From NCBI GenBank assembly GCA_035343375.1, contig DAOQYW010000010.1, forward strand, positions 2,236-66,235: DNA of 64,000 bases, written 5' to 3'. The stretch is from Bacteroidales bacterium (lineage in GTDB: Bacteria > Bacteroidota > Bacteroidia > Bacteroidales > ML635J-15). Position 1 is the stretch's first letter; every line of letters starts with the position of its first letter. The notes beneath the pieces are model-generated. The model made no database searches and had not been told where the DNA came from. It saw nothing but the letters and a program-made list of their open reading frames with translations. The translations under genes were made by a program, and so were the position numbers. Of the stretch, positions 1-64,000 are shown piece by piece.

Positions 1-271
1 ATACTACATTATTGTAAAATATGACAATTGTCATAAATTTAAGCATTTTATTGAATGAATTATTATGATGAGTAATTTAGAATATATTCCAATTTTTAAC
101 ATTGATTCTAAATAAGTACTTTGTGGAATGTGAAATATACGAGAGAATTAAATATACAAGTATAAAATGTATTTATGTTTTAAAAATGCAGTTTGATTTT
201 AAAAATTTTTATATCAAATTATAGTAAAATATTAATTAATATTTATACTCCTAATAGGACGATCAATTTGA

Positions 272-1009
272 TTAGTTATATATGGCACAGCCAATTGCCC
301 CAATTGTTTGCGGATTATTCGGGACATAGATTTTCTTTCCTAAAATTTCTGATAGTAATACTTTTATTGCAATATTATTCGCAACTCCACCAACAAAAGC
401 AATGTCATCTTCTATATTCACTTTTTTAAGCATATTAATAGCGCGATTTATGATAGAGAAATGTATACCTCTGGAAATTTTATTCCTGTCATAACCTTTT
501 CCAATCATGCTCACTACTTCGGATTCGGCAAAAACTGTGCACATACTACTAATGCTTTCTTTTTCATTAACACTTAATGCCGCGGTACTAAACTGATCAA
601 GATTATATCTCAAAGCCATAGCCATGATTTCTAAGAAACGTCCTGTTCCGGCAGCACATTTATCATTCATTTCAAATTTTTTAACTTTGCCTTGTTCATC
701 TAGTGAAATTGCTTTTGTGTCCTGCCCTCCGATATCTAAAATGGTTCTCACGTTGGGAAATACACTTCTTATTCCGAGAGAAAATGCTTTAATTTCACTT
801 ATTACGTCACATTCATAATAGTCTGCAAATAAATGTCTCCCATATCCTGTTGAAGTAATTTTATCATAATTTTTACCATCTAACAATTTGTTGCAAATTT
901 CCATTGTGTTAAAAGAGTTATCAACTACTTGTTCGAAGGTAATAATGTTTTCTGATAATATGACTAATTTTATTGTTCTTGAACCTATATCTATTCCTGC
1001 TGATATCAT
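272..1009 (-). CDS. BcrAD/BadFG-family ATPase, likely [4Fe-4S]-bridged activator of the adjacent dehydratase-family protein
   Basis: ORF 272..1048, with the probable start at the internal Met (MISAGIDIGSRTIK). It carries actin-fold ATPase motifs GIDIGSRT and ILDIGGQDTK, the cluster motif KCAAGTGRFLE, and FVGGVA. It lies directly downstream of its partner gene. Confidence 0.8.
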   Translation of the reverse strand: MISAGIDIGSRTIKLVILSENIITFEQVVDNSFNTMEICNKLLDGKNYDKITSTGYGRHLFADYYECDVISEIKAFSLGIRSVFPNVRTILDIGGQDTKAISLDEQGKVKKFEMNDKCAAGTGRFLEIMAMALRYNLDQFSTAALSVNEKESISSMCTVFAESEVVSMIGKGYDRNKISRGIHFSIINRAINMLKKVNIEDDIAFVGGVANNIAIKVLLSEILGKKIYVPNNPQTIGAIGCAIYN

Positions 1010-1067
1010 ATAATTTGTTATTAAATAAGTCGATGGGACTGAGCCCATCGACTTTAATTATTATTTA

Positions 1068-2345
1068 TTAAGATTTTATCCTTTCAATAAAAGCTTCTAT
1101 TCTTGTTTTAAGTTGTCCAATATCTTCAGAACTATAATCCGTGTCAATGTTTAAAACCGGGATTCCTTCTTTTTCTAACATTTTCTCGATCGAAATAGAT
1201 TCATTTTGGTATGGTTGACAAAACTGTAATGAATAGTAAATAACTCCATCTGCTTTGTATTGTTTAGCCATTTGTTTAATATTTTCATATCTTTCATTAT
1301 TCGGTGTGAAAATAGCACAATCAATGTTAAAATATCTATCTACAATAGCATTTATCATTTCTTCAGTAGATAGGTTTTCGTTGGCGACAAAATTTCTTGT
1401 ACCTCTTTCTCCGGTACACATCTCTTCACCAACAATAGTTGCATTTGAAGTTTCAATTATTTGAGGTATTTTCCAATTGGGTACAGCCATTGGACAGCCA
1501 GAAACTAAAATTCGTGGAGTTTTATTAGAAAATACTCCGACACCTGTTTTAATTCTCAATTCAAGTTCATCACATAATGCATTAACAGAGTTTGTAAATC
1601 GTATAGGGTCGTCATAAAAGTAAACTTGATTAATTAATAAAGCGTCTAGCCCGGAAATTGGAGTTGGATTTGCTGTTCGTAAATCAGAAAGACGTTTGAT
1701 TGCTTTCCTTTTGCTATTAACGATTTCAATACCTTTTTGCAATGATTCTTTTGTAATTTTATTCCCTGATAACTCTTCAAGTTTTTTAGCAAATTTTTGA
1801 TACTCTGCTTTTAAAAGCACTTTCCCTTCTGATGATTTTACTTGTGGTAAATCCATGACATACAAATTCCCAACGAGGTCTTTATATGATTCATAAGCTT
1901 TTTTCTTTCCATCACATGTGTTTTCACCTACAATAAGGTCTGCAGATTCAATATAAGGACAGACTTTTGCTAGTTTAAAACCAAAAGCCGATTTTATTAA
2001 AGCACACGTGTTTCGTGGTATAAATTGTTCAGCTGCATCAAAAGCTAATTCAGCTCCGGCGCAAAGCCCAACACTAATTCCGTTAACAGCTAAAATAAGC
2101 TCTTCAGGGACAAAAACACAAAATGTTCCAATTATTTTTCTTCCTTCTGCCTTGGCATCCATAAGTTCTTTGATTCTAAGACCATGAATTTCACTCATCA
2201 CAAAATCAAAATACTCCATTCCCTTTGGTCTGTTTTTTTGAGACATATAAACTTCTCCATACATTTTTCCTACAATCTCAAGTACGGCATCATGAGTTTG
2301 TAAATCAAGTCCTAAACCGGACCACATTTCTCTGTAATCAGTCAT
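1068..2345 (-). CDS. 2-hydroxyacyl-CoA dehydratase / benzoyl-CoA reductase subunit family protein, single-subunit double-cubane-cluster-protein-like
   Basis: The 425-aa Cys-rich protein has the HgdB/BcrC-type layout (GTFCVFVPEELI, GENTCDGKKK, VSGCPMAVPNW, YYSLQFCQPY). It is followed by a cognate ATPase, with no second dehydratase subunit. Confidence 0.7.
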   Translation of the reverse strand: MTDYREMWSGLGLDLQTHDAVLEIVGKMYGEVYMSQKNRPKGMEYFDFVMSEIHGLRIKELMDAKAEGRKIIGTFCVFVPEELILAVNGISVGLCAGAELAFDAAEQFIPRNTCALIKSAFGFKLAKVCPYIESADLIVGENTCDGKKKAYESYKDLVGNLYVMDLPQVKSSEGKVLLKAEYQKFAKKLEELSGNKITKESLQKGIEIVNSKRKAIKRLSDLRTANPTPISGLDALLINQVYFYDDPIRFTNSVNALCDELELRIKTGVGVFSNKTPRILVSGCPMAVPNWKIPQIIETSNATIVGEEMCTGERGTRNFVANENLSTEEMINAIVDRYFNIDCAIFTPNNERYENIKQMAKQYKADGVIYYSLQFCQPYQNESISIEKMLEKEGIPVLNIDTDYSSEDIGQLKTRIEAFIERIKS

Positions 2346-2695
2346 AATAATAGATTTTTAAATTAATAAATAATTGATTGTAACTATATAATTGTATTAA
2401 ACTATATTTTTGAATGACTAAAGCTTTTAAATGTCGAATTAATATGCAAAAAACATAATTGTCAAATTCGAAAAGCTCAATAAAAAATAAGTATATAGAC
2501 CTTTGATGGCAATTGAAAATTACCTTAACAATGGATTTTGTACCAATGCATTGTAGTATGTCCCTTTCACAAAACATAACCCATAGTTGCCTGAGATGAT
2601 TTCACACCCCCAAGAACTGTATCAATTTTTAGAATTAATAAACATACGTAATGATTCTATTTTTTATATAATATCAATGTCTTTTTAATAAAAAT

Positions 2696-3739
2696 TTACT
2701 CACTTATAAATTGTAATTTTTTATTTGTATTCTCTTGAACACATCCTATAATTTTAGAATGCTTAAATCCAAAATGCCATAAATCTTTTAATATATTTTC
2801 TGTTTTATTTTGGTCGCAACACATTAACAAACCTCCTGAAGTTTGCGCATCACAGATAATCATTTTATAATCTACAGAGATTTTGGGATCAAATTCAGAA
2901 TAGTTAGTAATATATTCCATATTCCTAAAACAAGCTCCCGGTAAACAACCTAATTGAGCTAATTCAAGTGTTCCATCAAACAATGGAACTTTTTCGGGAT
3001 ATATTTTTAAACTTACATTACTTGCTAAAGCTATTTTTAGGGCATGACCTGCCAAGCCGAATCCGGTTATGTCAGTAGCACATTTAACGTCGTATTTTTG
3101 CATTATTTCTGCTCCGCCTTTATTGAGTTGTTTCATGCTTCTAAGAACAGTATTGTACTTTTCATCATCAATTTCATTGATTCTTTTTCCTGCCATAATA
3201 ATACCTGCTCCAATTGGCTTAGTCAGAATGAGGACATCTCCCGGTTTTGCTTCAGAATTTTTGATTATTTTGCTTGGATTAACAGTTCCTGTAACAGCCA
3301 TACCATATTTTGGCACTTCATCAACAATAGTGTGCCCACCCATCATTACACCCCCAGCTTCTATTAGCTTATCTATTCCGCCTCTAAGAATCTCTTTTAA
3401 AATATCGAGAGAGACATTAGCAGGAAAAGTAATGATATTTAAAGCACTTAAAACGCGTCCACCCATAGCATAAACATCACTTAAAGCGTTAGCAGCTGCA
3501 ATTTGTCCGAATTCATAAGGGTCGGAACAAATAGGAGGGAAGAAATCTGTCGTTTGGATAAGAGCAAGTTCATCACTAATTTTAAAAACCCCGGCATCAT
3601 CGTGAGTATCTGTATTTACTAGTAAATCAGGATGTGGGGTAGAAGTCAATCCACTTAATGCTTCACTAAGTTTTGCTGCAGGAAGTTTTGCCGAACAACC
3701 TCCGTATTCTACTGTGCTTAAAAGGTCAAAATCTTTCAT
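2696..3739 (-). CDS. selD: Selenide, water dikinase (selenophosphate synthetase), Cys-type
   Basis: The N-terminal motif EYGGCSAKL matches the G-C/U-x-x-K active site with Cys. AIR-synthase-like fold motifs are present (DDAGV, ALSDVYAMGG). The gene lies in a selenium gene cluster. Confidence 0.9.
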   Translation of the reverse strand: MKDFDLLSTVEYGGCSAKLPAAKLSEALSGLTSTPHPDLLVNTDTHDDAGVFKISDELALIQTTDFFPPICSDPYEFGQIAAANALSDVYAMGGRVLSALNIITFPANVSLDILKEILRGGIDKLIEAGGVMMGGHTIVDEVPKYGMAVTGTVNPSKIIKNSEAKPGDVLILTKPIGAGIIMAGKRINEIDDEKYNTVLRSMKQLNKGGAEIMQKYDVKCATDITGFGLAGHALKIALASNVSLKIYPEKVPLFDGTLELAQLGCLPGACFRNMEYITNYSEFDPKISVDYKMIICDAQTSGGLLMCCDQNKTENILKDLWHFGFKHSKIIGCVQENTNKKLQFISE

Positions 3740-3963
3740 ATTTTGTAATCGTATATTTGAAAAATGATATTATTATAAGTAAGTACATCAGATAAAAAAC
3801 TCATGTCTGAAGATTCTGAATCTAGCCTTATTGACATTCCGCAATCGCTTGATATATTTTTTGGTGTTGGGATAATATCAAATTTAAAACCTGCTTCTAT
3901 CAGAATTTTTTCTGCTTTCAAAACATGGTGTGTTGACTGGAACGTTAGAACTTTATTTCGCAT
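3736..3963 (-). CDS. DUF3343-family small protein (putative S/Se carrier associated with selD/yedF)
   Basis: The 75-aa protein begins FQSTHHVLKAEKILIEAG and carries a CGMSIRL motif typical of DUF3343. It overlaps the selD start by 4 nt. Confidence 0.6.
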   Translation of the reverse strand: MRNKVLTFQSTHHVLKAEKILIEAGFKFDIIPTPKNISSDCGMSIRLDSESSDMSFLSDVLTYNNIIFQIYDYKI

Positions 3964-3989
3964 TTTTCTGAAATTAAATTTAGAATTGA

Positions 3990-4598
3990 TTATGCAAAAA
4001 CTACCTTGGAGGCTTCTGCCATGCTATTCAAAATATCGTACATGTTTGAAATTCTTCCTGCAGCTAACTGATCTTTTTTATTGTAATAATCCAAACAAGT
4101 TCCGCAAACTAAAATTTCAATGCCCAGGTTTTCCAACTTTTTTAATGACTCCAAAACTGGTGAATCTTTTAAACACATAAATATCCCTGAGTTAAGAAAA
4201 ATTACCTTTTTTGGCTTTAAATCAAGATCAGGTATTGTATTTATACATGCTTTTATTAGGATCTGACCTAGTTCTTCAGCTCCGTCTCCCATTCGGTTTC
4301 TTTTTACAGTAATTACGTAGTCCGACAAATTGGGAGTATTAATTCTGCAAAAGTCTTCTACAGGAGCATTTTCGGGTATGTTACCGCTTTTTTTTACAAG
4401 TAATCTGAAAATATTTCCTTGTTTCTCGGTTACAACCTGCATTTTATACTCTTTTAAAAAATGACAAACATTAGTCATTGATGTTTCGTTATCAATAAGA
4501 ATTTCTAAAGTTTCGTCTTGCCCCAATTCGGCTAAGGCCTTTTTTGTCATTATTAGTGGTACTGGGCATAATTTCCCTTTTGCATCAACCGTTTTCAT
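3990..4598 (-). CDS. yedF: Selenium metabolism protein YedF (TusA/SirA-like domain fused to DsrE-like domain)
   Basis: The N-terminal motif GKLCPVPLIMTKKAL is a TusA-type CPxP motif. The protein is about 200 aa with a C-terminal DsrE-like half (VIFLNSG, VCGTCLDYY). The gene sits between the cysteine desulfurase and selD. Confidence 0.75.
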   Translation of the reverse strand: MKTVDAKGKLCPVPLIMTKKALAELGQDETLEILIDNETSMTNVCHFLKEYKMQVVTEKQGNIFRLLVKKSGNIPENAPVEDFCRINTPNLSDYVITVKRNRMGDGAEELGQILIKACINTIPDLDLKPKKVIFLNSGIFMCLKDSPVLESLKKLENLGIEILVCGTCLDYYNKKDQLAAGRISNMYDILNSMAEASKVVFA

Positions 4599-4599
4599 G

Positions 4600-5748
4600 T
4601 TATTTGTTTTTAAAAATTTGTTTTAATGAATTTATAGTATAATCAATATCTTTTTTTGATGTGAAAAATCCCGGACTAAATCTTAATGTCCCTTGAGGAA
4701 ATGTTCCTAATGCTTTGTGTCCTAACGGGCTACACATTAAACCTGCTCTGGTCATTATTCCATATTCCTTGTCCAGAATACTTGCAATTTTGTCAGGTGG
4801 GAAAAAATTACTTGTAACAGATATTACCGGTAAAATGTTTTTTTCTTTTCCTGGACCGTGAATTTTTATTTCGTCAATGTCAATCAATGAATCCAGAAAA
4901 TAGTCTGTTATCTGTCTGCTGTGATTTATTATATTTTTTTGTCCTTGCTTTAAAATAAATTCAATACCTGCTTTAAGCCCTGTGATTCCAACTGTGTTAG
5001 GAGTGCCGGCTTCTAATTTGTCGGGATAAAAATCGGGATGTGTTTCGGATTCTGACTTACTCCCCGAGCCACCGTGAATAAGGGTATCAATTTCAACATT
5101 ATTTCTTAAAATTAATCCACCTGTACCTGATGGCCCTAATAGTTTTTTATGTCCTGTAAAAGTTAAAATATCAATACTGTTTTTTTGAACATCAATAGGT
5201 AAAAACCCTGCTGTTTGAGCTGCATCAACATGATACAAAACATTTTTGGATTTACACAATGCTCCAATTTTATCAATAGGTAAAGTTATTCCAATGATAT
5301 TTGAGCCATGAATTGTAGAGACTAATTTTGTATTTTGTCTGAAACTGCTTTTTAGTAAATCAAAATCAATGTTTCCATTATTATCACAATCAATAATTGT
5401 TAACTCAATTATTCCTTCTTTCTCAAGATTCCTCAATGGACGGATTGTTGAGTTATGTTCCATATGGCTGGTAATAACATGGTCGCCTTTTTTAAGAATG
5501 CCTTTAAATGCAATATTACTAGCATTTGTAGCATTGGAAGTAAATATTACTCTATCGGAGGAATCTGCATTAAAAAACTCCGCTAATAATTCTCGTGTTT
5601 CAAAAACTATACGGGCAGCTTTTAAAGCAAACGCATGTCCTGAACGCCCCGGACTACCTCCATAATTTTTAAGATAATCTGCGATTGATTCAACTACCGT
5701 GTTTGGCTTGGGCCAACTTGTGGCTGTGTTATCAAGATAAACCTGCAT
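4600..5748 (-). CDS. Class V aminotransferase, cysteine desulfurase / selenocysteine lyase family
   Basis: It carries the PLP-lysine motif FTGHKKLLGPSGTGGL and the active-site loop RAGLMCSPLGHK, and begins YLDNTATSWPKP. Confidence 0.8.
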   Translation of the reverse strand: MQVYLDNTATSWPKPNTVVESIADYLKNYGGSPGRSGHAFALKAARIVFETRELLAEFFNADSSDRVIFTSNATNASNIAFKGILKKGDHVITSHMEHNSTIRPLRNLEKEGIIELTIIDCDNNGNIDFDLLKSSFRQNTKLVSTIHGSNIIGITLPIDKIGALCKSKNVLYHVDAAQTAGFLPIDVQKNSIDILTFTGHKKLLGPSGTGGLILRNNVEIDTLIHGGSGSKSESETHPDFYPDKLEAGTPNTVGITGLKAGIEFILKQGQKNIINHSRQITDYFLDSLIDIDEIKIHGPGKEKNILPVISVTSNFFPPDKIASILDKEYGIMTRAGLMCSPLGHKALGTFPQGTLRFSPGFFTSKKDIDYTINSLKQIFKNK

Positions 5749-7714
5749 TTATAAATTCCTTTCCTTTTTGAGTAATTATAATTGTTGTTTCGTTGTTCGA
5801 ATCTTTAGTGTACTGAATTAGCTTTTCAAATTCCATTATTTCACCTATCAAGGCACGGAATTTCTTTGTCCCCGGAATAATTTCTTTAAATTCCGGAATG
5901 TTTATTCCCTTTGGTTTTGTTGATAATGATTTAAGTAGATTGTCCCGATTTTTGATGAATATTTCAGAATAAATAAAATCGCTGTTATAAATTTTGACTT
6001 TTCCTGAGTTTGCAAGATAAGAAAGATAGGTTTTTATTTTTGCTTTATTTATTCCATTTTGAACAGCTGCTTCTTCAATTTCTGATAACACGGGTTTTTC
6101 GTCTTTGCAACCTGCAATTTGTTCTTGCAGCCATTGTATTTCGCTTTCTGTTTTTTTGTCAATAACAGGTTTATGACCTTTAATTATCCATGTTTTTTTA
6201 TAGTTATCTAATGTGTTTTCACTTTTCAATTTCTCCAATAATAATTCCAGATATAATTTTCCGGTTTTGGACTTTGATAATCCAAGTTTTCCGGCTATTT
6301 CACCTGTTTCGAGCCCTTCAGCAAAAATATTGTTATTGCTGTGTTGATCTTTAATGTTTTTAATAATTTTAGTTTTATAATTCTCTTCAAAATTATTTGA
6401 AATCAAAATAAACGACTCCTCTGTTTTATAATCTAAAAATTGATTGTGATTTTTATTGATTGAAATAATAATTTCATCTTTATTTACGTGTAATAATTCA
6501 CAAATTTCTTCAATACTAAAAGGTCTGAATTCTTTGTTTAAAACCAATTTTATATTTTCAGTCAAGCTGTCATCTGTAAGAATATTAACACAAAGTTCTG
6601 TCAGAGATTGAACTAATTGTGGTGTGCGTTTTCGGTGGTGCAAAGGAGATGAGTCAATTATATAACCGCCTCCAAGTGTTATGTCGTCAGAAGAATTTCT
6701 GATAATAATTTTATCTCTGTTTATAAAAATGCCCGGTTTATTAAGATGAAGTTGGACAATTGCATCTTCACCTTCTGCGAGATTATCTTTGTTAAGCAAA
6801 TGCATTCTGGCAGTTGTTTCATAAGTGCCAGATAAGATTATTACATTAGACCACAAATTAAGTGACGGAACTGATTCAAATAAATTAACATAAGCATCCA
6901 CTATCATTATTGAGTCTAATTCTTTATTGCTAAGTAGCATTCCTCTTTCGAAATCTTCATTTTTTAATCCTGTAAGATTTATAGCTGCCCTATCACCTCT
7001 TTCTACTTCATTTACAGCAATTCCGTGTCTTTCGATTGATCGGATTTTTAATTTTTGTTTTATGCCGGGTAAAAGAAATACTTCATCTCCGGTGCTTACA
7101 GAACCACTTGTAACAGAGCCTGTAACTACGCTTCCATGTCCTTTAATAGTAAAAATTCTGTCAATATACATACGAAAAAGATTTCCCTTATCTTTCTCTT
7201 CGATTCTTCTTATTGTGTTATCAATAGCGGTTAATAATTTGTCTTTACCCATGCCGGTAATAGTCGAAATACCAACTATTGGGATGTCTTTTAGTTCAGT
7301 TTTATTTAGATATTCGGAAATTTCATCACTTGCAATTTCAATCAATTCCTCATCAACCAGATCAATTTTGGTTAATGCAACAACACCATGCTTAATTCCC
7401 AGTGATTTAATAATATTTATATGTTCAACGGTTTGAGGCATGATTCCGCTATCTGCTGCTATGACCAACAATACCATATCTATTCCACATGCACCACCAA
7501 TCATATTATTTATAAAATCTTTATGTCCCGGCACATCAATTATTCCTACATTTTCCCCTGAAGGCAATTCAAGATGCGAAAATCCCAGATTAATAGTGAT
7601 TCCTCTTGTCTTTTCTTCCTTGTGAGTGTCACAATCAACGCCTGTCAATAATTTTATCAATGACGTTTTACCATGATCAATATGCCCGGCTGTGCCAATT
7701 ATCAAATGTTTCAT
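5732..7714 (-). CDS. selB: Selenocysteine-specific translation elongation factor SelB
   Basis: GTPase motifs are AGHIDHGKTS, DVPGH and TKID. A long C-terminal winged-helix extension gives 660 aa. The gene overlaps the selA stop by 4 nt. Confidence 0.9.
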   Translation of the reverse strand: MKHLIIGTAGHIDHGKTSLIKLLTGVDCDTHKEEKTRGITINLGFSHLELPSGENVGIIDVPGHKDFINNMIGGACGIDMVLLVIAADSGIMPQTVEHINIIKSLGIKHGVVALTKIDLVDEELIEIASDEISEYLNKTELKDIPIVGISTITGMGKDKLLTAIDNTIRRIEEKDKGNLFRMYIDRIFTIKGHGSVVTGSVTSGSVSTGDEVFLLPGIKQKLKIRSIERHGIAVNEVERGDRAAINLTGLKNEDFERGMLLSNKELDSIMIVDAYVNLFESVPSLNLWSNVIILSGTYETTARMHLLNKDNLAEGEDAIVQLHLNKPGIFINRDKIIIRNSSDDITLGGGYIIDSSPLHHRKRTPQLVQSLTELCVNILTDDSLTENIKLVLNKEFRPFSIEEICELLHVNKDEIIISINKNHNQFLDYKTEESFILISNNFEENYKTKIIKNIKDQHSNNNIFAEGLETGEIAGKLGLSKSKTGKLYLELLLEKLKSENTLDNYKKTWIIKGHKPVIDKKTESEIQWLQEQIAGCKDEKPVLSEIEEAAVQNGINKAKIKTYLSYLANSGKVKIYNSDFIYSEIFIKNRDNLLKSLSTKPKGINIPEFKEIIPGTKKFRALIGEIMEFEKLIQYTKDSNNETTIIITQKGKEFINAGLS

Positions 7715-9138
7715 TCAACTTCGTAGTTATTCAGAATCTTGTAGGTGTCACTAACTGCATTAACAACCTCTTCAATGTCATTATCATTAACAGTAAGTAA
7801 ATCGAAAAGCAAATCACCCTTTTTTAATATTCCTATTATAGGAATATGACGATTCATCAATTTGTGATGCAATTCTTCGACAAATTTTGTTTTGGTCTTT
7901 TTAGATACTTCAGGAGGTATGAGTTTTACGGCATAGCTTTGAATTTCCTTGTCGGTTAATGATCCTCCGCCAATTTGGACTGTATTTTGGACTGCTTCTG
8001 CAATAATTTTATGCCTTTTAAGCATTTCTACCATTTTTATCGCAGAAAGTTTTATTTCGTCCGGTTTTTTAGAAATCAGTTTGAAAAGCAAATTTTTACT
8101 AAACAAATCCTTTTCATTAAGATAATACGAACAAGTGGTTTCTATCAATGCAAGAGTCGTTTTACAAACTCTTAATGCTCTAAGTAGTTGATTCTTTTTT
8201 AGCTTTTCGATATAAATCTTTTTCCCCGCAATAATACCGGCTTGCGGACCTCCCAATAATTTATCGCCGCTAAAGCAAACGATGTCGGCTCCATTTAACA
8301 ATGCGTCTTTGACATTTGCTTCATCTTTGAAAGCCGGGTGAGATATGCGTTTTAGTAAACCACAGCCCTGATCATAAATTACAGGGAGATCGAATTCTTT
8401 ACCAATTACGGCAAGTTCCTGAATGCTTACTTCTTCAGTAAATCCTTTAATTACGAAATTAGACTTGTGTGCTTTAAATAATAATCTTGTTTTATCTGTA
8501 ATAGCATTTCTGTAGTCGGAAACTTTGGTTTTATTCGTAGTTCCGACTTCTATCATTTTACAACCGGATGCTGCCATAACCTCAGGAATTCTGAACGAAC
8601 CGCCAATTTCGACAAGTTCGCCTCTCGATACTAATACTTCTTTTCTTTTTGCAAAAGTATTTAGACACAGCATAACTGCAGCAGCAGCATTATTAACAAC
8701 CAAAATGTCTTCGGCACCGGTCAGGAATTTTAAGATTTTTTCAGGATGTGAATTTCGGCTACCCCTTTCGCCTGTTTTCAGATTAAATTCCAGATTATTA
8801 TACCCTTCCAATTTCTGAAAGCTTTCAAGCAACATTTCTTTACTGAATGGAGATCTGCCTAAATTTGTGTTTATAATTATGCCTGTGGCATTTATAACTT
8901 TTTTAAAATTGGGGCATGTCAGAGTTGAAATAAACTCATTGATCTTAATTAGAATTTCATCTTCCGTAGGGGCTGAGCCTCCTTTTTTTAATTTTTCTCT
9001 GAAAAAACTGATTGATTCCCTGATTGCATAAATAGTTGTATCCTTACCAAATGAAAGGATTAACTTTGTGACTTCTTTGTTGCACAAAAGTTTATCAACT
9101 GCCGGAAGACTTTTAAAATCTCCGCTAGGGTAATTCAT
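7711..9138 (-). CDS. selA: L-seryl-tRNA(Sec) selenium transferase SelA
   Basis: The PLP-lysine motif FSGDKLLGGPQAGII is present, along with INATGIIINTNLGRS and NNAAAAV. The protein is 475 aa. Confidence 0.9.
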   Translation of the reverse strand: MNYPSGDFKSLPAVDKLLCNKEVTKLILSFGKDTTIYAIRESISFFREKLKKGGSAPTEDEILIKINEFISTLTCPNFKKVINATGIIINTNLGRSPFSKEMLLESFQKLEGYNNLEFNLKTGERGSRNSHPEKILKFLTGAEDILVVNNAAAAVMLCLNTFAKRKEVLVSRGELVEIGGSFRIPEVMAASGCKMIEVGTTNKTKVSDYRNAITDKTRLLFKAHKSNFVIKGFTEEVSIQELAVIGKEFDLPVIYDQGCGLLKRISHPAFKDEANVKDALLNGADIVCFSGDKLLGGPQAGIIAGKKIYIEKLKKNQLLRALRVCKTTLALIETTCSYYLNEKDLFSKNLLFKLISKKPDEIKLSAIKMVEMLKRHKIIAEAVQNTVQIGGGSLTDKEIQSYAVKLIPPEVSKKTKTKFVEELHHKLMNRHIPIIGILKKGDLLFDLLTVNDNDIEEVVNAVSDTYKILNNYEVE

Positions 9139-9333
9139 ATGCGATTATAAGTTTTCATAAAATATTTTACAAATATAAAATTAATTTCTAAAACTGGAAA
9201 GTTGTAAAGGGATTTAAATTTTAAGCTGAAATTTTTTATAATTAGTTTGCCAGGTGGTTATTATTTTAAAATGGCTAAGGCTAAGGAGGGAGGTTAAGAG
9301 AAGGAAAAGGCTATATAGTACCATTGATAAAAG

Positions 9334-9425
9334 CAGAGAGAGCAGGAATCGAACCTGCCACAGCCGGTTTTATCCGTCTGCTGCCGGTTTTGAAGACCGG
9401 ATGGAACACCAGTTCCGTTCTCTCT
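9334..9425 (-). tRNA. selC: tRNA-Sec (anticodon UCA)
   Basis: On the minus strand there is an anticodon arm CCGGT-CUUCAAA-ACCGG with UCA (plus-strand TGA at 9391-9393). The D arm GGAAC-UGGU-GUUCC has a 4-nt loop, and there is a long variable arm. The T arm is GCAGG-UUCGAUU-CCUGC, and the acceptor AGAGAGA pairs with UCUCUCU. It is about 92 nt and sits directly upstream of selA. The ends are uncertain by 1-2 nt and CCA is not encoded. Confidence 0.85.
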
Positions 9426-9433
9426 AGAGATTA

Positions 9434-9464
9434 CAAAAGTAATCAGTTATTATTTATTTACAAA
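9434..9464 (-). promoter_or_regulatory. Putative Bacteroidetes-type promoter for tRNA-Sec / sel operon
   Basis: The minus strand reads TTTG, then 19 nt, then TACTTTTG (the TAnnTTTG -7 box). The box ends about 9 nt before the predicted tRNA 5' end. Confidence 0.45.
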
Positions 9465-9546
9465 ATTTTAAATTAATAGATAATTTTTAACACTTATAAT
9501 TTGTCTATAGTGCTGATAAATTATTTGTAAAATTTATTATTCGATA

Positions 9547-9577
9547 TTTGCTAGATTTGATTTTATTTATATTTTTG
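9547..9577 (+). promoter_or_regulatory. Putative Bacteroidetes-type promoter for hydrogenase module 1
   Basis: TTTG lies at 9547-9550, followed by a 19-nt spacer and TATTTTTG at 9570-9577. An imperfect palindrome, CGAGTTGCA-N5-TGTAACTCG, follows at 9581-9603. Confidence 0.3.
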
Positions 9578-9683
9578 TTGCGAGTTGCAAAAAATGTAAC
9601 TCGATTAATTTTAAAGAAATTTTTAAAGTGAAGATAATAATATTATTTGGAAAGTAAATTTAATAACTAAAAATTATAATGTG

Positions 9684-11393
9684 ATGCAAACAAAGGCAAT
9701 TATTGAGAGAGTTATGAAAAACTCGGTTAAGTCAAGAGAAGGTCTGATAACTGTTTTACAAGAAATTGTAAGGCAGAAAAAGTATATTAACGAAAGCGAT
9801 ATTCTTGATGTAGCAAAAGAATTAGATTTGTCTCCGGCAGACATTTATGGAACAGCGACTTTCTATTCTTTTCTAGATACAAAAAGTAGAGGGAAGTATG
9901 TAATCCGATTATGTAAGTCTATTATTGCAGAAATGAAAGGTAAAGATGAAATCGAGAAAGTAATCTGCGATATTTTGCACATAAAACCGGGTGAATCAAC
10001 CCAAGATAAAATGTTTACCTTTTTAGAAACTAATGACATTGGCTGGAGTGATAAAGAACCTTCGATGCTGATAAATGCTGATTTATATACAGAACTTACA
10101 CCTGAAAAAACTTCAGAAATAATTAAAGCATATCTGAATGATAATGAAATTGTTAAATTGGAATCACTTAAAACAAAATCTATAATATCAGATGAATCTT
10201 GTAGAAATACTATTCAATATAATTGTGGTGAATTAAAAGGGCTTGTAAAAAAGGTTGATATTATTTTCAATAAAGACTGTGGCAGTTCCAAAAAATTGAC
10301 TGAGGCCATAAAAAAAGATAAGGATAGTTTTATTAACGAAATTATTGATTCGGGTTTGAGAGGTAGAGGTGGCGCAGGTTTTCCGACAGGTTTAAAATGG
10401 AAATTTGCTAAATCTGCACAAGATCAAGAAAAATATGTCATCTGTAATGCTGATGAAGGAGAACCTGGTACTTTCAAAGACAGGGTAATACTACAAGAAG
10501 TGCCATGTAAAGTTTTTGCAGGAATGGCATTATGTGGACATGTAATTGGTGCAAAAAAAGGTTATATGTATCTTAGGGGAGAATATGTTTGGATGAAAGA
10601 CGATCTTAATAAAATTGCAGAAGAATCTAATAAAATGTTTAAGGAATTGGGATTGGATTTTGCTGTTGAACTTAGAATGGGTAGTGGGGCGTATGTTTGT
10701 GGTGAAGAAACGGCTTTAATAGAATCTATGGAGGGGCAAAGAGGCGAACCAAGAAATAAACCTCCGTATCCTGCTTCTATAGGTTTTAGAAACAAGCCTA
10801 CTGTAATCAATAATGTGGAGACATTTATATATGTTCTCGAAATAGCTAATATCGGAGCTCAAAAATTCAAGTCAATGGGAACGGTGGATTCTGCAGGTTC
10901 AAAAGTGTTCTCTGTTTCGGGAGATACCCCTAAACCAGGAGTTTTTGAGCTTGAACTTGGAATGACTTTGGCTGATTTTGTCGAAGAATTTGGAGACGGC
11001 GATACTAAAGCAGTTCAGGTTGGAGGTGCTTCAGGTTTTTGTGTGCCGAGAAGAAAATTCAAGGATACAATAATTGGTTTTGAAGGAATTCCAACCGGAG
11101 GATCAATGATGTTATTCAATAGTCATAGGTCAATGTATAATGTTTTACACAATTATCTTGAATTTTTCGCAGAAGAATCTTGTGGTCAATGTACTCCATG
11201 TCGTGTGGGATGCCAGCAACTTTTAAAAGGCGTTGAAGCAATCAAATCAAAAGAGAAATCTCCAAAATACTTAGATGATCTATTGGATTTGACCGAAACT
11301 ATGAAAATAGCTTCAAAGTGCGGACTTGGTCAGTCAGTAGCAAATGCTTTTAAATCTATAGTGCTTGAATTTAAAGAAGAAATAGTTTATTAA
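9684..11393 (+). CDS. Fused NuoE-like / NuoF-like NAD(P)H-binding flavoprotein subunit of an [FeFe]-hydrogenase
   Basis: The C-terminal part carries NuoF motifs: GLRGRGGAGFPTGLKWKF (FMN), ICNADEGEPGTFKDR, GSGAYVCGEETALIESMEG, and ESCGQCTPCRVG...KCGLGQS ([4Fe-4S]). The N-terminal roughly 150 aa is NuoE/thioredoxin-like but lacks the four Cys ligands. The ORF track starts at GTG 9681, and the ATG is at 9684. Confidence 0.85.
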   Translation: MQTKAIIERVMKNSVKSREGLITVLQEIVRQKKYINESDILDVAKELDLSPADIYGTATFYSFLDTKSRGKYVIRLCKSIIAEMKGKDEIEKVICDILHIKPGESTQDKMFTFLETNDIGWSDKEPSMLINADLYTELTPEKTSEIIKAYLNDNEIVKLESLKTKSIISDESCRNTIQYNCGELKGLVKKVDIIFNKDCGSSKKLTEAIKKDKDSFINEIIDSGLRGRGGAGFPTGLKWKFAKSAQDQEKYVICNADEGEPGTFKDRVILQEVPCKVFAGMALCGHVIGAKKGYMYLRGEYVWMKDDLNKIAEESNKMFKELGLDFAVELRMGSGAYVCGEETALIESMEGQRGEPRNKPPYPASIGFRNKPTVINNVETFIYVLEIANIGAQKFKSMGTVDSAGSKVFSVSGDTPKPGVFELELGMTLADFVEEFGDGDTKAVQVGGASGFCVPRRKFKDTIIGFEGIPTGGSMMLFNSHRSMYNVLHNYLEFFAEESCGQCTPCRVGCQQLLKGVEAIKSKEKSPKYLDDLLDLTETMKIASKCGLGQSVANAFKSIVLEFKEEIVY

Positions 11394-11412
11394 ACTAATT
11401 AAATATGAAATT

Positions 11413-13203
11413 ATGGAAAAAATATTAGAATTAAAAATAAATAATATATCTGTTAGCGTAAAAGAAGGAACAAGTATTTTAGATGCCGCGAAGAAATTAA
11501 ATATTCGAATACCTACTTTATGTCACCATGATGATTTGTGTGTAGCGGGTAATTGCAGAGTATGCGTTGTAGAGCAAAAAGGAGTTAAAACATTGCAGGC
11601 TTCTTGTGCGGTTCCGGTTTCGAATGGGATGGAAATATTTACAAATACCGAAAAAGTTAGAAAAGCCAGAAAGCATATTATTGAGCTCTTACTTTCGGAG
11701 CATAACGCAAATTGTACAACTTGTTATAAAAATGGTAAATGCGAACTTCAGGATTTGGCAGCTGAACATGCTGTTGGTGAAAATAATTTTATTGATTTGT
11801 TGCAGTTTCATGAGTATATAATAGATAGATCATCTGCATCAATCATTAAGGATGATAGCAAATGTATCCGTTGTCAGCGTTGTGTAAGAACTTGTTCTCA
11901 ATTGCAAAAAGTTTCTGCTCTGGCAGTCGTTAACAAAGGCAGCGAACAAAAGATAGCTACTTTCTTTGATCAACCGATGGCAAGCGTAGTATGTACCAAT
12001 TGTGGTCAATGTGTTAACAGATGTCCCACGGGAGCATTGACTGAAAAGAACTATATATCTGAAGTGTTCAGTGCACTTGGTGACAGTAATAAACACGTTA
12101 TTGTACAAACTGCACCTGCAGTTAGAGTTGCACTAGGAGAAGATTTGGGTATTGATATAGGAAGCAGAGTAACAGGCAAAATGGTTACTGCACTAAGAAG
12201 ACTTGGTTTCGATTCGGTTCTTGATACTGATTTTACAGCAGATTTAACCATAATGGAAGAAGGAACAGAACTATTAACCAGATTGAAAAAAGTTCTTGTT
12301 GATGGTGCAACTGACGTAGCATTACCTATGACAACATCCTGTTCTCCGGGTTGGATAAAATTTCTTGAGCATAAATTCCCTGAATATGTACAAAATGTGT
12401 CAACTTGTAAATCACCTCAACAAATGTTTGGGGCATTGGCAAAGACATATTATGCACAAAAAAGAAATCTTGATCCAGCTAATATTGTCTCTGTTTCAAT
12501 CATGCCATGTACAGCAAAAAAATATGAGGCAAATCGTCCTGAAATGCGAGATAGTGGTTATAAAGATGTAGATTATGTTTTAACGACTAGAGAGCTTGCC
12601 AGAATGATAAAACAAGCAGGTATAGACTTTAAGACACTTGATGACAGTAATTATGATAGTTTCATGGGTGATTCTACAGGTGCAGCAGTGATTTTTGGTG
12701 CAACTGGCGGTGTAATGGAAGCTGCTATAAGAACAGCTTATGAAATTGTTACAGGCAGAGAAGTGCCGTTTAACAACCTGAATATTACTCCAGTTAGAGG
12801 AATGGAAGGTGTGAAGGAAGCATCTTTAAAAATAGAGGGTTGTTTGGAAACTTGGAAATTTCTTGAAGGAGTAGAACTAAAGGTTGCTATCGCTCATGGC
12901 CTTGTAAATGCAGATAAGGTTATGCAATCTGTTAAGGATGGATTATCTCATTATCATTTTATTGAAATTATGGCTTGCCCTGGTGGTTGCTTAGGTGGTG
13001 GTGGCCAACCTATTCCTACTAATCTGGAAATTAGGAATAAACGTTCAAAAGCAATTTATGAGGAAGATATGGGACTTACAATTCGTAAATCACACGAAAA
13101 TCCTGAAGTTGTTCAGATTTATAAGGAGTTCCTAGAGAAGCCTTTGGGTCATAAATCGCATGAACTATTGCATACACATTATATAAAACGAGATCGATAT
13201 TAG
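11413..13203 (+). CDS. hydA: [FeFe]-hydrogenase catalytic subunit, paralog 1 (M3-type; variant L1 motif TSCSPGW)
   Basis: The N-terminal region has a 2Fe-2S ferredoxin fold, the His-ligated cluster motif HNANCTTCYKNGKC, and two CxxCxxCxxxCP motifs. H-cluster motifs are TSCSPGW, MPCTAKKYE and EIMACPGGCLGGGGQP. Confidence 0.9.
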   Translation: MEKILELKINNISVSVKEGTSILDAAKKLNIRIPTLCHHDDLCVAGNCRVCVVEQKGVKTLQASCAVPVSNGMEIFTNTEKVRKARKHIIELLLSEHNANCTTCYKNGKCELQDLAAEHAVGENNFIDLLQFHEYIIDRSSASIIKDDSKCIRCQRCVRTCSQLQKVSALAVVNKGSEQKIATFFDQPMASVVCTNCGQCVNRCPTGALTEKNYISEVFSALGDSNKHVIVQTAPAVRVALGEDLGIDIGSRVTGKMVTALRRLGFDSVLDTDFTADLTIMEEGTELLTRLKKVLVDGATDVALPMTTSCSPGWIKFLEHKFPEYVQNVSTCKSPQQMFGALAKTYYAQKRNLDPANIVSVSIMPCTAKKYEANRPEMRDSGYKDVDYVLTTRELARMIKQAGIDFKTLDDSNYDSFMGDSTGAAVIFGATGGVMEAAIRTAYEIVTGREVPFNNLNITPVRGMEGVKEASLKIEGCLETWKFLEGVELKVAIAHGLVNADKVMQSVKDGLSHYHFIEIMACPGGCLGGGGQPIPTNLEIRNKRSKAIYEEDMGLTIRKSHENPEVVQIYKEFLEKPLGHKSHELLHTHYIKRDRY

Positions 13204-13230
13204 ATTTGAGATTTATGTTAGTTTTTTTTT

Positions 13231-13262
13231 AGAGGTGGAAAATTTTCTGCCTCTTTTTTTTT
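13231..13262 (+). terminator. Rho-independent terminator after hydrogenase module 1
   Basis: The stem AGAGGTGG / CTGCCTCT (with G-U pairs) closes the loop AAAATTTT and is followed by a run of about 10 T. Confidence 0.6.
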
Positions 13263-13588
13263 GTTTTTCACAAATGAATGGATCTTTAGCATTTTGTGGC
13301 ACAAATTACAGAGTTGAATTTGTTTTATTCACATGACTATTCAATTTTTTAATTGTGCACTATTTACATTATTTGTATAGATTCTTATATACATTACTCT
13401 GTTTTTTTATGCTATATAAATTGCGTAAAAGTACTGGTTTTTATTTTCAAAATCGATATATAACTGCCTTTAAAATCAGGATTATTCTCTCTATTACAGC
13501 TCTTATATTCAAAATATTTTTGTAATGAAAGATTTAAAACGCACAATGAAATTTTTAAAAAGAGTATTCACAATTAAAAAATACTATT

Positions 13589-14086
13589 ATGGAAACAAGG
13601 AAAAGAATTTTGGTAGTTGATGACGACATTGATGTCATCACAGTTTTGAGAACAATCTTAACCAAAGAAGGTTATGAAGTTATCTCAGCAGTAAGTAAAG
13701 AAGAAGGTCTTGAAAAATTGAGGAGTGAAAAACCTGATCTTGCAATTTTAGATGTTATGATGACAACTCATTTCGAAGGTTTTGATATGGCAAGAGCAAT
13801 GTTGAATAATCCCGAATTTAAAAAGATTCCTTTTCTGATTCAGTCTTCAATTGATATTCTGGTAACTTCTAAAGCCAGCGTTCAGGAAATGGCCAGAGAA
13901 TACAGAAAAGATCCAAATTTTAAAGATCTGCAAGTTATTCTTCTTAAAAATATTTCAGACGGAACGGCAGGTATAGACTATAAAGGTGAAGATGGACAGA
14001 CTTACTGGTTCCCAGTTTGTGGTTTTATAAGAAAACCGGTTGATGCAGCAAAGATTATAGAAGAGATTAAGAAACACATCAATTAG
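13589..14086 (+). CDS. Stand-alone response-regulator receiver protein
   Basis: Receiver signatures are ILVVDDD, PDLAILDVMM (phospho-acceptor Asp) and a late IRKP Lys. There is no output domain. It sits directly upstream of hydC. Confidence 0.75.
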   Translation: METRKRILVVDDDIDVITVLRTILTKEGYEVISAVSKEEGLEKLRSEKPDLAILDVMMTTHFEGFDMARAMLNNPEFKKIPFLIQSSIDILVTSKASVQEMAREYRKDPNFKDLQVILLKNISDGTAGIDYKGEDGQTYWFPVCGFIRKPVDAAKIIEEIKKHIN

Positions 14087-14144
14087 TAAAAGTATCGAGA
14101 AGCACAGTTATTATAGCTGTGCTTTATTAAAAAATTAAAAATGT

Positions 14145-14612
14145 ATGAAAACTGAAATAATCGACATATTACAAAAGTACCCTGCAGGAGCAAAGGAAAA
14201 TCTAATACCGATTTTACAAGATATTCAAGGAAACGAAGGATTTCTATCCAAAGGTTCAGTTATCGAAGTTGGAAATTATTTGTCTATGCCCACAAGTAAA
14301 ATTTTTGGTGTGGCTACATTTTATAATCAATTTAGGTTTAGTCCTCTTGGGAAATTCCATATTCAGGTGTGCAGAGGAACTGCCTGTCATGTTTTAGGCT
14401 CTCTTACTGTTCTTGAAACAATAGAAAAATATGTAGGAGTAAAAGCAGGAAGTACTTCCCGTGATGGAATTTTTAGTATTGAAGAGGTCGCTTGCATGGG
14501 TGCCTGTGGCTTAGCTCCAGTGATTTCTGTAAACGGAAATTTCCATGCAAAGGTTAATAGTGAGTCAATTAAAGAAATACTAGATAGTTATCGTAAACAA
14601 GCAGAATTATGA
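14145..14612 (+). CDS. hydC: NuoE-like [2Fe-2S] thioredoxin-fold subunit of trimeric [FeFe]-hydrogenase
   Basis: All four canonical Cys are present: VCRGTACHV and VACMGACGLAPV. The protein is 155 aa, and its stop overlaps the hydB start (ATGA). Confidence 0.9.
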   Translation: MKTEIIDILQKYPAGAKENLIPILQDIQGNEGFLSKGSVIEVGNYLSMPTSKIFGVATFYNQFRFSPLGKFHIQVCRGTACHVLGSLTVLETIEKYVGVKAGSTSRDGIFSIEEVACMGACGLAPVISVNGNFHAKVNSESIKEILDSYRKQAEL

Positions 14613-16564
14613 GCACAGTAAAAAATCAATATAAAGAGTTTCTCATAAACGAGGTTTTGAGAGATTATTCTGGAAATTCAAAAGATAAACAGATACACGA
14701 AAAGATATCTGTTATGAAACATGAGGTTATTTCTGAACCTATTATTTACGTAGGAGCAGGGACCTGTGGATTAGGTGCCGGTGCCGGTAAAACTTTAGAG
14801 GTCGTAAAAAGCTTTCTAAAAGACAATAATATTAATGCTCGCATAATCGAAACAGGTTGCATTGGTTTGTGTGCAGTTGAACCTATTGTGGATATTCAAT
14901 TGCCCGGATATAATAGATTATCATTTCAGGAAGTTACAGCAGATAAAGTCGTTCCGATTTTAAATTCGATGTTACTTTCCAATAAGATTCCGGATGATTC
15001 AATAATTTTGGGGCAAATCGAAATACCAAATGCTGAAAAATGGAATAAAATAGCCTATTTGAATGAACATCCATTCTTTGCTCCACAAAAAAGACTTGTA
15101 CTTAAAAATGTTGGGATAATTGATCCAGTTGATATTAACGAATATATTGCTAGAGATGGTTATAAAAGTTATATTAAAGCCATAAATCTATACAAACCGA
15201 TTGATATCTGTGATATAATTGAAAAAAGTGGATTACGCGGTAGAGGTGGAGGAGGATTTCCTACCGGACGCAAATGGAAGTTTGCAAATTCTGAAGTCAA
15301 TGATCAAAAATATTTGATTTGTAATGCTGATGAAGGAGATCCCGGAGCTTTTATGGATAGAGCAGTTATTGAGGGCGACCCGCATCGTCTTATCGAAGGC
15401 ATGGCTATTGGTGCTTATGCTATTGGAGCTACTAAAGCTTATGTTTATATAAGAGCAGAATATCCGCTTGCGATTGAACGTTTGGAAATTGCAATAAAAC
15501 AAGCCAAAGAGTTTGGTTTGATTGGTAAAAATATTTTTGGAACAGGGGTTAATTTTGAAATAAAAATTAAAAAAGGTGCCGGTGCATTTGTTTGCGGCGA
15601 AGAAACAGCACTGATGAACAGTATTGAGGGGAAACGCGGAATGCCACGATCAAGACCCCCATTCCCGACAACAAGCGGACTTTTCAATAAACCAACGGTA
15701 ATAAATAATGTAGAAACATTTTCAAATGTTTCGTCTATAATATATCACGGTGCAGATTGGTTTTCATCAACTGGTACACAGAACAGTAAAGGAACAAAAG
15801 TATTTGCACTTTCAGGAAAGATAAAACTGACAGGTTTAGTAGAAATTCCAATGGGAACAACAATCAGACAGATTTTATTTGACATTGCAGGTGGTATAAA
15901 AAACGATAAAAAATTTAAAGCAGTCCAAATTGGTGGACCATCAGGTGGTTGTATTACAGAGCAAAACCTTGATATTCAGATTGACTATGAATCTCTAATT
16001 AAGGTTGGAGCAATGATGGGATCGGGTGGTTTGGTAGTAATGGACGAAGACAACTGTATGGTTGATGTTGCTAAATTCTTTATGAGTTTTATTCAGAAAG
16101 AAAGTTGTGGTAAATGCATACCATGTCGCGAAGGAACAAAAAGATTATTGGAAATTCTTGAAAGTATTACATCAAAACCAAAACCTGGTGATAATACAGA
16201 AGCACTTGACAGATTTAAAGGAGTTATGCAGATCGAAAAACTGTGTAATGTCATTAAAGATACTTCTCTGTGTGGCCTGGGACAAACAGCCCCAAATCCT
16301 GTATTAAGTACACTAAAATGGTTTAAAGATGAATATGAATCACATGTCTTTGATAGGCATTGTCCGGCCGGAGTTTGTCAAAATCTTAAAGTTTATAAGA
16401 TTGATGTGGAAAAATGTACCGGATGTACTGTTTGTGCAAAAAAATGTCCTGTTGGAGCAATTATAGGAACCAGAAAATCACCTCATTTTATAAATGAAGA
16501 CAAGTGTATCGGTTGCGGAGCCTGTTATGAGGCATGTAATTTTGAGGCAATTCGTATTGTGTAA
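14609..16564 (+). CDS. hydB: NuoF-like flavoprotein subunit of trimeric [FeFe]-hydrogenase
   Basis: Motifs are GLRGRGGGGFPTGRKWKF, ICNADEGDPGAFMDR, GAGAFVCGEETAL and ESCGKCIPCREG. The N-terminal domain is thioredoxin-like [2Fe-2S]. The C-terminal domain is a 2x[4Fe-4S] ferredoxin domain (CTGCTVCAKKCP, CIGCGACYEAC). Confidence 0.9.
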   Translation: MSTVKNQYKEFLINEVLRDYSGNSKDKQIHEKISVMKHEVISEPIIYVGAGTCGLGAGAGKTLEVVKSFLKDNNINARIIETGCIGLCAVEPIVDIQLPGYNRLSFQEVTADKVVPILNSMLLSNKIPDDSIILGQIEIPNAEKWNKIAYLNEHPFFAPQKRLVLKNVGIIDPVDINEYIARDGYKSYIKAINLYKPIDICDIIEKSGLRGRGGGGFPTGRKWKFANSEVNDQKYLICNADEGDPGAFMDRAVIEGDPHRLIEGMAIGAYAIGATKAYVYIRAEYPLAIERLEIAIKQAKEFGLIGKNIFGTGVNFEIKIKKGAGAFVCGEETALMNSIEGKRGMPRSRPPFPTTSGLFNKPTVINNVETFSNVSSIIYHGADWFSSTGTQNSKGTKVFALSGKIKLTGLVEIPMGTTIRQILFDIAGGIKNDKKFKAVQIGGPSGGCITEQNLDIQIDYESLIKVGAMMGSGGLVVMDEDNCMVDVAKFFMSFIQKESCGKCIPCREGTKRLLEILESITSKPKPGDNTEALDRFKGVMQIEKLCNVIKDTSLCGLGQTAPNPVLSTLKWFKDEYESHVFDRHCPAGVCQNLKVYKIDVEKCTGCTVCAKKCPVGAIIGTRKSPHFINEDKCIGCGACYEACNFEAIRIV

Positions 16565-16581
16565 TTTAAAAATCTACTGTT

Positions 16582-18306
16582 ATGAGTTTTTTAATAGAAA
16601 TAAATAATAAACAAGTTGAAGCCCGAAAAGGTGAAACTATATTGGACGTATTAAAGCGTAATGGAATTAAAGTTCCCACTTTATGCCACTTAAAGGATAT
16701 GTTTCCGACCGGTTCGTGCAGAATGTGTGTTGTCGAGAATCTGAAAACGAACAGATTAGTAACTTCTTGTTCTACTCCGGTTGAAGAAGGAATGAAAATA
16801 TTGACTCATTCAGCACGTGTTGTGGAGTCAAGAAAAACAATTGTTGAACTTCTTTTATCTAATCATCCTGACGATTGTTTGTATTGTGTGAGGAACAAAA
16901 ACTGCGAACTTCAGAACCTTTCAGAGGAATTGCATGTCAGAGAAAGAAGAATAAGAGGGGTAAAGAATAATAATCATATTGACAGATCAAGTGTCAGTAT
17001 TGTCAGGGATCCTGATAAATGTATTCTTTGCGGCAGATGTGTAAGAGTTTGCGAGGAAGTTATGGGAGTTTCATGTATCGACTTTATAAACAGAGGTAGC
17101 AAAACTGTTATCGGAACAACATTCAATCAGGGGTTGAATACTTCGAGTTGTGTAAACTGTGGGCAATGTATCATGGTTTGTCCAACCGGAGCATTGTCAG
17201 AGAAAAGTCATTTTCCGGAACTGCTTTCAATGTTAAGCAATCCTGAAAAAACTGTTGTGGTACAATATGCACCGGCAATTTCGGTGTCATTGGCAGAAGA
17301 ATTAAAATTGGAGCCCGGAAAAGATATAAATGGAATTATGAATGCTGCATTACGCAAAATCGGGTTTAAATATGTATTTGATACAACTTTTACTGCAGAT
17401 TTAACGATTATGGAAGAAGCTTCAGAACTTGTCGAAAGAGTTAAAACAGGAGGCGTATTACCGATGATTACTAGTTGCTGTCCGGGATGGATTAAATTCG
17501 CCGAAGAGTTTTATCCTGAAATGATACCAAATTTATCTTCATGCAAATCGCCTCAACAAATGATGGGTGCTGTCATAAAAACTTATTGGTCCGGAAAAAC
17601 AGGTGTAAAACCTGAAAATATTTATTCAGTTTCGGTTATGCCATGTACTGCTAAAAAGTTTGAAGCACAAAGGGAAGAAATGACAAATAAAGGTATTACA
17701 GATGTTGATGCCGTACTTACCACACGAGAATTAGGACAACTTATCAGGATGTTTGGTATTGATATGAATAATCTTGCTCCTGAAACTACTGACTCCCCTT
17801 TGGGATACAGAAGCTCTGCAGGTAAATTATTCGCTGCTTCAGGAGGTGTTATGGAGGCTGCAATTCGGACAGCATATCATTTTATTACCGGAGATGAATT
17901 GATTAAGTTTAAAATCGAAGCATTGAGAGGTTTTAAAGGTTGTAAAGAGGCAGAAGTGGATATTGACGGATTAAAAGTGAAAGTTGCCGTAGTTAACGGA
18001 TTAGCAAATGCCAGAATATTGTTAGATAGCATCAAACGTGGTGAAAAAACATTTCATTTTATCGAAATAATGGCTTGCCCTGGCGGTTGTCTTAATGGAG
18101 GAGGTCAGCATATAGGAGCTTCTGAAGAGGATGTTAAACAGAGAATGAAAACTATTTATGATATTGATGACAAAGAAACAATAAAGGTTTCTCATAAAAA
18201 TCCTGAAATTATTCAGATTTATGAAGAGTTTTTAGAGAAACCTCTGGGTCATAAAAGTCATGAGTTGTTGCATACTCATTATTACAAAAGAGATGTGATT
18301 CATTAA
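16582..18306 (+). CDS. hydA: [FeFe]-hydrogenase catalytic subunit, paralog 2 (canonical H-cluster motifs)
   Basis: H-cluster motifs are TSCCPGW, MPCTAKKFE and EIMACPGGCLNGGGQ. The F-cluster domains match paralog 1, and the C-terminal 40 aa are nearly identical to paralog 1. Confidence 0.92.
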   Translation: MSFLIEINNKQVEARKGETILDVLKRNGIKVPTLCHLKDMFPTGSCRMCVVENLKTNRLVTSCSTPVEEGMKILTHSARVVESRKTIVELLLSNHPDDCLYCVRNKNCELQNLSEELHVRERRIRGVKNNNHIDRSSVSIVRDPDKCILCGRCVRVCEEVMGVSCIDFINRGSKTVIGTTFNQGLNTSSCVNCGQCIMVCPTGALSEKSHFPELLSMLSNPEKTVVVQYAPAISVSLAEELKLEPGKDINGIMNAALRKIGFKYVFDTTFTADLTIMEEASELVERVKTGGVLPMITSCCPGWIKFAEEFYPEMIPNLSSCKSPQQMMGAVIKTYWSGKTGVKPENIYSVSVMPCTAKKFEAQREEMTNKGITDVDAVLTTRELGQLIRMFGIDMNNLAPETTDSPLGYRSSAGKLFAASGGVMEAAIRTAYHFITGDELIKFKIEALRGFKGCKEAEVDIDGLKVKVAVVNGLANARILLDSIKRGEKTFHFIEIMACPGGCLNGGGQHIGASEEDVKQRMKTIYDIDDKETIKVSHKNPEIIQIYEEFLEKPLGHKSHELLHTHYYKRDVIH

Positions 18307-18313
18307 GTAAATT

Positions 18314-18365
18314 AAATGCCTGACGAGAGCGAATCGTGTCAGTGTTTAAGTCAGGCATTTTTAAC
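18314..18365 (+). terminator. Rho-independent terminator after hydCBA
   Basis: An 11-bp stem AAATGCCTGAC / GTCAGGCATTT is followed by a T-rich tail. Confidence 0.55.
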
Positions 18366-18377
18366 TTAAAAATAAAA

Positions 18378-20153
18378 ATGATGAAACCAAAATTTAGAAT
18401 ACCCTTAAAATTGAAACTGTTTCTTCCGGTTACAATAATTATAATAATTGTTGTGGTATTTCTTACAATTTGGTTTATCAATAAGTCAATATCAAGTTTT
18501 GAGAATCATATTCAAAATAATCTTGAACTAGAAGTAAACACAATCTCTAAAATGTTCGAAAGAGAGAGTGCCTTAAAACTCGAAAAAGTTCAAAATAATC
18601 TAAAAGTTGCACATAGCTATTTCTTTCAAACGCCTTTAATTATTACTTCAGATACTATTCATCAAATAGTTGAAAATCAAAAGAATAATGTAAAACATGA
18701 AGCGGTTTTGAATAAGTGGTATCATAATAATAAGCTTATAAATTGTAATAATGATTTTGTTGACAGTCTCGAAAGTGTTTTTGGAGGTACGATATCAGTT
18801 TTTCAGCGAATAGATAGCGGCTTTGTGAGAATTTCGACAAATGTACGCAAATTTGATGGTACCAGAGCGGTTTTGACATATATTCCAATGGAATCGCCTG
18901 TTGTAAATGCAATTATGAAAGGAGAGAAATATTACGGACGTGCTTTGGTATTAAACGAATGGTACACTACGGCTTACGAACCTTTTTATACTGGAAATGA
19001 AATTGTGGGAATGTTGTATGTCGGTGATAAAGAGAAAGATATGTCGGAGTTAACCCGAATAATAAATACTTTGAAAATAGGTAAAAGTGGTTATCCTTTT
19101 GTTTTTGATAAACATGGAAATTTTCTGATTCATCCCGAAAGTAACACTACTGTATTTGAAGATGAGGAAGTTCTGAAAAAGATAATAGAAAACAAAGAAG
19201 GAGTAATTGAATACAAACAAAAAGGTAAGACTAAAACAATGGCATATAAGTATTTTGAGAAATTTGAACTATATATCGGAGCCTCTGTTGTAAATGATGT
19301 AGAAAGTGTAGAATTTGTTCATAATGCCATTAAAGGTGCAGCAATAGTCGGTTTGATCTCTATATTGTTTTTACTAATTTTTATCTATAGATTTACTTCA
19401 GAAAAATTGTACCGGTATTTTAACGCTCTGCAGGTATCTAATAAAAAACTTGCCAATGCAGAACTGGCATTAAAGCATTCTGAGAAACTGGCAAATATGG
19501 GTCAAATCTCTGCTGGAATTGCTCATGAATTGAATAACCCGCTGGGTGTAATTACAATGTACAGTAATATAGTTCTTGATGAATTGGATGAAAATGATCC
19601 TAAAAGACAGGACTTACAACTAATAGCAGACCAATCAATAAGATGTAAGAATATAGTTAGCAATCTGCTCAATTTTGCCAGAAAAAACAAGATTAAGGTT
19701 GAAGAAGTAGATATTTATGAATTTATTCAGAAAACGCTAAATTCTGTTGTAATTCCTAAAAATGTTAAAACAGATATAAACTGTAAGATAAAAAACAAAA
19801 TTATGATGATTGATGCTGAACAAATGATGCAGGCATTTACAAATCTGGAAAAAAATGCTGTTGAGGCTATGCCGGAAGGAGGAACTTTGTCTGTTAGTAT
19901 TGAAGAGGAGAATAATTCTGTAATAATATACTTTGAAGATGAGGGAATAGGGATTGCTGAAGAGAATATTGAAAAGTTGTTTACTCCATTCTTCACAACT
20001 AAAGAAATTGGCAAAGGAACAGGTTTGGGATTGCCTCTTGTGTATGGCATTATAAAGATGCATAATGGAAAAATAGCAGTAAATTCAAATAATAATCCCG
20101 AAAATGGAAAAACGGGGACAACATTTATGGTCAAATTACCAAGAATAAATTAA
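18378..20153 (+). CDS. Sensor histidine kinase with extracytoplasmic double-Cache-type domain
   Basis: Two TM segments flank an approximately 290-aa sensor domain (VFGGTISVFQRIDSGFVRISTNV...WYTTAYEP...VGMLYVGDKE, Cache_3-Cache_2-like). The H box is AHELNNPL, and N/G boxes are NAVEAM, DEGIGI and GTGLGL. I moved the start to Met15 (18378) so that it follows the terminator. Confidence 0.8.
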   Translation: MMKPKFRIPLKLKLFLPVTIIIIIVVVFLTIWFINKSISSFENHIQNNLELEVNTISKMFERESALKLEKVQNNLKVAHSYFFQTPLIITSDTIHQIVENQKNNVKHEAVLNKWYHNNKLINCNNDFVDSLESVFGGTISVFQRIDSGFVRISTNVRKFDGTRAVLTYIPMESPVVNAIMKGEKYYGRALVLNEWYTTAYEPFYTGNEIVGMLYVGDKEKDMSELTRIINTLKIGKSGYPFVFDKHGNFLIHPESNTTVFEDEEVLKKIIENKEGVIEYKQKGKTKTMAYKYFEKFELYIGASVVNDVESVEFVHNAIKGAAIVGLISILFLLIFIYRFTSEKLYRYFNALQVSNKKLANAELALKHSEKLANMGQISAGIAHELNNPLGVITMYSNIVLDELDENDPKRQDLQLIADQSIRCKNIVSNLLNFARKNKIKVEEVDIYEFIQKTLNSVVIPKNVKTDINCKIKNKIMMIDAEQMMQAFTNLEKNAVEAMPEGGTLSVSIEEENNSVIIYFEDEGIGIAEENIEKLFTPFFTTKEIGKGTGLGLPLVYGIIKMHNGKIAVNSNNNPENGKTGTTFMVKLPRIN

Positions 20154-20171
20154 AATTTAATAATTAGAAAT

Positions 20172-20570
20172 ATGGAAACGAATAAGAAAAAAACAGTTTT
20201 TATTGTAGATGATGATTCGGATTATCTTTTTCAGATGACTAAAATGATTGAAAATATGGGATTTGATGTCATCAGTGCTTATGGCCAAAAAGAAGCCGAA
20301 AAAGTTATGGAAGTTATAAATCCTGATTTGGCAATATTTGATTTGATGATGGAGAATAAGGATAGCGGTTTTATCTTATGCCATAAGATAAAGAAAATAA
20401 AACCAGATATGCCAATAATAATAGCAACCGCTTTAACAGCAGATACAGGGATGATTTTTGGCTTAGAAAATGAAAAAGATAAGAATTGGATAAAAGCAGA
20501 TTTATATCTTGAAAAAGGATTAAGATCCGACCAATTGCATCGTGAAATAAATAAACTTTTAAAATTATGA
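20172..20570 (+). CDS. Stand-alone response-regulator receiver protein
   Basis: Receiver signatures FIVDDDSD and PDLAIFDLMM are present. The protein is 132 aa with no output domain. Confidence 0.75.
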   Translation: METNKKKTVFIVDDDSDYLFQMTKMIENMGFDVISAYGQKEAEKVMEVINPDLAIFDLMMENKDSGFILCHKIKKIKPDMPIIIATALTADTGMIFGLENEKDKNWIKADLYLEKGLRSDQLHREINKLLKL

Positions 20571-21688
20571 GCAAATTAAATCTTTTAATCGTTGACGATG
20601 AACCCGGCATAAGATCGGGTGCAGCGAGAGTACTTAGAGATTTCTCTGTCGGATATCCATTTATGGATGAGGATTTCACATTCGAAATTATCGAAGCAGA
20701 AACCGGTGAAAAGGCAATTGAAATTATCAATTCTACAAAAATTGATATAATTTTACTTGATAATAAACTACCCGGAATTGATGGTATTGAAGTTCTGGAA
20801 TATATTAATCAAAACGAGATAGACATATCTGTTATGATGATTACTTCATATGCTTCGTTAGAACTTGCTATTAAAGCAACAAATAAGGGAGCTTTCAATT
20901 TCGTTCCAAAGCCATTTACACCGGCAGAATTGAAAACAGCTGTTGATAATATTACTAAAAACCTGTTTTTAAAAAGAATGACAAAGCAAATGAAGGAAGA
21001 AGGTAAGCAAATCAGATTTCAGTTTTTGTCTGTTTTATCTCATGAATTAAAATCTCCAATTAATGCTATTGAAGGTTATCTGAGAATTATGCAAGATAAA
21101 CAGGTTGGCGATAATCTGGACGATTACATGGAAATGATAGGACGTTCGTTGGAAAGAATTAAGGGAATGAGATCTTTAATAATGGATTTGCTTGATCTTA
21201 CCAGAATTGAAGCTAAAACTAAAATCAGAGATTTACGAAAAAACGATATTTATGAAATAGCCAAAACTGTTGTGGATTCAATTGAGCCACTGGCAATACA
21301 GAGAAATATTAAAATTTATCTGGATGGTGAAGAAAATACAATATTCCTTTGCGATAAGTCTGAGATTGAAATGATTTTGAATAATCTTGTCTCAAATGCC
21401 GTAAAATATAATGTTGAAAACGGCAAGGTTTTTATAAATGTCGCGATTAAACAGAACGAATTAACTATCTCGGTTAAAGATACCGGTATTGGAATGACTG
21501 AAGATGAATGTAAACTGCTCTTTAATGATTTTGTCAGAATTAAAAACAATAAAACCAAATATGTTACCGGTAGTGGCTTGGGTTTGTCAATTGCAAAAAA
21601 GATGGCTGAGTTGTATGAGGGTACAATAAAAATTCAAAGTGAACCCGATAAGGGAAGTAAATTTATTGTTTCAATTCCTGTTGTTTAG
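20567..21688 (+). CDS. Hybrid protein: N-terminal receiver domain fused to HisKA/HATPase_c kinase core
   Basis: Receiver motifs are LLIVDDEPG and IDIILLDNKLPG. The H box is SHELKSPINAIEGY. Kinase core motifs are NAVKYN, DTGIGM and GSGLGLSIA. There are no TM segments. Confidence 0.8.
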   Translation: MSKLNLLIVDDEPGIRSGAARVLRDFSVGYPFMDEDFTFEIIEAETGEKAIEIINSTKIDIILLDNKLPGIDGIEVLEYINQNEIDISVMMITSYASLELAIKATNKGAFNFVPKPFTPAELKTAVDNITKNLFLKRMTKQMKEEGKQIRFQFLSVLSHELKSPINAIEGYLRIMQDKQVGDNLDDYMEMIGRSLERIKGMRSLIMDLLDLTRIEAKTKIRDLRKNDIYEIAKTVVDSIEPLAIQRNIKIYLDGEENTIFLCDKSEIEMILNNLVSNAVKYNVENGKVFINVAIKQNELTISVKDTGIGMTEDECKLLFNDFVRIKNNKTKYVTGSGLGLSIAKKMAELYEGTIKIQSEPDKGSKFIVSIPVV

Positions 21689-21703
21689 TAATAGTTTGAC
21701 TTG

Positions 21704-21748
21704 AAGACTCTGTTGGTGTATTCTCCTTTTCCGACAGAGTCTTTTTTA
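21704..21748 (+). terminator. Rho-independent terminator
   Basis: The stem AAGACTCTGT / ACAGAGTCTT is followed by TTTTTAT. Confidence 0.55.
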
Positions 21749-21816
21749 TGCGTATTCATATTTTTTTTAATCATAAAAATTGCCTAATTTTACTGCAAAA
21801 TTTAATTAAGAATTAA

Positions 21817-23904
21817 GTGAAATTAAGGCCTTTACCCATAAAACTTAAGTTGTTTTTGCCCATAAGTGCTATTATTAGCTGTGTAGTAATAATACTAACA
21901 GTTTGGATATATTCAGGTTCTATAAAGTCTTTTGAAAAGCAACTAGAAAACAGCTTGAAAGTTGAAGTAAGAACAATTTCAAAAATGTTTGACAGAGAAC
22001 AGACTCTGAAAATTGAAAATGTTAAAAAAAGTCTTAAACTAGCTCTGAAAATATTTAACGAGAGCAGTTTTTACATTGACAAATCAAATTTTAAAATAAA
22101 TGCTGAAAATCAGGAAACAGGAGAAATCATTGAGACAAAACTAAATGCATGGTATCTTAATGGTTACTTGATAAATAATGAAAATAGTTTTGTGGACAGT
22201 ATTCAAAACCTGATTGGTGGAACTGTTACTATTTTTCAGAAAACAAATGTAGGATATGTTAGGTTGTCAACTAATGTATTAAAAAAAGATGGTTCTAGAG
22301 CAATAGGTACATTTATTCCAAATAATTCGCCGGTTATACAAACTATTGAAAAGGGGGAAACCTATTTGGGTAGAGCTTTTGTAGTTGATGATTGGTATAT
22401 AACTGCCTATGAGCCTGTATTTTATGGGGATAGTATTGTAGGAATGGTTTATGTAGGACAGAAAGAAAAGGATTTGGACGAATTGAAAGCTATTTTGATT
22501 GATTTAAAAATTGGAAAGACCGGATATCCTTTTGTTTTTGATGATAATGGAAAAATGATTATTCATCCTAACCGCGAAGGAGAGGATTGGGGGAACAGTA
22601 CTGTTTTTCAACAAATTAAAAATAAAAATGAAGGTGTAGTAACATATAAGCTGGATGGTAAAGAGAAATTGATGGCCTTTGTTTTTTATGAAGAATTGAA
22701 TATATATATTGCAGCATCGGTTATTCTTCAGGAAGAGAGTGCCGTGCTTCGTAAAGACACTATTAAAAGTGCTGTTATTACAGCTATAATTACTATAAGT
22801 TTTTTACTGTTTTTTATTTACATATTTACAACAGAAAAAATTTATAGGTTTTTCACTGCTTTAGAAAAATCCAAACAAAATCTAAGTACTGTGAGACAAG
22901 CATTACGAGAGTCGGAAGAAAGATTCCAACAGCTTTTCGATAGTACCGTTGATGATATTTTTGTCACAAATATTAACGAAGATATTGTGGAAGTAAATCA
23001 AGCTGCTTGTAATACTTTGGGATATACCAAAGAGGAAATGCTTAAAATGAAAATGTCGGATATTAAATCTCAACAATATAAATCTACAGTCTCTAAAAAT
23101 CGTAAAATAATTTTCGAAAAGGGTTCTCATACTTTTGAGTCCGAACATTTAACTAAGGATGGTCGCATAATAACTGTTGAGTTTATTAGCCGACTAATAA
23201 TGTATAATAATGAAAAACAGATACTTAGCGTAGTGCGTAATATTTCCCGCCGTAGGATGGAGGAAAGGCAAGTATTGAGCGCTGTTATACAAGCTGAAGA
23301 GCGTGAACGCCAAAGATTTGCTAAAGATATGCACGACGGATTAGGTCCTTTACTTTCTACTATTAAACTGTATGTAAATGAGCTAAAGTCAATGTCCTCT
23401 GGTCAAAAGGAACGCGAGGAAATGGTAAATTATTCAAACGAATTGATTGATGAGGCTGTAGTTGCAACAAGAAATATTTCAAATAATCTGATGCCAAGCA
23501 TTATTCATGAATATGGACTTATCAAAGCTGTTGAAAGCTTTTGCGATAAAGTTAATAAAGCAAATAAAATTAACATTAAATTTGAAACTGAGAATCTTGA
23601 CGAAAGATTGGATCAGAATCTAGAGTTGATATTTTTTAGAGTTATTAGCGAATTGATTAATAATACTATCAAACATGCCAAAGCAAAAAATATTTATATT
23701 TTGCTGGTTAAAAATGACGATAAGCTTGATTTGTACTTTAAAGATGACGGCATTGGCTTTAATGTTGAAGAGATATTAACGTCAAAAAATGTGGGTATGG
23801 GTTTGAAAAATATCATAAGCAGGGTAAAGTCAATAAACGGAAAATACAGCTTTAATTCAATTCCAAATAACGGTTTTACTATAAAAATTGAAGTTTCGAT
23901 CTAA
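21817..23904 (+). CDS. Sensor histidine kinase (double-Cache-type sensor, PAS, HisKA_3/NarX-type core)
   Basis: The gene has a GTG start. Its N-terminal half is paralogous to the 18378..20153 kinase (LIGGTVTIFQKTNVGYVRLSTNV...WYITAYEP...VGMVYVGQKE). A PAS region follows. The HisKA_3 H box is FAKDMHDGLGPLL, and the HATPase motifs are NNTIKHA and DDGIGF. Confidence 0.8.
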   Translation: MKLRPLPIKLKLFLPISAIISCVVIILTVWIYSGSIKSFEKQLENSLKVEVRTISKMFDREQTLKIENVKKSLKLALKIFNESSFYIDKSNFKINAENQETGEIIETKLNAWYLNGYLINNENSFVDSIQNLIGGTVTIFQKTNVGYVRLSTNVLKKDGSRAIGTFIPNNSPVIQTIEKGETYLGRAFVVDDWYITAYEPVFYGDSIVGMVYVGQKEKDLDELKAILIDLKIGKTGYPFVFDDNGKMIIHPNREGEDWGNSTVFQQIKNKNEGVVTYKLDGKEKLMAFVFYEELNIYIAASVILQEESAVLRKDTIKSAVITAIITISFLLFFIYIFTTEKIYRFFTALEKSKQNLSTVRQALRESEERFQQLFDSTVDDIFVTNINEDIVEVNQAACNTLGYTKEEMLKMKMSDIKSQQYKSTVSKNRKIIFEKGSHTFESEHLTKDGRIITVEFISRLIMYNNEKQILSVVRNISRRRMEERQVLSAVIQAEERERQRFAKDMHDGLGPLLSTIKLYVNELKSMSSGQKEREEMVNYSNELIDEAVVATRNISNNLMPSIIHEYGLIKAVESFCDKVNKANKINIKFETENLDERLDQNLELIFFRVISELINNTIKHAKAKNIYILLVKNDDKLDLYFKDDGIGFNVEEILTSKNVGMGLKNIISRVKSINGKYSFNSIPNNGFTIKIEVSI

Positions 23905-23987
23905 TGTTATATTTGCTAAACGCTGTGAATACTAATTTTTGAAATATTTAATGTATATTTGTTTCAATATTTGAAAGTAATATTACA

Positions 23988-24635
23988 ATGAAAGATAAGA
24001 TTAAGATTATAATCGTTGATGATCACGAAATATTTAGAAACGGACTTAAAATGGTCTTGGGAAAGCTAAGTTATATTAGTTTGATTGGTGAAGCACAAAA
24101 TGGACAGGAATTTTTAGACATTCTTAATAAGGATAAACCAGATATAGTACTGTTAGATTTGGAAATGCCTGTTATGAATGGGATAGAAGCTGCAAAATTG
24201 GCTCTCGAAAAATTTCCCGATTTGAATATTATCACATTGACGATGTTTAATGACGATGAATATATTAAAAGTATGATGGACGTTGGTGTAAAAGGGTTCT
24301 TAATCAAAAATATTAACAAAGATACTCTTGATAAAGCAATACTAACAGTTGTTAACGGTGGAAACTATTATTCGGAAGAACTTTTTGAATTTTTTTCCAA
24401 ACAACTAACCAAAGAAAAAAAATCTGATAAAAATATAATTGACCTTACACGCAGAGAAAAAGAGATTTTACAGCTATTATGTGAAGGTCTTAGCAACAAA
24501 GAAATAGCCGAAGAACTATTTATAAGCGAACGCACAGTTCTGGGACATAAAACAAATCTGATGATTAAAACTAATTGCAAAAATTCATTAAGCCTGATGG
24601 CTTATGCAATTAAAAACAAGTTGGTGGTGATTTAG
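23988..24635 (+). CDS. NarL/FixJ (LuxR-type HTH) response regulator
   Basis: Receiver motifs are IIIVDDHEI and PDIVLLDLEMP. The C-terminal LuxR HTH reads LTRREKEILQLLCEGLSNKEIAEELFISERTV. Confidence 0.85.
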   Translation: MKDKIKIIIVDDHEIFRNGLKMVLGKLSYISLIGEAQNGQEFLDILNKDKPDIVLLDLEMPVMNGIEAAKLALEKFPDLNIITLTMFNDDEYIKSMMDVGVKGFLIKNINKDTLDKAILTVVNGGNYYSEELFEFFSKQLTKEKKSDKNIIDLTRREKEILQLLCEGLSNKEIAEELFISERTVLGHKTNLMIKTNCKNSLSLMAYAIKNKLVVI

Positions 24636-24640
24636 ATTTA

Positions 24641-25717
24641 CTATTTTTCCCTATTTTTAAATCTTTTCGAATCTCCCCATTCCGAAAAACTGATTTCACA
24701 TTCTGCATTTTGCACCAATCGAGTAATTGACTTGATTGAATCTTCACAATCTTCGTTTATTCCGGGTTTATTCTCGTAAAGCTTGTAATTTTCCCTGTAT
24801 AAAACAGGCGTAATGTTTGGCATTACTACATTTGCTGCTATTCTTATGGCATCTTCACGACCCTTTGTCGAAATTGCCTGTAATGCGGTAGTTGCTGCAA
24901 TATTTATGTTTTTCATTACAATCCTTAATACCGACAGCATTTTTAGACTTAATTCAAGTCTCTCATTTAAACTTAATAAGTTGTTTTTATACTGAAAAAG
25001 AGGAGTGTCTTCATGTTCGATGTAGGGTCCCATTCCACACATGTCAATATCCAGATTTTTCATAAACAAAATATCATCGGCAAGATGTTCATTAGTTTGG
25101 AAAGGTAAACCAATCATAACTCCTGTGCCAACCTGATATCCTATATTTTTGAGTGCATATAGACAATTAACTCTAGTTTGCCATGAATGGAGTTTATTAT
25201 TGGGATGTAGTTTTTCATAAAGCTCTTTGTCCGAAGATTCTATTCTAAGCAAATATCTGTGTGCCCCGGCGTCAAACCAACGTTTATAAACTTCTTCAGT
25301 TTGTTCGCCACAAGATAGTGTAATACCGAGTTTATTATCAGATAAACTTTTGATTTCTTTTAATAGTTTCTCTATTTTTTTTGTGTTGTTTTCACTTTGA
25401 AGTTCTCCCGTCTGGATAACAATTGAGCCATAGCCGTTGTGATATGCAAACTTTGAGGCTTCAATAACTTCTTCTTCACTTAAGATATATCTGTTTACGT
25501 TTTCGTTGTCTTTTCTTATGCCACAGTAGTAGCAATTCTTTGAGCAAATGTTTGAATATTCAATTATTCCTCTAAGATGTACCTTGTTTCCTATATATTT
25601 GTTTTTTATTTTAGTCGAATAATCAAAAAGTAACTGCAAATCATCTCCATCGGAGTTTAACAGATTTATGATGTCTGATTTATTAAGATTTTCTTTATTT
25701 AGAATTTCTTCAATCAT
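24641..25717 (-). CDS. hydE: [FeFe]-hydrogenase maturase HydE (radical SAM)
   Basis: The CSKNCYYCGIR CX3CX2C motif is present. The protein is about 358 aa with a biotin-synthase-like fold and lies adjacent to hydF and hydG. Confidence 0.8.
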   Translation of the reverse strand: MIEEILNKENLNKSDIINLLNSDGDDLQLLFDYSTKIKNKYIGNKVHLRGIIEYSNICSKNCYYCGIRKDNENVNRYILSEEEVIEASKFAYHNGYGSIVIQTGELQSENNTKKIEKLLKEIKSLSDNKLGITLSCGEQTEEVYKRWFDAGAHRYLLRIESSDKELYEKLHPNNKLHSWQTRVNCLYALKNIGYQVGTGVMIGLPFQTNEHLADDILFMKNLDIDMCGMGPYIEHEDTPLFQYKNNLLSLNERLELSLKMLSVLRIVMKNINIAATTALQAISTKGREDAIRIAANVVMPNITPVLYRENYKLYENKPGINEDCEDSIKSITRLVQNAECEISFSEWGDSKRFKNREK

Positions 25718-25720
25718 AAA

Positions 25721-26917
25721 TTACTTTTTGAAAACTTCAGTTACTCTGTCAAAAATGCCGTTTACCCAAGCTATGGTCATTCCATAATTCGAGACTGGAA
25801 TGCCGGCGTCAATAAATGGCTTTAATCTTGATAATATCTGTTTACGCGTTACCATGCAACCACCACATTGGATTACTAGTTTGTATGTTTTCACGTCACT
25901 ACTTATCTCTGATAGCCCTGAAATCGTTTCAAATTTGAGATCTTTACCCGTATGTTTTTTTAACCATGACGGAATTTTAATTCTTCCAATATCATCACAA
26001 GTTATGTGATGTGTGCAGGATTCAAGAATAAGAATTTTGTCCCCATCTTTAAGTGTGTCTATAAATTGTGTTCCCATTAAGCAATCTTCAAAACTTGATT
26101 TCAGTCTTGAGAAAATTATACTGAAACTTGTGAGTTTAATATCTTTCGGAACAATTTCGGAAACGTATCCAAAAACTTGACTGTCAGTTATTACTAATTT
26201 CGGTGTAATTCCTAATTTAAAAAATTCCTTAAGCTCTGTTTCTTTTACTGACATGCAAATGCAGTTATTATCAAGCAAATCACGCCAAGCCATAACCTGA
26301 GGCAAAATCATTCTACCTTCCGGTGCAGAAGAATCAATAGGCGTTACCATTAAAACTATATCATTCGGGTTTATCAAATCTTTAAATAATCCGGGTTTAT
26401 TATATGCGTTTTCCGGTATAGTATTTCTAATCAATTCTGTTAAGTCTTCAAACTTGCCGGGGTTTATAGTGCTGAAATCCAAGACTATATGTTTGGTTGA
26501 TTTGGCTATTTTTTTTGAAAGACTAGATTCCAATTTTACGATATCCGATTTATTATGGATAAGAATATATGGAATATCTAATTTGTTAAATTCTCTTATC
26601 AAAGAATTTTCAAAAGAACCGAAATTGTTTTCCGAAAAAACCAATATCGCCATATCAATAGTATTGATAACTTGTAGAGTTTTTCCGGTTCTTAGTTTTC
26701 CTAAGTCTCCAGTGTCATCAATTCCTGCCGTATCAATAATAATTGCCGGACCTACTGATATAATCTCAACAGATTTTTTTACAGGATCAGTTGTCGTCCC
26801 TGCAAAATCTGAAACAATAGCAGTGTCCTGACCGGTTAATAGATTAATAAGAGAACTTTTTCCGGTATTTCTCCTTCCAAATATTCCAATATGTGGTTTG
26901 ATATCTTTCGATTTCAT
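25721..26917 (-). CDS. hydF: [FeFe]-hydrogenase maturase GTPase HydF
   Basis: GTPase motifs are GRRNTGKSSLIN, DTAG and NKSD. C-terminal cluster-binding Cys/His residues are ESCTHHITC and QCGGCM. Confidence 0.85.
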   Translation of the reverse strand: MKSKDIKPHIGIFGRRNTGKSSLINLLTGQDTAIVSDFAGTTTDPVKKSVEIISVGPAIIIDTAGIDDTGDLGKLRTGKTLQVINTIDMAILVFSENNFGSFENSLIREFNKLDIPYILIHNKSDIVKLESSLSKKIAKSTKHIVLDFSTINPGKFEDLTELIRNTIPENAYNKPGLFKDLINPNDIVLMVTPIDSSAPEGRMILPQVMAWRDLLDNNCICMSVKETELKEFFKLGITPKLVITDSQVFGYVSEIVPKDIKLTSFSIIFSRLKSSFEDCLMGTQFIDTLKDGDKILILESCTHHITCDDIGRIKIPSWLKKHTGKDLKFETISGLSEISSDVKTYKLVIQCGGCMVTRKQILSRLKPFIDAGIPVSNYGMTIAWVNGIFDRVTEVFKK

Positions 26918-26938
26918 TTTTTTATTACAATTATAGTA

Positions 26939-28366
26939 TTAAAAATACAAATCACGCTCACCGGATTTTAATCTTTTAATATTATCACGAATTTTATCTT
27001 TCAACTTTTCATCCTGCAAATCGTTAATATTATTTTCTATTACTTTCCAACCCTTGCTTGATGTTATCTCAGGTGCGTAATCAATCAGATATTCCGCCAA
27101 AGTCATTATAGCGTTTGGAGTGCAATATCTTTTTATAAAACCGGGAACAGAAAACTCCATAAAATGTTCACCTGTTCTTCCTAATCTGTAGCATGCTGTG
27201 CAGAATGATGGCAGCATATTATGGTCAAGTAATTCGTCTATAATTTCGTTCAGACTTCTGTTATCATTTATTCTGAACTGTCCTTTGTTGAGGTCTTGTT
27301 CTTCGTTTACGGATTTTGTATAACTGCCCAATTCAAGTTTAGTGCCTCCATCAATTTGAGAAACACCATAATTGATACATTCATCACGAATTATTTTTGG
27401 TTCACGAGCAGTTAGTATCATTCCTGTATATGGAACAGCAAGTCTTAAAATTGCGATAAGTTTTGCAAAATCTTCATCGTTAACCATATATTTTGAGCCA
27501 AAATCCAGCATAGAAGCGTCTTTTATACGTGGGAATGAAATTGTATGAGGTCCTACATTGTAACAAGCCTCAAGATGATTAGTGTGGCGAACGAGACCTA
27601 AGACTTCAAATCTCCAGTCATATAGTCCGAATAATGCCCCAATACCAACATCATCAATTCCTGCTTCCATTGCCCGGTCAAGAGCTGTTAGACGATATTC
27701 GTAATTTGCTTTTTTACCCCTTAAATGATAAGATGTATATGCCTGTGGGTGGTAGGTTTCCTGAAAAATCTGAAAAGTCCCTATTCCGGCTTCTTTTACA
27801 GTTTTAAAACCTTCTATTTCGAGTGGAGCAGCATTTATATTTACTCTTCTGATTTCTCCATGGCCTTTTTTTACCGAATATGCAAGTTTTACTGTATGTG
27901 CGATGTACTCCGGATTGTATTGGTCATGTTCACCATATACCAGAACCAGTCTCTTTTGCCCGTTGTCTTCTAAGGCTTTTATTTCATTAATTATTTCTTC
28001 ATCTGATAAGGTTTTACGGACAGCATCAGTATTGCTTGCTCTGAAACCACAATATTTACAATTGTTGATACACTTATTGCCAATGTATAAAGGAGCAAAC
28101 AACACAATTCTGTTCCCGTAAATATTTCTTTTTATGGTGCGGGCTCCTTCTTTTATCATTTCAATCAATTCAGGATCACTTGTGTTCGTCAGCATTGCAG
28201 TTTCCTGCATACTTAATCTGGTTTTGTTCAAAGACTTGTCAATTATGTCTTTTACAATATGTTTGTCGGGTTTAGCATCGTTTAGAATACTGATAATTTC
28301 TTCGGCATCAATGAAAACTTTCATTGGTTCGTCCGCAATTGCGTACTTTTGTGTAATAAATTTCAT
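26939..28366 (-). CDS. hydG: [FeFe]-hydrogenase maturase HydG (radical SAM tyrosine lyase)
   Basis: The radical SAM motif CINNCKYCGF is present. The C-terminal CX2CX22C motif is CTACYRLG...KRYC. The protein is 475 aa. Confidence 0.88.
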   Translation of the reverse strand: MKFITQKYAIADEPMKVFIDAEEIISILNDAKPDKHIVKDIIDKSLNKTRLSMQETAMLTNTSDPELIEMIKEGARTIKRNIYGNRIVLFAPLYIGNKCINNCKYCGFRASNTDAVRKTLSDEEIINEIKALEDNGQKRLVLVYGEHDQYNPEYIAHTVKLAYSVKKGHGEIRRVNINAAPLEIEGFKTVKEAGIGTFQIFQETYHPQAYTSYHLRGKKANYEYRLTALDRAMEAGIDDVGIGALFGLYDWRFEVLGLVRHTNHLEACYNVGPHTISFPRIKDASMLDFGSKYMVNDEDFAKLIAILRLAVPYTGMILTAREPKIIRDECINYGVSQIDGGTKLELGSYTKSVNEEQDLNKGQFRINDNRSLNEIIDELLDHNMLPSFCTACYRLGRTGEHFMEFSVPGFIKRYCTPNAIMTLAEYLIDYAPEITSSKGWKVIENNINDLQDEKLKDKIRDNIKRLKSGERDLYF

Positions 28367-28912
28367 CTCAATAATTATTTAATTCTGTAATAGCAATATT
28401 AATATAATTATTCCATTGAAAATATGATTATTATTGCTTTTCAATAGGTTTTATAACATTTATTTTTAGCTTAAATTTCAGAGTTTTTTTTAGGAAAATT
28501 ATTGACGTATTTTGCTTTTTTTCTTTAGTGTTTGATAATTTTAAAATATTTTCTTTAATCAGTTGCACAGACAGATATAGGAGTGAGAGTTGGATGATGA
28601 GTATTTATAACAGATTTCTCACTCTTCCTGCGTCAGAGTTCGAAATCCTTTTTAAATATACACTAGTGTCCCTTCATTTTTTCGCCTTCAGAGTTCGAAT
28701 GTAAACATTGGCTATGATAGTGTTTTTTTTTGGTAATAATTTAGTTAGTTCAATATTCTGAGCCCGGAGGGCTCAAATGTCAGTAACCCCGACTTTTAAG
28801 TCGGGGGTTTACAAACTAAAACAATAGCTTTTGGCGTGTGTCTTTGCGGCGAAGCAAAGCAAAGACCATGACAAAAACATTTTTGGGTGATAATATAAAT
28901 GACTAGTGCAAA

Positions 28913-28938
28913 AAAAGAACCCTAATAGAGTTCTTTTT
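28913..28938 (-). terminator. Rho-independent terminator of the rubrerythrin-like gene
   Basis: On the minus strand the stem AAAGAAC / GTTCTTT is followed by TTTTT, 24 nt after the stop codon. Confidence 0.5.
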
Positions 28939-28961
28939 ATAAAAAATTTACAAACTTATTA

Positions 28962-29417
28962 TTACCAAACTTCAGTATAAGCAGTTGAAGAATATATATC
29001 TTCAAGTCTTGTCTTATGACCTTTTTCCATTATTGCTAATTGCATAAATAACTCTTTCTGAGATTCATTATCACTTGCATTTGCAAATTCTTCATACATT
29101 TTCATAGCTTCTTCTTCTTTTTTCATTGCTAAAGCAAGACCGTCAGCAAAAGACATATCAGAGGTCAATTTAGGCAATTCTATCGATTCCGAAATTTTAT
29201 AATCAGCAGTTTCTTTAAATTGCATCTGTTTAGTTTCGTTGTTAAGAAAAGCTTCTAATGTAATTTTATGTTTTTTTTCTTCTTCTGCAAGTTCTGTAAA
29301 TGTTGCTTTGAGATTAGCATTTTTTGATTTATTAGCTGCATTCAAATAAAATTCGTATGCTTCAACTTCATTAGCAATCGCTATCTTTAAAATGTTTTTG
29401 TACTCATTTGTTGTCAT
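28962..29417 (-). CDS. Rubrerythrin/ferritin-like di-iron four-helix-bundle protein (no rubredoxin domain)
   Basis: Paired E...ExxH signatures are present (EVEAYEFY, EEEKKHK, EEEAMKMY, MEKGHK). The protein is 151 aa. Confidence 0.65.
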   Translation of the reverse strand: MTTNEYKNILKIAIANEVEAYEFYLNAANKSKNANLKATFTELAEEEKKHKITLEAFLNNETKQMQFKETADYKISESIELPKLTSDMSFADGLALAMKKEEEAMKMYEEFANASDNESQKELFMQLAIMEKGHKTRLEDIYSSTAYTEVW

Positions 29418-29611
29418 AATATTATTTTTAGTATGTTTTTATAATTTTTAAATCTTTCGCAAAATAATTAAAAATTATTTATTACAACTCAAAAAGTTAA
29501 TCAATTAGTAATTTTTTTAATTTTGTACTTTCGGAAAGTTTGTTCTTTCTGATAAATTTTTGGAATAATTTAATTGTTCAATCGAGAAAACTAAAATAAT
29601 AAATAGAATAA

Positions 29612-30910
<1,299 letters not shown>

Positions 30911-30919
30911 ACTGTTTTA

Positions 30920-31390
30920 ATGTTAAATGTTGAAATCCCCGGTTCTGATAATATCACTGCCAGATATTTAGTATTAGATTATAATGGTACTCTGGCAAAA
31001 GATGGTACTATTCTTAAAGGAGTGGCAGATAAACTTAATATTTTATCGAAAGTTTTATCTGTTTATATTATTACAGCCGATACATTTGGAACTGTAAAAT
31101 CAAATCTAAAAAACTGTAATTGTGAATGTGTAATTATTGCGGGAGAATATCAAGGTAAACAAAAATGTGAATTCATTAAAAACCTGAATTCTTCCGAAGT
31201 AATTGCTATAGGTAATGGTTTTAACGATGCATTAATGCTTAAAGAATCAGCTTTGGGGATTGCTTTAATTCAGGATGAAGGAGCATCAGTTAAAACAGTT
31301 TGTAACGCTGATATCGTTTGTACGGATATCTTAGTCGCACTTGATCTGTTGTTAAATCCAAAAAGGATAAAAGCAACTTTAAGAAATTAG
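30920..31390 (+). CDS. HAD-superfamily protein resembling a soluble P-type ATPase fragment (COG4087-like)
   Basis: HAD motif I is LVLDYNGTL, and the motif IV region is IGNGFNDALML. The protein is 156 aa. Confidence 0.6.
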   Translation: MLNVEIPGSDNITARYLVLDYNGTLAKDGTILKGVADKLNILSKVLSVYIITADTFGTVKSNLKNCNCECVIIAGEYQGKQKCEFIKNLNSSEVIAIGNGFNDALMLKESALGIALIQDEGASVKTVCNADIVCTDILVALDLLLNPKRIKATLRN

Positions 31391-31397
31391 TTTTGTA

Positions 31398-31535
31398 CTA
31401 GTCGAAAGCAACTTTTTCAAAACAACTGTAAATATTAAAATTATCTGCACGGGCAAAACCTATTATGCAAATATTATTTTTCTCTGCTAATTCAATTGCT
31501 TTTATTGTTGGGGCATTTTCGCTTATTTCGACTGT
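31398..31535 (-). pseudogene. Orphan 3'-terminal fragment of fdhD (duplicate of the end of the gene at 33839..34627)
   Basis: About 130 nt are near-identical to 33828-33960, with about 5 substitutions. It would encode ...APTIKAIELAEKNNICIIGFARADNFNIYSCFEKVAFD-stop with no upstream gene body. Confidence 0.7.
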
Positions 31536-31586
31536 CTTGCTATTAGAAGAGAATGTTTGGTATTCTAAACGGTTTTGTTGATCAAA

Positions 31587-33089
31587 TTAGTCTATTTTTA
31601 TTAGTTTTCCTCTAACAATCATTTTGTTAGAATTATTTCGTGCTTCATAGTAGTAAATGCCATTTATTAATTCATTACAATCAATAATGGTTTTTTTTTC
31701 ATACAATTTGTATGTTTTAACTATTTTCCCGATTTGGTCATAAATTGAAAAATCAATATCAACCATGTTGTAGTTGTTTGCTATTTCAATAGTAACAGTA
31801 TTGTTGAATGGGTTGGGATAAATTTTAATATTAGTTAAAACATTTGCGGTACTTATTCCTGAAGAAGTAACGCTAATATCCATGCAATCTGTATCCGTAA
31901 TACAACTATCTCCCGCTGTCAGGCAAACCGAATATGTCCCGTCGTTTGCGAAAGTATGTTGGGGGTTTTGTTCAGTAGAATAAGTACTATCACCAAAATC
32001 CCAATACCAATAATTATCGGTATTGACAGAATTATCAGTAAAATACACCGTAAGTCCTGCATTAACAAAAGAGAAAGCAGCAACAGGTGAAAAATCCGGT
32101 ACATAGTGCCAGGGGGTTTCAAATAAAATCCTTTCAGCAATAGGGATACTATCACCGGCTGCAACTGTATTGTATAATGCATATCCATCGTGTCCTATAT
32201 CAGGTATTTCTGCATATTGCCACTGCAAATTGGTTCCTCTGTTAACTGCGTTAGTGTCAGAAAAATTGTAAAATGCTATTGCCCGCTCGTAGCGGTCATC
32301 TCCGCCCTGATTAGGACAAAAACCCGGAAAATCAATAGTGTCAGCAGTGCCAATTAATACCGCATAGTTTTCATTGTAGTATTGCTTTACATGAGAGTTG
32401 CAGATTAATTGGTTAACTGGGATATAAGTCCAAACGCTATTACAATTGTATATAGGAGACTCGCCAGCCAAGCCACAACGATAAAATTTCCAATTCATTG
32501 CTGAGCCATTAAAAGTGTCTGTACATAGCGTGTAATTAGCCGGATCAACCGAAACCGACATTACAATAGGAATTGAATCAGGATCAAATTGTCTTACCAG
32601 CATATAACGGGAAACAAATTGACCACCCTGTGAAAAACCTGTAAGGTAAACAGGAATGCTGACCCTGTTTTCTCTTGCCAATATATACCGATATATTTGC
32701 TTTAATATTTGCGTAGACCACAAAATAGTAGCACATTCTGTAATTGTATCATAACTTGCATCACTAACATAAGCCCAGCCAAGCATACCTGTATGCATAG
32801 TTGGCGAAACAATAAGTGCATTTCTTCTTTCAGAAGTTTCTTGTAAGATAGAAATACCTTCTGCTCCAGAACCGCCCGAACCGTGGATATACCACAATAT
32901 AGGGCTATTTAAACTATCGTAATTAATTGGTTTATAGATACTAAAATGATATGCGCCTCCAGGTAATATACAATTATCTTCAAGTTCAATTATTAAAGAA
33001 TCATTAGATGCACCAAAAGAGTACGTTTGAGTGTAACCTGAAAAAGAAACAACAATGCATAATTGCATACAAACAAAGAACTTTTTCAT
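31587..33089 (-). CDS. Secreted alpha/beta-hydrolase (esterase-like) with PKD domain and T9SS C-terminal sorting domain
   Basis: A signal peptide is present. The oxyanion/nucleophile motifs are HGSGGSG and GFSQGG. The PKD-like region reads WDFGDSTYSTEQNPQHTFANDGTYSV. The C-terminal IKIYPNPFNNTVTIE... is a T9SS tail. Confidence 0.7.
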   Translation of the reverse strand: MKKFFVCMQLCIVVSFSGYTQTYSFGASNDSLIIELEDNCILPGGAYHFSIYKPINYDSLNSPILWYIHGSGGSGAEGISILQETSERRNALIVSPTMHTGMLGWAYVSDASYDTITECATILWSTQILKQIYRYILARENRVSIPVYLTGFSQGGQFVSRYMLVRQFDPDSIPIVMSVSVDPANYTLCTDTFNGSAMNWKFYRCGLAGESPIYNCNSVWTYIPVNQLICNSHVKQYYNENYAVLIGTADTIDFPGFCPNQGGDDRYERAIAFYNFSDTNAVNRGTNLQWQYAEIPDIGHDGYALYNTVAAGDSIPIAERILFETPWHYVPDFSPVAAFSFVNAGLTVYFTDNSVNTDNYWYWDFGDSTYSTEQNPQHTFANDGTYSVCLTAGDSCITDTDCMDISVTSSGISTANVLTNIKIYPNPFNNTVTIEIANNYNMVDIDFSIYDQIGKIVKTYKLYEKKTIIDCNELINGIYYYEARNNSNKMIVRGKLIKID

Positions 33090-33092
33090 AAA

Positions 33093-33635
33093 TTATTTTA
33101 TTATTGATAATTTAATAACCCTTGTTTCATTGATTGTTTGTAGCACCCCAAGATAAATTCCTTGTTGTAAATTCTGCGAATTAAATTCAACCTTGTATAA
33201 CTTATCGGCAAGCGTAATATCATTAAATATCGTAGAAACTACCCTGCCTGTATAATCAAATACTTGCAGTTTGGTTAAGCTTTCCTGATGCACTGTAAAG
33301 CTTACGACTGTATTGGTATTAAATGGATTGGGGTATGCAACAAAAATTTCATCTGATATTACATTGTTTTTTCTTTCATTATTTGCAATATCTATCTTCC
33401 TATTGTAATCACAAGAACCAACGCAATCCCCATGTGCCAGATGTGCAGGTAAAGCTGCAGGACTTACGCATATTGTCTGAGGATTATCAGGATTGCCGGG
33501 TGGTACATGACAAATCAATACTTTTTTTCCGTTGCCACAAGTTACTACAGGAACATCTACTGCAGACGAGTAACGTCTTAAAGACAAGTGTTTTTCAAAT
33601 ACCATAAAGAAACAAGAAATAGCAATTTGTTTCAT
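33093..33635 (-). CDS. Small secreted protein with T9SS C-terminal sorting domain
   Basis: The CHVPPGNPDNPQTICVSPAALPAHLAHGD motif is followed by a VAYPNPFNTNTVVSF... sorting domain. Function is unknown. Confidence 0.55.
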   Translation of the reverse strand: MKQIAISCFFMVFEKHLSLRRYSSAVDVPVVTCGNGKKVLICHVPPGNPDNPQTICVSPAALPAHLAHGDCVGSCDYNRKIDIANNERKNNVISDEIFVAYPNPFNTNTVVSFTVHQESLTKLQVFDYTGRVVSTIFNDITLADKLYKVEFNSQNLQQGIYLGVLQTINETRVIKLSIIK

Positions 33636-33838
33636 AATAATGTATTTTTCATTTGTATTTTGGTTGATGTAATTTTACGTATATACTACATCAGATGTTT
33701 CAATTTAGCTTAAATATTTATTTTAAACAAAACATCTTGTTTTTAAATTGTCAATTGTATTGGACTTTATCAGGAAAAATGAGATACTAATAAATTAGCG
33801 AACGATCTGTTATTGATTAGTTATTACATAGTTTTGTG

Positions 33839-34627
33839 CTAGTCGAAAGCAACTTTTTCAAAACAACTGTAAATATTAAAATTATCGGCTCGGGCAAAAC
33901 CAATTATGCAAATATTATTTTTCTCTGCTAATTCAATTGCTTTTATTGTTGGGGCACTTCTCGAAATAATGATTTGAATATCTGCATTTATAGATTTAAT
34001 AACTATTTCGGAAGATATTCTTCCACTCGTCAGTAAAATTTTGTCACTAAAATTTTGTTTATTCAGATAAAGTGCACCGATAACCTTGTCAACAGCATTA
34101 TGCCTTCCTATATCTTCCATAAAAACAACAATTTCCTTGTGAGTTGCTAGTGCTGAACTATGTACTCCACCTGTTTCTCTGAATAAATCGGAAGTCTTGT
34201 TGAATTCTTTCATTAAATCTGAAATTTCACTTTGCTGTATCGAAATATAAGGTAAATCTTCCTTGTCTTTTTCTATTTTAATAAACAGCGAATCGCCGGC
34301 TCCACAACCCAATGGCTTAAAAACCGAAAATTCTTTTTCTTTTAGAATGTTGTTATTCTCTAAACTTACGTCAAATTTCTTTTTGTCTTCAATATATTCA
34401 AGATGCAATAATTTATTCGTTTTACTTACAATCCCCGATGTTACAAGATATCCTGCCGTAAGCTCCTTTGTGTGCGAAGGAGAGCAAGTGATTGTTCCTA
34501 CAACCTCGCATTGTATGCTTATATTAAAACTAATTTCTGTTACTATTGTGTCATCAATTATTGTTTTTATGCCATTCTTAAACCTAACAATCTGTCTCTT
34601 AGCTGTTTCTTCTCTGTTATTCTCCAT
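33839..34627 (-). CDS. fdhD: Formate dehydrogenase accessory sulfurtransferase FdhD
   Basis: Motifs are GRHNAVDKVIG, SGRISSEIVIKS and SRSAPTIKAIELAE. The active-site loop reads GCGAGD (single Cys). Confidence 0.8.
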   Translation of the reverse strand: MENNREETAKRQIVRFKNGIKTIIDDTIVTEISFNISIQCEVVGTITCSPSHTKELTAGYLVTSGIVSKTNKLLHLEYIEDKKKFDVSLENNNILKEKEFSVFKPLGCGAGDSLFIKIEKDKEDLPYISIQQSEISDLMKEFNKTSDLFRETGGVHSSALATHKEIVVFMEDIGRHNAVDKVIGALYLNKQNFSDKILLTSGRISSEIVIKSINADIQIIISRSAPTIKAIELAEKNNICIIGFARADNFNIYSCFEKVAFD

Positions 34628-34779
34628 TTTTGTATTCTTTTGAACAAATATAATCCTATTTTGTAATTAAAATATATTATGTTTAAAAATTCATTATTAT
34701 GTTTTTTTGACACAATTGTTTATTTTTGCAATTCGCTTTTGTGTAGCACAATACAAAAGCTAATTTTAATACGATTCAG

Positions 34780-35955
34780 ATGATAACACATAATGAAGCC
34801 CTCAAGATAGTTCTCAATTCTGATTTTTTAATGGAAACAGAAATGATACCCGTATCGGAATCGCTTAACAGAGTTCTTGCGGAAGATGCTGTTTCAGGAA
34901 TATTTATGCCTCCGTTTAATAAAAGTATGGTTGACGGTTATGCATGTTTGAAAAATGATATAGACAAAGTACTTGTGTTAGATGCTGTTGTCGGTGCTGG
35001 AAATCTATCTTCACTACAAATAAAACAAGGACATTGCATAAAAGTTATGACTGGTGCTCCGGTTCCAATAAATACCGGTCTTGTTGTGATGATTGAGGAT
35101 GTCACTCTGACAGAATCAGGTAAGATTGAAATAGTCAATAAAAACTCCTCGAAAAATATTTCGCCTAAAGGTGAAGATATTAAAGCAGGAGACAAAGTAC
35201 TTGAAAAAGGGATATTGTTAAAACCTTTTCATTGCGGTATTCTTGCAACTTTAGGTAAGTCATTGGTATCAGTTTATAAAAAAGTAAGAGTTGGTATTAT
35301 TGTTACCGGAGACGAAATAATTGAACCGGGAAATCAGTTAGCTACAGCTCAAATATACAATTCAAATGCATATCAAATTATAAATAATTGCCGTACTCTT
35401 AATATTGTTCCTGAATATTTTGGAATTGCACATGATTCTTACAAGGGTGTGGAATCGGCAATTAATTCAATGCTCGAAGGAAATGATGTTTTGATTATTA
35501 CAGGAGGGGTTTCGATGGGCGATTATGATTATGTAGCTCCGGTTTTGAAAAATTCGGGCATGGATGTAAAATTTGATAGTATTTTGGCTCAACCCGGTCG
35601 TCCTCTAGTCTTTGCATCAGATCGAAAGAAGTTTTGCTTTGGAATGCCCGGAAATCCTGTTTCCGGCTTAGTGCTTTTCGAAACAATTGTCAAACCATTC
35701 TTGTACAAAACTATGGGTCATAATTTTAAACCCTGCGAAAATCAATATAAATTAAAAAATAAGCTGGTACGCAAAAAAGCAACAAGAAAATCTTTTTATC
35801 CGGTAAAGCTTAACGAAGACAATACAGTTAGTGCAATTACATATCACGGTTCGGCACATCTTAATGCTTATGCCGAAGCTTTTGGTATTACTGCGATGGA
35901 AATAGGCGTTCTTGAAATTAACGAAGGACAAATGATAGATGTTAGACAGATTTAA
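34780..35955 (+). CDS. moeA: Molybdopterin molybdenum/tungsten transferase MoeA
   Basis: Motifs are NKSMVDGYA, ITGGVSMGDYDY and MPGNPVSG. The protein is 391 aa. Confidence 0.88.
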   Translation: MITHNEALKIVLNSDFLMETEMIPVSESLNRVLAEDAVSGIFMPPFNKSMVDGYACLKNDIDKVLVLDAVVGAGNLSSLQIKQGHCIKVMTGAPVPINTGLVVMIEDVTLTESGKIEIVNKNSSKNISPKGEDIKAGDKVLEKGILLKPFHCGILATLGKSLVSVYKKVRVGIIVTGDEIIEPGNQLATAQIYNSNAYQIINNCRTLNIVPEYFGIAHDSYKGVESAINSMLEGNDVLIITGGVSMGDYDYVAPVLKNSGMDVKFDSILAQPGRPLVFASDRKKFCFGMPGNPVSGLVLFETIVKPFLYKTMGHNFKPCENQYKLKNKLVRKKATRKSFYPVKLNEDNTVSAITYHGSAHLNAYAEAFGITAMEIGVLEINEGQMIDVRQI

Positions 35956-36739
35956 AAGAAATATTAATTATCTTAGGGTATCAGTTACAGACAGATGTAA
36001 CTTAAGGTGTGTTTATTGCATGCCTGAAGAGGGAATAAAACATATTCCACATTCTCAAATATTAAGGTTTGAAGAAATTGTTGATGTTTGTAGAACTGCT
36101 GTAGATTTGGGAGTAAACAAAATAAGAATTACTGGTGGAGAACCATTGGTGAGAAAGGGAATAGTTGATCTGGTAAGTGCAATTGCAAAAATTAAGGGAG
36201 TTGATGATTTGAATATGACAACTAATGGAATTTTGCTCGGACAGTTTGCACAACAATTAAAAGACGCCGGATTGATGAGAGTTAATATAAGTCTTGATAC
36301 TCTCGATCCTGATGAATATAAAAGAATTACCAGAGGTGGAGATATAAAAGATGTTATAAAAGGTATTGTTGCAGCTCAAAAAGCCGCCTTGGAACCAATA
36401 AAGCTAAATGCTGTTGTCTTTGACAAGAATGATGATTCGATGAAAGTCGCTCTTAAACATTTTGCATCAAAAATGGGTTTGCAAATAAGGTTTATTTCAC
36501 AAATGAATCTCGAAACTGGAGATTTTTCAATAGTTGAAGGTGGTACGGGTGGTGATTGTGCTATATGTAACAGGATAAGACTCACAGCCAACGGATTTAT
36601 AAAACCTTGTTTGTTTTCTGATGATGAATACTCCGTTCGGGAGATGGGAGCAAAAGAAGCAATTTTAAAGGCTGTAATGTTTAAACCCGAAAAAGGAGTA
36701 AGTTGTACGCATAGAAATTTTTATAATATTGGTGGTTGA
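35939..36739 (+). CDS. moaA: GTP 3',8-cyclase MoaA (radical SAM), compact form
   Basis: The radical SAM cluster motif is CNLRCVYCMPEEG. ITGGEPL is present. The C-terminal CX2CX13C motif is CAICNRIRLTANGFIKPC, and the terminal Gly-Gly is retained. Confidence 0.85.
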   Translation: MLDRFKRNINYLRVSVTDRCNLRCVYCMPEEGIKHIPHSQILRFEEIVDVCRTAVDLGVNKIRITGGEPLVRKGIVDLVSAIAKIKGVDDLNMTTNGILLGQFAQQLKDAGLMRVNISLDTLDPDEYKRITRGGDIKDVIKGIVAAQKAALEPIKLNAVVFDKNDDSMKVALKHFASKMGLQIRFISQMNLETGDFSIVEGGTGGDCAICNRIRLTANGFIKPCLFSDDEYSVREMGAKEAILKAVMFKPEKGVSCTHRNFYNIGG

Positions 36740-36748
36740 AGTCTATAT

Positions 36749-36821
36749 GCCACTAAGACACGAAGTTACAAAGAAAAAGGTTAATGAATTAGTGTTAAAA
36801 AATGTAACTTAGTGCTTAGTG
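36749..36821. repeat. Left-flank repeats of the GxxExxY element
   Basis: GCCACTAAGACAC (36749-36761) is the exact inverse of GTGTCTTAGTGGC found twice on the right flank. A tandem CTTAGTG-CTTAGTG lies at 36808-36821. Confidence 0.8.
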
Positions 36822-36843
36822 TTATAGTTACAAAAAAATAAAA

Positions 36844-37242
36844 ATGAAAAAGGATTTTAATAAATTAACACCTGAGGAAGAGAATATCGCAAAAGCTATT
36901 GTTGATGCAGCATATATAGTTCATTGTGAATTAGGACCGGGACTACTTGAAAAAGTATATGAAGTCTGTTTTTGTCACGTTATGAAGAAAAAAGGATTTC
37001 ATGTTCAGAGGCAGATAAATATACCGATTATATTTGATAACATCGTTTTTGATGAAGGATTAAGATTAGATGTACTAATTAATGATTTAGTAATCTGTGA
37101 ACTTAAAGCGGTTGATATTGTTAATCCTGTATGGGAAGCCCAATTATTAAGTCATTTGAAATTAACTAAAAAACGCATTGGTTTTTTAATTAATTTTAAT
37201 GTTCCAATTATTAAATCAGGAATAAAGCGAATGATATTATAA
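36844..37242 (+). CDS. GxxExxY family protein (PD-(D/E)XK nuclease-like fold)
   Basis: The signature GPGLLEKVYE contains G-x-x-E-x-x-Y, and ICELKAV is present. The protein is 132 aa. It is inserted between moaA and moaC and flanked by short repeats. Confidence 0.8.
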   Translation: MKKDFNKLTPEEENIAKAIVDAAYIVHCELGPGLLEKVYEVCFCHVMKKKGFHVQRQINIPIIFDNIVFDEGLRLDVLINDLVICELKAVDIVNPVWEAQLLSHLKLTKKRIGFLINFNVPIIKSGIKRMIL

Positions 37243-37385
37243 CTTAGTGTCTTAGTGTCTTAGTGGCATTAAATAAAAATTATTAAATTCTTTTGTGTAA
37301 TTTTGTGACTTAGTGACAAAAAATTATAGCTTAGTGTCTTAGTGGCAAAAAAAATATAACTTTGTGTCTTAGTGACTTAGTGGCA
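37243..37385 (+). repeat. Array of eight CTTAGTG(T/G/A) octamer units
   Basis: The units form three tandem copies at 37243-37266, one at 37309-37316, two at 37330-37345 and two at 37368-37383. The array starts right after the GxxExxY stop codon and ends 6 nt before the moaC ATG. Confidence 0.85.
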
Positions 37386-37390
37386 AAAAA

Positions 37391-37858
37391 ATGAATATGA
37401 CAAATAAATTCTCACACATAAACAACAAGACCGGCAAAGCCAACATGGTAGATGTAGGCGACAAACCGGACAGCCTAAGAATTGCTGTAGCAACCGGTTT
37501 AATAAAGTTATCCCCCGAAACAGTAAAAATGATTCGTGACAACAGTATGAAAAAAGGGGAAGTCCTTTCTATTTCAGAGTTTGCAGGAATTATTGCTGCC
37601 AAAAAGACCTCCGAACTCATACCGCTTTGTCACCAACTTAATCTTACCAAAGTTGATGTAATCGCAGAAATAAAGGATAATGGAGTTGAAATTACAGCTA
37701 CAACTAAATGTATCGGTCAAACGGGAGTTGAAATGGAAGCTCTCACAGCCGTAAGTGTAGGACTGCTAACTATTTACGATATGTGTAAAGCTGTGGATAA
37801 GAATATGATTATAGAAGAAATAAAATTAGTAAATAAAACTAAAAGTCCTTGCAAATAG
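37391..37858 (+). CDS. moaC: Cyclic pyranopterin monophosphate synthase MoaC
   Basis: Motifs are MVDVGDKP, ELIPLCHQL and TGVEMEALTAVSV. The protein is 155 aa. Confidence 0.9.
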   Translation: MNMTNKFSHINNKTGKANMVDVGDKPDSLRIAVATGLIKLSPETVKMIRDNSMKKGEVLSISEFAGIIAAKKTSELIPLCHQLNLTKVDVIAEIKDNGVEITATTKCIGQTGVEMEALTAVSVGLLTIYDMCKAVDKNMIIEEIKLVNKTKSPCK

Positions 37859-37880
37859 CTGTTTTTATTAATTAAATAGA

Positions 37881-38540
37881 ATGCATTTTAATAAATTATA
37901 TTTAACATTATTGTTGGTTATAGTAAATATTACCTCTTTTTCCCAGTTAAATCCAATTAATGATCTTAATTTTCAGCATACATACTGGTATGGAAATAGC
38001 TTTTGCCCTTCATACAACTGTTTTACACTATCCTGGTCACCTCCTGATATTTCAAGCGATACTTTAGTTGGATATAATGTGTATAAAGATGAAGTATTGT
38101 GGCTGTTTACTGTAGATTGTCAAATTGACTGTCAGGGTATTGGACCATGCGATTATCCTGATTTTTATAATAATTATCCATTTTGGATAAAAGTAAAATC
38201 AGTTTATAATACTGCAAATGTTGAGTCTGTTGCAAATGATTCAATTTTTATGAATGATTTATATACAAATATTGATGAAATAAATGTTCTAGAATTTGTT
38301 CTGTTGCAAAACCCAATTGTTGCTGGAGAAAATATATCATTATTATTACCTATTCACGAACAGTATTTATGTAGTGTTAAATTGTTTAATCTATATGGTC
38401 AATTGTTAAAAGACTTCAAGATTTCTAATAGCCCATATTCTATTTTAACTTTTTCTTCTACTAATTTGCCTGCCGGTGTTTATATTATAGATGTGGAAAT
38501 AGATGGACAATTAACTAGCAGAAAGCTTGTTATAGAGTAA
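37881..38540 (+). CDS. Secreted hypothetical protein with T9SS C-terminal sorting domain
   Basis: A signal peptide is present. The C-terminal LLQNPIVAGENISLLL...GVYIIDVEIDGQLTSRKLVIE is a T9SS tail. Confidence 0.55.
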   Translation: MHFNKLYLTLLLVIVNITSFSQLNPINDLNFQHTYWYGNSFCPSYNCFTLSWSPPDISSDTLVGYNVYKDEVLWLFTVDCQIDCQGIGPCDYPDFYNNYPFWIKVKSVYNTANVESVANDSIFMNDLYTNIDEINVLEFVLLQNPIVAGENISLLLPIHEQYLCSVKLFNLYGQLLKDFKISNSPYSILTFSSTNLPAGVYIIDVEIDGQLTSRKLVIE

Positions 38541-38637
38541 GATAATAAGCAATATGTCTCAAATTTAATGAATTCCGCATTTGTCAATCAATATTTATAT
38601 ACTTTTGTGTCATGATTTTTAAAAATTCGTTTTAATT

Positions 38638-39564
38638 ATGAAATTTACAATTCGATCACTTAATATTTCGGAAAAGAAAGGAGAATTGAAGATTCCGGTT
38701 CCTGAGATAGAAATAGATATGCAGGGTATTACTACAGATGCTCATAGGGGAGATTGGCATCGTCAGGTAAGTTTTCTTGCGAAAGAAGATATTGATGATT
38801 TTGCTCAAAAGTTTAAACATGAGTTTAAATTCGGCGATTTTGCTGAAAATATTACTACCGAAGGCATTAATTATAGGCTGGTTAAAATTCTGGATATTTT
38901 TGAAAATGAAAATATTGAGTTGATGATAACACAAAAAGGTAAAAAATGTCATGGTGGTGGTTGTGCTGTATTTGAACAGGTTGGTCATTGTGTTATGCCA
39001 AAAGAAGGAATTTTTACTCAAGTCGTTCGTCCCGGTAAATTGAAAATCGGCGATACATTGAACTACAGACCGAAAGTTTTTAAAATTGCAGTTATTACAC
39101 TGAGTGACAGAGCTAGCCGTGGCGAATATGAAGACTTAAGCGGACCTGCAATTGAAAAATCAGTTAGTGAGTTTTTTGCAGGAATTGATAGAAAATGTGA
39201 AATCGAAAAAATTATTATTCCTGATAATAGCAAACAACTTAAGGATTTGATCAAGAGCTTAAATAAAAATTGTGATGTTATTTTTACTACAGGTGGAACA
39301 GGAATCGGCGAAAAAGACATAACCATCGAAACAATTAGTCCGATGTTGACTAAGCGAGTACCCGGTATTATGGAAATGGTTCGTATTAAATACGGTCAGC
39401 AAAATCCAAATGCTTTGGTAAGCCGCAGTGTGGCAGGTACTATAGGAAAAACTCTCATTTTTTGCTTGCCCGGTAGTCCAAAAGCTGTAAATGAATATAT
39501 GATAGAAATAAATACCGTCCTTGAACATATGATTTATATGGTTTATAATTTTGATAACCATTAG
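38638..39564 (+). CDS. MOSC domain fused to MogA/MoaB-type molybdopterin adenylyltransferase domain
   Basis: The N-terminal MOSC domain carries GDFAENITTEG and KKCHGGGC. The C-terminal MogA-like domain carries IAVITLSDRASRGEYEDLSG and FTTGGTGIGEKDIT. Confidence 0.8.
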   Translation: MKFTIRSLNISEKKGELKIPVPEIEIDMQGITTDAHRGDWHRQVSFLAKEDIDDFAQKFKHEFKFGDFAENITTEGINYRLVKILDIFENENIELMITQKGKKCHGGGCAVFEQVGHCVMPKEGIFTQVVRPGKLKIGDTLNYRPKVFKIAVITLSDRASRGEYEDLSGPAIEKSVSEFFAGIDRKCEIEKIIIPDNSKQLKDLIKSLNKNCDVIFTTGGTGIGEKDITIETISPMLTKRVPGIMEMVRIKYGQQNPNALVSRSVAGTIGKTLIFCLPGSPKAVNEYMIEINTVLEHMIYMVYNFDNH

Positions 39565-39626
39565 GAAGTGCCTAGAGTGCCTAGAGTGCCTAAAGTGTCT
39601 AGAGTGTCTAGAGTGCCTGGAGTTCC
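39564..39626 (+). repeat. Seven tandem 9-nt units (consensus TAGAGTGCC)
   Basis: The units read GGAAGTGCC, TAGAGTGCC, TAGAGTGCC, TAAAGTGTC, TAGAGTGTC, TAGAGTGCC, TGGAGTTCC, and begin at the last base of the preceding stop codon. Confidence 0.9.
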
Positions 39627-39661
39627 GAAGAATCAAAAATCTAGATTTTTGTTATTCTTCG
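39626..39661. terminator. Long palindromic hairpin (possible terminator or protein-binding site)
   Basis: CGAAGAAT-CAAAAATCTAGATTTTTG-(TT)-ATTCTTCG has an 18-nt perfect central palindrome plus an 8-bp outer stem. There is no clear U tract. Confidence 0.3.
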
Positions 39662-40019
39662 TGCCCCGTAAACGAGGGTTTAGAAAAATCCTCGAAAAAA
39701 TATAAAATTGCTTTGTCGCAATTATATTTAACGAGGGTTTAAAAAAGAAAAATTAGAATTTGCTTTCTTAGTTTAAGCAATTTCTGTTTTTTCGGGATGT
39801 TTGGAGTGCTTTGTTTCTGCTTGAATTTGACGATTGCTATTTTTTTTTTCAAAGTAAAACCTAATCCTAGCAAAAATTTAAGCACAAATTGCGTACAAAA
39901 AAAATGTCTCGGAGTTACAGCCTAATCAAATAATTTTTGTGTCGTTGCTTTAAATATTTTTAATTTTTATTTGTTTTATAATTCGTTTTGCATAATTTTG
40001 CAACTCGAAATTAAGTTTT

Positions 40020-40970
40020 ATGAAATATTTGCTTAAAGCGTTCATTTATATTTTACTCTTTTTAGCTACCATTGCTTGTGGCAATAAGAAAGAAGGTGAT
40101 AATAAAATCACTGTTTTTCATGCAGGAAGCTTATCTGTTCCGTTTAAAAAGATAGCGGAAGAATTTAAAAAAGAAAATCCCGGTTTTGAAATTTTTGCAG
40201 AATCATCAGGTAGTCTTGACGCTGCACGTAAGATAACCGATCTTAATAAAGAATGTGATATTCTCGCAGTTGCAGACTTTTTGGTAATAGATAAATTAAT
40301 GATACCAAAATTTGCTTCATGGAATTTTGTGTTTGCCTCAAATGAGATGATTATTGCTTATACTGATAAATCTAATTATGCATCTGAAATAAACTCAAAA
40401 AATTGGCAAAATATCCTCTTAAACGAAAATGTAATTATAGGACGTTCCGAACCAAATGCAGACCCTTGTGGTTACAGAGCTGTTTTTGTGTTTCAACTTG
40501 CAGAGAAATTTCTTAAATCTGATAATCTTGCAAATAAATTAATTTTTATGCAGAATACAGTTATCAGACCTAAAGAAGTGGACTTGGTAGCTTTATTGGA
40601 AACCGGAAATATAGATTATCTGATGATTTACAAATCAGTCGCTTTGCAACATAATTTGAAGTTTGTTGAACTGCCTGATGAAATAAATCTAAGTAATCCT
40701 GAATACGAGACCTTATATAATACCGTTAGTATGAAAGTTAATGGGGCTGAACCGGGTCAGGAAACTGAGATTTTTGGTTCATCAATTTTGTATAGCTTTA
40801 CAATTCCCCTAAATTCTAAAAATCCTGAAGCTGCACTAAAATTTGCTTTATTTCTTACCAATCCCGACAAGGGTGGTAAAATCCTTAGCGAAATGGGTAT
40901 GGGGATTGTAAATTATTGCAGTAAAAGTTATAGAGATAAATTACCTAAAGAACTAGTTGAATTATTATAA
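40020..40970 (+). CDS. wtpA: WtpA-type tungstate/molybdate ABC transporter substrate-binding lipoprotein
   Basis: A lipoprotein signal (ATIAC) is present. The VFHAGSLSVPFKKIAEEF motif is typical of the WtpA subfamily, and NADPCGYR is also present. Confidence 0.7.
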   Translation: MKYLLKAFIYILLFLATIACGNKKEGDNKITVFHAGSLSVPFKKIAEEFKKENPGFEIFAESSGSLDAARKITDLNKECDILAVADFLVIDKLMIPKFASWNFVFASNEMIIAYTDKSNYASEINSKNWQNILLNENVIIGRSEPNADPCGYRAVFVFQLAEKFLKSDNLANKLIFMQNTVIRPKEVDLVALLETGNIDYLMIYKSVALQHNLKFVELPDEINLSNPEYETLYNTVSMKVNGAEPGQETEIFGSSILYSFTIPLNSKNPEAALKFALFLTNPDKGGKILSEMGMGIVNYCSKSYRDKLPKELVELL

Positions 40971-40997
40971 ATTTTGATAATATTTAAATTTGATAAG

Positions 40998-41954
40998 ATG
41001 TTGATATATAGCGAATTGCGAAAATTTTCAGGTCGGGTTACGATTACAATTGTATTTGTATTTTTTGGCTTTTTATTCTTGTTTAATTCTTGTAAACCCG
41101 ATCCGGAACCATTAAAACCTACAATAGAACTTGTTTTTGATGGCGATGTTACGCAGGATGGCGATATCGTTGCTATTGGTGCTCCTTTAAAGTTTCATAT
41201 TGTTGTTGAAGGACAGGAAGCAAATATTACAAATTTTACCATTAAAAAAGTCTATAACGGAATAACCAAGACCGTTATGGATTCAGGGTTGAACTCTGCC
41301 GGTTTTACATTAAATAAGACTTTTTATCAAAGTGTAGAGGATGAAGTTGTTTGGACTTTTGCAGTTCAGGATAGAAACTTGAATAAAGCTGAAATATCTA
41401 TGACAATTTATAAAGATCCTAATTCTCAGTTTGGCGGAATTCTAGAATTTCCGTCAATTACACTGGGTTATCAGGAAAACTCCTCAATAGAGAATTTCTT
41501 TTTACCATTTTTAGACGAAACATATTTTCAGGATTCTGCTAGTTTATATCAGGATATGGTTGATGTGCTGGTATATTTCAATTATCGTGAAGATAACGGA
41601 GTAGAGTTGCCTTCACCGACTTTTTCGTCCCCGGGAGAAGAAACTGCTGCAAATACTGAATTATATACAGAGTATTATCCGTTCCTTGTTGACTGGACGA
41701 CCAGAAATTACACTAAATATGATATTCGCGCAGATAATGGTGTCAGTGCCGAAGATTTTGATGAAGCTCATAACGACAGTTTATTAATTGTTTCCTACGA
41801 TGATGTCTGGGGAAAGAAGAAATACAAGTGGGCAAATGCAGGAATAATAATTCCATTTCAGACTGCCTCCGGCAAAAAGGGAATTATCAAAGTTCTTGAT
41901 GCAGAACATGTAGAAACAGGAAAGATTACATTTTCAATGAAAATTCAGATGTAA
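40998..41954 (+). CDS. Hypothetical lipoprotein
   Basis: The ORF track starts at TTG 40974, and I prefer ATG 40998. There is a hydrophobic leader ending FNSC, followed by acidic/proline residues (CKPDPEP). I recognised no family. Confidence 0.5.
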   Translation: MLIYSELRKFSGRVTITIVFVFFGFLFLFNSCKPDPEPLKPTIELVFDGDVTQDGDIVAIGAPLKFHIVVEGQEANITNFTIKKVYNGITKTVMDSGLNSAGFTLNKTFYQSVEDEVVWTFAVQDRNLNKAEISMTIYKDPNSQFGGILEFPSITLGYQENSSIENFFLPFLDETYFQDSASLYQDMVDVLVYFNYREDNGVELPSPTFSSPGEETAANTELYTEYYPFLVDWTTRNYTKYDIRADNGVSAEDFDEAHNDSLLIVSYDDVWGKKKYKWANAGIIIPFQTASGKKGIIKVLDAEHVETGKITFSMKIQM

Positions 41955-42038
41955 TATCTTTTAAACGTGGGTAATTTCATGAAATTTTTTATTGATTAAA
42001 ATTTAGATAAATTATTATTAACTTAAACAAACAGAATT

Positions 42039-43445
42039 ATGAAAAAACATTTACTTTTAATTTTAACAATTGCTTTATTGTGTGTTAACGGATTAAATGC
42101 ACAGCAAGAAATAATGATTGGCTTTACTTTTCCGGATAACACAGCAGAAGAATTTACACCAGATCAGGGGTTAAGTGGAAATCTTACTTATGATTTACGA
42201 GCTGAAAGTTTAACAGTGGATCCTAGGGATCTTACCTTTACAGAAGGAGCAACAACTTATGCAGCAAGCGTGGATGGTTGGGATGCAGGTGCAAATGATA
42301 AGTTTTGGTCTATTAAATTTAAAGCTAACGGATATCAGAATTTTAAAGTATCTTCAAAAATGTATTCTGATGCAACCGGACCAAAAGAATTTAAATTACA
42401 GTGGAAAATGAGCGGTGGCGATTGGGCTGATGTTACAAATGGAACAATTACAGTTGCTTCTGATTGGACAACAGGTGTGTTAACAGATTTAATTTTACCT
42501 ACAGACTTGAACGACCCGGGTTCTACCTCAATTTCTTTAAGATGGATCATGACTTCAAATACTTCTGTTAATGGTGGCACTGTTGAAGCAACAGGAATTT
42601 CTAAAATTGATGATATAATTGTTTATGGCTCACCCGTTCCGGAACCTGTTACAATTATAGGCTTTGATTTTGCTGATGACACAGATACTGAATTTAATGC
42701 AGATTCAGGTATAGAAGCAAATTTGGGTTATGATATACGTGCCGAAAATGGTGCAGCACAAACAACCAGAACACTAACATACACAGAAGGAACAACTGAT
42801 TTTGCTGCAACTGCTTCAGAATGGGATAATGGTGCAGATGATAAATTTTGGTCTATAAAATTTAAAGCTGACGGATTTAGCCAGATGGCTGTTTCATCAA
42901 AGCAATATTCTGATGCTACAGGTCCTAAAAACTTTAAATTGCAATGGAAAATCAGCGGTGGCGAATATGCTGATGTTGCTGATGGGAACATTGCTTTAGC
43001 AACAGATTGGACGACAGGTATTGTTGAAGAATTAGCTCTCCCAACCGAAATGGAAGGTCAGGGATCATCTTCACTGTATATTCGTTGGATCATGACTGAC
43101 AATGTAAGCGTTTCTGATGGAACTGTTGATGCTGTAGGTATTTCAAAAATTGACGATATCGTTGTTGAAGGAATTGCCCCTAGTGGAATAGTAACAGAAT
43201 TATACAATTCCGAAATTATGATATATCCTAACCCTTGTGATGATTATTTTACTCTTGAAACAACTAATGATGTTAACAGAGTGGAAATTTATAACATACA
43301 GGGAGCTTTGGTTTATAGTTTGGATGAGAATTTTACCGGAAGTATAATCATCAATACTGTAGATTTTAGTTCGGGTATGTACTTTGTTAAACTTTATTCA
43401 GAAGATACAAAAGTTCCGTCATCAAAGAAGTTAATAGTTAATTAG
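42039..43445 (+). CDS. Secreted protein with two tandem ~175-aa domains and T9SS C-terminal sorting domain
   Basis: A signal peptide is present. The internal repeat covers aa 25-197 and aa 205-378 (DKFWSIKFKA.G...SDATGPK.FKLQWK.SGG...ISKIDDI.V.G). The C-terminal IYPNPCDDYFTLE... is a sorting domain. Confidence 0.6.
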   Translation: MKKHLLLILTIALLCVNGLNAQQEIMIGFTFPDNTAEEFTPDQGLSGNLTYDLRAESLTVDPRDLTFTEGATTYAASVDGWDAGANDKFWSIKFKANGYQNFKVSSKMYSDATGPKEFKLQWKMSGGDWADVTNGTITVASDWTTGVLTDLILPTDLNDPGSTSISLRWIMTSNTSVNGGTVEATGISKIDDIIVYGSPVPEPVTIIGFDFADDTDTEFNADSGIEANLGYDIRAENGAAQTTRTLTYTEGTTDFAATASEWDNGADDKFWSIKFKADGFSQMAVSSKQYSDATGPKNFKLQWKISGGEYADVADGNIALATDWTTGIVEELALPTEMEGQGSSSLYIRWIMTDNVSVSDGTVDAVGISKIDDIVVEGIAPSGIVTELYNSEIMIYPNPCDDYFTLETTNDVNRVEIYNIQGALVYSLDENFTGSIIINTVDFSSGMYFVKLYSEDTKVPSSKKLIVN

Positions 43446-43535
43446 TTCAATTTGTTTTCTGTTGTTAATCCCGGGAATAATAGCGATGTTGTCCTGCAAA
43501 GCTTGAGTTTCCGGGTTTATTTTTATTTTTGAAAC

Positions 43536-45875
43536 ATGAAGTGGATTTTGTTTGGTTGTTTTTTGTTGTTGTTGGGATTATTCAGTCAGGCTCAAAAAGT
43601 TTCTGGATATGTTAGAGATCCTGACAATAATGGAATTCCTGATGTCAATATTCTTGTGTCAGAAACAGGTGTGGGAACTATAACTGATAAAAATGGATTT
43701 TTTATTATTGAAAATCTGCAACATGGAAGATATAATCTTAAATTTATTTGTCTTGGTTATAAAACTGAATCTAAAGATATTCATCTGCAGAAAAACTCTG
43801 ACCTGGAATTGAATATTGTTTTAAAAAGTGATGTCTATATAACTGATGAAATAGTCATACAGGCAGATAAAGACATTGAAGAGACTGTTTTGGATATTCC
43901 AGTTCGTAGTAAAACTTTTACAATTCAGGAAATTAACAGTACTCCAGCCATTTCGACATATAAAATACTCGAAGGTATTTCGGGTGTAAATGTGAGTTCC
44001 GAAGCAGGAATGTTTTCCTCTACTGATGTTACAATGCGTGGACTGGGTGGAAATACAAAAGGAGGTACTTTGGTAGTGCTGGACGGTTCTCCAATAAATA
44101 AATCGGATGCAGGTTCCGTAAACTGGAGTATGATTGATAAGGATAATATTTCAACAATAGAGGTAATTAAAGGTCCTGGCTCTGTAATTTTCGGCTCAAA
44201 TGCGATGGGAGGAATAATAAACATAGTAAGTCGCAAACCAAGTGAAAAATTTTCAGCCAATCTAAGCTCTTCTTATGGCACATATAATACATTTGACGGC
44301 AAATTACGTTTATCAGGGATAAATAGTCAGGAAAACCTGTACTGGAAAAGTTTTTTTTCATACAGAAACAGTGACGGCTATATAAATACTCCGGATGAAA
44401 TAATTCTTGAAAATGATTCAATTGTAGTTCCTGTCTTTCTCGAAGAATATATGATCAGTGGATTGGTTGGTTGTAATCTGAATGAAAAAAACTCGGTTGA
44501 ATTATCTGTAAATTATTTTGACGACACAAAAGGCAGGGGAACAAAAATTTATGAATTTGCCGGTGCAAATACACAACGAAATACTGTACATAGTTTTGCA
44601 AAATATCGTGGACAAATTAAAAGTGTCAAGCTGTTTGTTAACATTTTTACTCTTTTTGAGGACTATTTTCGTTTGAACGAATATTACAGTGATGGAGAGT
44701 ATGCCCTGTATGAAATAAATTCTGACCGTCTCGAAAACGGAGCAAAATTTTTATCGCAATATTTTTTAACCGAAAACATTGAAATTACTGCCGGAGCAGA
44801 ATATAAAAGAGGCTCAGTAAACGGATCGGATATTTATTATACTTCTACTGATAAGATAAAAAATAAGGGCAGTTCTAATATTTATTCAGGTTTTGCTCAG
44901 GTAAAAATAAAAATTCCGGAAACAAAATTTACATTTGTCCCCGGCGTCAGATACGATTATGCAGTATTTAATAATGCATCTTTTATTATCGAATATCCAT
45001 CGTATTCAATTGAGTATTTAAGTGAATTCCAATTTGAAATGACCGAACCTGTCCATTGGTCTTCTTTTAGTCCAAAATTTTCACTTGAATATGCATTTTC
45101 AGACAAAAATAAGTTATTCGCAACTGTCGCAAAAGGCTTTCGGGCTCCGGTACTTGACGATCTTTGCAGGTCAGATCAGGTTAAAACGGGATTTAGAGTA
45201 GCAAATCCCGAAATAAGTGCAGAATATTTGTACAGTTTCGAAATTGGTGGCGATTTTGAGTTATTCGAAGGATTTTATGCCGGTGTATCGGGATATTACA
45301 ATATAGGCAAAGATTTTATGTATCTTCTTAGTACAGGCGATTCAGTAAATATGGGATATACAATAGCACCAATTTATCAGACGGATAATATTGGAGAAGT
45401 GAATATTTATGGAGTAGAAACAGATTTGAGTTATTCATTTAACAAGTTGTTCAATGTTTTTGTAAATCATACATGGAATAGATCTGTGATTACCGAATTT
45501 ATTGTAAATCCTGAAGGAGCAGGAGTGGACCTAACCGGAAAATTTTTAACTGATATTCCTGACCATAAAATTTCAGGAGGTGTTGCATTTTTTAATAAGA
45601 TTATAAATGTCTCATCTTCAGCAAATTATACCGGAAAAAGATGGATAAAGGATGATAACTCAATAGAAACAAGTTATTTTTTAACAGATAAATATCCCTC
45701 TTATACAACTTTCGATTTGAAATTGTGGAGGTCATATCGCAATTTCGATTTTAGTATAACTATAGATAATATTCTTAATAAAATTTATACAAATTCTAAA
45801 GGATATAAATGTCCGGGAAGAATGATAATTTTTGAAGTGAAGTTTAATTTAAAATACGATAAAGATGAAAATTAA
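43536..45875 (+). CDS. TonB-dependent receptor with N-terminal carboxypeptidase-regulatory-like domain
   Basis: The CarboxypepD_reg-like N-terminus reads VSGYVRD...GFFIIENLQHGRYNLK. The plug motif is IEVIKGPGSVIFGSNAMGGIINIVSRKP. A long beta-barrel region follows. Confidence 0.85.
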   Translation: MKWILFGCFLLLLGLFSQAQKVSGYVRDPDNNGIPDVNILVSETGVGTITDKNGFFIIENLQHGRYNLKFICLGYKTESKDIHLQKNSDLELNIVLKSDVYITDEIVIQADKDIEETVLDIPVRSKTFTIQEINSTPAISTYKILEGISGVNVSSEAGMFSSTDVTMRGLGGNTKGGTLVVLDGSPINKSDAGSVNWSMIDKDNISTIEVIKGPGSVIFGSNAMGGIINIVSRKPSEKFSANLSSSYGTYNTFDGKLRLSGINSQENLYWKSFFSYRNSDGYINTPDEIILENDSIVVPVFLEEYMISGLVGCNLNEKNSVELSVNYFDDTKGRGTKIYEFAGANTQRNTVHSFAKYRGQIKSVKLFVNIFTLFEDYFRLNEYYSDGEYALYEINSDRLENGAKFLSQYFLTENIEITAGAEYKRGSVNGSDIYYTSTDKIKNKGSSNIYSGFAQVKIKIPETKFTFVPGVRYDYAVFNNASFIIEYPSYSIEYLSEFQFEMTEPVHWSSFSPKFSLEYAFSDKNKLFATVAKGFRAPVLDDLCRSDQVKTGFRVANPEISAEYLYSFEIGGDFELFEGFYAGVSGYYNIGKDFMYLLSTGDSVNMGYTIAPIYQTDNIGEVNIYGVETDLSYSFNKLFNVFVNHTWNRSVITEFIVNPEGAGVDLTGKFLTDIPDHKISGGVAFFNKIINVSSSANYTGKRWIKDDNSIETSYFLTDKYPSYTTFDLKLWRSYRNFDFSITIDNILNKIYTNSKGYKCPGRMIIFEVKFNLKYDKDEN

Positions 45876-46920
45876 AAATTTATTATTACTGTTTGTTTTG
45901 ACAGGCATATTTCAACAGTCTTGTGTGGCACAGAATGTCAAAGTTGGTGAACCTCTTTTTGTTGATTCGGACAATAAAACGAATTGTTTTTTTGACAATT
46001 CTGAAATTTTCAAATTGGAAACTGTCGATATTTATGTTGGTGGTGAGGTGAAATCCCCTGGTATTGTCAGTTTTGAAAAATTACCATTACATGAAATTAT
46101 TGTCAAAGAAACTGTTATTGAAAACGGTGAAGATAAGTTTATTGGAGCTTTTCGCTATATAGGCTATTCACTCGCTGATATTCTTAATTTGTTTGAACTT
46201 GATAAGGCTAATGCTGAAGCATTTCCTCCACTTGTAGATATTTATGTTGAAATTGAAAATAATGACGGAGAAAAAGTTGTAATAAGCTGGGGTGAAATTT
46301 ATTACTCCAATAATCTTGATGATATTATTATTGCAACAGCAGTGGCACGAATAGTCCCGGAAAAAACACAGCAGATGTGGGAATTGCCCGAACAATCCAA
46401 ACTTGTTATTATGGATGATTTAATAACTGTCAGAAATATCAGCAGTCCGTCAAAAATAAGCGTAAAAACATATAAAAATGATGATATCGTAATAATTAAA
46501 GGAAAATCACCTGTATATTCTCCAATATTAAATATTATTATGAACAATGAAATAATAGTGACATTGGACGGAAATACCGATTTCCCTGACACAAAAACAG
46601 TTCATACAATATTCTATGGAAAGGGAAGAGGTTTACATGGCACTAAACCTACAGAGGGATTAAGTTTGAAGGATGTTTTAATGCCATACATCGGGTTTGA
46701 AGCAAAGACTTTGATGGACAAGTTGGTTGTAGTTGTTGCTGATGATGGATACCGAAATGTTTACACTTGGAGTGAAATATGTAATCGTAACGATCAGGCG
46801 GACATCTTATTGCTTTGCGATCCGGAGGCCACAGATAAAGGTATTTTCAGAGTGTATCCAAGCTGTGATTTTTTCTCTGATAGAGCAATTAAGGGAGTTG
46901 ACAGAATTATAATTAAGTAA
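45865..46920 (+). CDS. Exported protein with two tandem repeats resembling the YedY/MsrP-type (Oxidored_molyb) fold
   Basis: A signal peptide is present. The two halves share the pattern G(Y/L)SL(A/K)D(I/V)L ... (N/D)DG(E/Y) ... W(G/S)EI. The second half ends FRVYPSCDFFSDRAIKGVDRIII, like the Moco-domain C-terminus. The assignment is weak and pattern-based. Confidence 0.35.
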   Translation: MKIKNLLLLFVLTGIFQQSCVAQNVKVGEPLFVDSDNKTNCFFDNSEIFKLETVDIYVGGEVKSPGIVSFEKLPLHEIIVKETVIENGEDKFIGAFRYIGYSLADILNLFELDKANAEAFPPLVDIYVEIENNDGEKVVISWGEIYYSNNLDDIIIATAVARIVPEKTQQMWELPEQSKLVIMDDLITVRNISSPSKISVKTYKNDDIVIIKGKSPVYSPILNIIMNNEIIVTLDGNTDFPDTKTVHTIFYGKGRGLHGTKPTEGLSLKDVLMPYIGFEAKTLMDKLVVVVADDGYRNVYTWSEICNRNDQADILLLCDPEATDKGIFRVYPSCDFFSDRAIKGVDRIIIK

Positions 46921-46929
46921 TGAATCATT

Positions 46930-47667
46930 ATGACTGAAAATTTATCCTTATCACTTTTTTGTTGTACATTGTTTCTTTTGACCATCAATGTATTGTTGGC
47001 TATATTGAAAAAGAAGAAAATAAATCTGATTTTCGGATTTATCACTCTTTTAAGTGTATTGATTGCGGTTATTAATATTTATTTGCAATCAGGTCATTTA
47101 CCAATGTCAGGTACTTTCGAAAAAATGCAGAACATGGTTCTGATAATTGTTTTATTAGGTCTGATATATGAGTTTATAAACAGAAAAAAAGATATAAATG
47201 CTCCGGAATTCTGGATTATTGCTGTGATATTTCAGACCCTGGCTTTTTTTGATGAACTAAAAGTTGACCCGATGTTTTACATGTACGATAATATTTTCGT
47301 TGCCATGTTCTTTCAATTGAGACTGATATCAATTGCAGTGCTTTCTTTTTCAGTTTCTATGTATCTGACATCATTAAAATTGGAAACAGGTACTGATGAA
47401 AAGTCTTTTATGATGCATCATGCAGCAAATTTTACTCTTCTTGGGGCAATTTTATTTATTGCTGGTGAGTTTTCCGGTTCAATGTGGGCACAACTTGCTT
47501 ACGGAGATTCCTGGAGATGGAGTAAAAATTTCTTTACATCAGGTGCAATGTTCCTGCTGGCACTTTTAGGCTCTCACCTTGCTCCGTCATGGATAAAGAA
47601 TAAAAATGTACAGATTCTTCTTTCAATTATTCCATTGTTGATAATAATAATTCTATTCCTTACATAA
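46930..47667 (+). CDS. CcsA/CcmC-family (WWD-domain-like) integral membrane protein, divergent
   Basis: It is a multi-pass membrane protein. SGHLPMSGTFEK matches the CcsA GxxPxSNxYE region. WAQLAYGDSWRWSKNF aligns with the WAxxAWGxxWxWDPKE tryptophan-rich motif but is degenerate. Confidence 0.55.
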   Translation: MTENLSLSLFCCTLFLLTINVLLAILKKKKINLIFGFITLLSVLIAVINIYLQSGHLPMSGTFEKMQNMVLIIVLLGLIYEFINRKKDINAPEFWIIAVIFQTLAFFDELKVDPMFYMYDNIFVAMFFQLRLISIAVLSFSVSMYLTSLKLETGTDEKSFMMHHAANFTLLGAILFIAGEFSGSMWAQLAYGDSWRWSKNFFTSGAMFLLALLGSHLAPSWIKNKNVQILLSIIPLLIIIILFLT

Positions 47668-48477
47668 ATGAAAAAAATAATAAAATTTTTATCTTCTTTA
47701 AAACTGACTGCAATACTTGTAATACTGCTTGTCGCTATTATGCTTACAGGAGGCTTTTTAACCCGCTGGGACAGCATTTATTACGGTTTCAAAGAAATGA
47801 ATAATCTAATAACACTTGATTGGTTTTTAAATCACCAGTCACACAACACTGCTATTTTAATCTGGTTTGTTGTTCTTTGTGCAACAGCCGTTTTGTTTGG
47901 GATAAATATGGTGCTTTGTTCTTTTGACAATCTTCTGAGAGTATCCATAAAAAGGAAAAATTTAAAAAATATTACATTATTTGTTGTTCACATTGTTTTT
48001 GTTATTATCCTTTCGATGCACGCTCTGGTTTTGGTTATTGGATACAAGCAAGGTGGAATTGTCCTAACTGAGAATGAAACATATAAGTTGAAAGATGGTT
48101 ATGAATTAAAACTTGAAGAGATCAAATTCATTGATAATAAAGCTTTGCTGAAAGGAGACAAAAAATCGCACCGTTTGGAAATGACTCTGGATTCGTTCCA
48201 TTATAAAGAAAATTATGCAAAACTCACTTTGTACAAGGATAATAAAGAAATAGTTAGAGGGGAAGCTTATATTTTTCAACCCATTTTTGGAGAAGGCTTT
48301 CAGATAACACTGGACAAATTTATCATGGATAAAAAAACCAAACAGCCTGCAGTTATTATTACTGTAGGGAAAAATCCTCTGACATGGATTTTCTTTGTTT
48401 TTTACGGTTTGGGAATAATCACTATGCTGGCATATCTGGTAGTGAGATGGAAGTTTCAAATAACAAGATCCAAATAA
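47668..48477 (+). CDS. ResB/Ccs1-like membrane protein, truncated form
   Basis: The N-terminus FLSSLKLTAILVILLVAIMLTGGFL, then WF...AVLFGINMVLCSF, match the ResB N-terminal architecture. The protein is only 269 aa. Its start abuts the upstream stop (TAAATG). Confidence 0.5.
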   Translation: MKKIIKFLSSLKLTAILVILLVAIMLTGGFLTRWDSIYYGFKEMNNLITLDWFLNHQSHNTAILIWFVVLCATAVLFGINMVLCSFDNLLRVSIKRKNLKNITLFVVHIVFVIILSMHALVLVIGYKQGGIVLTENETYKLKDGYELKLEEIKFIDNKALLKGDKKSHRLEMTLDSFHYKENYAKLTLYKDNKEIVRGEAYIFQPIFGEGFQITLDKFIMDKKTKQPAVIITVGKNPLTWIFFVFYGLGIITMLAYLVVRWKFQITRSK

Positions 48478-48537
48478 CAAGACCCAAATACTAGTTGGCT
48501 CGCCGGACTCAGAATTTTGAACCACCTAAATATTTGC

Positions 48538-49173
48538 TTAAATTCTCGGTCTCCTGGGTTTGACTTTTATAATTTTCATCTTATTGGGATTTTCCTGCAT
48601 CTGCTTATCTATTTGAGGCTTTTTAATTTCAGGCTTTCTTAATTGAGTTTTTTTCAATTCAGGCTTCTTTAAAATTAGTTTCGATAACTTTTTTTCTTCT
48701 GTTTTATCCTCAAAATCGCCTTTATAATTTTTCTGCATCCCGTTAAGGAAGTTTCTCATTATTTGATCATGACAAATTCTGTATTTTTCGTTATCAGGTT
48801 TGCGAAAAAATGCACTTAACTCATGCTTGCTGATAGGATATTCAACAGATTCTAGCATTTGAAGAATATCTTCGTCCTTAAGGTTTAATGCAATTTTTAA
48901 TTTACGCAGTATAATGTTGTTGGTTAATCGCTTTTCAGGAATAGGTTGCCCACCTTCTTTTTTACCACGTTTAAAAATGATAAAACCATTTAAGAAAGTT
49001 GCAAACTGGAAATCAGTTATTTTGCAATATCCTTCAGTTTCTTCTTTCTTTAACCATGAACTGATTTCTGTTCTGCTTACAGTCATTTCACCAAGCGAAA
49101 ATGTCTTTATCATCATATCATCACTTAAATCAAAAGTAAATCGTAAGCGGCGTAAAATGTCGTTGTTGGTCAT
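48538..49173 (-). CDS. DUF1456 (YehS-like) protein with Lys/Pro-rich C-terminal tail
   Basis: There are two NDILRRLR/NNIILRKLK-type DUF1456 repeats. The tail reads KKPELKKTQLRKPEIKKPQIDK. Confidence 0.6.
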   Translation of the reverse strand: MTNNDILRRLRFTFDLSDDMMIKTFSLGEMTVSRTEISSWLKKEETEGYCKITDFQFATFLNGFIIFKRGKKEGGQPIPEKRLTNNIILRKLKIALNLKDEDILQMLESVEYPISKHELSAFFRKPDNEKYRICHDQIMRNFLNGMQKNYKGDFEDKTEEKKLSKLILKKPELKKTQLRKPEIKKPQIDKQMQENPNKMKIIKVKPRRPRI

Positions 49174-49252
49174 TTGCTAAAATTTGATTTAACAAAGTTA
49201 AGAAAAATAATTAAAGCATTTGTTTACTCTACCTTATTATAAATTAAATCAT

Positions 49253-50563
49253 TTATCGTGATTTTCGAGTTAAAAACTTTTGTTTGGTGTATCCGGATTG
49301 AGTTGTTGTATTTGCTGTTTTTTGCTTTTGCTGATTACTGTTTTGAGTTGCAACTTTTTGTTTCCCTTGTTCCTGATTATTCCTTCGGGGAGGTCTTTGC
49401 TGCTTGGGAACCTTAACAGGATTATGGTCAATTAAAGGAAATGGATGATTATCAATTATCTTAATTTTTTTTGCAATAAGTTTTTCTACATCGCGCAAAT
49501 ATTGTTTTTCTTCTGCATCACATAATGATATTGCTGTTCCTTTTGCTCCTGCACGTCCAGTCCTGCCTATCCGGTGAACATAAGTTTCGGCAATATTTGA
49601 CATCTCGAAGTTAATTACATATTCCAAATCGTCAACGTCAATTCCTCGTGCTGCTATATCTGTTGCAACTAGAACACGGGTTGTTTGTGCTTTAAAATTT
49701 GACAGTGCTCTTTGTCGTGCATTCTGTGCCTTATTCCCGTGAATTGCCTCTGCCTTGATATCGTTTTTAATTAAAACTTTAACAACCTTATCGGCACCAT
49801 GTTTAGTTCTGGTAAATACAAGTGCAGTTTTGATATTCCTGTCTTTCAGAATTTCCAATAATAAAGAATTCTTATTGCCTTTGTCAACAAAATAAACATA
49901 TTGATTGACAATGTCAACGGTTGACGATATTGGTGTTACAGCAACTTTTTCAGGTTTGTACAAGATTGTATCAGCAAGTTTTACTATTTCAGGGGGCATA
50001 GTTGCCGAAAAGAATAATGTTTGACGTTTACGCGGCAAAAGTGCAATTATTTTCTTAACATCGTGAATAAAACCCATATCTAACATACGGTCTGCTTCGT
50101 CTAGAACAAATATTCCAACATCTGACAAACTTATAAAACCCTGACTTATTAGGTCAAGTAAACGACCAGGTGTAGCAATAAGTACATCAATTCCATTACG
50201 TAGTGCATTTGTTTGAGGGTTTTGATTTACTCCTCCAAAAACTACTGTATTTGTTATGCCTGTATGTCTTCCATAAGAATTAAAACTTTCACCTATTTGA
50301 ATAGCCAGTTCACGTGTAGGAGTAAGAATAAGACTTCTGATTTTTCGTTTTCGTTCGTTTGTTTGTGTTGAACGTAAAATTTGTAAAATTGGAATTGCAA
50401 ATGCTGCTGTTTTACCGGTACCGGTTTGTGCACAGCCTAAGAGATCTGTTCCGCTTAAAACTATTGGTATTGACTGCTCCTGAATTGGAGTGGGAGTGAT
50501 GTAACCTTCTTCTTCTACTGCTTTTAATATAGGTTCAATTATGTTGAGTGATCTGAATTGCAT
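49253..50563 (-). CDS. DEAD-box ATP-dependent RNA helicase (RhlE-like)
   Basis: A Q motif region is present, with [17 protein letters not shown] and [10 protein letters not shown], and a basic C-terminal tail. I moved the start to Met14 (MQFRSLNI). Confidence 0.9.
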
Positions 50564-50712
50564 AAATAAATTGGGAAATTCTTTTATCTGATTGACAAAC
50601 AAAGCCGGTCAGGAAATTTCGATACAAAAATAAGCTTTTTTCCCGGGTTATCAAAACGAACAAGCAGACATAAAGCCACAAGAAAATTTAAAAGGTATTA
50701 TTAGTCTGATTA

Positions 50713-51510
50713 TTAGGCAGTTGGATGTTGCTCGAAAATATTTTTCATAAATCTGTAAAGTTCAGGATGCTTGAGTTTTAATTCATCAGGTCTTTCAAAA
50801 AAATATTCGCAACTGACAGAAAAGAACTCAGCAGCATTTTTTGTTGCATAGGGATGTATATCGGATTTCCCGTCTTTAATTTTCCGAATTTCTTTGTTCA
50901 TAATAAACATCCAGGGAATAAGAAATTTCTTGTCAAGCAAGGCTTTGGGAATTCCATCAACTTCGCCGTCTTCCTTATCAATCAGATGAATAAATTCGTG
51001 AATACATGTATTGCGGGCATCAGAAAAATCATCAAATCCTTCATACAAGGCGGTACGTGAAATCAATAACTTCCCTTCCAAAAATCCGAATCCAACCAAA
51101 CCACGAAAGAATCTGTCAGGACCGGTAGTCTCAAATTCTTCGTTGAAATTGTCGGGATAAATAATAACTTCATTTAGAACCGAATATTCCCATTCTGGAT
51201 AAGAAAATACCGGAATAATTGCTGAAGCAGCAACCAAAACCCTGTCTTTTTCAGTAACTGTGGTATCAACTCCCGTAAATTTACAAGTTGCCAGAAATCT
51301 TTCTACTGATGACTCAAAAAGTCTTTTGTTTTTTTCGGTAAGAATAATGTAATATTTTACGTCCGAATTAAGAATTATTCTTCGGTTGTCCGGCATTTTT
51401 TTTAGATTGAGTTGCCGGTAAATTCCCTTACCATAAACAACAATAAAACCAACTATTGTAACAGGGACAAGCAAAATTAAAAAATAAACTAATGTGTTTA
51501 GTGTTTCCAT
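50713..51510 (-). CDS. M90 (MtfA-like) zinc metallopeptidase with N-terminal TM segment
   Basis: The HExxH motif lies in CIHEFIHLIDKEDGEVDG, and the C-terminus reads AEFFSVSCEYFFERP. Confidence 0.65.
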   Translation of the reverse strand: METLNTLVYFLILLVPVTIVGFIVVYGKGIYRQLNLKKMPDNRRIILNSDVKYYIILTEKNKRLFESSVERFLATCKFTGVDTTVTEKDRVLVAASAIIPVFSYPEWEYSVLNEVIIYPDNFNEEFETTGPDRFFRGLVGFGFLEGKLLISRTALYEGFDDFSDARNTCIHEFIHLIDKEDGEVDGIPKALLDKKFLIPWMFIMNKEIRKIKDGKSDIHPYATKNAAEFFSVSCEYFFERPDELKLKHPELYRFMKNIFEQHPTA

Positions 51511-51579
51511 TATTTCGATGATATTCGATTAGAACAAAGATAGTTTTTTTTTATATATTCGCAGTCTGTAGTTATAATT

Positions 51580-52359
51580 ATGAAGTTTGAAGCAAAATAT
51601 ATTTTTCTTTATCTTTTTGCAGCGTTAGCATTACTGTTCATCGTAGTTCCTGTAATAAATATGTTTTTTGCCACTGATCTTGATATCTTTTTTCAAACAG
51701 CACGTGATTCTGAAGTAAAGAAAAGCATTTTTTTGACTTTGTGGGTTTCTCTTGCAGCAACTATTTTGTGTGCAGCATTTGCGGTTCCTTTGGCTTATGT
51801 TATCGCAAAGAAATCTTTCCGATTTAAAACCTTGTTGCTAGGGATTATAAATATTCCTATAGTTATTCCTCATTCGGCTGCAGGTATTGCTGTGTTAGGG
51901 TTGGTGAGTCGTGATACTGTAATTGGTAAAATGGCAGGCTCTGTTGGATTGAGTTTTATTGATAGTCCGCTTGGAATAGGTGTTGCCATGGCTTATGTGA
52001 GTTTGCCGTTTTTAATTATTTCTGCAATAAATGGATTTTCGGAAGTGCCCGAAAAGCTTGAAAATGCTGCACAAAATCTGGGAGCGTCACGTTGGCAGAC
52101 GTTTTTTAAAATATCATTACCATTAGCAAAACAATCGGTTTTTTCGGGTTTGATTTTAATGTTTTCGAGAGGAATCAGTGAATTCGGTGCTGTGATTATG
52201 CTTGCATATTTCCCGACAATAACACCAATTCTGATATATGATAGATTTACTTCATTCGGACTGACCTATGCAAGACCTGTAGCCGTTATTTTTGTTTTAA
52301 TTTGTCTGACGGTTTTTCTGTTTTTCTATTTGCTCACTAATAAAAAACGTAGGGATTGA
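51580..52359 (+). CDS. wtpB: Tungstate/molybdate ABC transporter permease (WtpB/ModB-like)
   Basis: It has six TM segments, and the EAA loop reads ENAAQNLGASRWQTFFKISLPLAK. It overlaps the ATPase gene by 4 nt. Confidence 0.7.
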   Translation: MKFEAKYIFLYLFAALALLFIVVPVINMFFATDLDIFFQTARDSEVKKSIFLTLWVSLAATILCAAFAVPLAYVIAKKSFRFKTLLLGIINIPIVIPHSAAGIAVLGLVSRDTVIGKMAGSVGLSFIDSPLGIGVAMAYVSLPFLIISAINGFSEVPEKLENAAQNLGASRWQTFFKISLPLAKQSVFSGLILMFSRGISEFGAVIMLAYFPTITPILIYDRFTSFGLTYARPVAVIFVLICLTVFLFFYLLTNKKRRD

Positions 52360-53426
52360 TGATTGAACTAAAGAATATACGCAGAAAATTCAAGGATTTT
52401 GAGTTATCAGATATCTCTCTGAATATTTCAAAAGGGGAATATCATGTTTTAGTAGGTCCTTCAGGAGCAGGAAAGACTTTGCTATTGAATTTAATTGCAG
52501 GTTTTGTTAAACCAGATTCAGGTCGTATAATTCTTAATAATTCAGATATTACCGATTTATTGCCTCAAAATAGAAATGTTTCATATCTATTTCAGGATCT
52601 TGCTCTATTTCCACATTTGAGTGTAGAAGAAAATGTAGCTTTCTCGCTTAAAATTAAAAAGATGAAAAAGCAAGATGTCTCTGCTCAGGTTAAAAAATAT
52701 TTAGAGTTTACCGATGTTCTACATTTAAAAGACAGAAGTATATCTAAACTATCGGGAGGCGAAAAACAAAGAGTAGCGTTGGCACGGAATCTCATCACCG
52801 AATCGGGAATCTTGATGTTAGATGAGCCTTTTTCAGCAATAGATACTCAATTAAAATTGTCTCTAAAAAAGTTGTTAAAGAAAATTTCGGATTATGGAGT
52901 TACAATAATTCATGTAACACACAATCCCGAAGAAGCAATAAGTTTAGCTCATAAAATTACCGTAGTCGAAAATGGTAAAATAATTAGCAGCGGAACTTAT
53001 AAAGAAGTTTTTTCAAAACCATTGAATATGTTTATTGCAGGGTTTAGCGGTTATAAAAACTTTTTCAAAGTAAATAGTGTTTTTAGAGAGGGCGACTCTC
53101 TGTTTGTAGATGTAGTGATAGAAAATAGTACTGATAACTCGGTAAGATTTGAAATTCCAAACAAACCGGATACTGATTTAAATTCAATAATTATTGACAG
53201 TTCTAATATTGTATTATCTGATAATAAACTGATAAGCAGTGCTAGAAATAGTTATGAAGGAATAGTAGAAAGTGTTTTTCGGATTGATTCTGCATATGAT
53301 GTCGAAATGAATATTGGAATTCCGGTTTGGGTAAAGCTTACAGAAAGCTCTTTCAACGAGCTAGGTATAGAAAAAGGTAAAAGAATGTGGATAAGTTTTA
53401 AGGCCTCTGCTGTGTCAGTTTTTTAG
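52356..53426 (+). CDS. wtpC: Tungstate/molybdate ABC transporter ATPase with C-terminal TOBE/Mop-like domain (WtpC/ModC-like)
   Basis: Walker A is GPSGAGKT, the signature is LSGGEKQRVALAR, and Walker B is LMLDEPFSAID. A C-terminal extension of about 120 aa is present. Confidence 0.75.
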   Translation: MMIELKNIRRKFKDFELSDISLNISKGEYHVLVGPSGAGKTLLLNLIAGFVKPDSGRIILNNSDITDLLPQNRNVSYLFQDLALFPHLSVEENVAFSLKIKKMKKQDVSAQVKKYLEFTDVLHLKDRSISKLSGGEKQRVALARNLITESGILMLDEPFSAIDTQLKLSLKKLLKKISDYGVTIIHVTHNPEEAISLAHKITVVENGKIISSGTYKEVFSKPLNMFIAGFSGYKNFFKVNSVFREGDSLFVDVVIENSTDNSVRFEIPNKPDTDLNSIIIDSSNIVLSDNKLISSARNSYEGIVESVFRIDSAYDVEMNIGIPVWVKLTESSFNELGIEKGKRMWISFKASAVSVF

Positions 53427-53488
53427 TATATTAGGAGTTCTATTTCTTATGAAAAATAATGCCTGTTTATATTTGTAATAAACCGTAA

Positions 53489-56032
53489 ATGATTTTTAGT
53501 TTTAGATATATTTTTATTAGTTTTTTATTTGCGATAGCATTTTCATTTAACATTAATGCACAGAAATTGTGTATAAACGAAATAATGTCTTCAAATAAGA
53601 CGACATTATTTGATTTGGAAGGAGATACGCCTGATTGGATTGAGTTGTATAATTACGGTACAGACACAATTTGTTTAAGGAATTATTTTTTATCAGACAA
53701 TAATGACGATTTAAAAAAGTGGAGATTTCCGGAGAAAAGCATTTATCCCGGTGAATACAAGATTGTGTACGCCTCGGGAAAAGATATAACTACAAATTCT
53801 GAAATTCATACTAATTTTTCTATTGATTCTGAAGGCGAAGAGATATTACTCAGCGATAGTGCAGGAATAATAATTCAACGATTTCTTCCGATTAAACTGT
53901 CTGAGAATATCTCCTTTGGCTCAAAACCTGATGCTTGTTATGATATGGTATATTTTGATCAACCAAGTCCAGGCTTCTCAAATGATACTTGTTTAAGCCA
54001 TCTGAAATTGACAAATGTAGAGTTTTCGGTTAAAGGTGGTTTTTATGCTGATGGTTTCGAATTGTTTTTAAATCATCAGGATTCTGAAGCCACAATTATA
54101 TTTACCACAGATGGTTCAGAACCTACTTTAGACAATATCCCATATAAAGAATATAAATATAAAAATTCGTATCCGCTTGAAGCCGCGGCATTGCCTTATG
54201 AATTCATGACAGATACGATTTTCACTTATTATTATCAAACTTCTATCAGAATACCTGTTTTAAATATTGAACCATTTGCAAATTCATTTAAGTCAAGTTC
54301 AGTTTTTGAAAATACAGTAACAGAGTTCCCATTATTCGGAGCATATAGTATAAGAGCAAAAGCAATAAAAGATGGTATGGAAGAAAGCGATTGTAAAACT
54401 TATACATATTTTATTAAAGATGATGCAATAAATATAATTCATGATTTGCCAATAGTTTCAATTAACTGTCGAAGCGATGATTTGTTTGACTATTATAGGG
54501 GGATTTATACTGCTGGAGTTGATTTTGACAACTGGAGATTGCAGAATCCATACGAAGAAGTTGTATGGCCGGTTCACGGTAATTTTAAAAGAAAAGGAAA
54601 GGAAAACGAAATTAAAGTAAATATAGAATATTTTGATAAACAGAACGATACAGCTTCGATAAATACATTGTGCGGACTAAGAATAAATGGAGGTGAAACA
54701 AGATCATTTCCAATGAAAGCATTAAGGTTATGCCCTGATCTTAAATATGGTTGTGACAGATTGAATTACAAGTTTTTTAACGAAATTAATGATACCTCAT
54801 TTCAAGATATTGTACTTCGAAATTCGGGTAATGATTTTACTACACTTTTTTGGGAACCATCAAGTAATTCACGAACAATGTTGAGAGATGCGTACATTCA
54901 ATATATTTGTCAAAATATGAATGTTGAAACTCTGGCTTATCAACCTGTAATTGTTTTTATAAACGGAGAGTTCTGGGGTTTACATAATATGAGAGAAAAA
55001 TACGATAAAGAGTATTTTAAAAGAGTATATAATATTGATTATGATGAATTGGAATTTCTATCCGATAATGCAAGTATTATTGAAGGTGGTAATTGGCATT
55101 ACAACAATCTGATAAATTATATCTCAGTTCGTGGCTCAGTTTCGGAAGAGAGCTATTTGCATATTACGAGTCAAATGGATATTGTAAGTTTCATTGATTA
55201 TATGATTGCTGAGATATTTGTTCATAACACAGATTGGCCTGTAAACAACTCGCTGTTTTGGAGAAAGAAAACATATAGTTACGAATCTGAAGCTGAATTT
55301 GCACATGACGGAAGATGGAGGTGGGCATTGACAGATATGGATTTAGGGTTCGGGTTACATGATTTTGCACCTGATTATCAGCAGAATACGATAGAGTACT
55401 TATTAAACCCTGAATCGCCTGTTAATACAAATAGTTCTTGGTCTGTATTCTTATTTTCAAGTTTATTGGAGAACAATGAGTTTAAAGCATTGTTTCTGCA
55501 GAGGTTTGAATTCCATTTACAAAACACATTTAATCCTTCAGTTACTGTTCCGGCACTTGACAGCCTGGCCTCAAAAATACAAAATGTTATGCCATATCAT
55601 TTACAAAGATGGTCAGATGAAAATTATTATTTGTCGGATTGGTACGATGCAATAAAACAAATGAAGATGTTTGCAATAGAGCGACCATGCGAATTGAGGG
55701 AAATGTTGAAGGAATATTTCCATATTGATGATGTCAATTATGCTTATGGAGTATGCGAGAATGATATTGTCAAATCAGATGATTATTGTGCATGCTTAAA
55801 TTTGTATCCAAATCCTGTTGAAGACAAACTTAAAATTAAATTTCCGGATACACGTTATTATGCTTCAGATATAAGGATTTTCGAAATCACAGGTAAAGCG
55901 GTTACTGCATATGCTGTTTATATTTTTGATTCAGATGTTGAAATTAATGTAGAGAATCTTAGTAGTGGACTATATTGTATCTATATTGTTAATGGGGATG
56001 AAACTTGTATGATGAAGTTTTATAAATACTAA
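53489..56032 (+). CDS. CotH kinase-family protein with N-terminal lamin-tail domain and T9SS C-terminal sorting domain
   Basis: The LTD reads INEIMSSNKTTLFDLEGDTPDWIELYN. The CotH-like core carries LRNSGNDF and FWGLHNMREKYDK. The C-terminal tail reads LYPNPVEDKLKIKF. Confidence 0.65.
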   Translation: MIFSFRYIFISFLFAIAFSFNINAQKLCINEIMSSNKTTLFDLEGDTPDWIELYNYGTDTICLRNYFLSDNNDDLKKWRFPEKSIYPGEYKIVYASGKDITTNSEIHTNFSIDSEGEEILLSDSAGIIIQRFLPIKLSENISFGSKPDACYDMVYFDQPSPGFSNDTCLSHLKLTNVEFSVKGGFYADGFELFLNHQDSEATIIFTTDGSEPTLDNIPYKEYKYKNSYPLEAAALPYEFMTDTIFTYYYQTSIRIPVLNIEPFANSFKSSSVFENTVTEFPLFGAYSIRAKAIKDGMEESDCKTYTYFIKDDAINIIHDLPIVSINCRSDDLFDYYRGIYTAGVDFDNWRLQNPYEEVVWPVHGNFKRKGKENEIKVNIEYFDKQNDTASINTLCGLRINGGETRSFPMKALRLCPDLKYGCDRLNYKFFNEINDTSFQDIVLRNSGNDFTTLFWEPSSNSRTMLRDAYIQYICQNMNVETLAYQPVIVFINGEFWGLHNMREKYDKEYFKRVYNIDYDELEFLSDNASIIEGGNWHYNNLINYISVRGSVSEESYLHITSQMDIVSFIDYMIAEIFVHNTDWPVNNSLFWRKKTYSYESEAEFAHDGRWRWALTDMDLGFGLHDFAPDYQQNTIEYLLNPESPVNTNSSWSVFLFSSLLENNEFKALFLQRFEFHLQNTFNPSVTVPALDSLASKIQNVMPYHLQRWSDENYYLSDWYDAIKQMKMFAIERPCELREMLKEYFHIDDVNYAYGVCENDIVKSDDYCACLNLYPNPVEDKLKIKFPDTRYYASDIRIFEITGKAVTAYAVYIFDSDVEINVENLSSGLYCIYIVNGDETCMMKFYKY

Positions 56033-56372
56033 CTATTTGCAAGTATTCTTAAACAAGATTAATAAAATTTCGCTAGGTTTTTGTTAGAATTAGTCAGAGT
56101 TACTAAAATTTGTTTTACTCAATAGCTTTATTAATTAGTACATTTCGGTTTAATTAAAAACATAAAAATTTGACATTTCCCTTGATTGTATTTATTAAAC
56201 ATGATTAGTCAAATACCTGTACATAATATTTCAATACGTATTATTTAAATTATTTGTGTTTGTAAAATATTTTCATTAGAATTGTACTAAGATTAGAAAA
56301 GTATTTCAAATTTCGTTTGTACTAATAGTCAATATACAATCGTCAGAATTAGTTTTCTAATTATTTCAGACC

Positions 56373-57806
56373 ATGATTATGAGTGTTAGAGTTTTATTTA
56401 TTGGAGAATATCGGTATTTCGAGTCACTAAGTGTATTAAGTTTGGCTTCATTTATTGAGAGTAATGGACATGAGTGTCTGTATCTTGATATGAAACTCGA
56501 AAGAAATATGAATAGGGAAATTGCGAGATTTAAACCGGATATAATTGCCTATTCAGTTACTACCGGACGGCACAAAATGTATAGAGATTTAAATTCTCTA
56601 CTAAAAATGGAATTTAACTTTATTTCAGTGTTTGGTGGGCCACATTGCACTTTCTATCCAGATTTTATAAATGAAAATGGTGTTGACGTTATATGTGTTG
56701 GAGAAGGAGAATATGCCTTACTCGAATTAGCTGATTGTGTTGCGAAAAATAAGAGTTTTAGTGACATAAGTAATTTGTGGGTCAAGACAGATGAGGGGAT
56801 AATTAAAAATGAACTACGACCTTTAATAGATGATATTAACAGTCTTCCACCTCCTAATCGTAGTTTACTTGATAAGTACCCGGCATACAAGAATAAAAAA
56901 CAAAAATCTTTTATGACAGGACGTGGTTGTCCATATAAATGTACATATTGCTTTAACCATGTTTACAATAAAATGTACGAAGGTAAAGGTTCTATAATCA
57001 GAAAGAGATCAGTAAGTAGTATTATTGATGAAATATCAAAGGTTAAAGCTAAATATAAAATTGAAAGAATATTTTTTTATGATGATATTTTTACTTTTGA
57101 TAAAGAATGGCTCAAAGAGTTTTGTGAACGCTATAAAAATATTAATATCTCTTTCACAGTAGGTCTCCGCGTAAACAATACTGACGAAGAAATTGTAAGT
57201 AATTTAAAAAGTGCAGGTTGCAAGAGGGTATTATTCGGAATAGAATGTGGTAATGAAAAACTGCGGAATAATATTTTAAAAAGACACATAACTGATGAAC
57301 AGATAATTGTATTTACGCAATTATTACGTAAATACAAAATTTTTCCTGCTAGTTTTAATATGATCGGACTACCTGACGAAACTATCGAAAATGTTTTTGA
57401 AACTATACAGCTAAATATAAAAGCAGGTGTGAAATTTTCATACTGTACAGTTTATCAACCCTATCCAAAGACTGAACTTGCAGAATACTGTGTCTTGAAA
57501 GGATATTATAACGGATCTGTAGAGGATATTCCTAGTTCATATAATATGGGAGGATCTCCCTTAAAAACACCTGATATAGAACAAATTATCAGACTTCAAA
57601 GCTTTTTTTCTATGTGCATTACTTTCCCTTTCTTGATCCCTCTGGTTAAAAAACTTATAAAACTCAAATTAAATAAGTTTTATATCTTCCTATTTATGAT
57701 TTACAGAGGTTTTATGAATGTTTTTTTTATGAAAGACCTTAGTCTGGGAGAAGTCATTAAGGATATCATAGCAACTAAGAAACATCCGAGGAAAATATAT
57801 TATTAA
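56373..57806 (+). CDS. B12-binding-domain radical SAM protein
   Basis: The N-terminal domain is Rossmann-like and B12-binding-type (PDIIAYSV, GGPHCTF). The radical SAM motif is GCPYKCTYC. A hydrophobic C-terminal segment is present. Confidence 0.7.
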   Translation: MIMSVRVLFIGEYRYFESLSVLSLASFIESNGHECLYLDMKLERNMNREIARFKPDIIAYSVTTGRHKMYRDLNSLLKMEFNFISVFGGPHCTFYPDFINENGVDVICVGEGEYALLELADCVAKNKSFSDISNLWVKTDEGIIKNELRPLIDDINSLPPPNRSLLDKYPAYKNKKQKSFMTGRGCPYKCTYCFNHVYNKMYEGKGSIIRKRSVSSIIDEISKVKAKYKIERIFFYDDIFTFDKEWLKEFCERYKNINISFTVGLRVNNTDEEIVSNLKSAGCKRVLFGIECGNEKLRNNILKRHITDEQIIVFTQLLRKYKIFPASFNMIGLPDETIENVFETIQLNIKAGVKFSYCTVYQPYPKTELAEYCVLKGYYNGSVEDIPSSYNMGGSPLKTPDIEQIIRLQSFFSMCITFPFLIPLVKKLIKLKLNKFYIFLFMIYRGFMNVFFMKDLSLGEVIKDIIATKKHPRKIYY

Positions 57807-57913
57807 TGAAAAAAAATATATCAGAAAATAGCGAATTCTTTTTAGATTTAAGCAATATAGGAAGTTTGTTGTTTGTTTTTACTTTTGCTATTACATAATT
57901 AAATCTAGTTTAT

Positions 57914-58699
57914 ATGAAAACGATACTTTATTTTTGTTTTATAATTATATCATTTAATATATATGGACATAAGGAAAAACAATTTGTACCACCGGGAACT
58001 GTAAAACTGAATGAATCTTTATACGTTGATAAAACAGAGGTTTCAAATATTTCATATAAAGAATATATTTATTGGAACAAAAAGTTCAAAGGAGAGAACT
58101 CACCTGAGTATTTATTCTGTTTGCCGGACACTACTGTGTGGGAAGAACCTTTAAGAAGTATATATTTGTGGCATCCTGCTTATGAAGAATATCCAGTTGT
58201 TGGAATATCTTACGAACAAGCTGTTGACTATTGTAAGTGGAGAAGTGATAGAGTAAACGAGCTTTTTTACTTGAAAGAGAACAAGTTAAGTAAAAATACA
58301 GATTTGAGTAATGTCGATATCCCACAAAAAGTGATTTTTCGTCTTCCGACAAAGGCAGAATGGCAGATTATTGCAGTAGTGAATTATTCAAAAAAATCGA
58401 TTAACAAGTTAAATAGTAAAAAATCAGGTTCTAGAGCTCGTTGTAATTTTGCAGGTAATAATATTGAAGATATAAATTCAGATAAGTGTCAAATTACATG
58501 CCCTGTAAAATCATATGTTCCAAATTTACTGGGCATTTATTGTATTGATGGAAATGTTGCAGAAATGATAGATGAGAAAGGAATTGCAAAAGGAGGAAGC
58601 TGGAAGCATAAGGAAGAAGAATATAATGTTGACAAGGATTATTGTTATACTAAACCGGAAGTTTGGTTAGGATTTCGTTGTGTTTGTGAGGTCTTGTAA
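57914..58699 (+). CDS. Formylglycine-generating-enzyme (SUMF1/FGE-sulfatase) family protein, exported
   Basis: A signal peptide is present. Motifs typical of the FGE fold are YPVVGISYEQAVDYCKWRS, RLPTKAEW and GGSWKH. Confidence 0.65.
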   Translation: MKTILYFCFIIISFNIYGHKEKQFVPPGTVKLNESLYVDKTEVSNISYKEYIYWNKKFKGENSPEYLFCLPDTTVWEEPLRSIYLWHPAYEEYPVVGISYEQAVDYCKWRSDRVNELFYLKENKLSKNTDLSNVDIPQKVIFRLPTKAEWQIIAVVNYSKKSINKLNSKKSGSRARCNFAGNNIEDINSDKCQITCPVKSYVPNLLGIYCIDGNVAEMIDEKGIAKGGSWKHKEEEYNVDKDYCYTKPEVWLGFRCVCEVL

Positions 58700-58730
58700 T
58701 AGATTTAATGATAATTTGTGAATAATTTTC

Positions 58731-58833
58731 AACTCTGCGGAACTCTGTGTCCTCTGCGGTAAAATAGATGAGTTAAGAGTGTTAATTGTGGGGAATTAAA
58801 CGCAGAGAACGCCAAGAAGTCGCAGAGAGTCGC
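58731..58833. repeat. Inverted cluster of CTCTGCG / CGCAGAG short repeats
   Basis: AACTCTGCGG-AACTCTGTGT-CCTCTGCGGT lies at 58731-58760 and faces CGCAGAGAAC...CGCAGAGAGTCG at 58801-58832 across a spacer of about 40 nt. Confidence 0.7.
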
Positions 58834-58941
58834 TGAAAAAGATGTATAAATAAAATGAAGTAGAGAATAATTATTAGCTTTGTGGAGCTCCGTATTTTTG
58901 AGGTTAAAAGGATAGAAGTAGATTATTTTACATGATAAGTT

Positions 58942-59259
58942 ATGAAAAATAAAAAAATTGGTTTTAAGTTAGGTCTTGCCCTTGCTATTATAGGATTTTT
59001 TTTAGGAGTAATTAATCATTTGCTTCTAGAAGTATTTAATTTTACTCTAAATATTCTTCTGGGATATCCTTTGTTTTTTTGTCTTGGTTTATCTATGGTA
59101 ATCTTCCCCGGGCCGGAACAAACAGAACTTAAAACGCAAGAAGATATTAAAAGCTTTTGGAAATCTACGTCAATAGTACATAAATTAGTCTGGGGATTGT
59201 TTTTTGTTGGAGGAATTATCGTGACTGTTGCATTAATGATTTATTACAATTTGAAGTAA
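58942..59259 (+). CDS. Small hypothetical membrane protein
   Basis: The 105-aa protein has three predicted hydrophobic helices. I recognised no family. Confidence 0.4.
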   Translation: MKNKKIGFKLGLALAIIGFFLGVINHLLLEVFNFTLNILLGYPLFFCLGLSMVIFPGPEQTELKTQEDIKSFWKSTSIVHKLVWGLFFVGGIIVTVALMIYYNLK

Positions 59260-59348
59260 AAAATGAATTTCATAATCAACTTTGATTATTTGAACAGATA
59301 ATCAAACGTATATAAATTTTATTATTTTTGTGCTATAAAACATAGATT

Positions 59349-61229
59349 ATGCTTCAATCTCAACTTAAGACCTTAATGATAGATGCCAACACCGGTTTTT
59401 ATAAAATTTTAAGGCATAAAATCGGCAATTTCTGGGGACCTGTTGATCTTGGATTGCATCTTTCGTATAAATACAATAGTTTAAATATCGGTACAGGTTT
59501 GTTGTCCGGATCTATTTTTCCGGGTTCGAATCGTTTGATTTTTACAGGAATTAGTCCGTGTTGGCATGGGTTCTATATTTCAAGTATGGGAGGAGCAGGG
59601 CTTGTCTTTGATAATCTCGGAATAAATTTGCTGTCAATTAAAGGAAAAGCAAACTCGCCCTCAATTCTATACCTGAATCGTATTCATGGTGAGGAAATTC
59701 AGGTGGAATTGCTGCCTATAAGTGTTGACGAAATATGGGAACAAGGTCGCAAAGGTATTTATGCCATGATGCAATACTCTCATGAGAAATTCGGAGACCG
59801 CTATGAGGAAGATCCTCGAATTCTGGCTGTGGGACCGGCAGCAAAGTATTCTGATATAGGGGCAATTTGTTCGGCTCCGATAAAAAAGGGCAGTATTACT
59901 TATGTTGATACCTGGGCAGGTAGAGGTGGTTTTGGAACCAAGTTGCTGTCAGAGCATGGAATAGCAGCTGTAATTTATGGAGGAACTTTTGCTGACGAGG
60001 ATTTTAGGGATAGAAAAGTTGCAGACGAATGGTTTGAAGACAGGTACAATAAAAAACTTGCAGCAAAAGATATTGAAGCAACAACAAAATATCGCTACGA
60101 CCCGAAATTTAATACCGGTGGTACATTTGGTGTAAATTATGCCAATATGGATGATTATGTGATGGCATTTAATTATCGAACAATATACTGGACAGCAGAA
60201 CAAAGGAGGGAATTACATAAGAAATTTATATTAGATCATTATCTTAAGCAGTTTAATGAAGAAACCATAGCAACTAAACAACAAAAAAACTGCGGAGAAC
60301 CATGTGTTGCGGTTTGCAAAAAAATGAATGATGAATACAAGAAAGATTATGAACCATACCAGACACTAGGTCCATTGTGCGGAATTTTTGATCAAAGGGC
60401 AGCCGAAAAACTTAATGGCAAAGCAGATAGCATGGGTTTCGATGCGATTTCGCTTGGTGGTGTGCTTTCGTGGTTGATGGATTGTTTGGATACAGGGTTG
60501 ATAACACCTGAGCAATTGGGAATAAACTCAAAACCGATTTTTAATCCTGAAGGATTTGATGTTGTGAAGGACTCAATGCATAATGCTGAACTTGGAATTG
60601 ATATGATAGATCAAATTCTTAAACAGAATTCGAAAATAGATTTGCATTTAGGTGCAAGAAAGATTGCCAGAGCCTGGGCAAAGGGTTGTTCACATGAAAT
60701 AATGGATAAATTTGTTTATACTGCATTTGCCCGTCAAGGCTGGATGGTTCCTAATCAGTATTGGACACCGGGTGTGCTGGCACCTATGGGTATAATGGGA
60801 AAATATTACAACGATTATGGTCGTGAGTTTATATCTCCGCGTAAATTAGGACAAAATTGTGCCAATAGAATGAAAAAAGAATTTGTCCTTGATAATCTTG
60901 GAATTTGCCGTTTTCATCGTGCTTGGGCAGAAGATATTATGCCCGATGTTGTGGATAAGCTGTTTGGTAACAAAGAGGGCTTTATAGAAGCAATTGACCT
61001 TGCTGCCAGCCGAATTAATAGTAGGAATTCATCAGTATTTTGGGAGTCGGAACGTAATATGGATTATGTTTTTGAGTTTTTAAAGAAAAAACAAATAACC
61101 GAAAAAGATAATGAAGAGTTGAATGAGTGGATAAGAAGGTTCGAACAAGATAAACACTCTGCTGCTTATGATTTTTGGTACGAAATCCATAAAGGAATTC
61201 ATGAGTCTTTGAGAGAATTTCCGGTGTGA
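59349..61229 (+). CDS. Aldehyde:ferredoxin oxidoreductase (AOR) family tungsto/molybdopterin enzyme, divergent member
   Basis: The AOR N-domain carries AGRGGFGTKL. It also carries a YEPYQTLGPLCG motif equivalent to the EYE motif, DSMGFDAISLGG, and LDNLGICRF (the fourth cluster Cys). The cluster motif reads CGEPCVAVC. Confidence 0.75.
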   Translation: MLQSQLKTLMIDANTGFYKILRHKIGNFWGPVDLGLHLSYKYNSLNIGTGLLSGSIFPGSNRLIFTGISPCWHGFYISSMGGAGLVFDNLGINLLSIKGKANSPSILYLNRIHGEEIQVELLPISVDEIWEQGRKGIYAMMQYSHEKFGDRYEEDPRILAVGPAAKYSDIGAICSAPIKKGSITYVDTWAGRGGFGTKLLSEHGIAAVIYGGTFADEDFRDRKVADEWFEDRYNKKLAAKDIEATTKYRYDPKFNTGGTFGVNYANMDDYVMAFNYRTIYWTAEQRRELHKKFILDHYLKQFNEETIATKQQKNCGEPCVAVCKKMNDEYKKDYEPYQTLGPLCGIFDQRAAEKLNGKADSMGFDAISLGGVLSWLMDCLDTGLITPEQLGINSKPIFNPEGFDVVKDSMHNAELGIDMIDQILKQNSKIDLHLGARKIARAWAKGCSHEIMDKFVYTAFARQGWMVPNQYWTPGVLAPMGIMGKYYNDYGREFISPRKLGQNCANRMKKEFVLDNLGICRFHRAWAEDIMPDVVDKLFGNKEGFIEAIDLAASRINSRNSSVFWESERNMDYVFEFLKKKQITEKDNEELNEWIRRFEQDKHSAAYDFWYEIHKGIHESLREFPV

Positions 61230-61245
61230 GATTTTATAATAAAAA

Positions 61246-61267
61246 AAGACTTGCCTTGGCAAGTCTT
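61246..61267. terminator. Bidirectional hairpin terminator between convergent AOR and LOG genes
   Basis: The stem AAGACTTGC / GCAAGTCTT is preceded by an A run and followed by T/A-rich sequence. Confidence 0.5.
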
Positions 61268-61285
61268 GAAATAAAACATAAGTTT

Positions 61286-61996
61286 TTAAAAATTTGGTTT
61301 TAATTTATAATGCTGATAGAAATCGTCAATAATTTTTACGGCTTCTTCAGGTTTGTCAACAATATGAAATAAATTCATATCTTCACTGGAGATGTTTTTC
61401 TCCTTGTCCAACATAACTTCTTTAACCCATTTAAAAAGGCCTGACCAATATTCTTTATCTAGAAGAACTATCGGGAATTTAGCGATTTTTTTGGTTTGAA
61501 TTAAGGTTATAGCTTCAAAAAGCTCATCAAAAGTTCCAAAACCACCAGGGAAGACGATAAAACCTTGAGAATATTTCATGAACATAACTTTACGAACAAA
61601 GAAATAGTCGAAAGTTACGAGTTTGTCATCATCAATAAATTCATTAGCATGTTGTTCAAATTCAAGTTGGATATTACAACCTGCTGATTTCCCGTCACCT
61701 GCACTTGCGCCTTTATTACCAGCTTCCATAATTCCAGGACCGCCACCGGTAATTATACCGAAACCTTTTTGAGTCAGCAAATATGCAGTTTCGGTTGCCA
61801 TTTTGTAATATTTATTATCAGGCTTTGTGCGTGCCGAACCAAAAATCGAAACACAAGGTCCAATTTGTGATAAATGGTCGTAGCCGTTAACAAATTCTCC
61901 CATTATTTTGAATATACTCCACGAATCATTTGATTTTCTTTCAGCCCATGTTCTCTCTTCAAATGAATCTCTTATTAATTTTTCTTCATCGGTCAT
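61286..61996 (-). CDS. LOG-family protein (TIGR00730-type nucleotide phosphoribohydrolase)
   Basis: Motifs are GGGPGIMEA and PGGFGTFDELFE. Confidence 0.85.
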   Translation of the reverse strand: MTDEEKLIRDSFEERTWAERKSNDSWSIFKIMGEFVNGYDHLSQIGPCVSIFGSARTKPDNKYYKMATETAYLLTQKGFGIITGGGPGIMEAGNKGASAGDGKSAGCNIQLEFEQHANEFIDDDKLVTFDYFFVRKVMFMKYSQGFIVFPGGFGTFDELFEAITLIQTKKIAKFPIVLLDKEYWSGLFKWVKEVMLDKEKNISSEDMNLFHIVDKPEEAVKIIDDFYQHYKLKPNF

Positions 61997-62027
61997 AATT
62001 ATTGGATTTAAATTTTTGTAAAAATAA

Positions 62028-62951
62028 CTAATTTATTAATGACAGCAAATCATTGCGAAAATCTAACGCTGTTTGATATCTTTTTCCTAGTGATTTGATA
62101 ATTAAGATTTTAATTTCATCAGCTGTATATTCTTTTGATGATTTTATCAATTCCGGTTTAGTGGTCGCTTTTGAAATAACATTATATAGTTCATCATCAA
62201 ATCGGTAATGTTTATCAATTTTAACTACCGATTGAAATCTTTTTATAAACATCGGATTGGAAGTGTTCAATGCAGGCTCCTTTGCTATAGCTTCGTAAAG
62301 AATGACGCCCATGCTGAAAATATCAGAATGTTCGCCAACAAGTTCGCTGAATCCAAATACCTGTTCAGGACTCCCATACATTATATTAAATGATTTTCCT
62401 CCTCCTTCAAGAGCACCTGTCTGAAAACATGGTTTTAAACTGCTTAAATCAATAAATTTAATGATAGGATTATTAAAGTCAATATCTCCATCATTATTTA
62501 CTATCATAATATTAGATGGCTTAACATCACATAGACACAATTTTTCTTCGTGAATGAAAGATAAAGCATTAAGACATTCGGCAATTACTTTATAGAAAAA
62601 AGGATTGTAACGGTAATCATAATACTCGCGGTTAGCAATAAGCTCACTCAGTGTAAAACCATTTATGAATTCCTGTATCAGGAATATTTCATTTTCTTCA
62701 ACTATAAGGTCAATTGTTTTAACAATACCTGGGTGTCTTAGTTTTATACTCGCCTCGATAAAGAACTTGAGTTTTGCGGTATGATGATGATACAGAGCCG
62801 GTAACAATTGTTTGCAAACTACCTTTGTTTTTGAATCTAACTCTGCGGCAATATAAACAACAGAAAACTTATTGCGTGATAATATAGTTGTTTCTTCATT
62901 TGGAAAAAAGAAATATGAAGCATTACTGCCTTTTAATAATCTGGGTTGCAT
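62028..62951 (-). CDS. Ser/Thr protein-kinase-like protein (non-RD, atypical DFG)
   Basis: The VAIK-like motif is VVCKQL. The catalytic loop is LCDVKPSNIMI. DLS replaces DFG, and the APE-like motif is YGSPEQ. Confidence 0.6.
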   Translation of the reverse strand: MQPRLLKGSNASYFFFPNEETTILSRNKFSVVYIAAELDSKTKVVCKQLLPALYHHHTAKLKFFIEASIKLRHPGIVKTIDLIVEENEIFLIQEFINGFTLSELIANREYYDYRYNPFFYKVIAECLNALSFIHEEKLCLCDVKPSNIMIVNNDGDIDFNNPIIKFIDLSSLKPCFQTGALEGGGKSFNIMYGSPEQVFGFSELVGEHSDIFSMGVILYEAIAKEPALNTSNPMFIKRFQSVVKIDKHYRFDDELYNVISKATTKPELIKSSKEYTADEIKILIIKSLGKRYQTALDFRNDLLSLIN

Positions 62952-62952
62952 G

Positions 62953-64000
62953 CTATTTATTGTATTCTTCTAAAGCTCTACTTCCCCAGGTTTCGTCTGA
63001 TTGTAAAGCATCGTGATTATACAAAGTAGTATTCCTCTTACTGAGTAGTCTTTCCCAGTTTGGAGTTTTAACTTCTCCGGTTAAGTCTGAATGCAATAAT
63101 TCGTATTCTTTTCCGGCAATATTTGGATTATAGAAAATGAATTTTTTATTGTTTTCATTTTTTACCTTGTAGTAGTGCCAAATTTCATAAGGATAAGCGC
63201 TAGGTTCGTGCTTCGAAACATAAATATCATTTGGAACACCGTATTGCAAATAAACACGACCTCTGTCGGTCTCAAAACCTCTGTTTATTGGAGTGCGATA
63301 ATTTTTATCTACAAATTCAACTTGTTCTTTATATTGTCTCCACAATTCGCCAGGATTAACATTGTTTCTTGTCAACCAAAATTGCATAAAATAACTTTGT
63401 AGTTCCTCAACACTGGCATATTTAACCTGGTAATCAATAAACCTTTGTTCTTCCATGTCTGCAATAGGTCTTAAACAAGATACATATAGAATTAGTGAGT
63501 CTCTGTTAGTCATTTCACCTGTAAAATTTGTAGAAATGTCATAGTTTTTTATCAACTCGTTCAAAGCTGTCAAATCGTTTTGTTGAGAATTACTCCTTTG
63601 GAAAAAGAATTTTGTTTTTTGTAATGAAATATTATCTCTGTTTTTTACTTCAATAACCAAATTGTAGTTGCCTGAAGGCAAATTTTCGATATTTATTTCA
63701 CCGATGTACGGAATAATTTCCGCAGCACTAAGTTTTTTAAATCTACTGTAATCTTCAAACTCTTTGTAAGTCTCAAAACTTTCGATATAATATCTTACCA
63801 TAAAATCCCCCTGAATAAGTTTATCGGTGTTGTAAATTTCTGTATAGAAGCTGATTTTATTGAAGTTTTGAGGGTAGAAATTCGAGATATAGGGCAGAAG
63901 GTCATATCCGTTTTTTGTAAGTGCTGATACTTTTTCTGTAGGAGTAATGCTTTCGATTAGCTGAATTCCACTAAATTGGATAGTATTTGAGTTAAAGTCT
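62953..64000 (-). CDS. GWxTD-domain protein (5' end lies beyond the window)
   Basis: The motif GFETDRGRVYLQYGVPNDI...YPYEIWHYY is typical of the GWxTD domain. The reading frame stays open with no stop from 63801 to the window edge, so the Met at 63801 is probably internal. Confidence 0.6.
   Translation of the reverse strand, partial: DFNSNTIQFSGIQLIESITPTEKVSALTKNGYDLLPYISNFYPQNFNKISFYTEIYNTDKLIQGDFMVRYYIESFETYKEFEDYSRFKKLSAAEIIPYIGEINIENLPSGNYNLVIEVKNRDNISLQKTKFFFQRSNSQQNDLTALNELIKNYDISTNFTGEMTNRDSLILYVSCLRPIADMEEQRFIDYQVKYASVEELQSYFMQFWLTRNNVNPGELWRQYKEQVEFVDKNYRTPINRGFETDRGRVYLQYGVPNDIYVSKHEPSAYPYEIWHYYKVKNENNKKFIFYNPNIAGKEYELLHSDLTGEVKTPNWERLLSKRNTTLYNHDALQSDETWGSRALEEYNK

What the first reader, a model, noticed from the sequence alone, without database searches (positions are those of the whole stretch)
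43536..48477. Tightly coupled operon: TonB-dependent receptor + tandem YedY/MsrP-fold-like protein + CcsA-like + half-size ResB-like protein
Four co-directional genes are packed with an 11-nt overlap, a 9-nt gap and a 0-nt gap (TAAATG), which suggests one transcription and translation unit. CcsA/ResB pairs are known as the system II cytochrome c heme export/ligation machinery. Three things here depart from that role. The pair is joined to an outer-membrane TonB-dependent transporter. The ResB-like protein is roughly half the canonical length. None of the operon products I read contains a CXXCH heme-attachment motif. The exported 351-aa protein looks like two copies of a Moco-domain-like fold, without an obvious conserved Moco Cys context. 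I do not recognise this combination as a described system. It may be an envelope-spanning uptake or handling module for a tetrapyrrole or a metal cofactor.
Basis: partly seen in the sequence, partly recalled or inferred. Interest (0 to 1): 0.7.

Follow-up and report, generated by a model that had tools for sequence, protein, structure and literature searches.

The report
Tungstate-uptake operon with repurposed heme-handling pair
The four genes are real and belong to a larger, conserved tungstate/molybdate uptake operon of uncultured Bacteroidales, in which two shrunken relatives of the cytochrome c heme machinery and a cofactor-less sulfite-oxidase-fold protein appear to serve metal acquisition, a role nobody has described.

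Summary
The four ORFs and their junctions (11-nt overlap, 9-nt gap, TAAATG) are exact. All three fold guesses hold.

- **351-aa protein:** a tandem sulfite-oxidase (SUOX/YedY) fold with no conserved Cys. It is exported by Sec, not Tat.
- **245-aa protein:** has the CcsA/CcmF fold (TM-score 0.73 to CcsBA).
- **269-aa protein:** a remote, short ResB relative.
- **CXXCH:** absent from every ORF of the 64-kb window.

The genes sit inside a wtpA…wtpBC tungstate/molybdate ABC operon, next to Moco biosynthesis genes. The order wtpA–lipoprotein–T9SS protein–TBDR–SUOX-like–CcsA-like–ResB-like–wtpB–wtpC recurs in relatives. The TBDR–SUOX-like–WtpABC core is widespread. The pair is an add-on.

The pair belongs to an unnamed family (265 representative clusters). 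It lies almost always in TonB/ABC metal-import operons, with MolA-like binding proteins, NTPase_1/DUF2478 and DUF364. In four lineages it lies beside SUOX-like proteins.

The pair keeps the transmembrane heme histidines but lacks both periplasmic histidines, so it is not a cytochrome c synthase.

Best reading: an envelope-spanning W/Mo acquisition system, with the pair as a heme b membrane module (electron relay or cofactor hand-off). That mechanism is inferred, not shown.

The parts
40020..40970 (+). wtpA: lipoprotein substrate-binding protein of a tungstate/molybdate ABC importer; first gene of the cluster
   Evidence: TIGR03730 tungstate_WtpA scores 313.5 bits against a cut-off of 242.75, and NF003196 has E 1e-103. 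The N-terminus LATIAC is a lipobox. It occupies the same position in L001, L002, L004, L014, L022 and L024.
40974..41954 (+). 326-aa lipoprotein of unknown fold (signal ...LFNSC|KPDPEP); likely the outer-membrane lipoprotein partner of the TBDR
   Evidence: No Pfam, NCBIfam or PDB hit. Homologues lie directly upstream of the TBDR, or of the T9SS gene plus TBDR, in every relative. This includes distant ones that lack the pair: L006 has two copies, each followed by a TBDR, and L008 has one.
42039..43445 (+). 468-aa secreted or surface protein: two ~190-aa repeats plus a T9SS C-terminal sorting domain
   Evidence: Por_Secre_tail E 1e-13. It is conserved in this position, with one repeat (287-290 aa) in L004 and L006.
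43470..43530 (+). conserved GC-rich stem-loop followed by a T-run (terminator/attenuator-like) between the T9SS gene and the TBDR gene
   Evidence: MFE -22.5 kcal/mol, z -2.47. The stem TCCCGGGAA...TTTCCGGGA is kept in L022 and L001. L002 and L014 keep it with changes on both sides.
43536..45875 (+). TonB-dependent outer-membrane receptor (CarboxypepD_reg N-domain, plug, 22-strand barrel type)
   Evidence: PF00593, PF07715 and PF13715. The best NCBIfam subfamily is TonB-hemin at 187 bits, below its 317-bit cut-off. Orthologues precede the SUOX-like gene in all Wtp-type loci.
45865..46920 (+). 351-aa Sec-exported (signal peptide or lipobox Cys20) tandem SUOX/YedY-fold protein without the Mo-ligand Cys
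   Evidence: AF2 pLDDT 89.6. Foldseek top hits are 1xdy and 2blf. The halves align at E 0.0017. The family has 1105 hits. Homologues L058 and L046 pass PF00174 (42 and 28 bits, cut-off 24). About 50 of 62 N-termini carry a lipobox Cys, the rest have an SPase I site, and one of 62 has an RR.
46930..47667 (+). 245-aa, 8-TM CcsA-like heme-handling-protein homologue with a degenerate WWD loop (residues 183-200) and the TM-His (H216); no P-His1 or P-His2
   Evidence: PF01578 is hit weakly in 20 of 20 members. Foldseek gives 7s9y TMq 0.73 and 6zmq 0.61. In 41 diverse homologues W186, W195, S198, F201, F202, E180 and H216 are 100% conserved, W197 98%.
47668..48477 (+). 269-aa, 4-TM short ResB/CcsB-like protein with two invariant His in TM3 (H108, H118) and a ~110-aa periplasmic domain
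   Evidence: The family profile reaches PF05140-positive proteins. H108, H118 and W66 are invariant in 61, 37 and 13 sequence sets. It is always directly downstream of the CcsA-like gene.
51580..52359 (+). wtpB: ABC permease of the same transporter. In this genome three reverse-strand genes separate it from the cluster
   Evidence: BPD_transp_1. Orthologues directly follow the ResB-like gene in L001 and L004, and lie 0.5-2.5 kb away in L014 and L024.
52356..53426 (+). wtpC: ABC ATPase with a C-terminal TOBE (oxyanion-sensing) domain
   Evidence: ABC_tran E 9e-37 and TOBE E 1.4e-8.

Best explanation
The four genes are the distal half of a conserved tungstate/molybdate acquisition cluster: wtpA, a lipoprotein, a T9SS-sorted protein, the TBDR, the SUOX-like protein, the CcsA-like and ResB-like pair, then wtpB and wtpC.

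Proposed steps, with how far each is supported:
1. Surface proteins and the TonB-dependent receptor bring a scarce W/Mo species across the outer membrane. This is inferred from context.
2. The Sec-exported tandem SUOX-fold protein lacks the Mo-ligand Cys and cannot carry cytoplasm-assembled Moco. It binds or processes that species in the periplasm and passes tungstate/molybdate to WtpA. Fold and linkage are shown. The activity is inferred.
3. WtpBC imports the oxyanion. The family assignment is shown.
4. The 245-aa and 269-aa proteins form an inner-membrane complex derived from the system II heme exporter/synthase CcsBA. The complex keeps the transmembrane heme-b site but has lost both periplasmic His ligands and has no CXXCH client. 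It is therefore not a cytochrome c synthase.
5. The complex most likely holds heme b. It then serves the periplasmic step either as a transmembrane electron relay (as MsrQ does for MsrP, and as the b-heme of CcmF does) or by handing a cofactor to the SUOX-like protein. This step is inferred.
For: Metal identity:
- WtpA is above the TIGR03730 cut-off, and WtpC has a TOBE domain.
- moeA, moaA, moaC and MOSC-moaB lie directly upstream.

Gene order:
- The order recurs in L001, L002/3, L004, L013, L014, L022 and L024 (51-95% identity to the window).
- wtpBC follows the ResB-like gene directly in L001 and L004.
- The core p326-(T9SS)-TBDR-SUOX-like-WtpA-WtpB-WtpC occurs without the pair in L006/7 and L008/9. 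SUOX-like-WtpABC occurs alone in Lentimicrobium L005.

Folds.

The pair across 41 and 37 diverse homologues:
- Invariant residues are H216 (CcsA-like) and H108 and H118 (ResB-like), with W186/W195 invariant and W197 at 98%.
- H216 sits at the cytoplasmic end of the helix after the W-rich loop (helices plus the positive-inside rule). That is the TM-His position described for CcsBA and CcmF (PMC10663686).

Context of the wider pair family (265 representative clusters):
- About 19 of 36 metagenome loci carry [TBDR]-Peripla_BP_2-FecCD-ABC-[NTPase_1/DUF2478]-pair-[DUF364].
- The binding proteins have the molybdate/tungstate protein MolA (3psa) among their top three PDB hits, E 1e-22. MolBC-A is a molybdate importer (PMC4031551).
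- MoeA is adjacent in L045, and an AOR-family gene lies 5 kb from the pair in L016.
- In L058 the pair is followed by a PF00174-positive tandem SUOX-like protein and an HTH_17+PBP_like regulator.
- SUOX-like genes also flank the pair in L027 and L046.

CXXCH is essentially absent around the pairs.
Against: - No experiment exists, and heme binding by the pair is inferred from conserved His positions only.
- The W-rich loop region of the AF2 model is its least confident part (pLDDT 56-60).
- No redox step is known to be needed for tungstate or molybdate uptake, so the chemical role of an electron relay is unexplained.
- Most members of the 351-aa family work without the pair, so the pair is dispensable for the core function.
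- The TBDR's nearest named subfamily is heme/hemoglobin receptors, although below the cut-off.
- The Peripla_BP_2 proteins of the wider family also resemble Ni-chelate and B12 binders, and their best PDB hit (4hn9) has no known ligand. The wider family's link to Mo/W is therefore suggestive, not proven.
- One distant member (L059/60) lies next to a quinohemoprotein-amine-dehydrogenase-like cluster with a c-type cytochrome.
- No Moco riboswitch precedes wtpA, so W/Mo-responsive regulation is not shown.
Confidence: 0.5

Rival explanations
1. Ordinary dedicated system II cytochrome c maturation. The pair exports heme and attaches it to a CXXCH apocytochrome encoded elsewhere, and its position next to the TBDR is incidental.
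For: The pair has the CcsA fold and ResB homology, and the TM-His residues are conserved. A distant family member lies beside a cytochrome-c-containing cluster (L059/60). In B. thetaiotaomicron, genes annotated 'CcsA' sit in an iron-starvation locus together with a thiol oxidoreductase (PMC10434189).
Against: There is no CXXCH anywhere in the 64-kb window, and CXXCH is at about chance frequency around 40 pair loci. No His is conserved at the P-His1 position; Y119/M118 sit there instead. The protein ends before any P-His2 loop. Both His define the family's active site (PMC10663686). The pair's context is consistently metal import.
Confidence: 0.05
2. Heme (tetrapyrrole) acquisition module. The TBDR takes up heme, and the heme-handling-like pair moves or processes it at the inner membrane. 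The module happens to be nested in the wtp operon.
For: The TBDR's best named subfamily is TonB-hemin. The pair derives from heme handling proteins and keeps heme-ligand His. The wider family sits with Peripla_BP_2/FecCD importers, the class that also imports heme and B12. The SUOX-like protein of L046 carries a CKACH insertion.
Against: The TBDR score is far below the heme-receptor cut-off (187 vs 317 bits), and no His lies between its FRAP- and NPxL-like boxes (sequence). TBDR and the SUOX-like protein are fixed between, or next to, WtpA and WtpBC in all relatives, including those without the pair. Moco genes, MoeA, DUF364 and MolA-like binding proteins point to Mo/W.
Confidence: 0.12
3. MsrPQ-like periplasmic oxidoreductase. 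The SUOX-fold protein is an enzyme that receives electrons from the membrane pair. It is co-expressed with W/Mo uptake only because it needs the cofactor, and it is not part of uptake.
For: The protein has the SUOX fold, with YedY/MsrP as the top structural match. A membrane partner with conserved heme-type His lies directly downstream, as msrQ follows msrP. The pair and SUOX-like genes are adjacent in four lineages.
Against: No Cys is conserved in 62 homologues. The proteins carry Sec or lipoprotein signals, not Tat, and periplasmic Moco enzymes need Tat export of the folded holo-form (established knowledge). The 351-aa family is found 1105 times, mostly without the pair, and lies inside TBDR/WtpABC clusters.
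Confidence: 0.12

Closest known systems
CcsBA / CcsA-ResB (system II cytochrome c heme exporter-synthase; H. hepaticus CcsBA, PDB 7S9Y)
   Same: The CcsA-like protein has the same core TM fold (TMq 0.73), with a W-rich external loop followed by a helix that carries a conserved His at the inner leaflet. The ResB-like partner has a His-bearing TM3 and a periplasmic domain closed by a last TM. The two genes are adjacent and translationally coupled.
   Different: Gene order is A then B. The CcsA-like protein is 245 aa and lacks P-His1 and the whole P-His2 loop. The WWD Asp is Ser (WxWS). The ResB-like protein is half size, with a periplasmic domain of ~110 aa. There is no CXXCH client. The context is TonB/ABC metal import, not cytochromes.
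CcmF (system I; PDB 6ZMQ), a heme-handling protein with a stable transmembrane b-heme
   Same: It is the second-best structural match (TMq 0.61). It is a precedent for a family member that keeps a permanent bis-His b-heme in the inner leaflet, thought to act in electron transfer (PMC10663686).
   Different: CcmF is about 650 aa, has P-His ligands, and works with CcmH/CcmE on CXXCH substrates.
MsrPQ (YedYZ) of E. coli
   Same: A periplasmic SUOX-fold protein is encoded directly upstream of an integral-membrane heme protein that feeds it electrons. YedY is the top structural match of the 351-aa protein.
   Different: MsrP is a Tat-exported, Cys-ligated Moco enzyme with a single domain. MsrQ belongs to an unrelated fold (ferric-reductase-like). 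MsrPQ is not linked to W/Mo transport.
WtpABC / ModABC / MolBC-A oxyanion ABC importers
   Same: WtpA, WtpB and WtpC(TOBE) are ordinary members. The wider pair family sits with MolA-like type II importers.
   Different: Described systems have no dedicated outer-membrane receptor, no SUOX-like periplasmic partner and no heme-handling-like membrane pair.
Bacteroidota TBDR + surface lipoprotein nutrient systems (BtuB-BtuG, HmuR-HmuY, XusAB), and inner-membrane siderophore reductases such as FoxB (from memory)
   Same: The logic is the same: surface or secreted binding proteins, a TBDR, periplasmic hand-off, an ABC importer, and optionally a heme-containing inner-membrane reductase that frees the metal.
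   Different: The substrate here is W/Mo rather than Fe, B12 or heme. The accessory proteins belong to unrelated families.

Membership tests
Heme handling proteins (CcsA/CcmC/CcmF; PF01578) | Conserved core of TM helices (fold) | tested here: met
   AF2 model pLDDT 84.2. The Foldseek top three are 7s9y (TMq 0.73), 6zmq (0.61) and 7s9z, all at probability 1.00. The next hit has TMq 0.23 and probability 0.21.
Heme handling proteins (CcsA/CcmC/CcmF; PF01578) | Score above Pfam's gathering threshold | tested here: not met
   15.6 bits against a 29.9 cut-off for the window protein. All 20 family members hit, but all are sub-threshold (best E 2.6e-4).
Heme handling proteins (CcsA/CcmC/CcmF; PF01578) | Periplasmic WWD tryptophan-rich loop | tested here: inconclusive
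   A W-rich loop GSxW186xxxxxG192D193xW195xW197S198KxF201F202 is 95-100% conserved in 41 homologues. The canonical WWD Asp is Ser, and this region has the lowest pLDDT in the model.
Heme handling proteins (CcsA/CcmC/CcmF; PF01578) | Two periplasmic His ligands, P-His1 and P-His2 (PMC10663686) | tested here: not met
   No His is conserved at the outer end of TM5; Y119 (95%) and M118 (85%) sit there. H56 is invariant only in the narrow clade. The protein ends after TM8, so there is no P-His2 loop.
CcsBA system II synthase | TM-His pair, one in CcsB TM3 and one in CcsA after the WWD | tested here: met
   H216 (CcsA-like) and H108 (ResB-like TM3) are 100% conserved, and H118 is an additional invariant. 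The positions are inferred from topology, not from a model of the complex.
CcsBA system II synthase | CXXCH apocytochrome client in the operon or genome | tested here: not met
   None in the operon or the 64-kb window. Six of 658 ORFs near the pairs carry one, which is about chance. The rest of the genome could not be searched.
ResB/CcsB (PF05140) | Pfam match | tested here: not met
   No hit for the window protein, and 3 of 13 relatives hit at E>=0.25. Transitive homology is shown: the family profile hits PF05140-positive proteins at E 1e-12 to 1e-8.
ResB/CcsB (PF05140) | Large (~300 aa) periplasmic domain | tested here: not met
   About 110 aa lie between TM3 and TM4. The alignment shows a ~85-column deletion even relative to short ResB proteins.
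Sulfite oxidase / YedY family (PF00174 Oxidored_molyb) | Moco-domain fold | tested here: met
   Foldseek finds only 1xdy (E 4.8e-5) and 2blf (3.4e-4) below 1e-3. Homologues L058 and L046 pass the PF00174 cut-off, and L058 matches the 351-family HMM at E 3e-24. The window protein itself has no Pfam hit.
Sulfite oxidase / YedY family (PF00174 Oxidored_molyb) | Conserved Cys ligand to Mo, and Tat export of the holo-enzyme | tested here: not met
   No Cys is invariant or near-invariant in 62 sequences apart from the lipobox Cys. The signals are Sec or lipoprotein type; one of 62 has an RR.
TonB-dependent receptors | Plug and beta-barrel domains | tested here: met
   PF07715 E 3.5e-21 and PF00593 E 1.7e-37.
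TonB-dependent heme/hemoglobin receptors (TIGR01785) | Score above the curated cut-off | tested here: not met
   187.5 bits against a 316.85 cut-off.
WtpABC tungstate/molybdate ABC transporter | WtpA equivalog, permease, and ATPase with TOBE | tested here: met
   TIGR03730 at 313.5 bits against 242.75. BPD_transp_1, ABC_tran and TOBE are present. Ligand specificity (W vs Mo) is not testable here.

The most novel reading that the evidence does not exclude
The short CcsA/ResB-like pair is a new functional class of heme-handling proteins that serves TonB/ABC-dependent acquisition of W/Mo rather than cytochrome c biogenesis. It works with Sec-exported SUOX-fold proteins that have lost the Mo-ligand Cys. 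It acts either as a two-site heme-b electron relay or as a cofactor exporter/loader. This lets the cell free tungstate/molybdate from complexed forms, such as thio-oxyanions, a metallophore complex, or exogenous pterin cofactor bound in the former Moco pocket, before WtpA or MolA-like proteins capture it.
Probability: 0.3. Interest if true: 0.85.

Novelty: new variant of a known kind. Interest (0 to 1): 0.7.

Why it matters
How Gram-negative anaerobes get tungsten and molybdenum across the outer membrane, and out of the sulfidic or complexed forms that dominate anoxic habitats, is essentially unknown. Textbook uptake starts at the periplasmic binding protein.

This cluster offers a concrete and widespread candidate:
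- More than 1000 SUOX-like homologues, all 'hypothetical'.
- A dedicated TBDR with surface and secreted accessory proteins.
- A periplasmic protein that reuses the Moco-binding fold without the catalytic Cys.

It would also be the first heme-handling-protein pair with a role outside cytochrome c assembly. About 265 sequence clusters of this pair have no name or annotation.

Both points are directly testable in cultivable carriers. Lentimicrobium carries the core, and Ferrimonas carries the pair.

Tried and rejected
- **Moco riboswitch upstream of wtpA:** none at the gathering threshold or at E<=10.
- **Sequence-profile searches of the 245-, 269- and 351-aa families against PDB sequences:** no hit even at E 10. 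Only structure comparison and transitive profiles worked.
- **Sigma-70 promoter and terminator scan:** at shuffle level and uninformative for Bacteroidota.
- **Genome-contig scan with the narrow 245 family:** only 6 Bacteroidales MAG loci.
- **tblastn of a pair member against plasmids:** nothing.
- **PDB sequence search of the 326-aa and 468-aa proteins:** only the T9SS tail matched.
- **Placing Cys residues of the L058 SUOX-like protein on the MsrP Mo-ligand Cys by alignment:** the alignment is unreliable at this distance, so no claim is made.
- **Literature searches for TonB-dependent W/Mo uptake in Bacteroidota, or for CcsA/ResB in uptake loci:** no description found. The B. thetaiotaomicron BT2473-82 'CcsA' locus contains a cytochrome-type thiol oxidoreductase, and its relation to this pair could not be tested.
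- **Cluster look-up of 10 family representatives:** only 'hypothetical protein' names. The one cultured genus is Ferrimonas.

Full report
**Observation.** The junctions are an 11-nt overlap, a 9-nt gap and TAAATG. None of the products carries CXXCH or CXXXCH. The same holds for the other genes of the cluster, and no ORF segment of at least 80 aa in the whole 64-kb window carries CXXCH.

**What each protein is.**

*779-aa protein.* This is a standard TonB-dependent receptor with CarboxypepD_reg, plug and barrel domains. Its nearest named subfamily is the heme/hemoglobin receptors, at 187 bits against a cut-off of 317.

*351-aa protein.*
- It has no Pfam, NCBIfam or PDB-sequence hit.
- An AlphaFold2 model built from 62 homologues is confident (pLDDT 89.6, pTM 0.85).
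- Only three PDB chains from two entries match below E 1e-3, two chains of E. coli YedY (1xdy) and Starkeya sulfite dehydrogenase (2blf).
- Its two halves align to each other (hhalign E 0.0017, 22% identity over 96 columns).
- Two relatives found later, L058 and L046, pass Pfam's cut-off for PF00174 Oxidored_molyb. L058 matches the family HMM over its full length (E 3e-24).
- No Cys is conserved apart from a lipobox Cys. About 50 of 62 N-termini are lipoprotein signals, the rest are SPase I signals, and only one of the 62 has a twin-arginine pair.
- Periplasmic Moco enzymes are exported folded through Tat (established knowledge). This Sec-exported, Cys-less protein is therefore not a conventional Moco enzyme.

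*245-aa protein.*
- It hits PF01578 only weakly, but all 20 family members do so colinearly.
- Its AF2 model (pLDDT 84.2) has CcsBA open (7s9y, TMq 0.73), CcmF (6zmq, 0.61) and CcsBA closed (7s9z) as its top three matches, all at probability 1.00. The next hit has TMq 0.23 and probability 0.21.

*269-aa protein.*
- It has no direct family hit.
- A full HMMER search with its family profile found 265 representative clusters.
- The weaker ones (E 1e-12 to 1e-8; 328-373 aa) pass PF05140 ResB at 56-70 bits and share both TM3 histidines.

- The gene at 40020-40970 is WtpA, the tungstate/molybdate binding protein (TIGR03730 at 313.5 bits against a 242.75 cut-off).
- The genes at 51580-53426 encode the matching permease and a TOBE-domain ATPase.
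- MoeA, MoaA, MoaC and a MOSC-MoaB fusion lie at 34780-39564.
- In relatives 51-95% identical to the window proteins, the order is WtpA, 326-aa lipoprotein, T9SS-tailed protein, TBDR, SUOX-like, CcsA-like, ResB-like. This recurs in L001, L002/3, L004, L013, L014, L022 and L024.
- In L001 and L004, WtpB and WtpC follow immediately. The three reverse-strand genes at 48538-51510 in the window are therefore a local insertion.
- A stem-loop plus T-run at 43470-43530 separates the upstream genes from the TBDR (-22.5 kcal/mol, z -2.5). It is kept in relatives, with changes on both stem sides in L002 and L014. It looks like a terminator or attenuator that sets the ratio of upstream to downstream products.

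**Core and add-on.**
- The 351-aa family is large, with 1105 hits, all named 'hypothetical'.
- In more distant Bacteroidales the arrangement is lipoprotein-(T9SS protein)-TBDR-SUOX-like-WtpA-WtpB-WtpC, without the pair (L006/7, L008/9).
- Lentimicrobium has SUOX-like-WtpABC alone (L005).
- The SUOX-like protein is thus tied to the Wtp transporter. The CcsA/ResB-like pair is a lineage-specific addition.

**The pair is a family of its own.**

Context. Using the conserved motif, 36 metagenome loci were fetched and their neighbours classified with reference proteins.
- The two genes are always adjacent, CcsA-like first.
- In about 19 loci they follow Peripla_BP_2-FecCD-ABC, often with a TBDR and ExbBD-TonB. 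In L050 two copies of the pair flank the binding-protein gene instead.
- An NTPase_1/DUF2478 gene lies before the pair in 14 loci, and DUF364 lies after it in 8.
- In four lineages the pair is adjacent to a SUOX-like gene: the window clade, L027, L046 and L058.
- In L058 an HTH_17+PBP_like regulator follows. From memory, that is the architecture of the tungstate-responsive TunR family.

Other links to Mo/W.
- The binding proteins have the molybdate/tungstate protein MolA (3psa/3psh) among their top three PDB matches at E 1e-22. MolBC-A is a type II molybdate importer (PMC4031551).
- MoeA is adjacent in L045.
- An AOR-family gene lies 5 kb from a lone pair in L016.

CXXCH near the pairs. CXXCH-bearing ORFs are at about chance level, 6 of 658. 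There are two intriguing exceptions: a CKACH insertion in the L046 SUOX-like protein, and a CTQCH insertion in the L049 CcsA-like protein.

**Conserved residues and what they imply.**
- Across 41 CcsA-like sequences (median 26% identity), F127, E180, G183, W186, W195, S198, F201, F202 and H216 are invariant.
- Across 37 ResB-like sequences, G28, W66, H108, H118 and F242 are invariant.
- AF2 helices plus the positive-inside rule give 8 TMs for the CcsA-like protein. The W-rich loop (183-200) is periplasmic, and H216 sits at the cytoplasmic end of the next helix.
- H108 lies in the inner half of ResB-like TM3.
- According to the structural review of this superfamily (PMC10663686), these are the positions of the two TM-His that hold the inner-leaflet heme in CcsBA, one in each subunit.
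- The same review defines the family's active site by WWD plus P-His1 and P-His2. Here no His is conserved at the P-His1 position (Y119/M118 instead), and the protein stops before a P-His2 loop.
- The membership test for a cytochrome c synthase therefore fails. A transmembrane heme-b site is plausibly retained.
- H118, one helix span above H108, together with Y119/M118 could form a second site. This is inference.

**Most likely mechanism.** The cluster is an envelope-spanning W/Mo acquisition system.
- *Reasonably supported:* the link to W/Mo, the TBDR as the outer-membrane step, the periplasmic location and SUOX fold of the 351-aa protein, and import by WtpABC.
- *Inferred:* that the SUOX-like protein binds or processes the imported species in the former Moco pocket. 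Also inferred is that the pair is a heme-b module supporting this step, either as an electron relay (as MsrQ does for MsrP, or the b-heme of CcmF) or by loading a cofactor onto the Sec-exported protein (as CcsBA does for apocytochromes).
- *Unexplained:* what chemistry would need electrons. Release of W/Mo from thio-oxyanions, metallophore complexes or exogenous pterin cofactor are possibilities.

Rivals are scored in their own sections: ordinary cytochrome maturation, a nested heme-uptake module, and an MsrPQ-like enzyme merely co-expressed with uptake. The first is the weakest.

**Novelty.** No source names any member of the three families. The one informative label is a JGI COG-style name, and the only cultured carriers seen are Ferrimonas. 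Five literature searches found no description of TonB-dependent W/Mo uptake in Bacteroidota or of CcsA/ResB-like proteins in such operons. The library is incomplete, so earlier mention elsewhere cannot be excluded.

I rate the finding as a new variant of known kinds: a TonB/ABC metal-uptake system, the heme-handling-protein superfamily and the SUOX fold. The combination is unusual and recurrent, and it is directly testable.

Noticed in passing
window 7711-9138 (-), 9334-9426 (-): Selenocysteine machinery: SelA (PF03841, E 4e-126) and a tRNA-Sec (Rfam 62 bits). The 660-aa ORF at 5732-7714 (-) next to them was not scanned. This fits an organism with Sec-containing enzymes, which may depend on W/Mo.
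   Followed up: partly
window 9681-18306 (+): Two paralogous NuoF-like/[FeFe]-hydrogenase gene sets (570+596 aa, and 155+651+574 aa), followed by Cache/PAS histidine kinases at 18336-23904. This marks a strict anaerobe.
   Followed up: partly
window 39567-39623: A 9-bp tandem repeat (AGTGCCTAG, 6.3 copies, 89% matches) lies just after the MOSC-MoaB stop, in the 455-nt spacer before wtpA. It is absent from all fetched relatives. Function unknown.
   Followed up: partly
window 48538-51510 (-): DUF1456, DEAD-box helicase and peptidase M90 genes on the opposite strand split wtpBC from the rest of the cluster. In L001 and L004 wtpBC is contiguous, and the same three gene types lie downstream. This looks like a local rearrangement.
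   Followed up: yes
L046 1567-2277: The SUOX-like protein downstream of a CcsA/ResB-like pair carries a CKACH (CXXCH) motif. The motif sits in an insertion within the loop that corresponds to residues 161-179 of the window's 351-aa protein. It could be a heme c site matured by the pair, or it could be chance.
   Followed up: partly
L049 1631-2551: A CcsA-like homologue has a ~50-aa insertion (PATAG repeats plus CTQCH) in the loop before the helix that leads to the W-rich loop. By my topology this loop is cytoplasmic, so the motif's meaning is unclear.
   Followed up: no
L050 7038-13972: Two copies of the CcsA-like/ResB-like pair occur in one operon, flanking the Peripla_BP_2 gene and followed by FecCD, ABC and NTPase genes.
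   Followed up: no
L059 1-9921; L060: A distant pair (247+306 aa; PF01578 E 1e-4) lies at the end of a quinohemoprotein-amine-dehydrogenase-like cluster (radical SAM, QH-AmDH gamma, peptidase S8, a cytochrome-c-like 213-aa protein). This branch may still serve a cytochrome.
   Followed up: partly
L006 2006-5010: A second p326-like lipoprotein + TBDR pair lies just upstream of the main lipoprotein-T9SS-TBDR-SUOX-like-WtpABC cluster. This suggests the lipoprotein and the receptor form a unit that can duplicate.
   Followed up: no
window 53489-56032 (+), 56373-57806 (+): Immediately after wtpC lies an 847-aa CotH-kinase/lamin-tail-domain protein with a T9SS sorting tail, then a B12-binding radical SAM protein. 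No link to the cluster was seen in relatives.
   Followed up: no
L016 6244-8049; L008 1-1280: A LytTR-domain protein and a SAM methyltransferase lie next to a lone pair in L016/L026/L028. Homologues of both also lie ~5 kb upstream of the TBDR-SUOX-like-WtpABC cluster in L008. This may be shared synteny or regulation.
   Followed up: no
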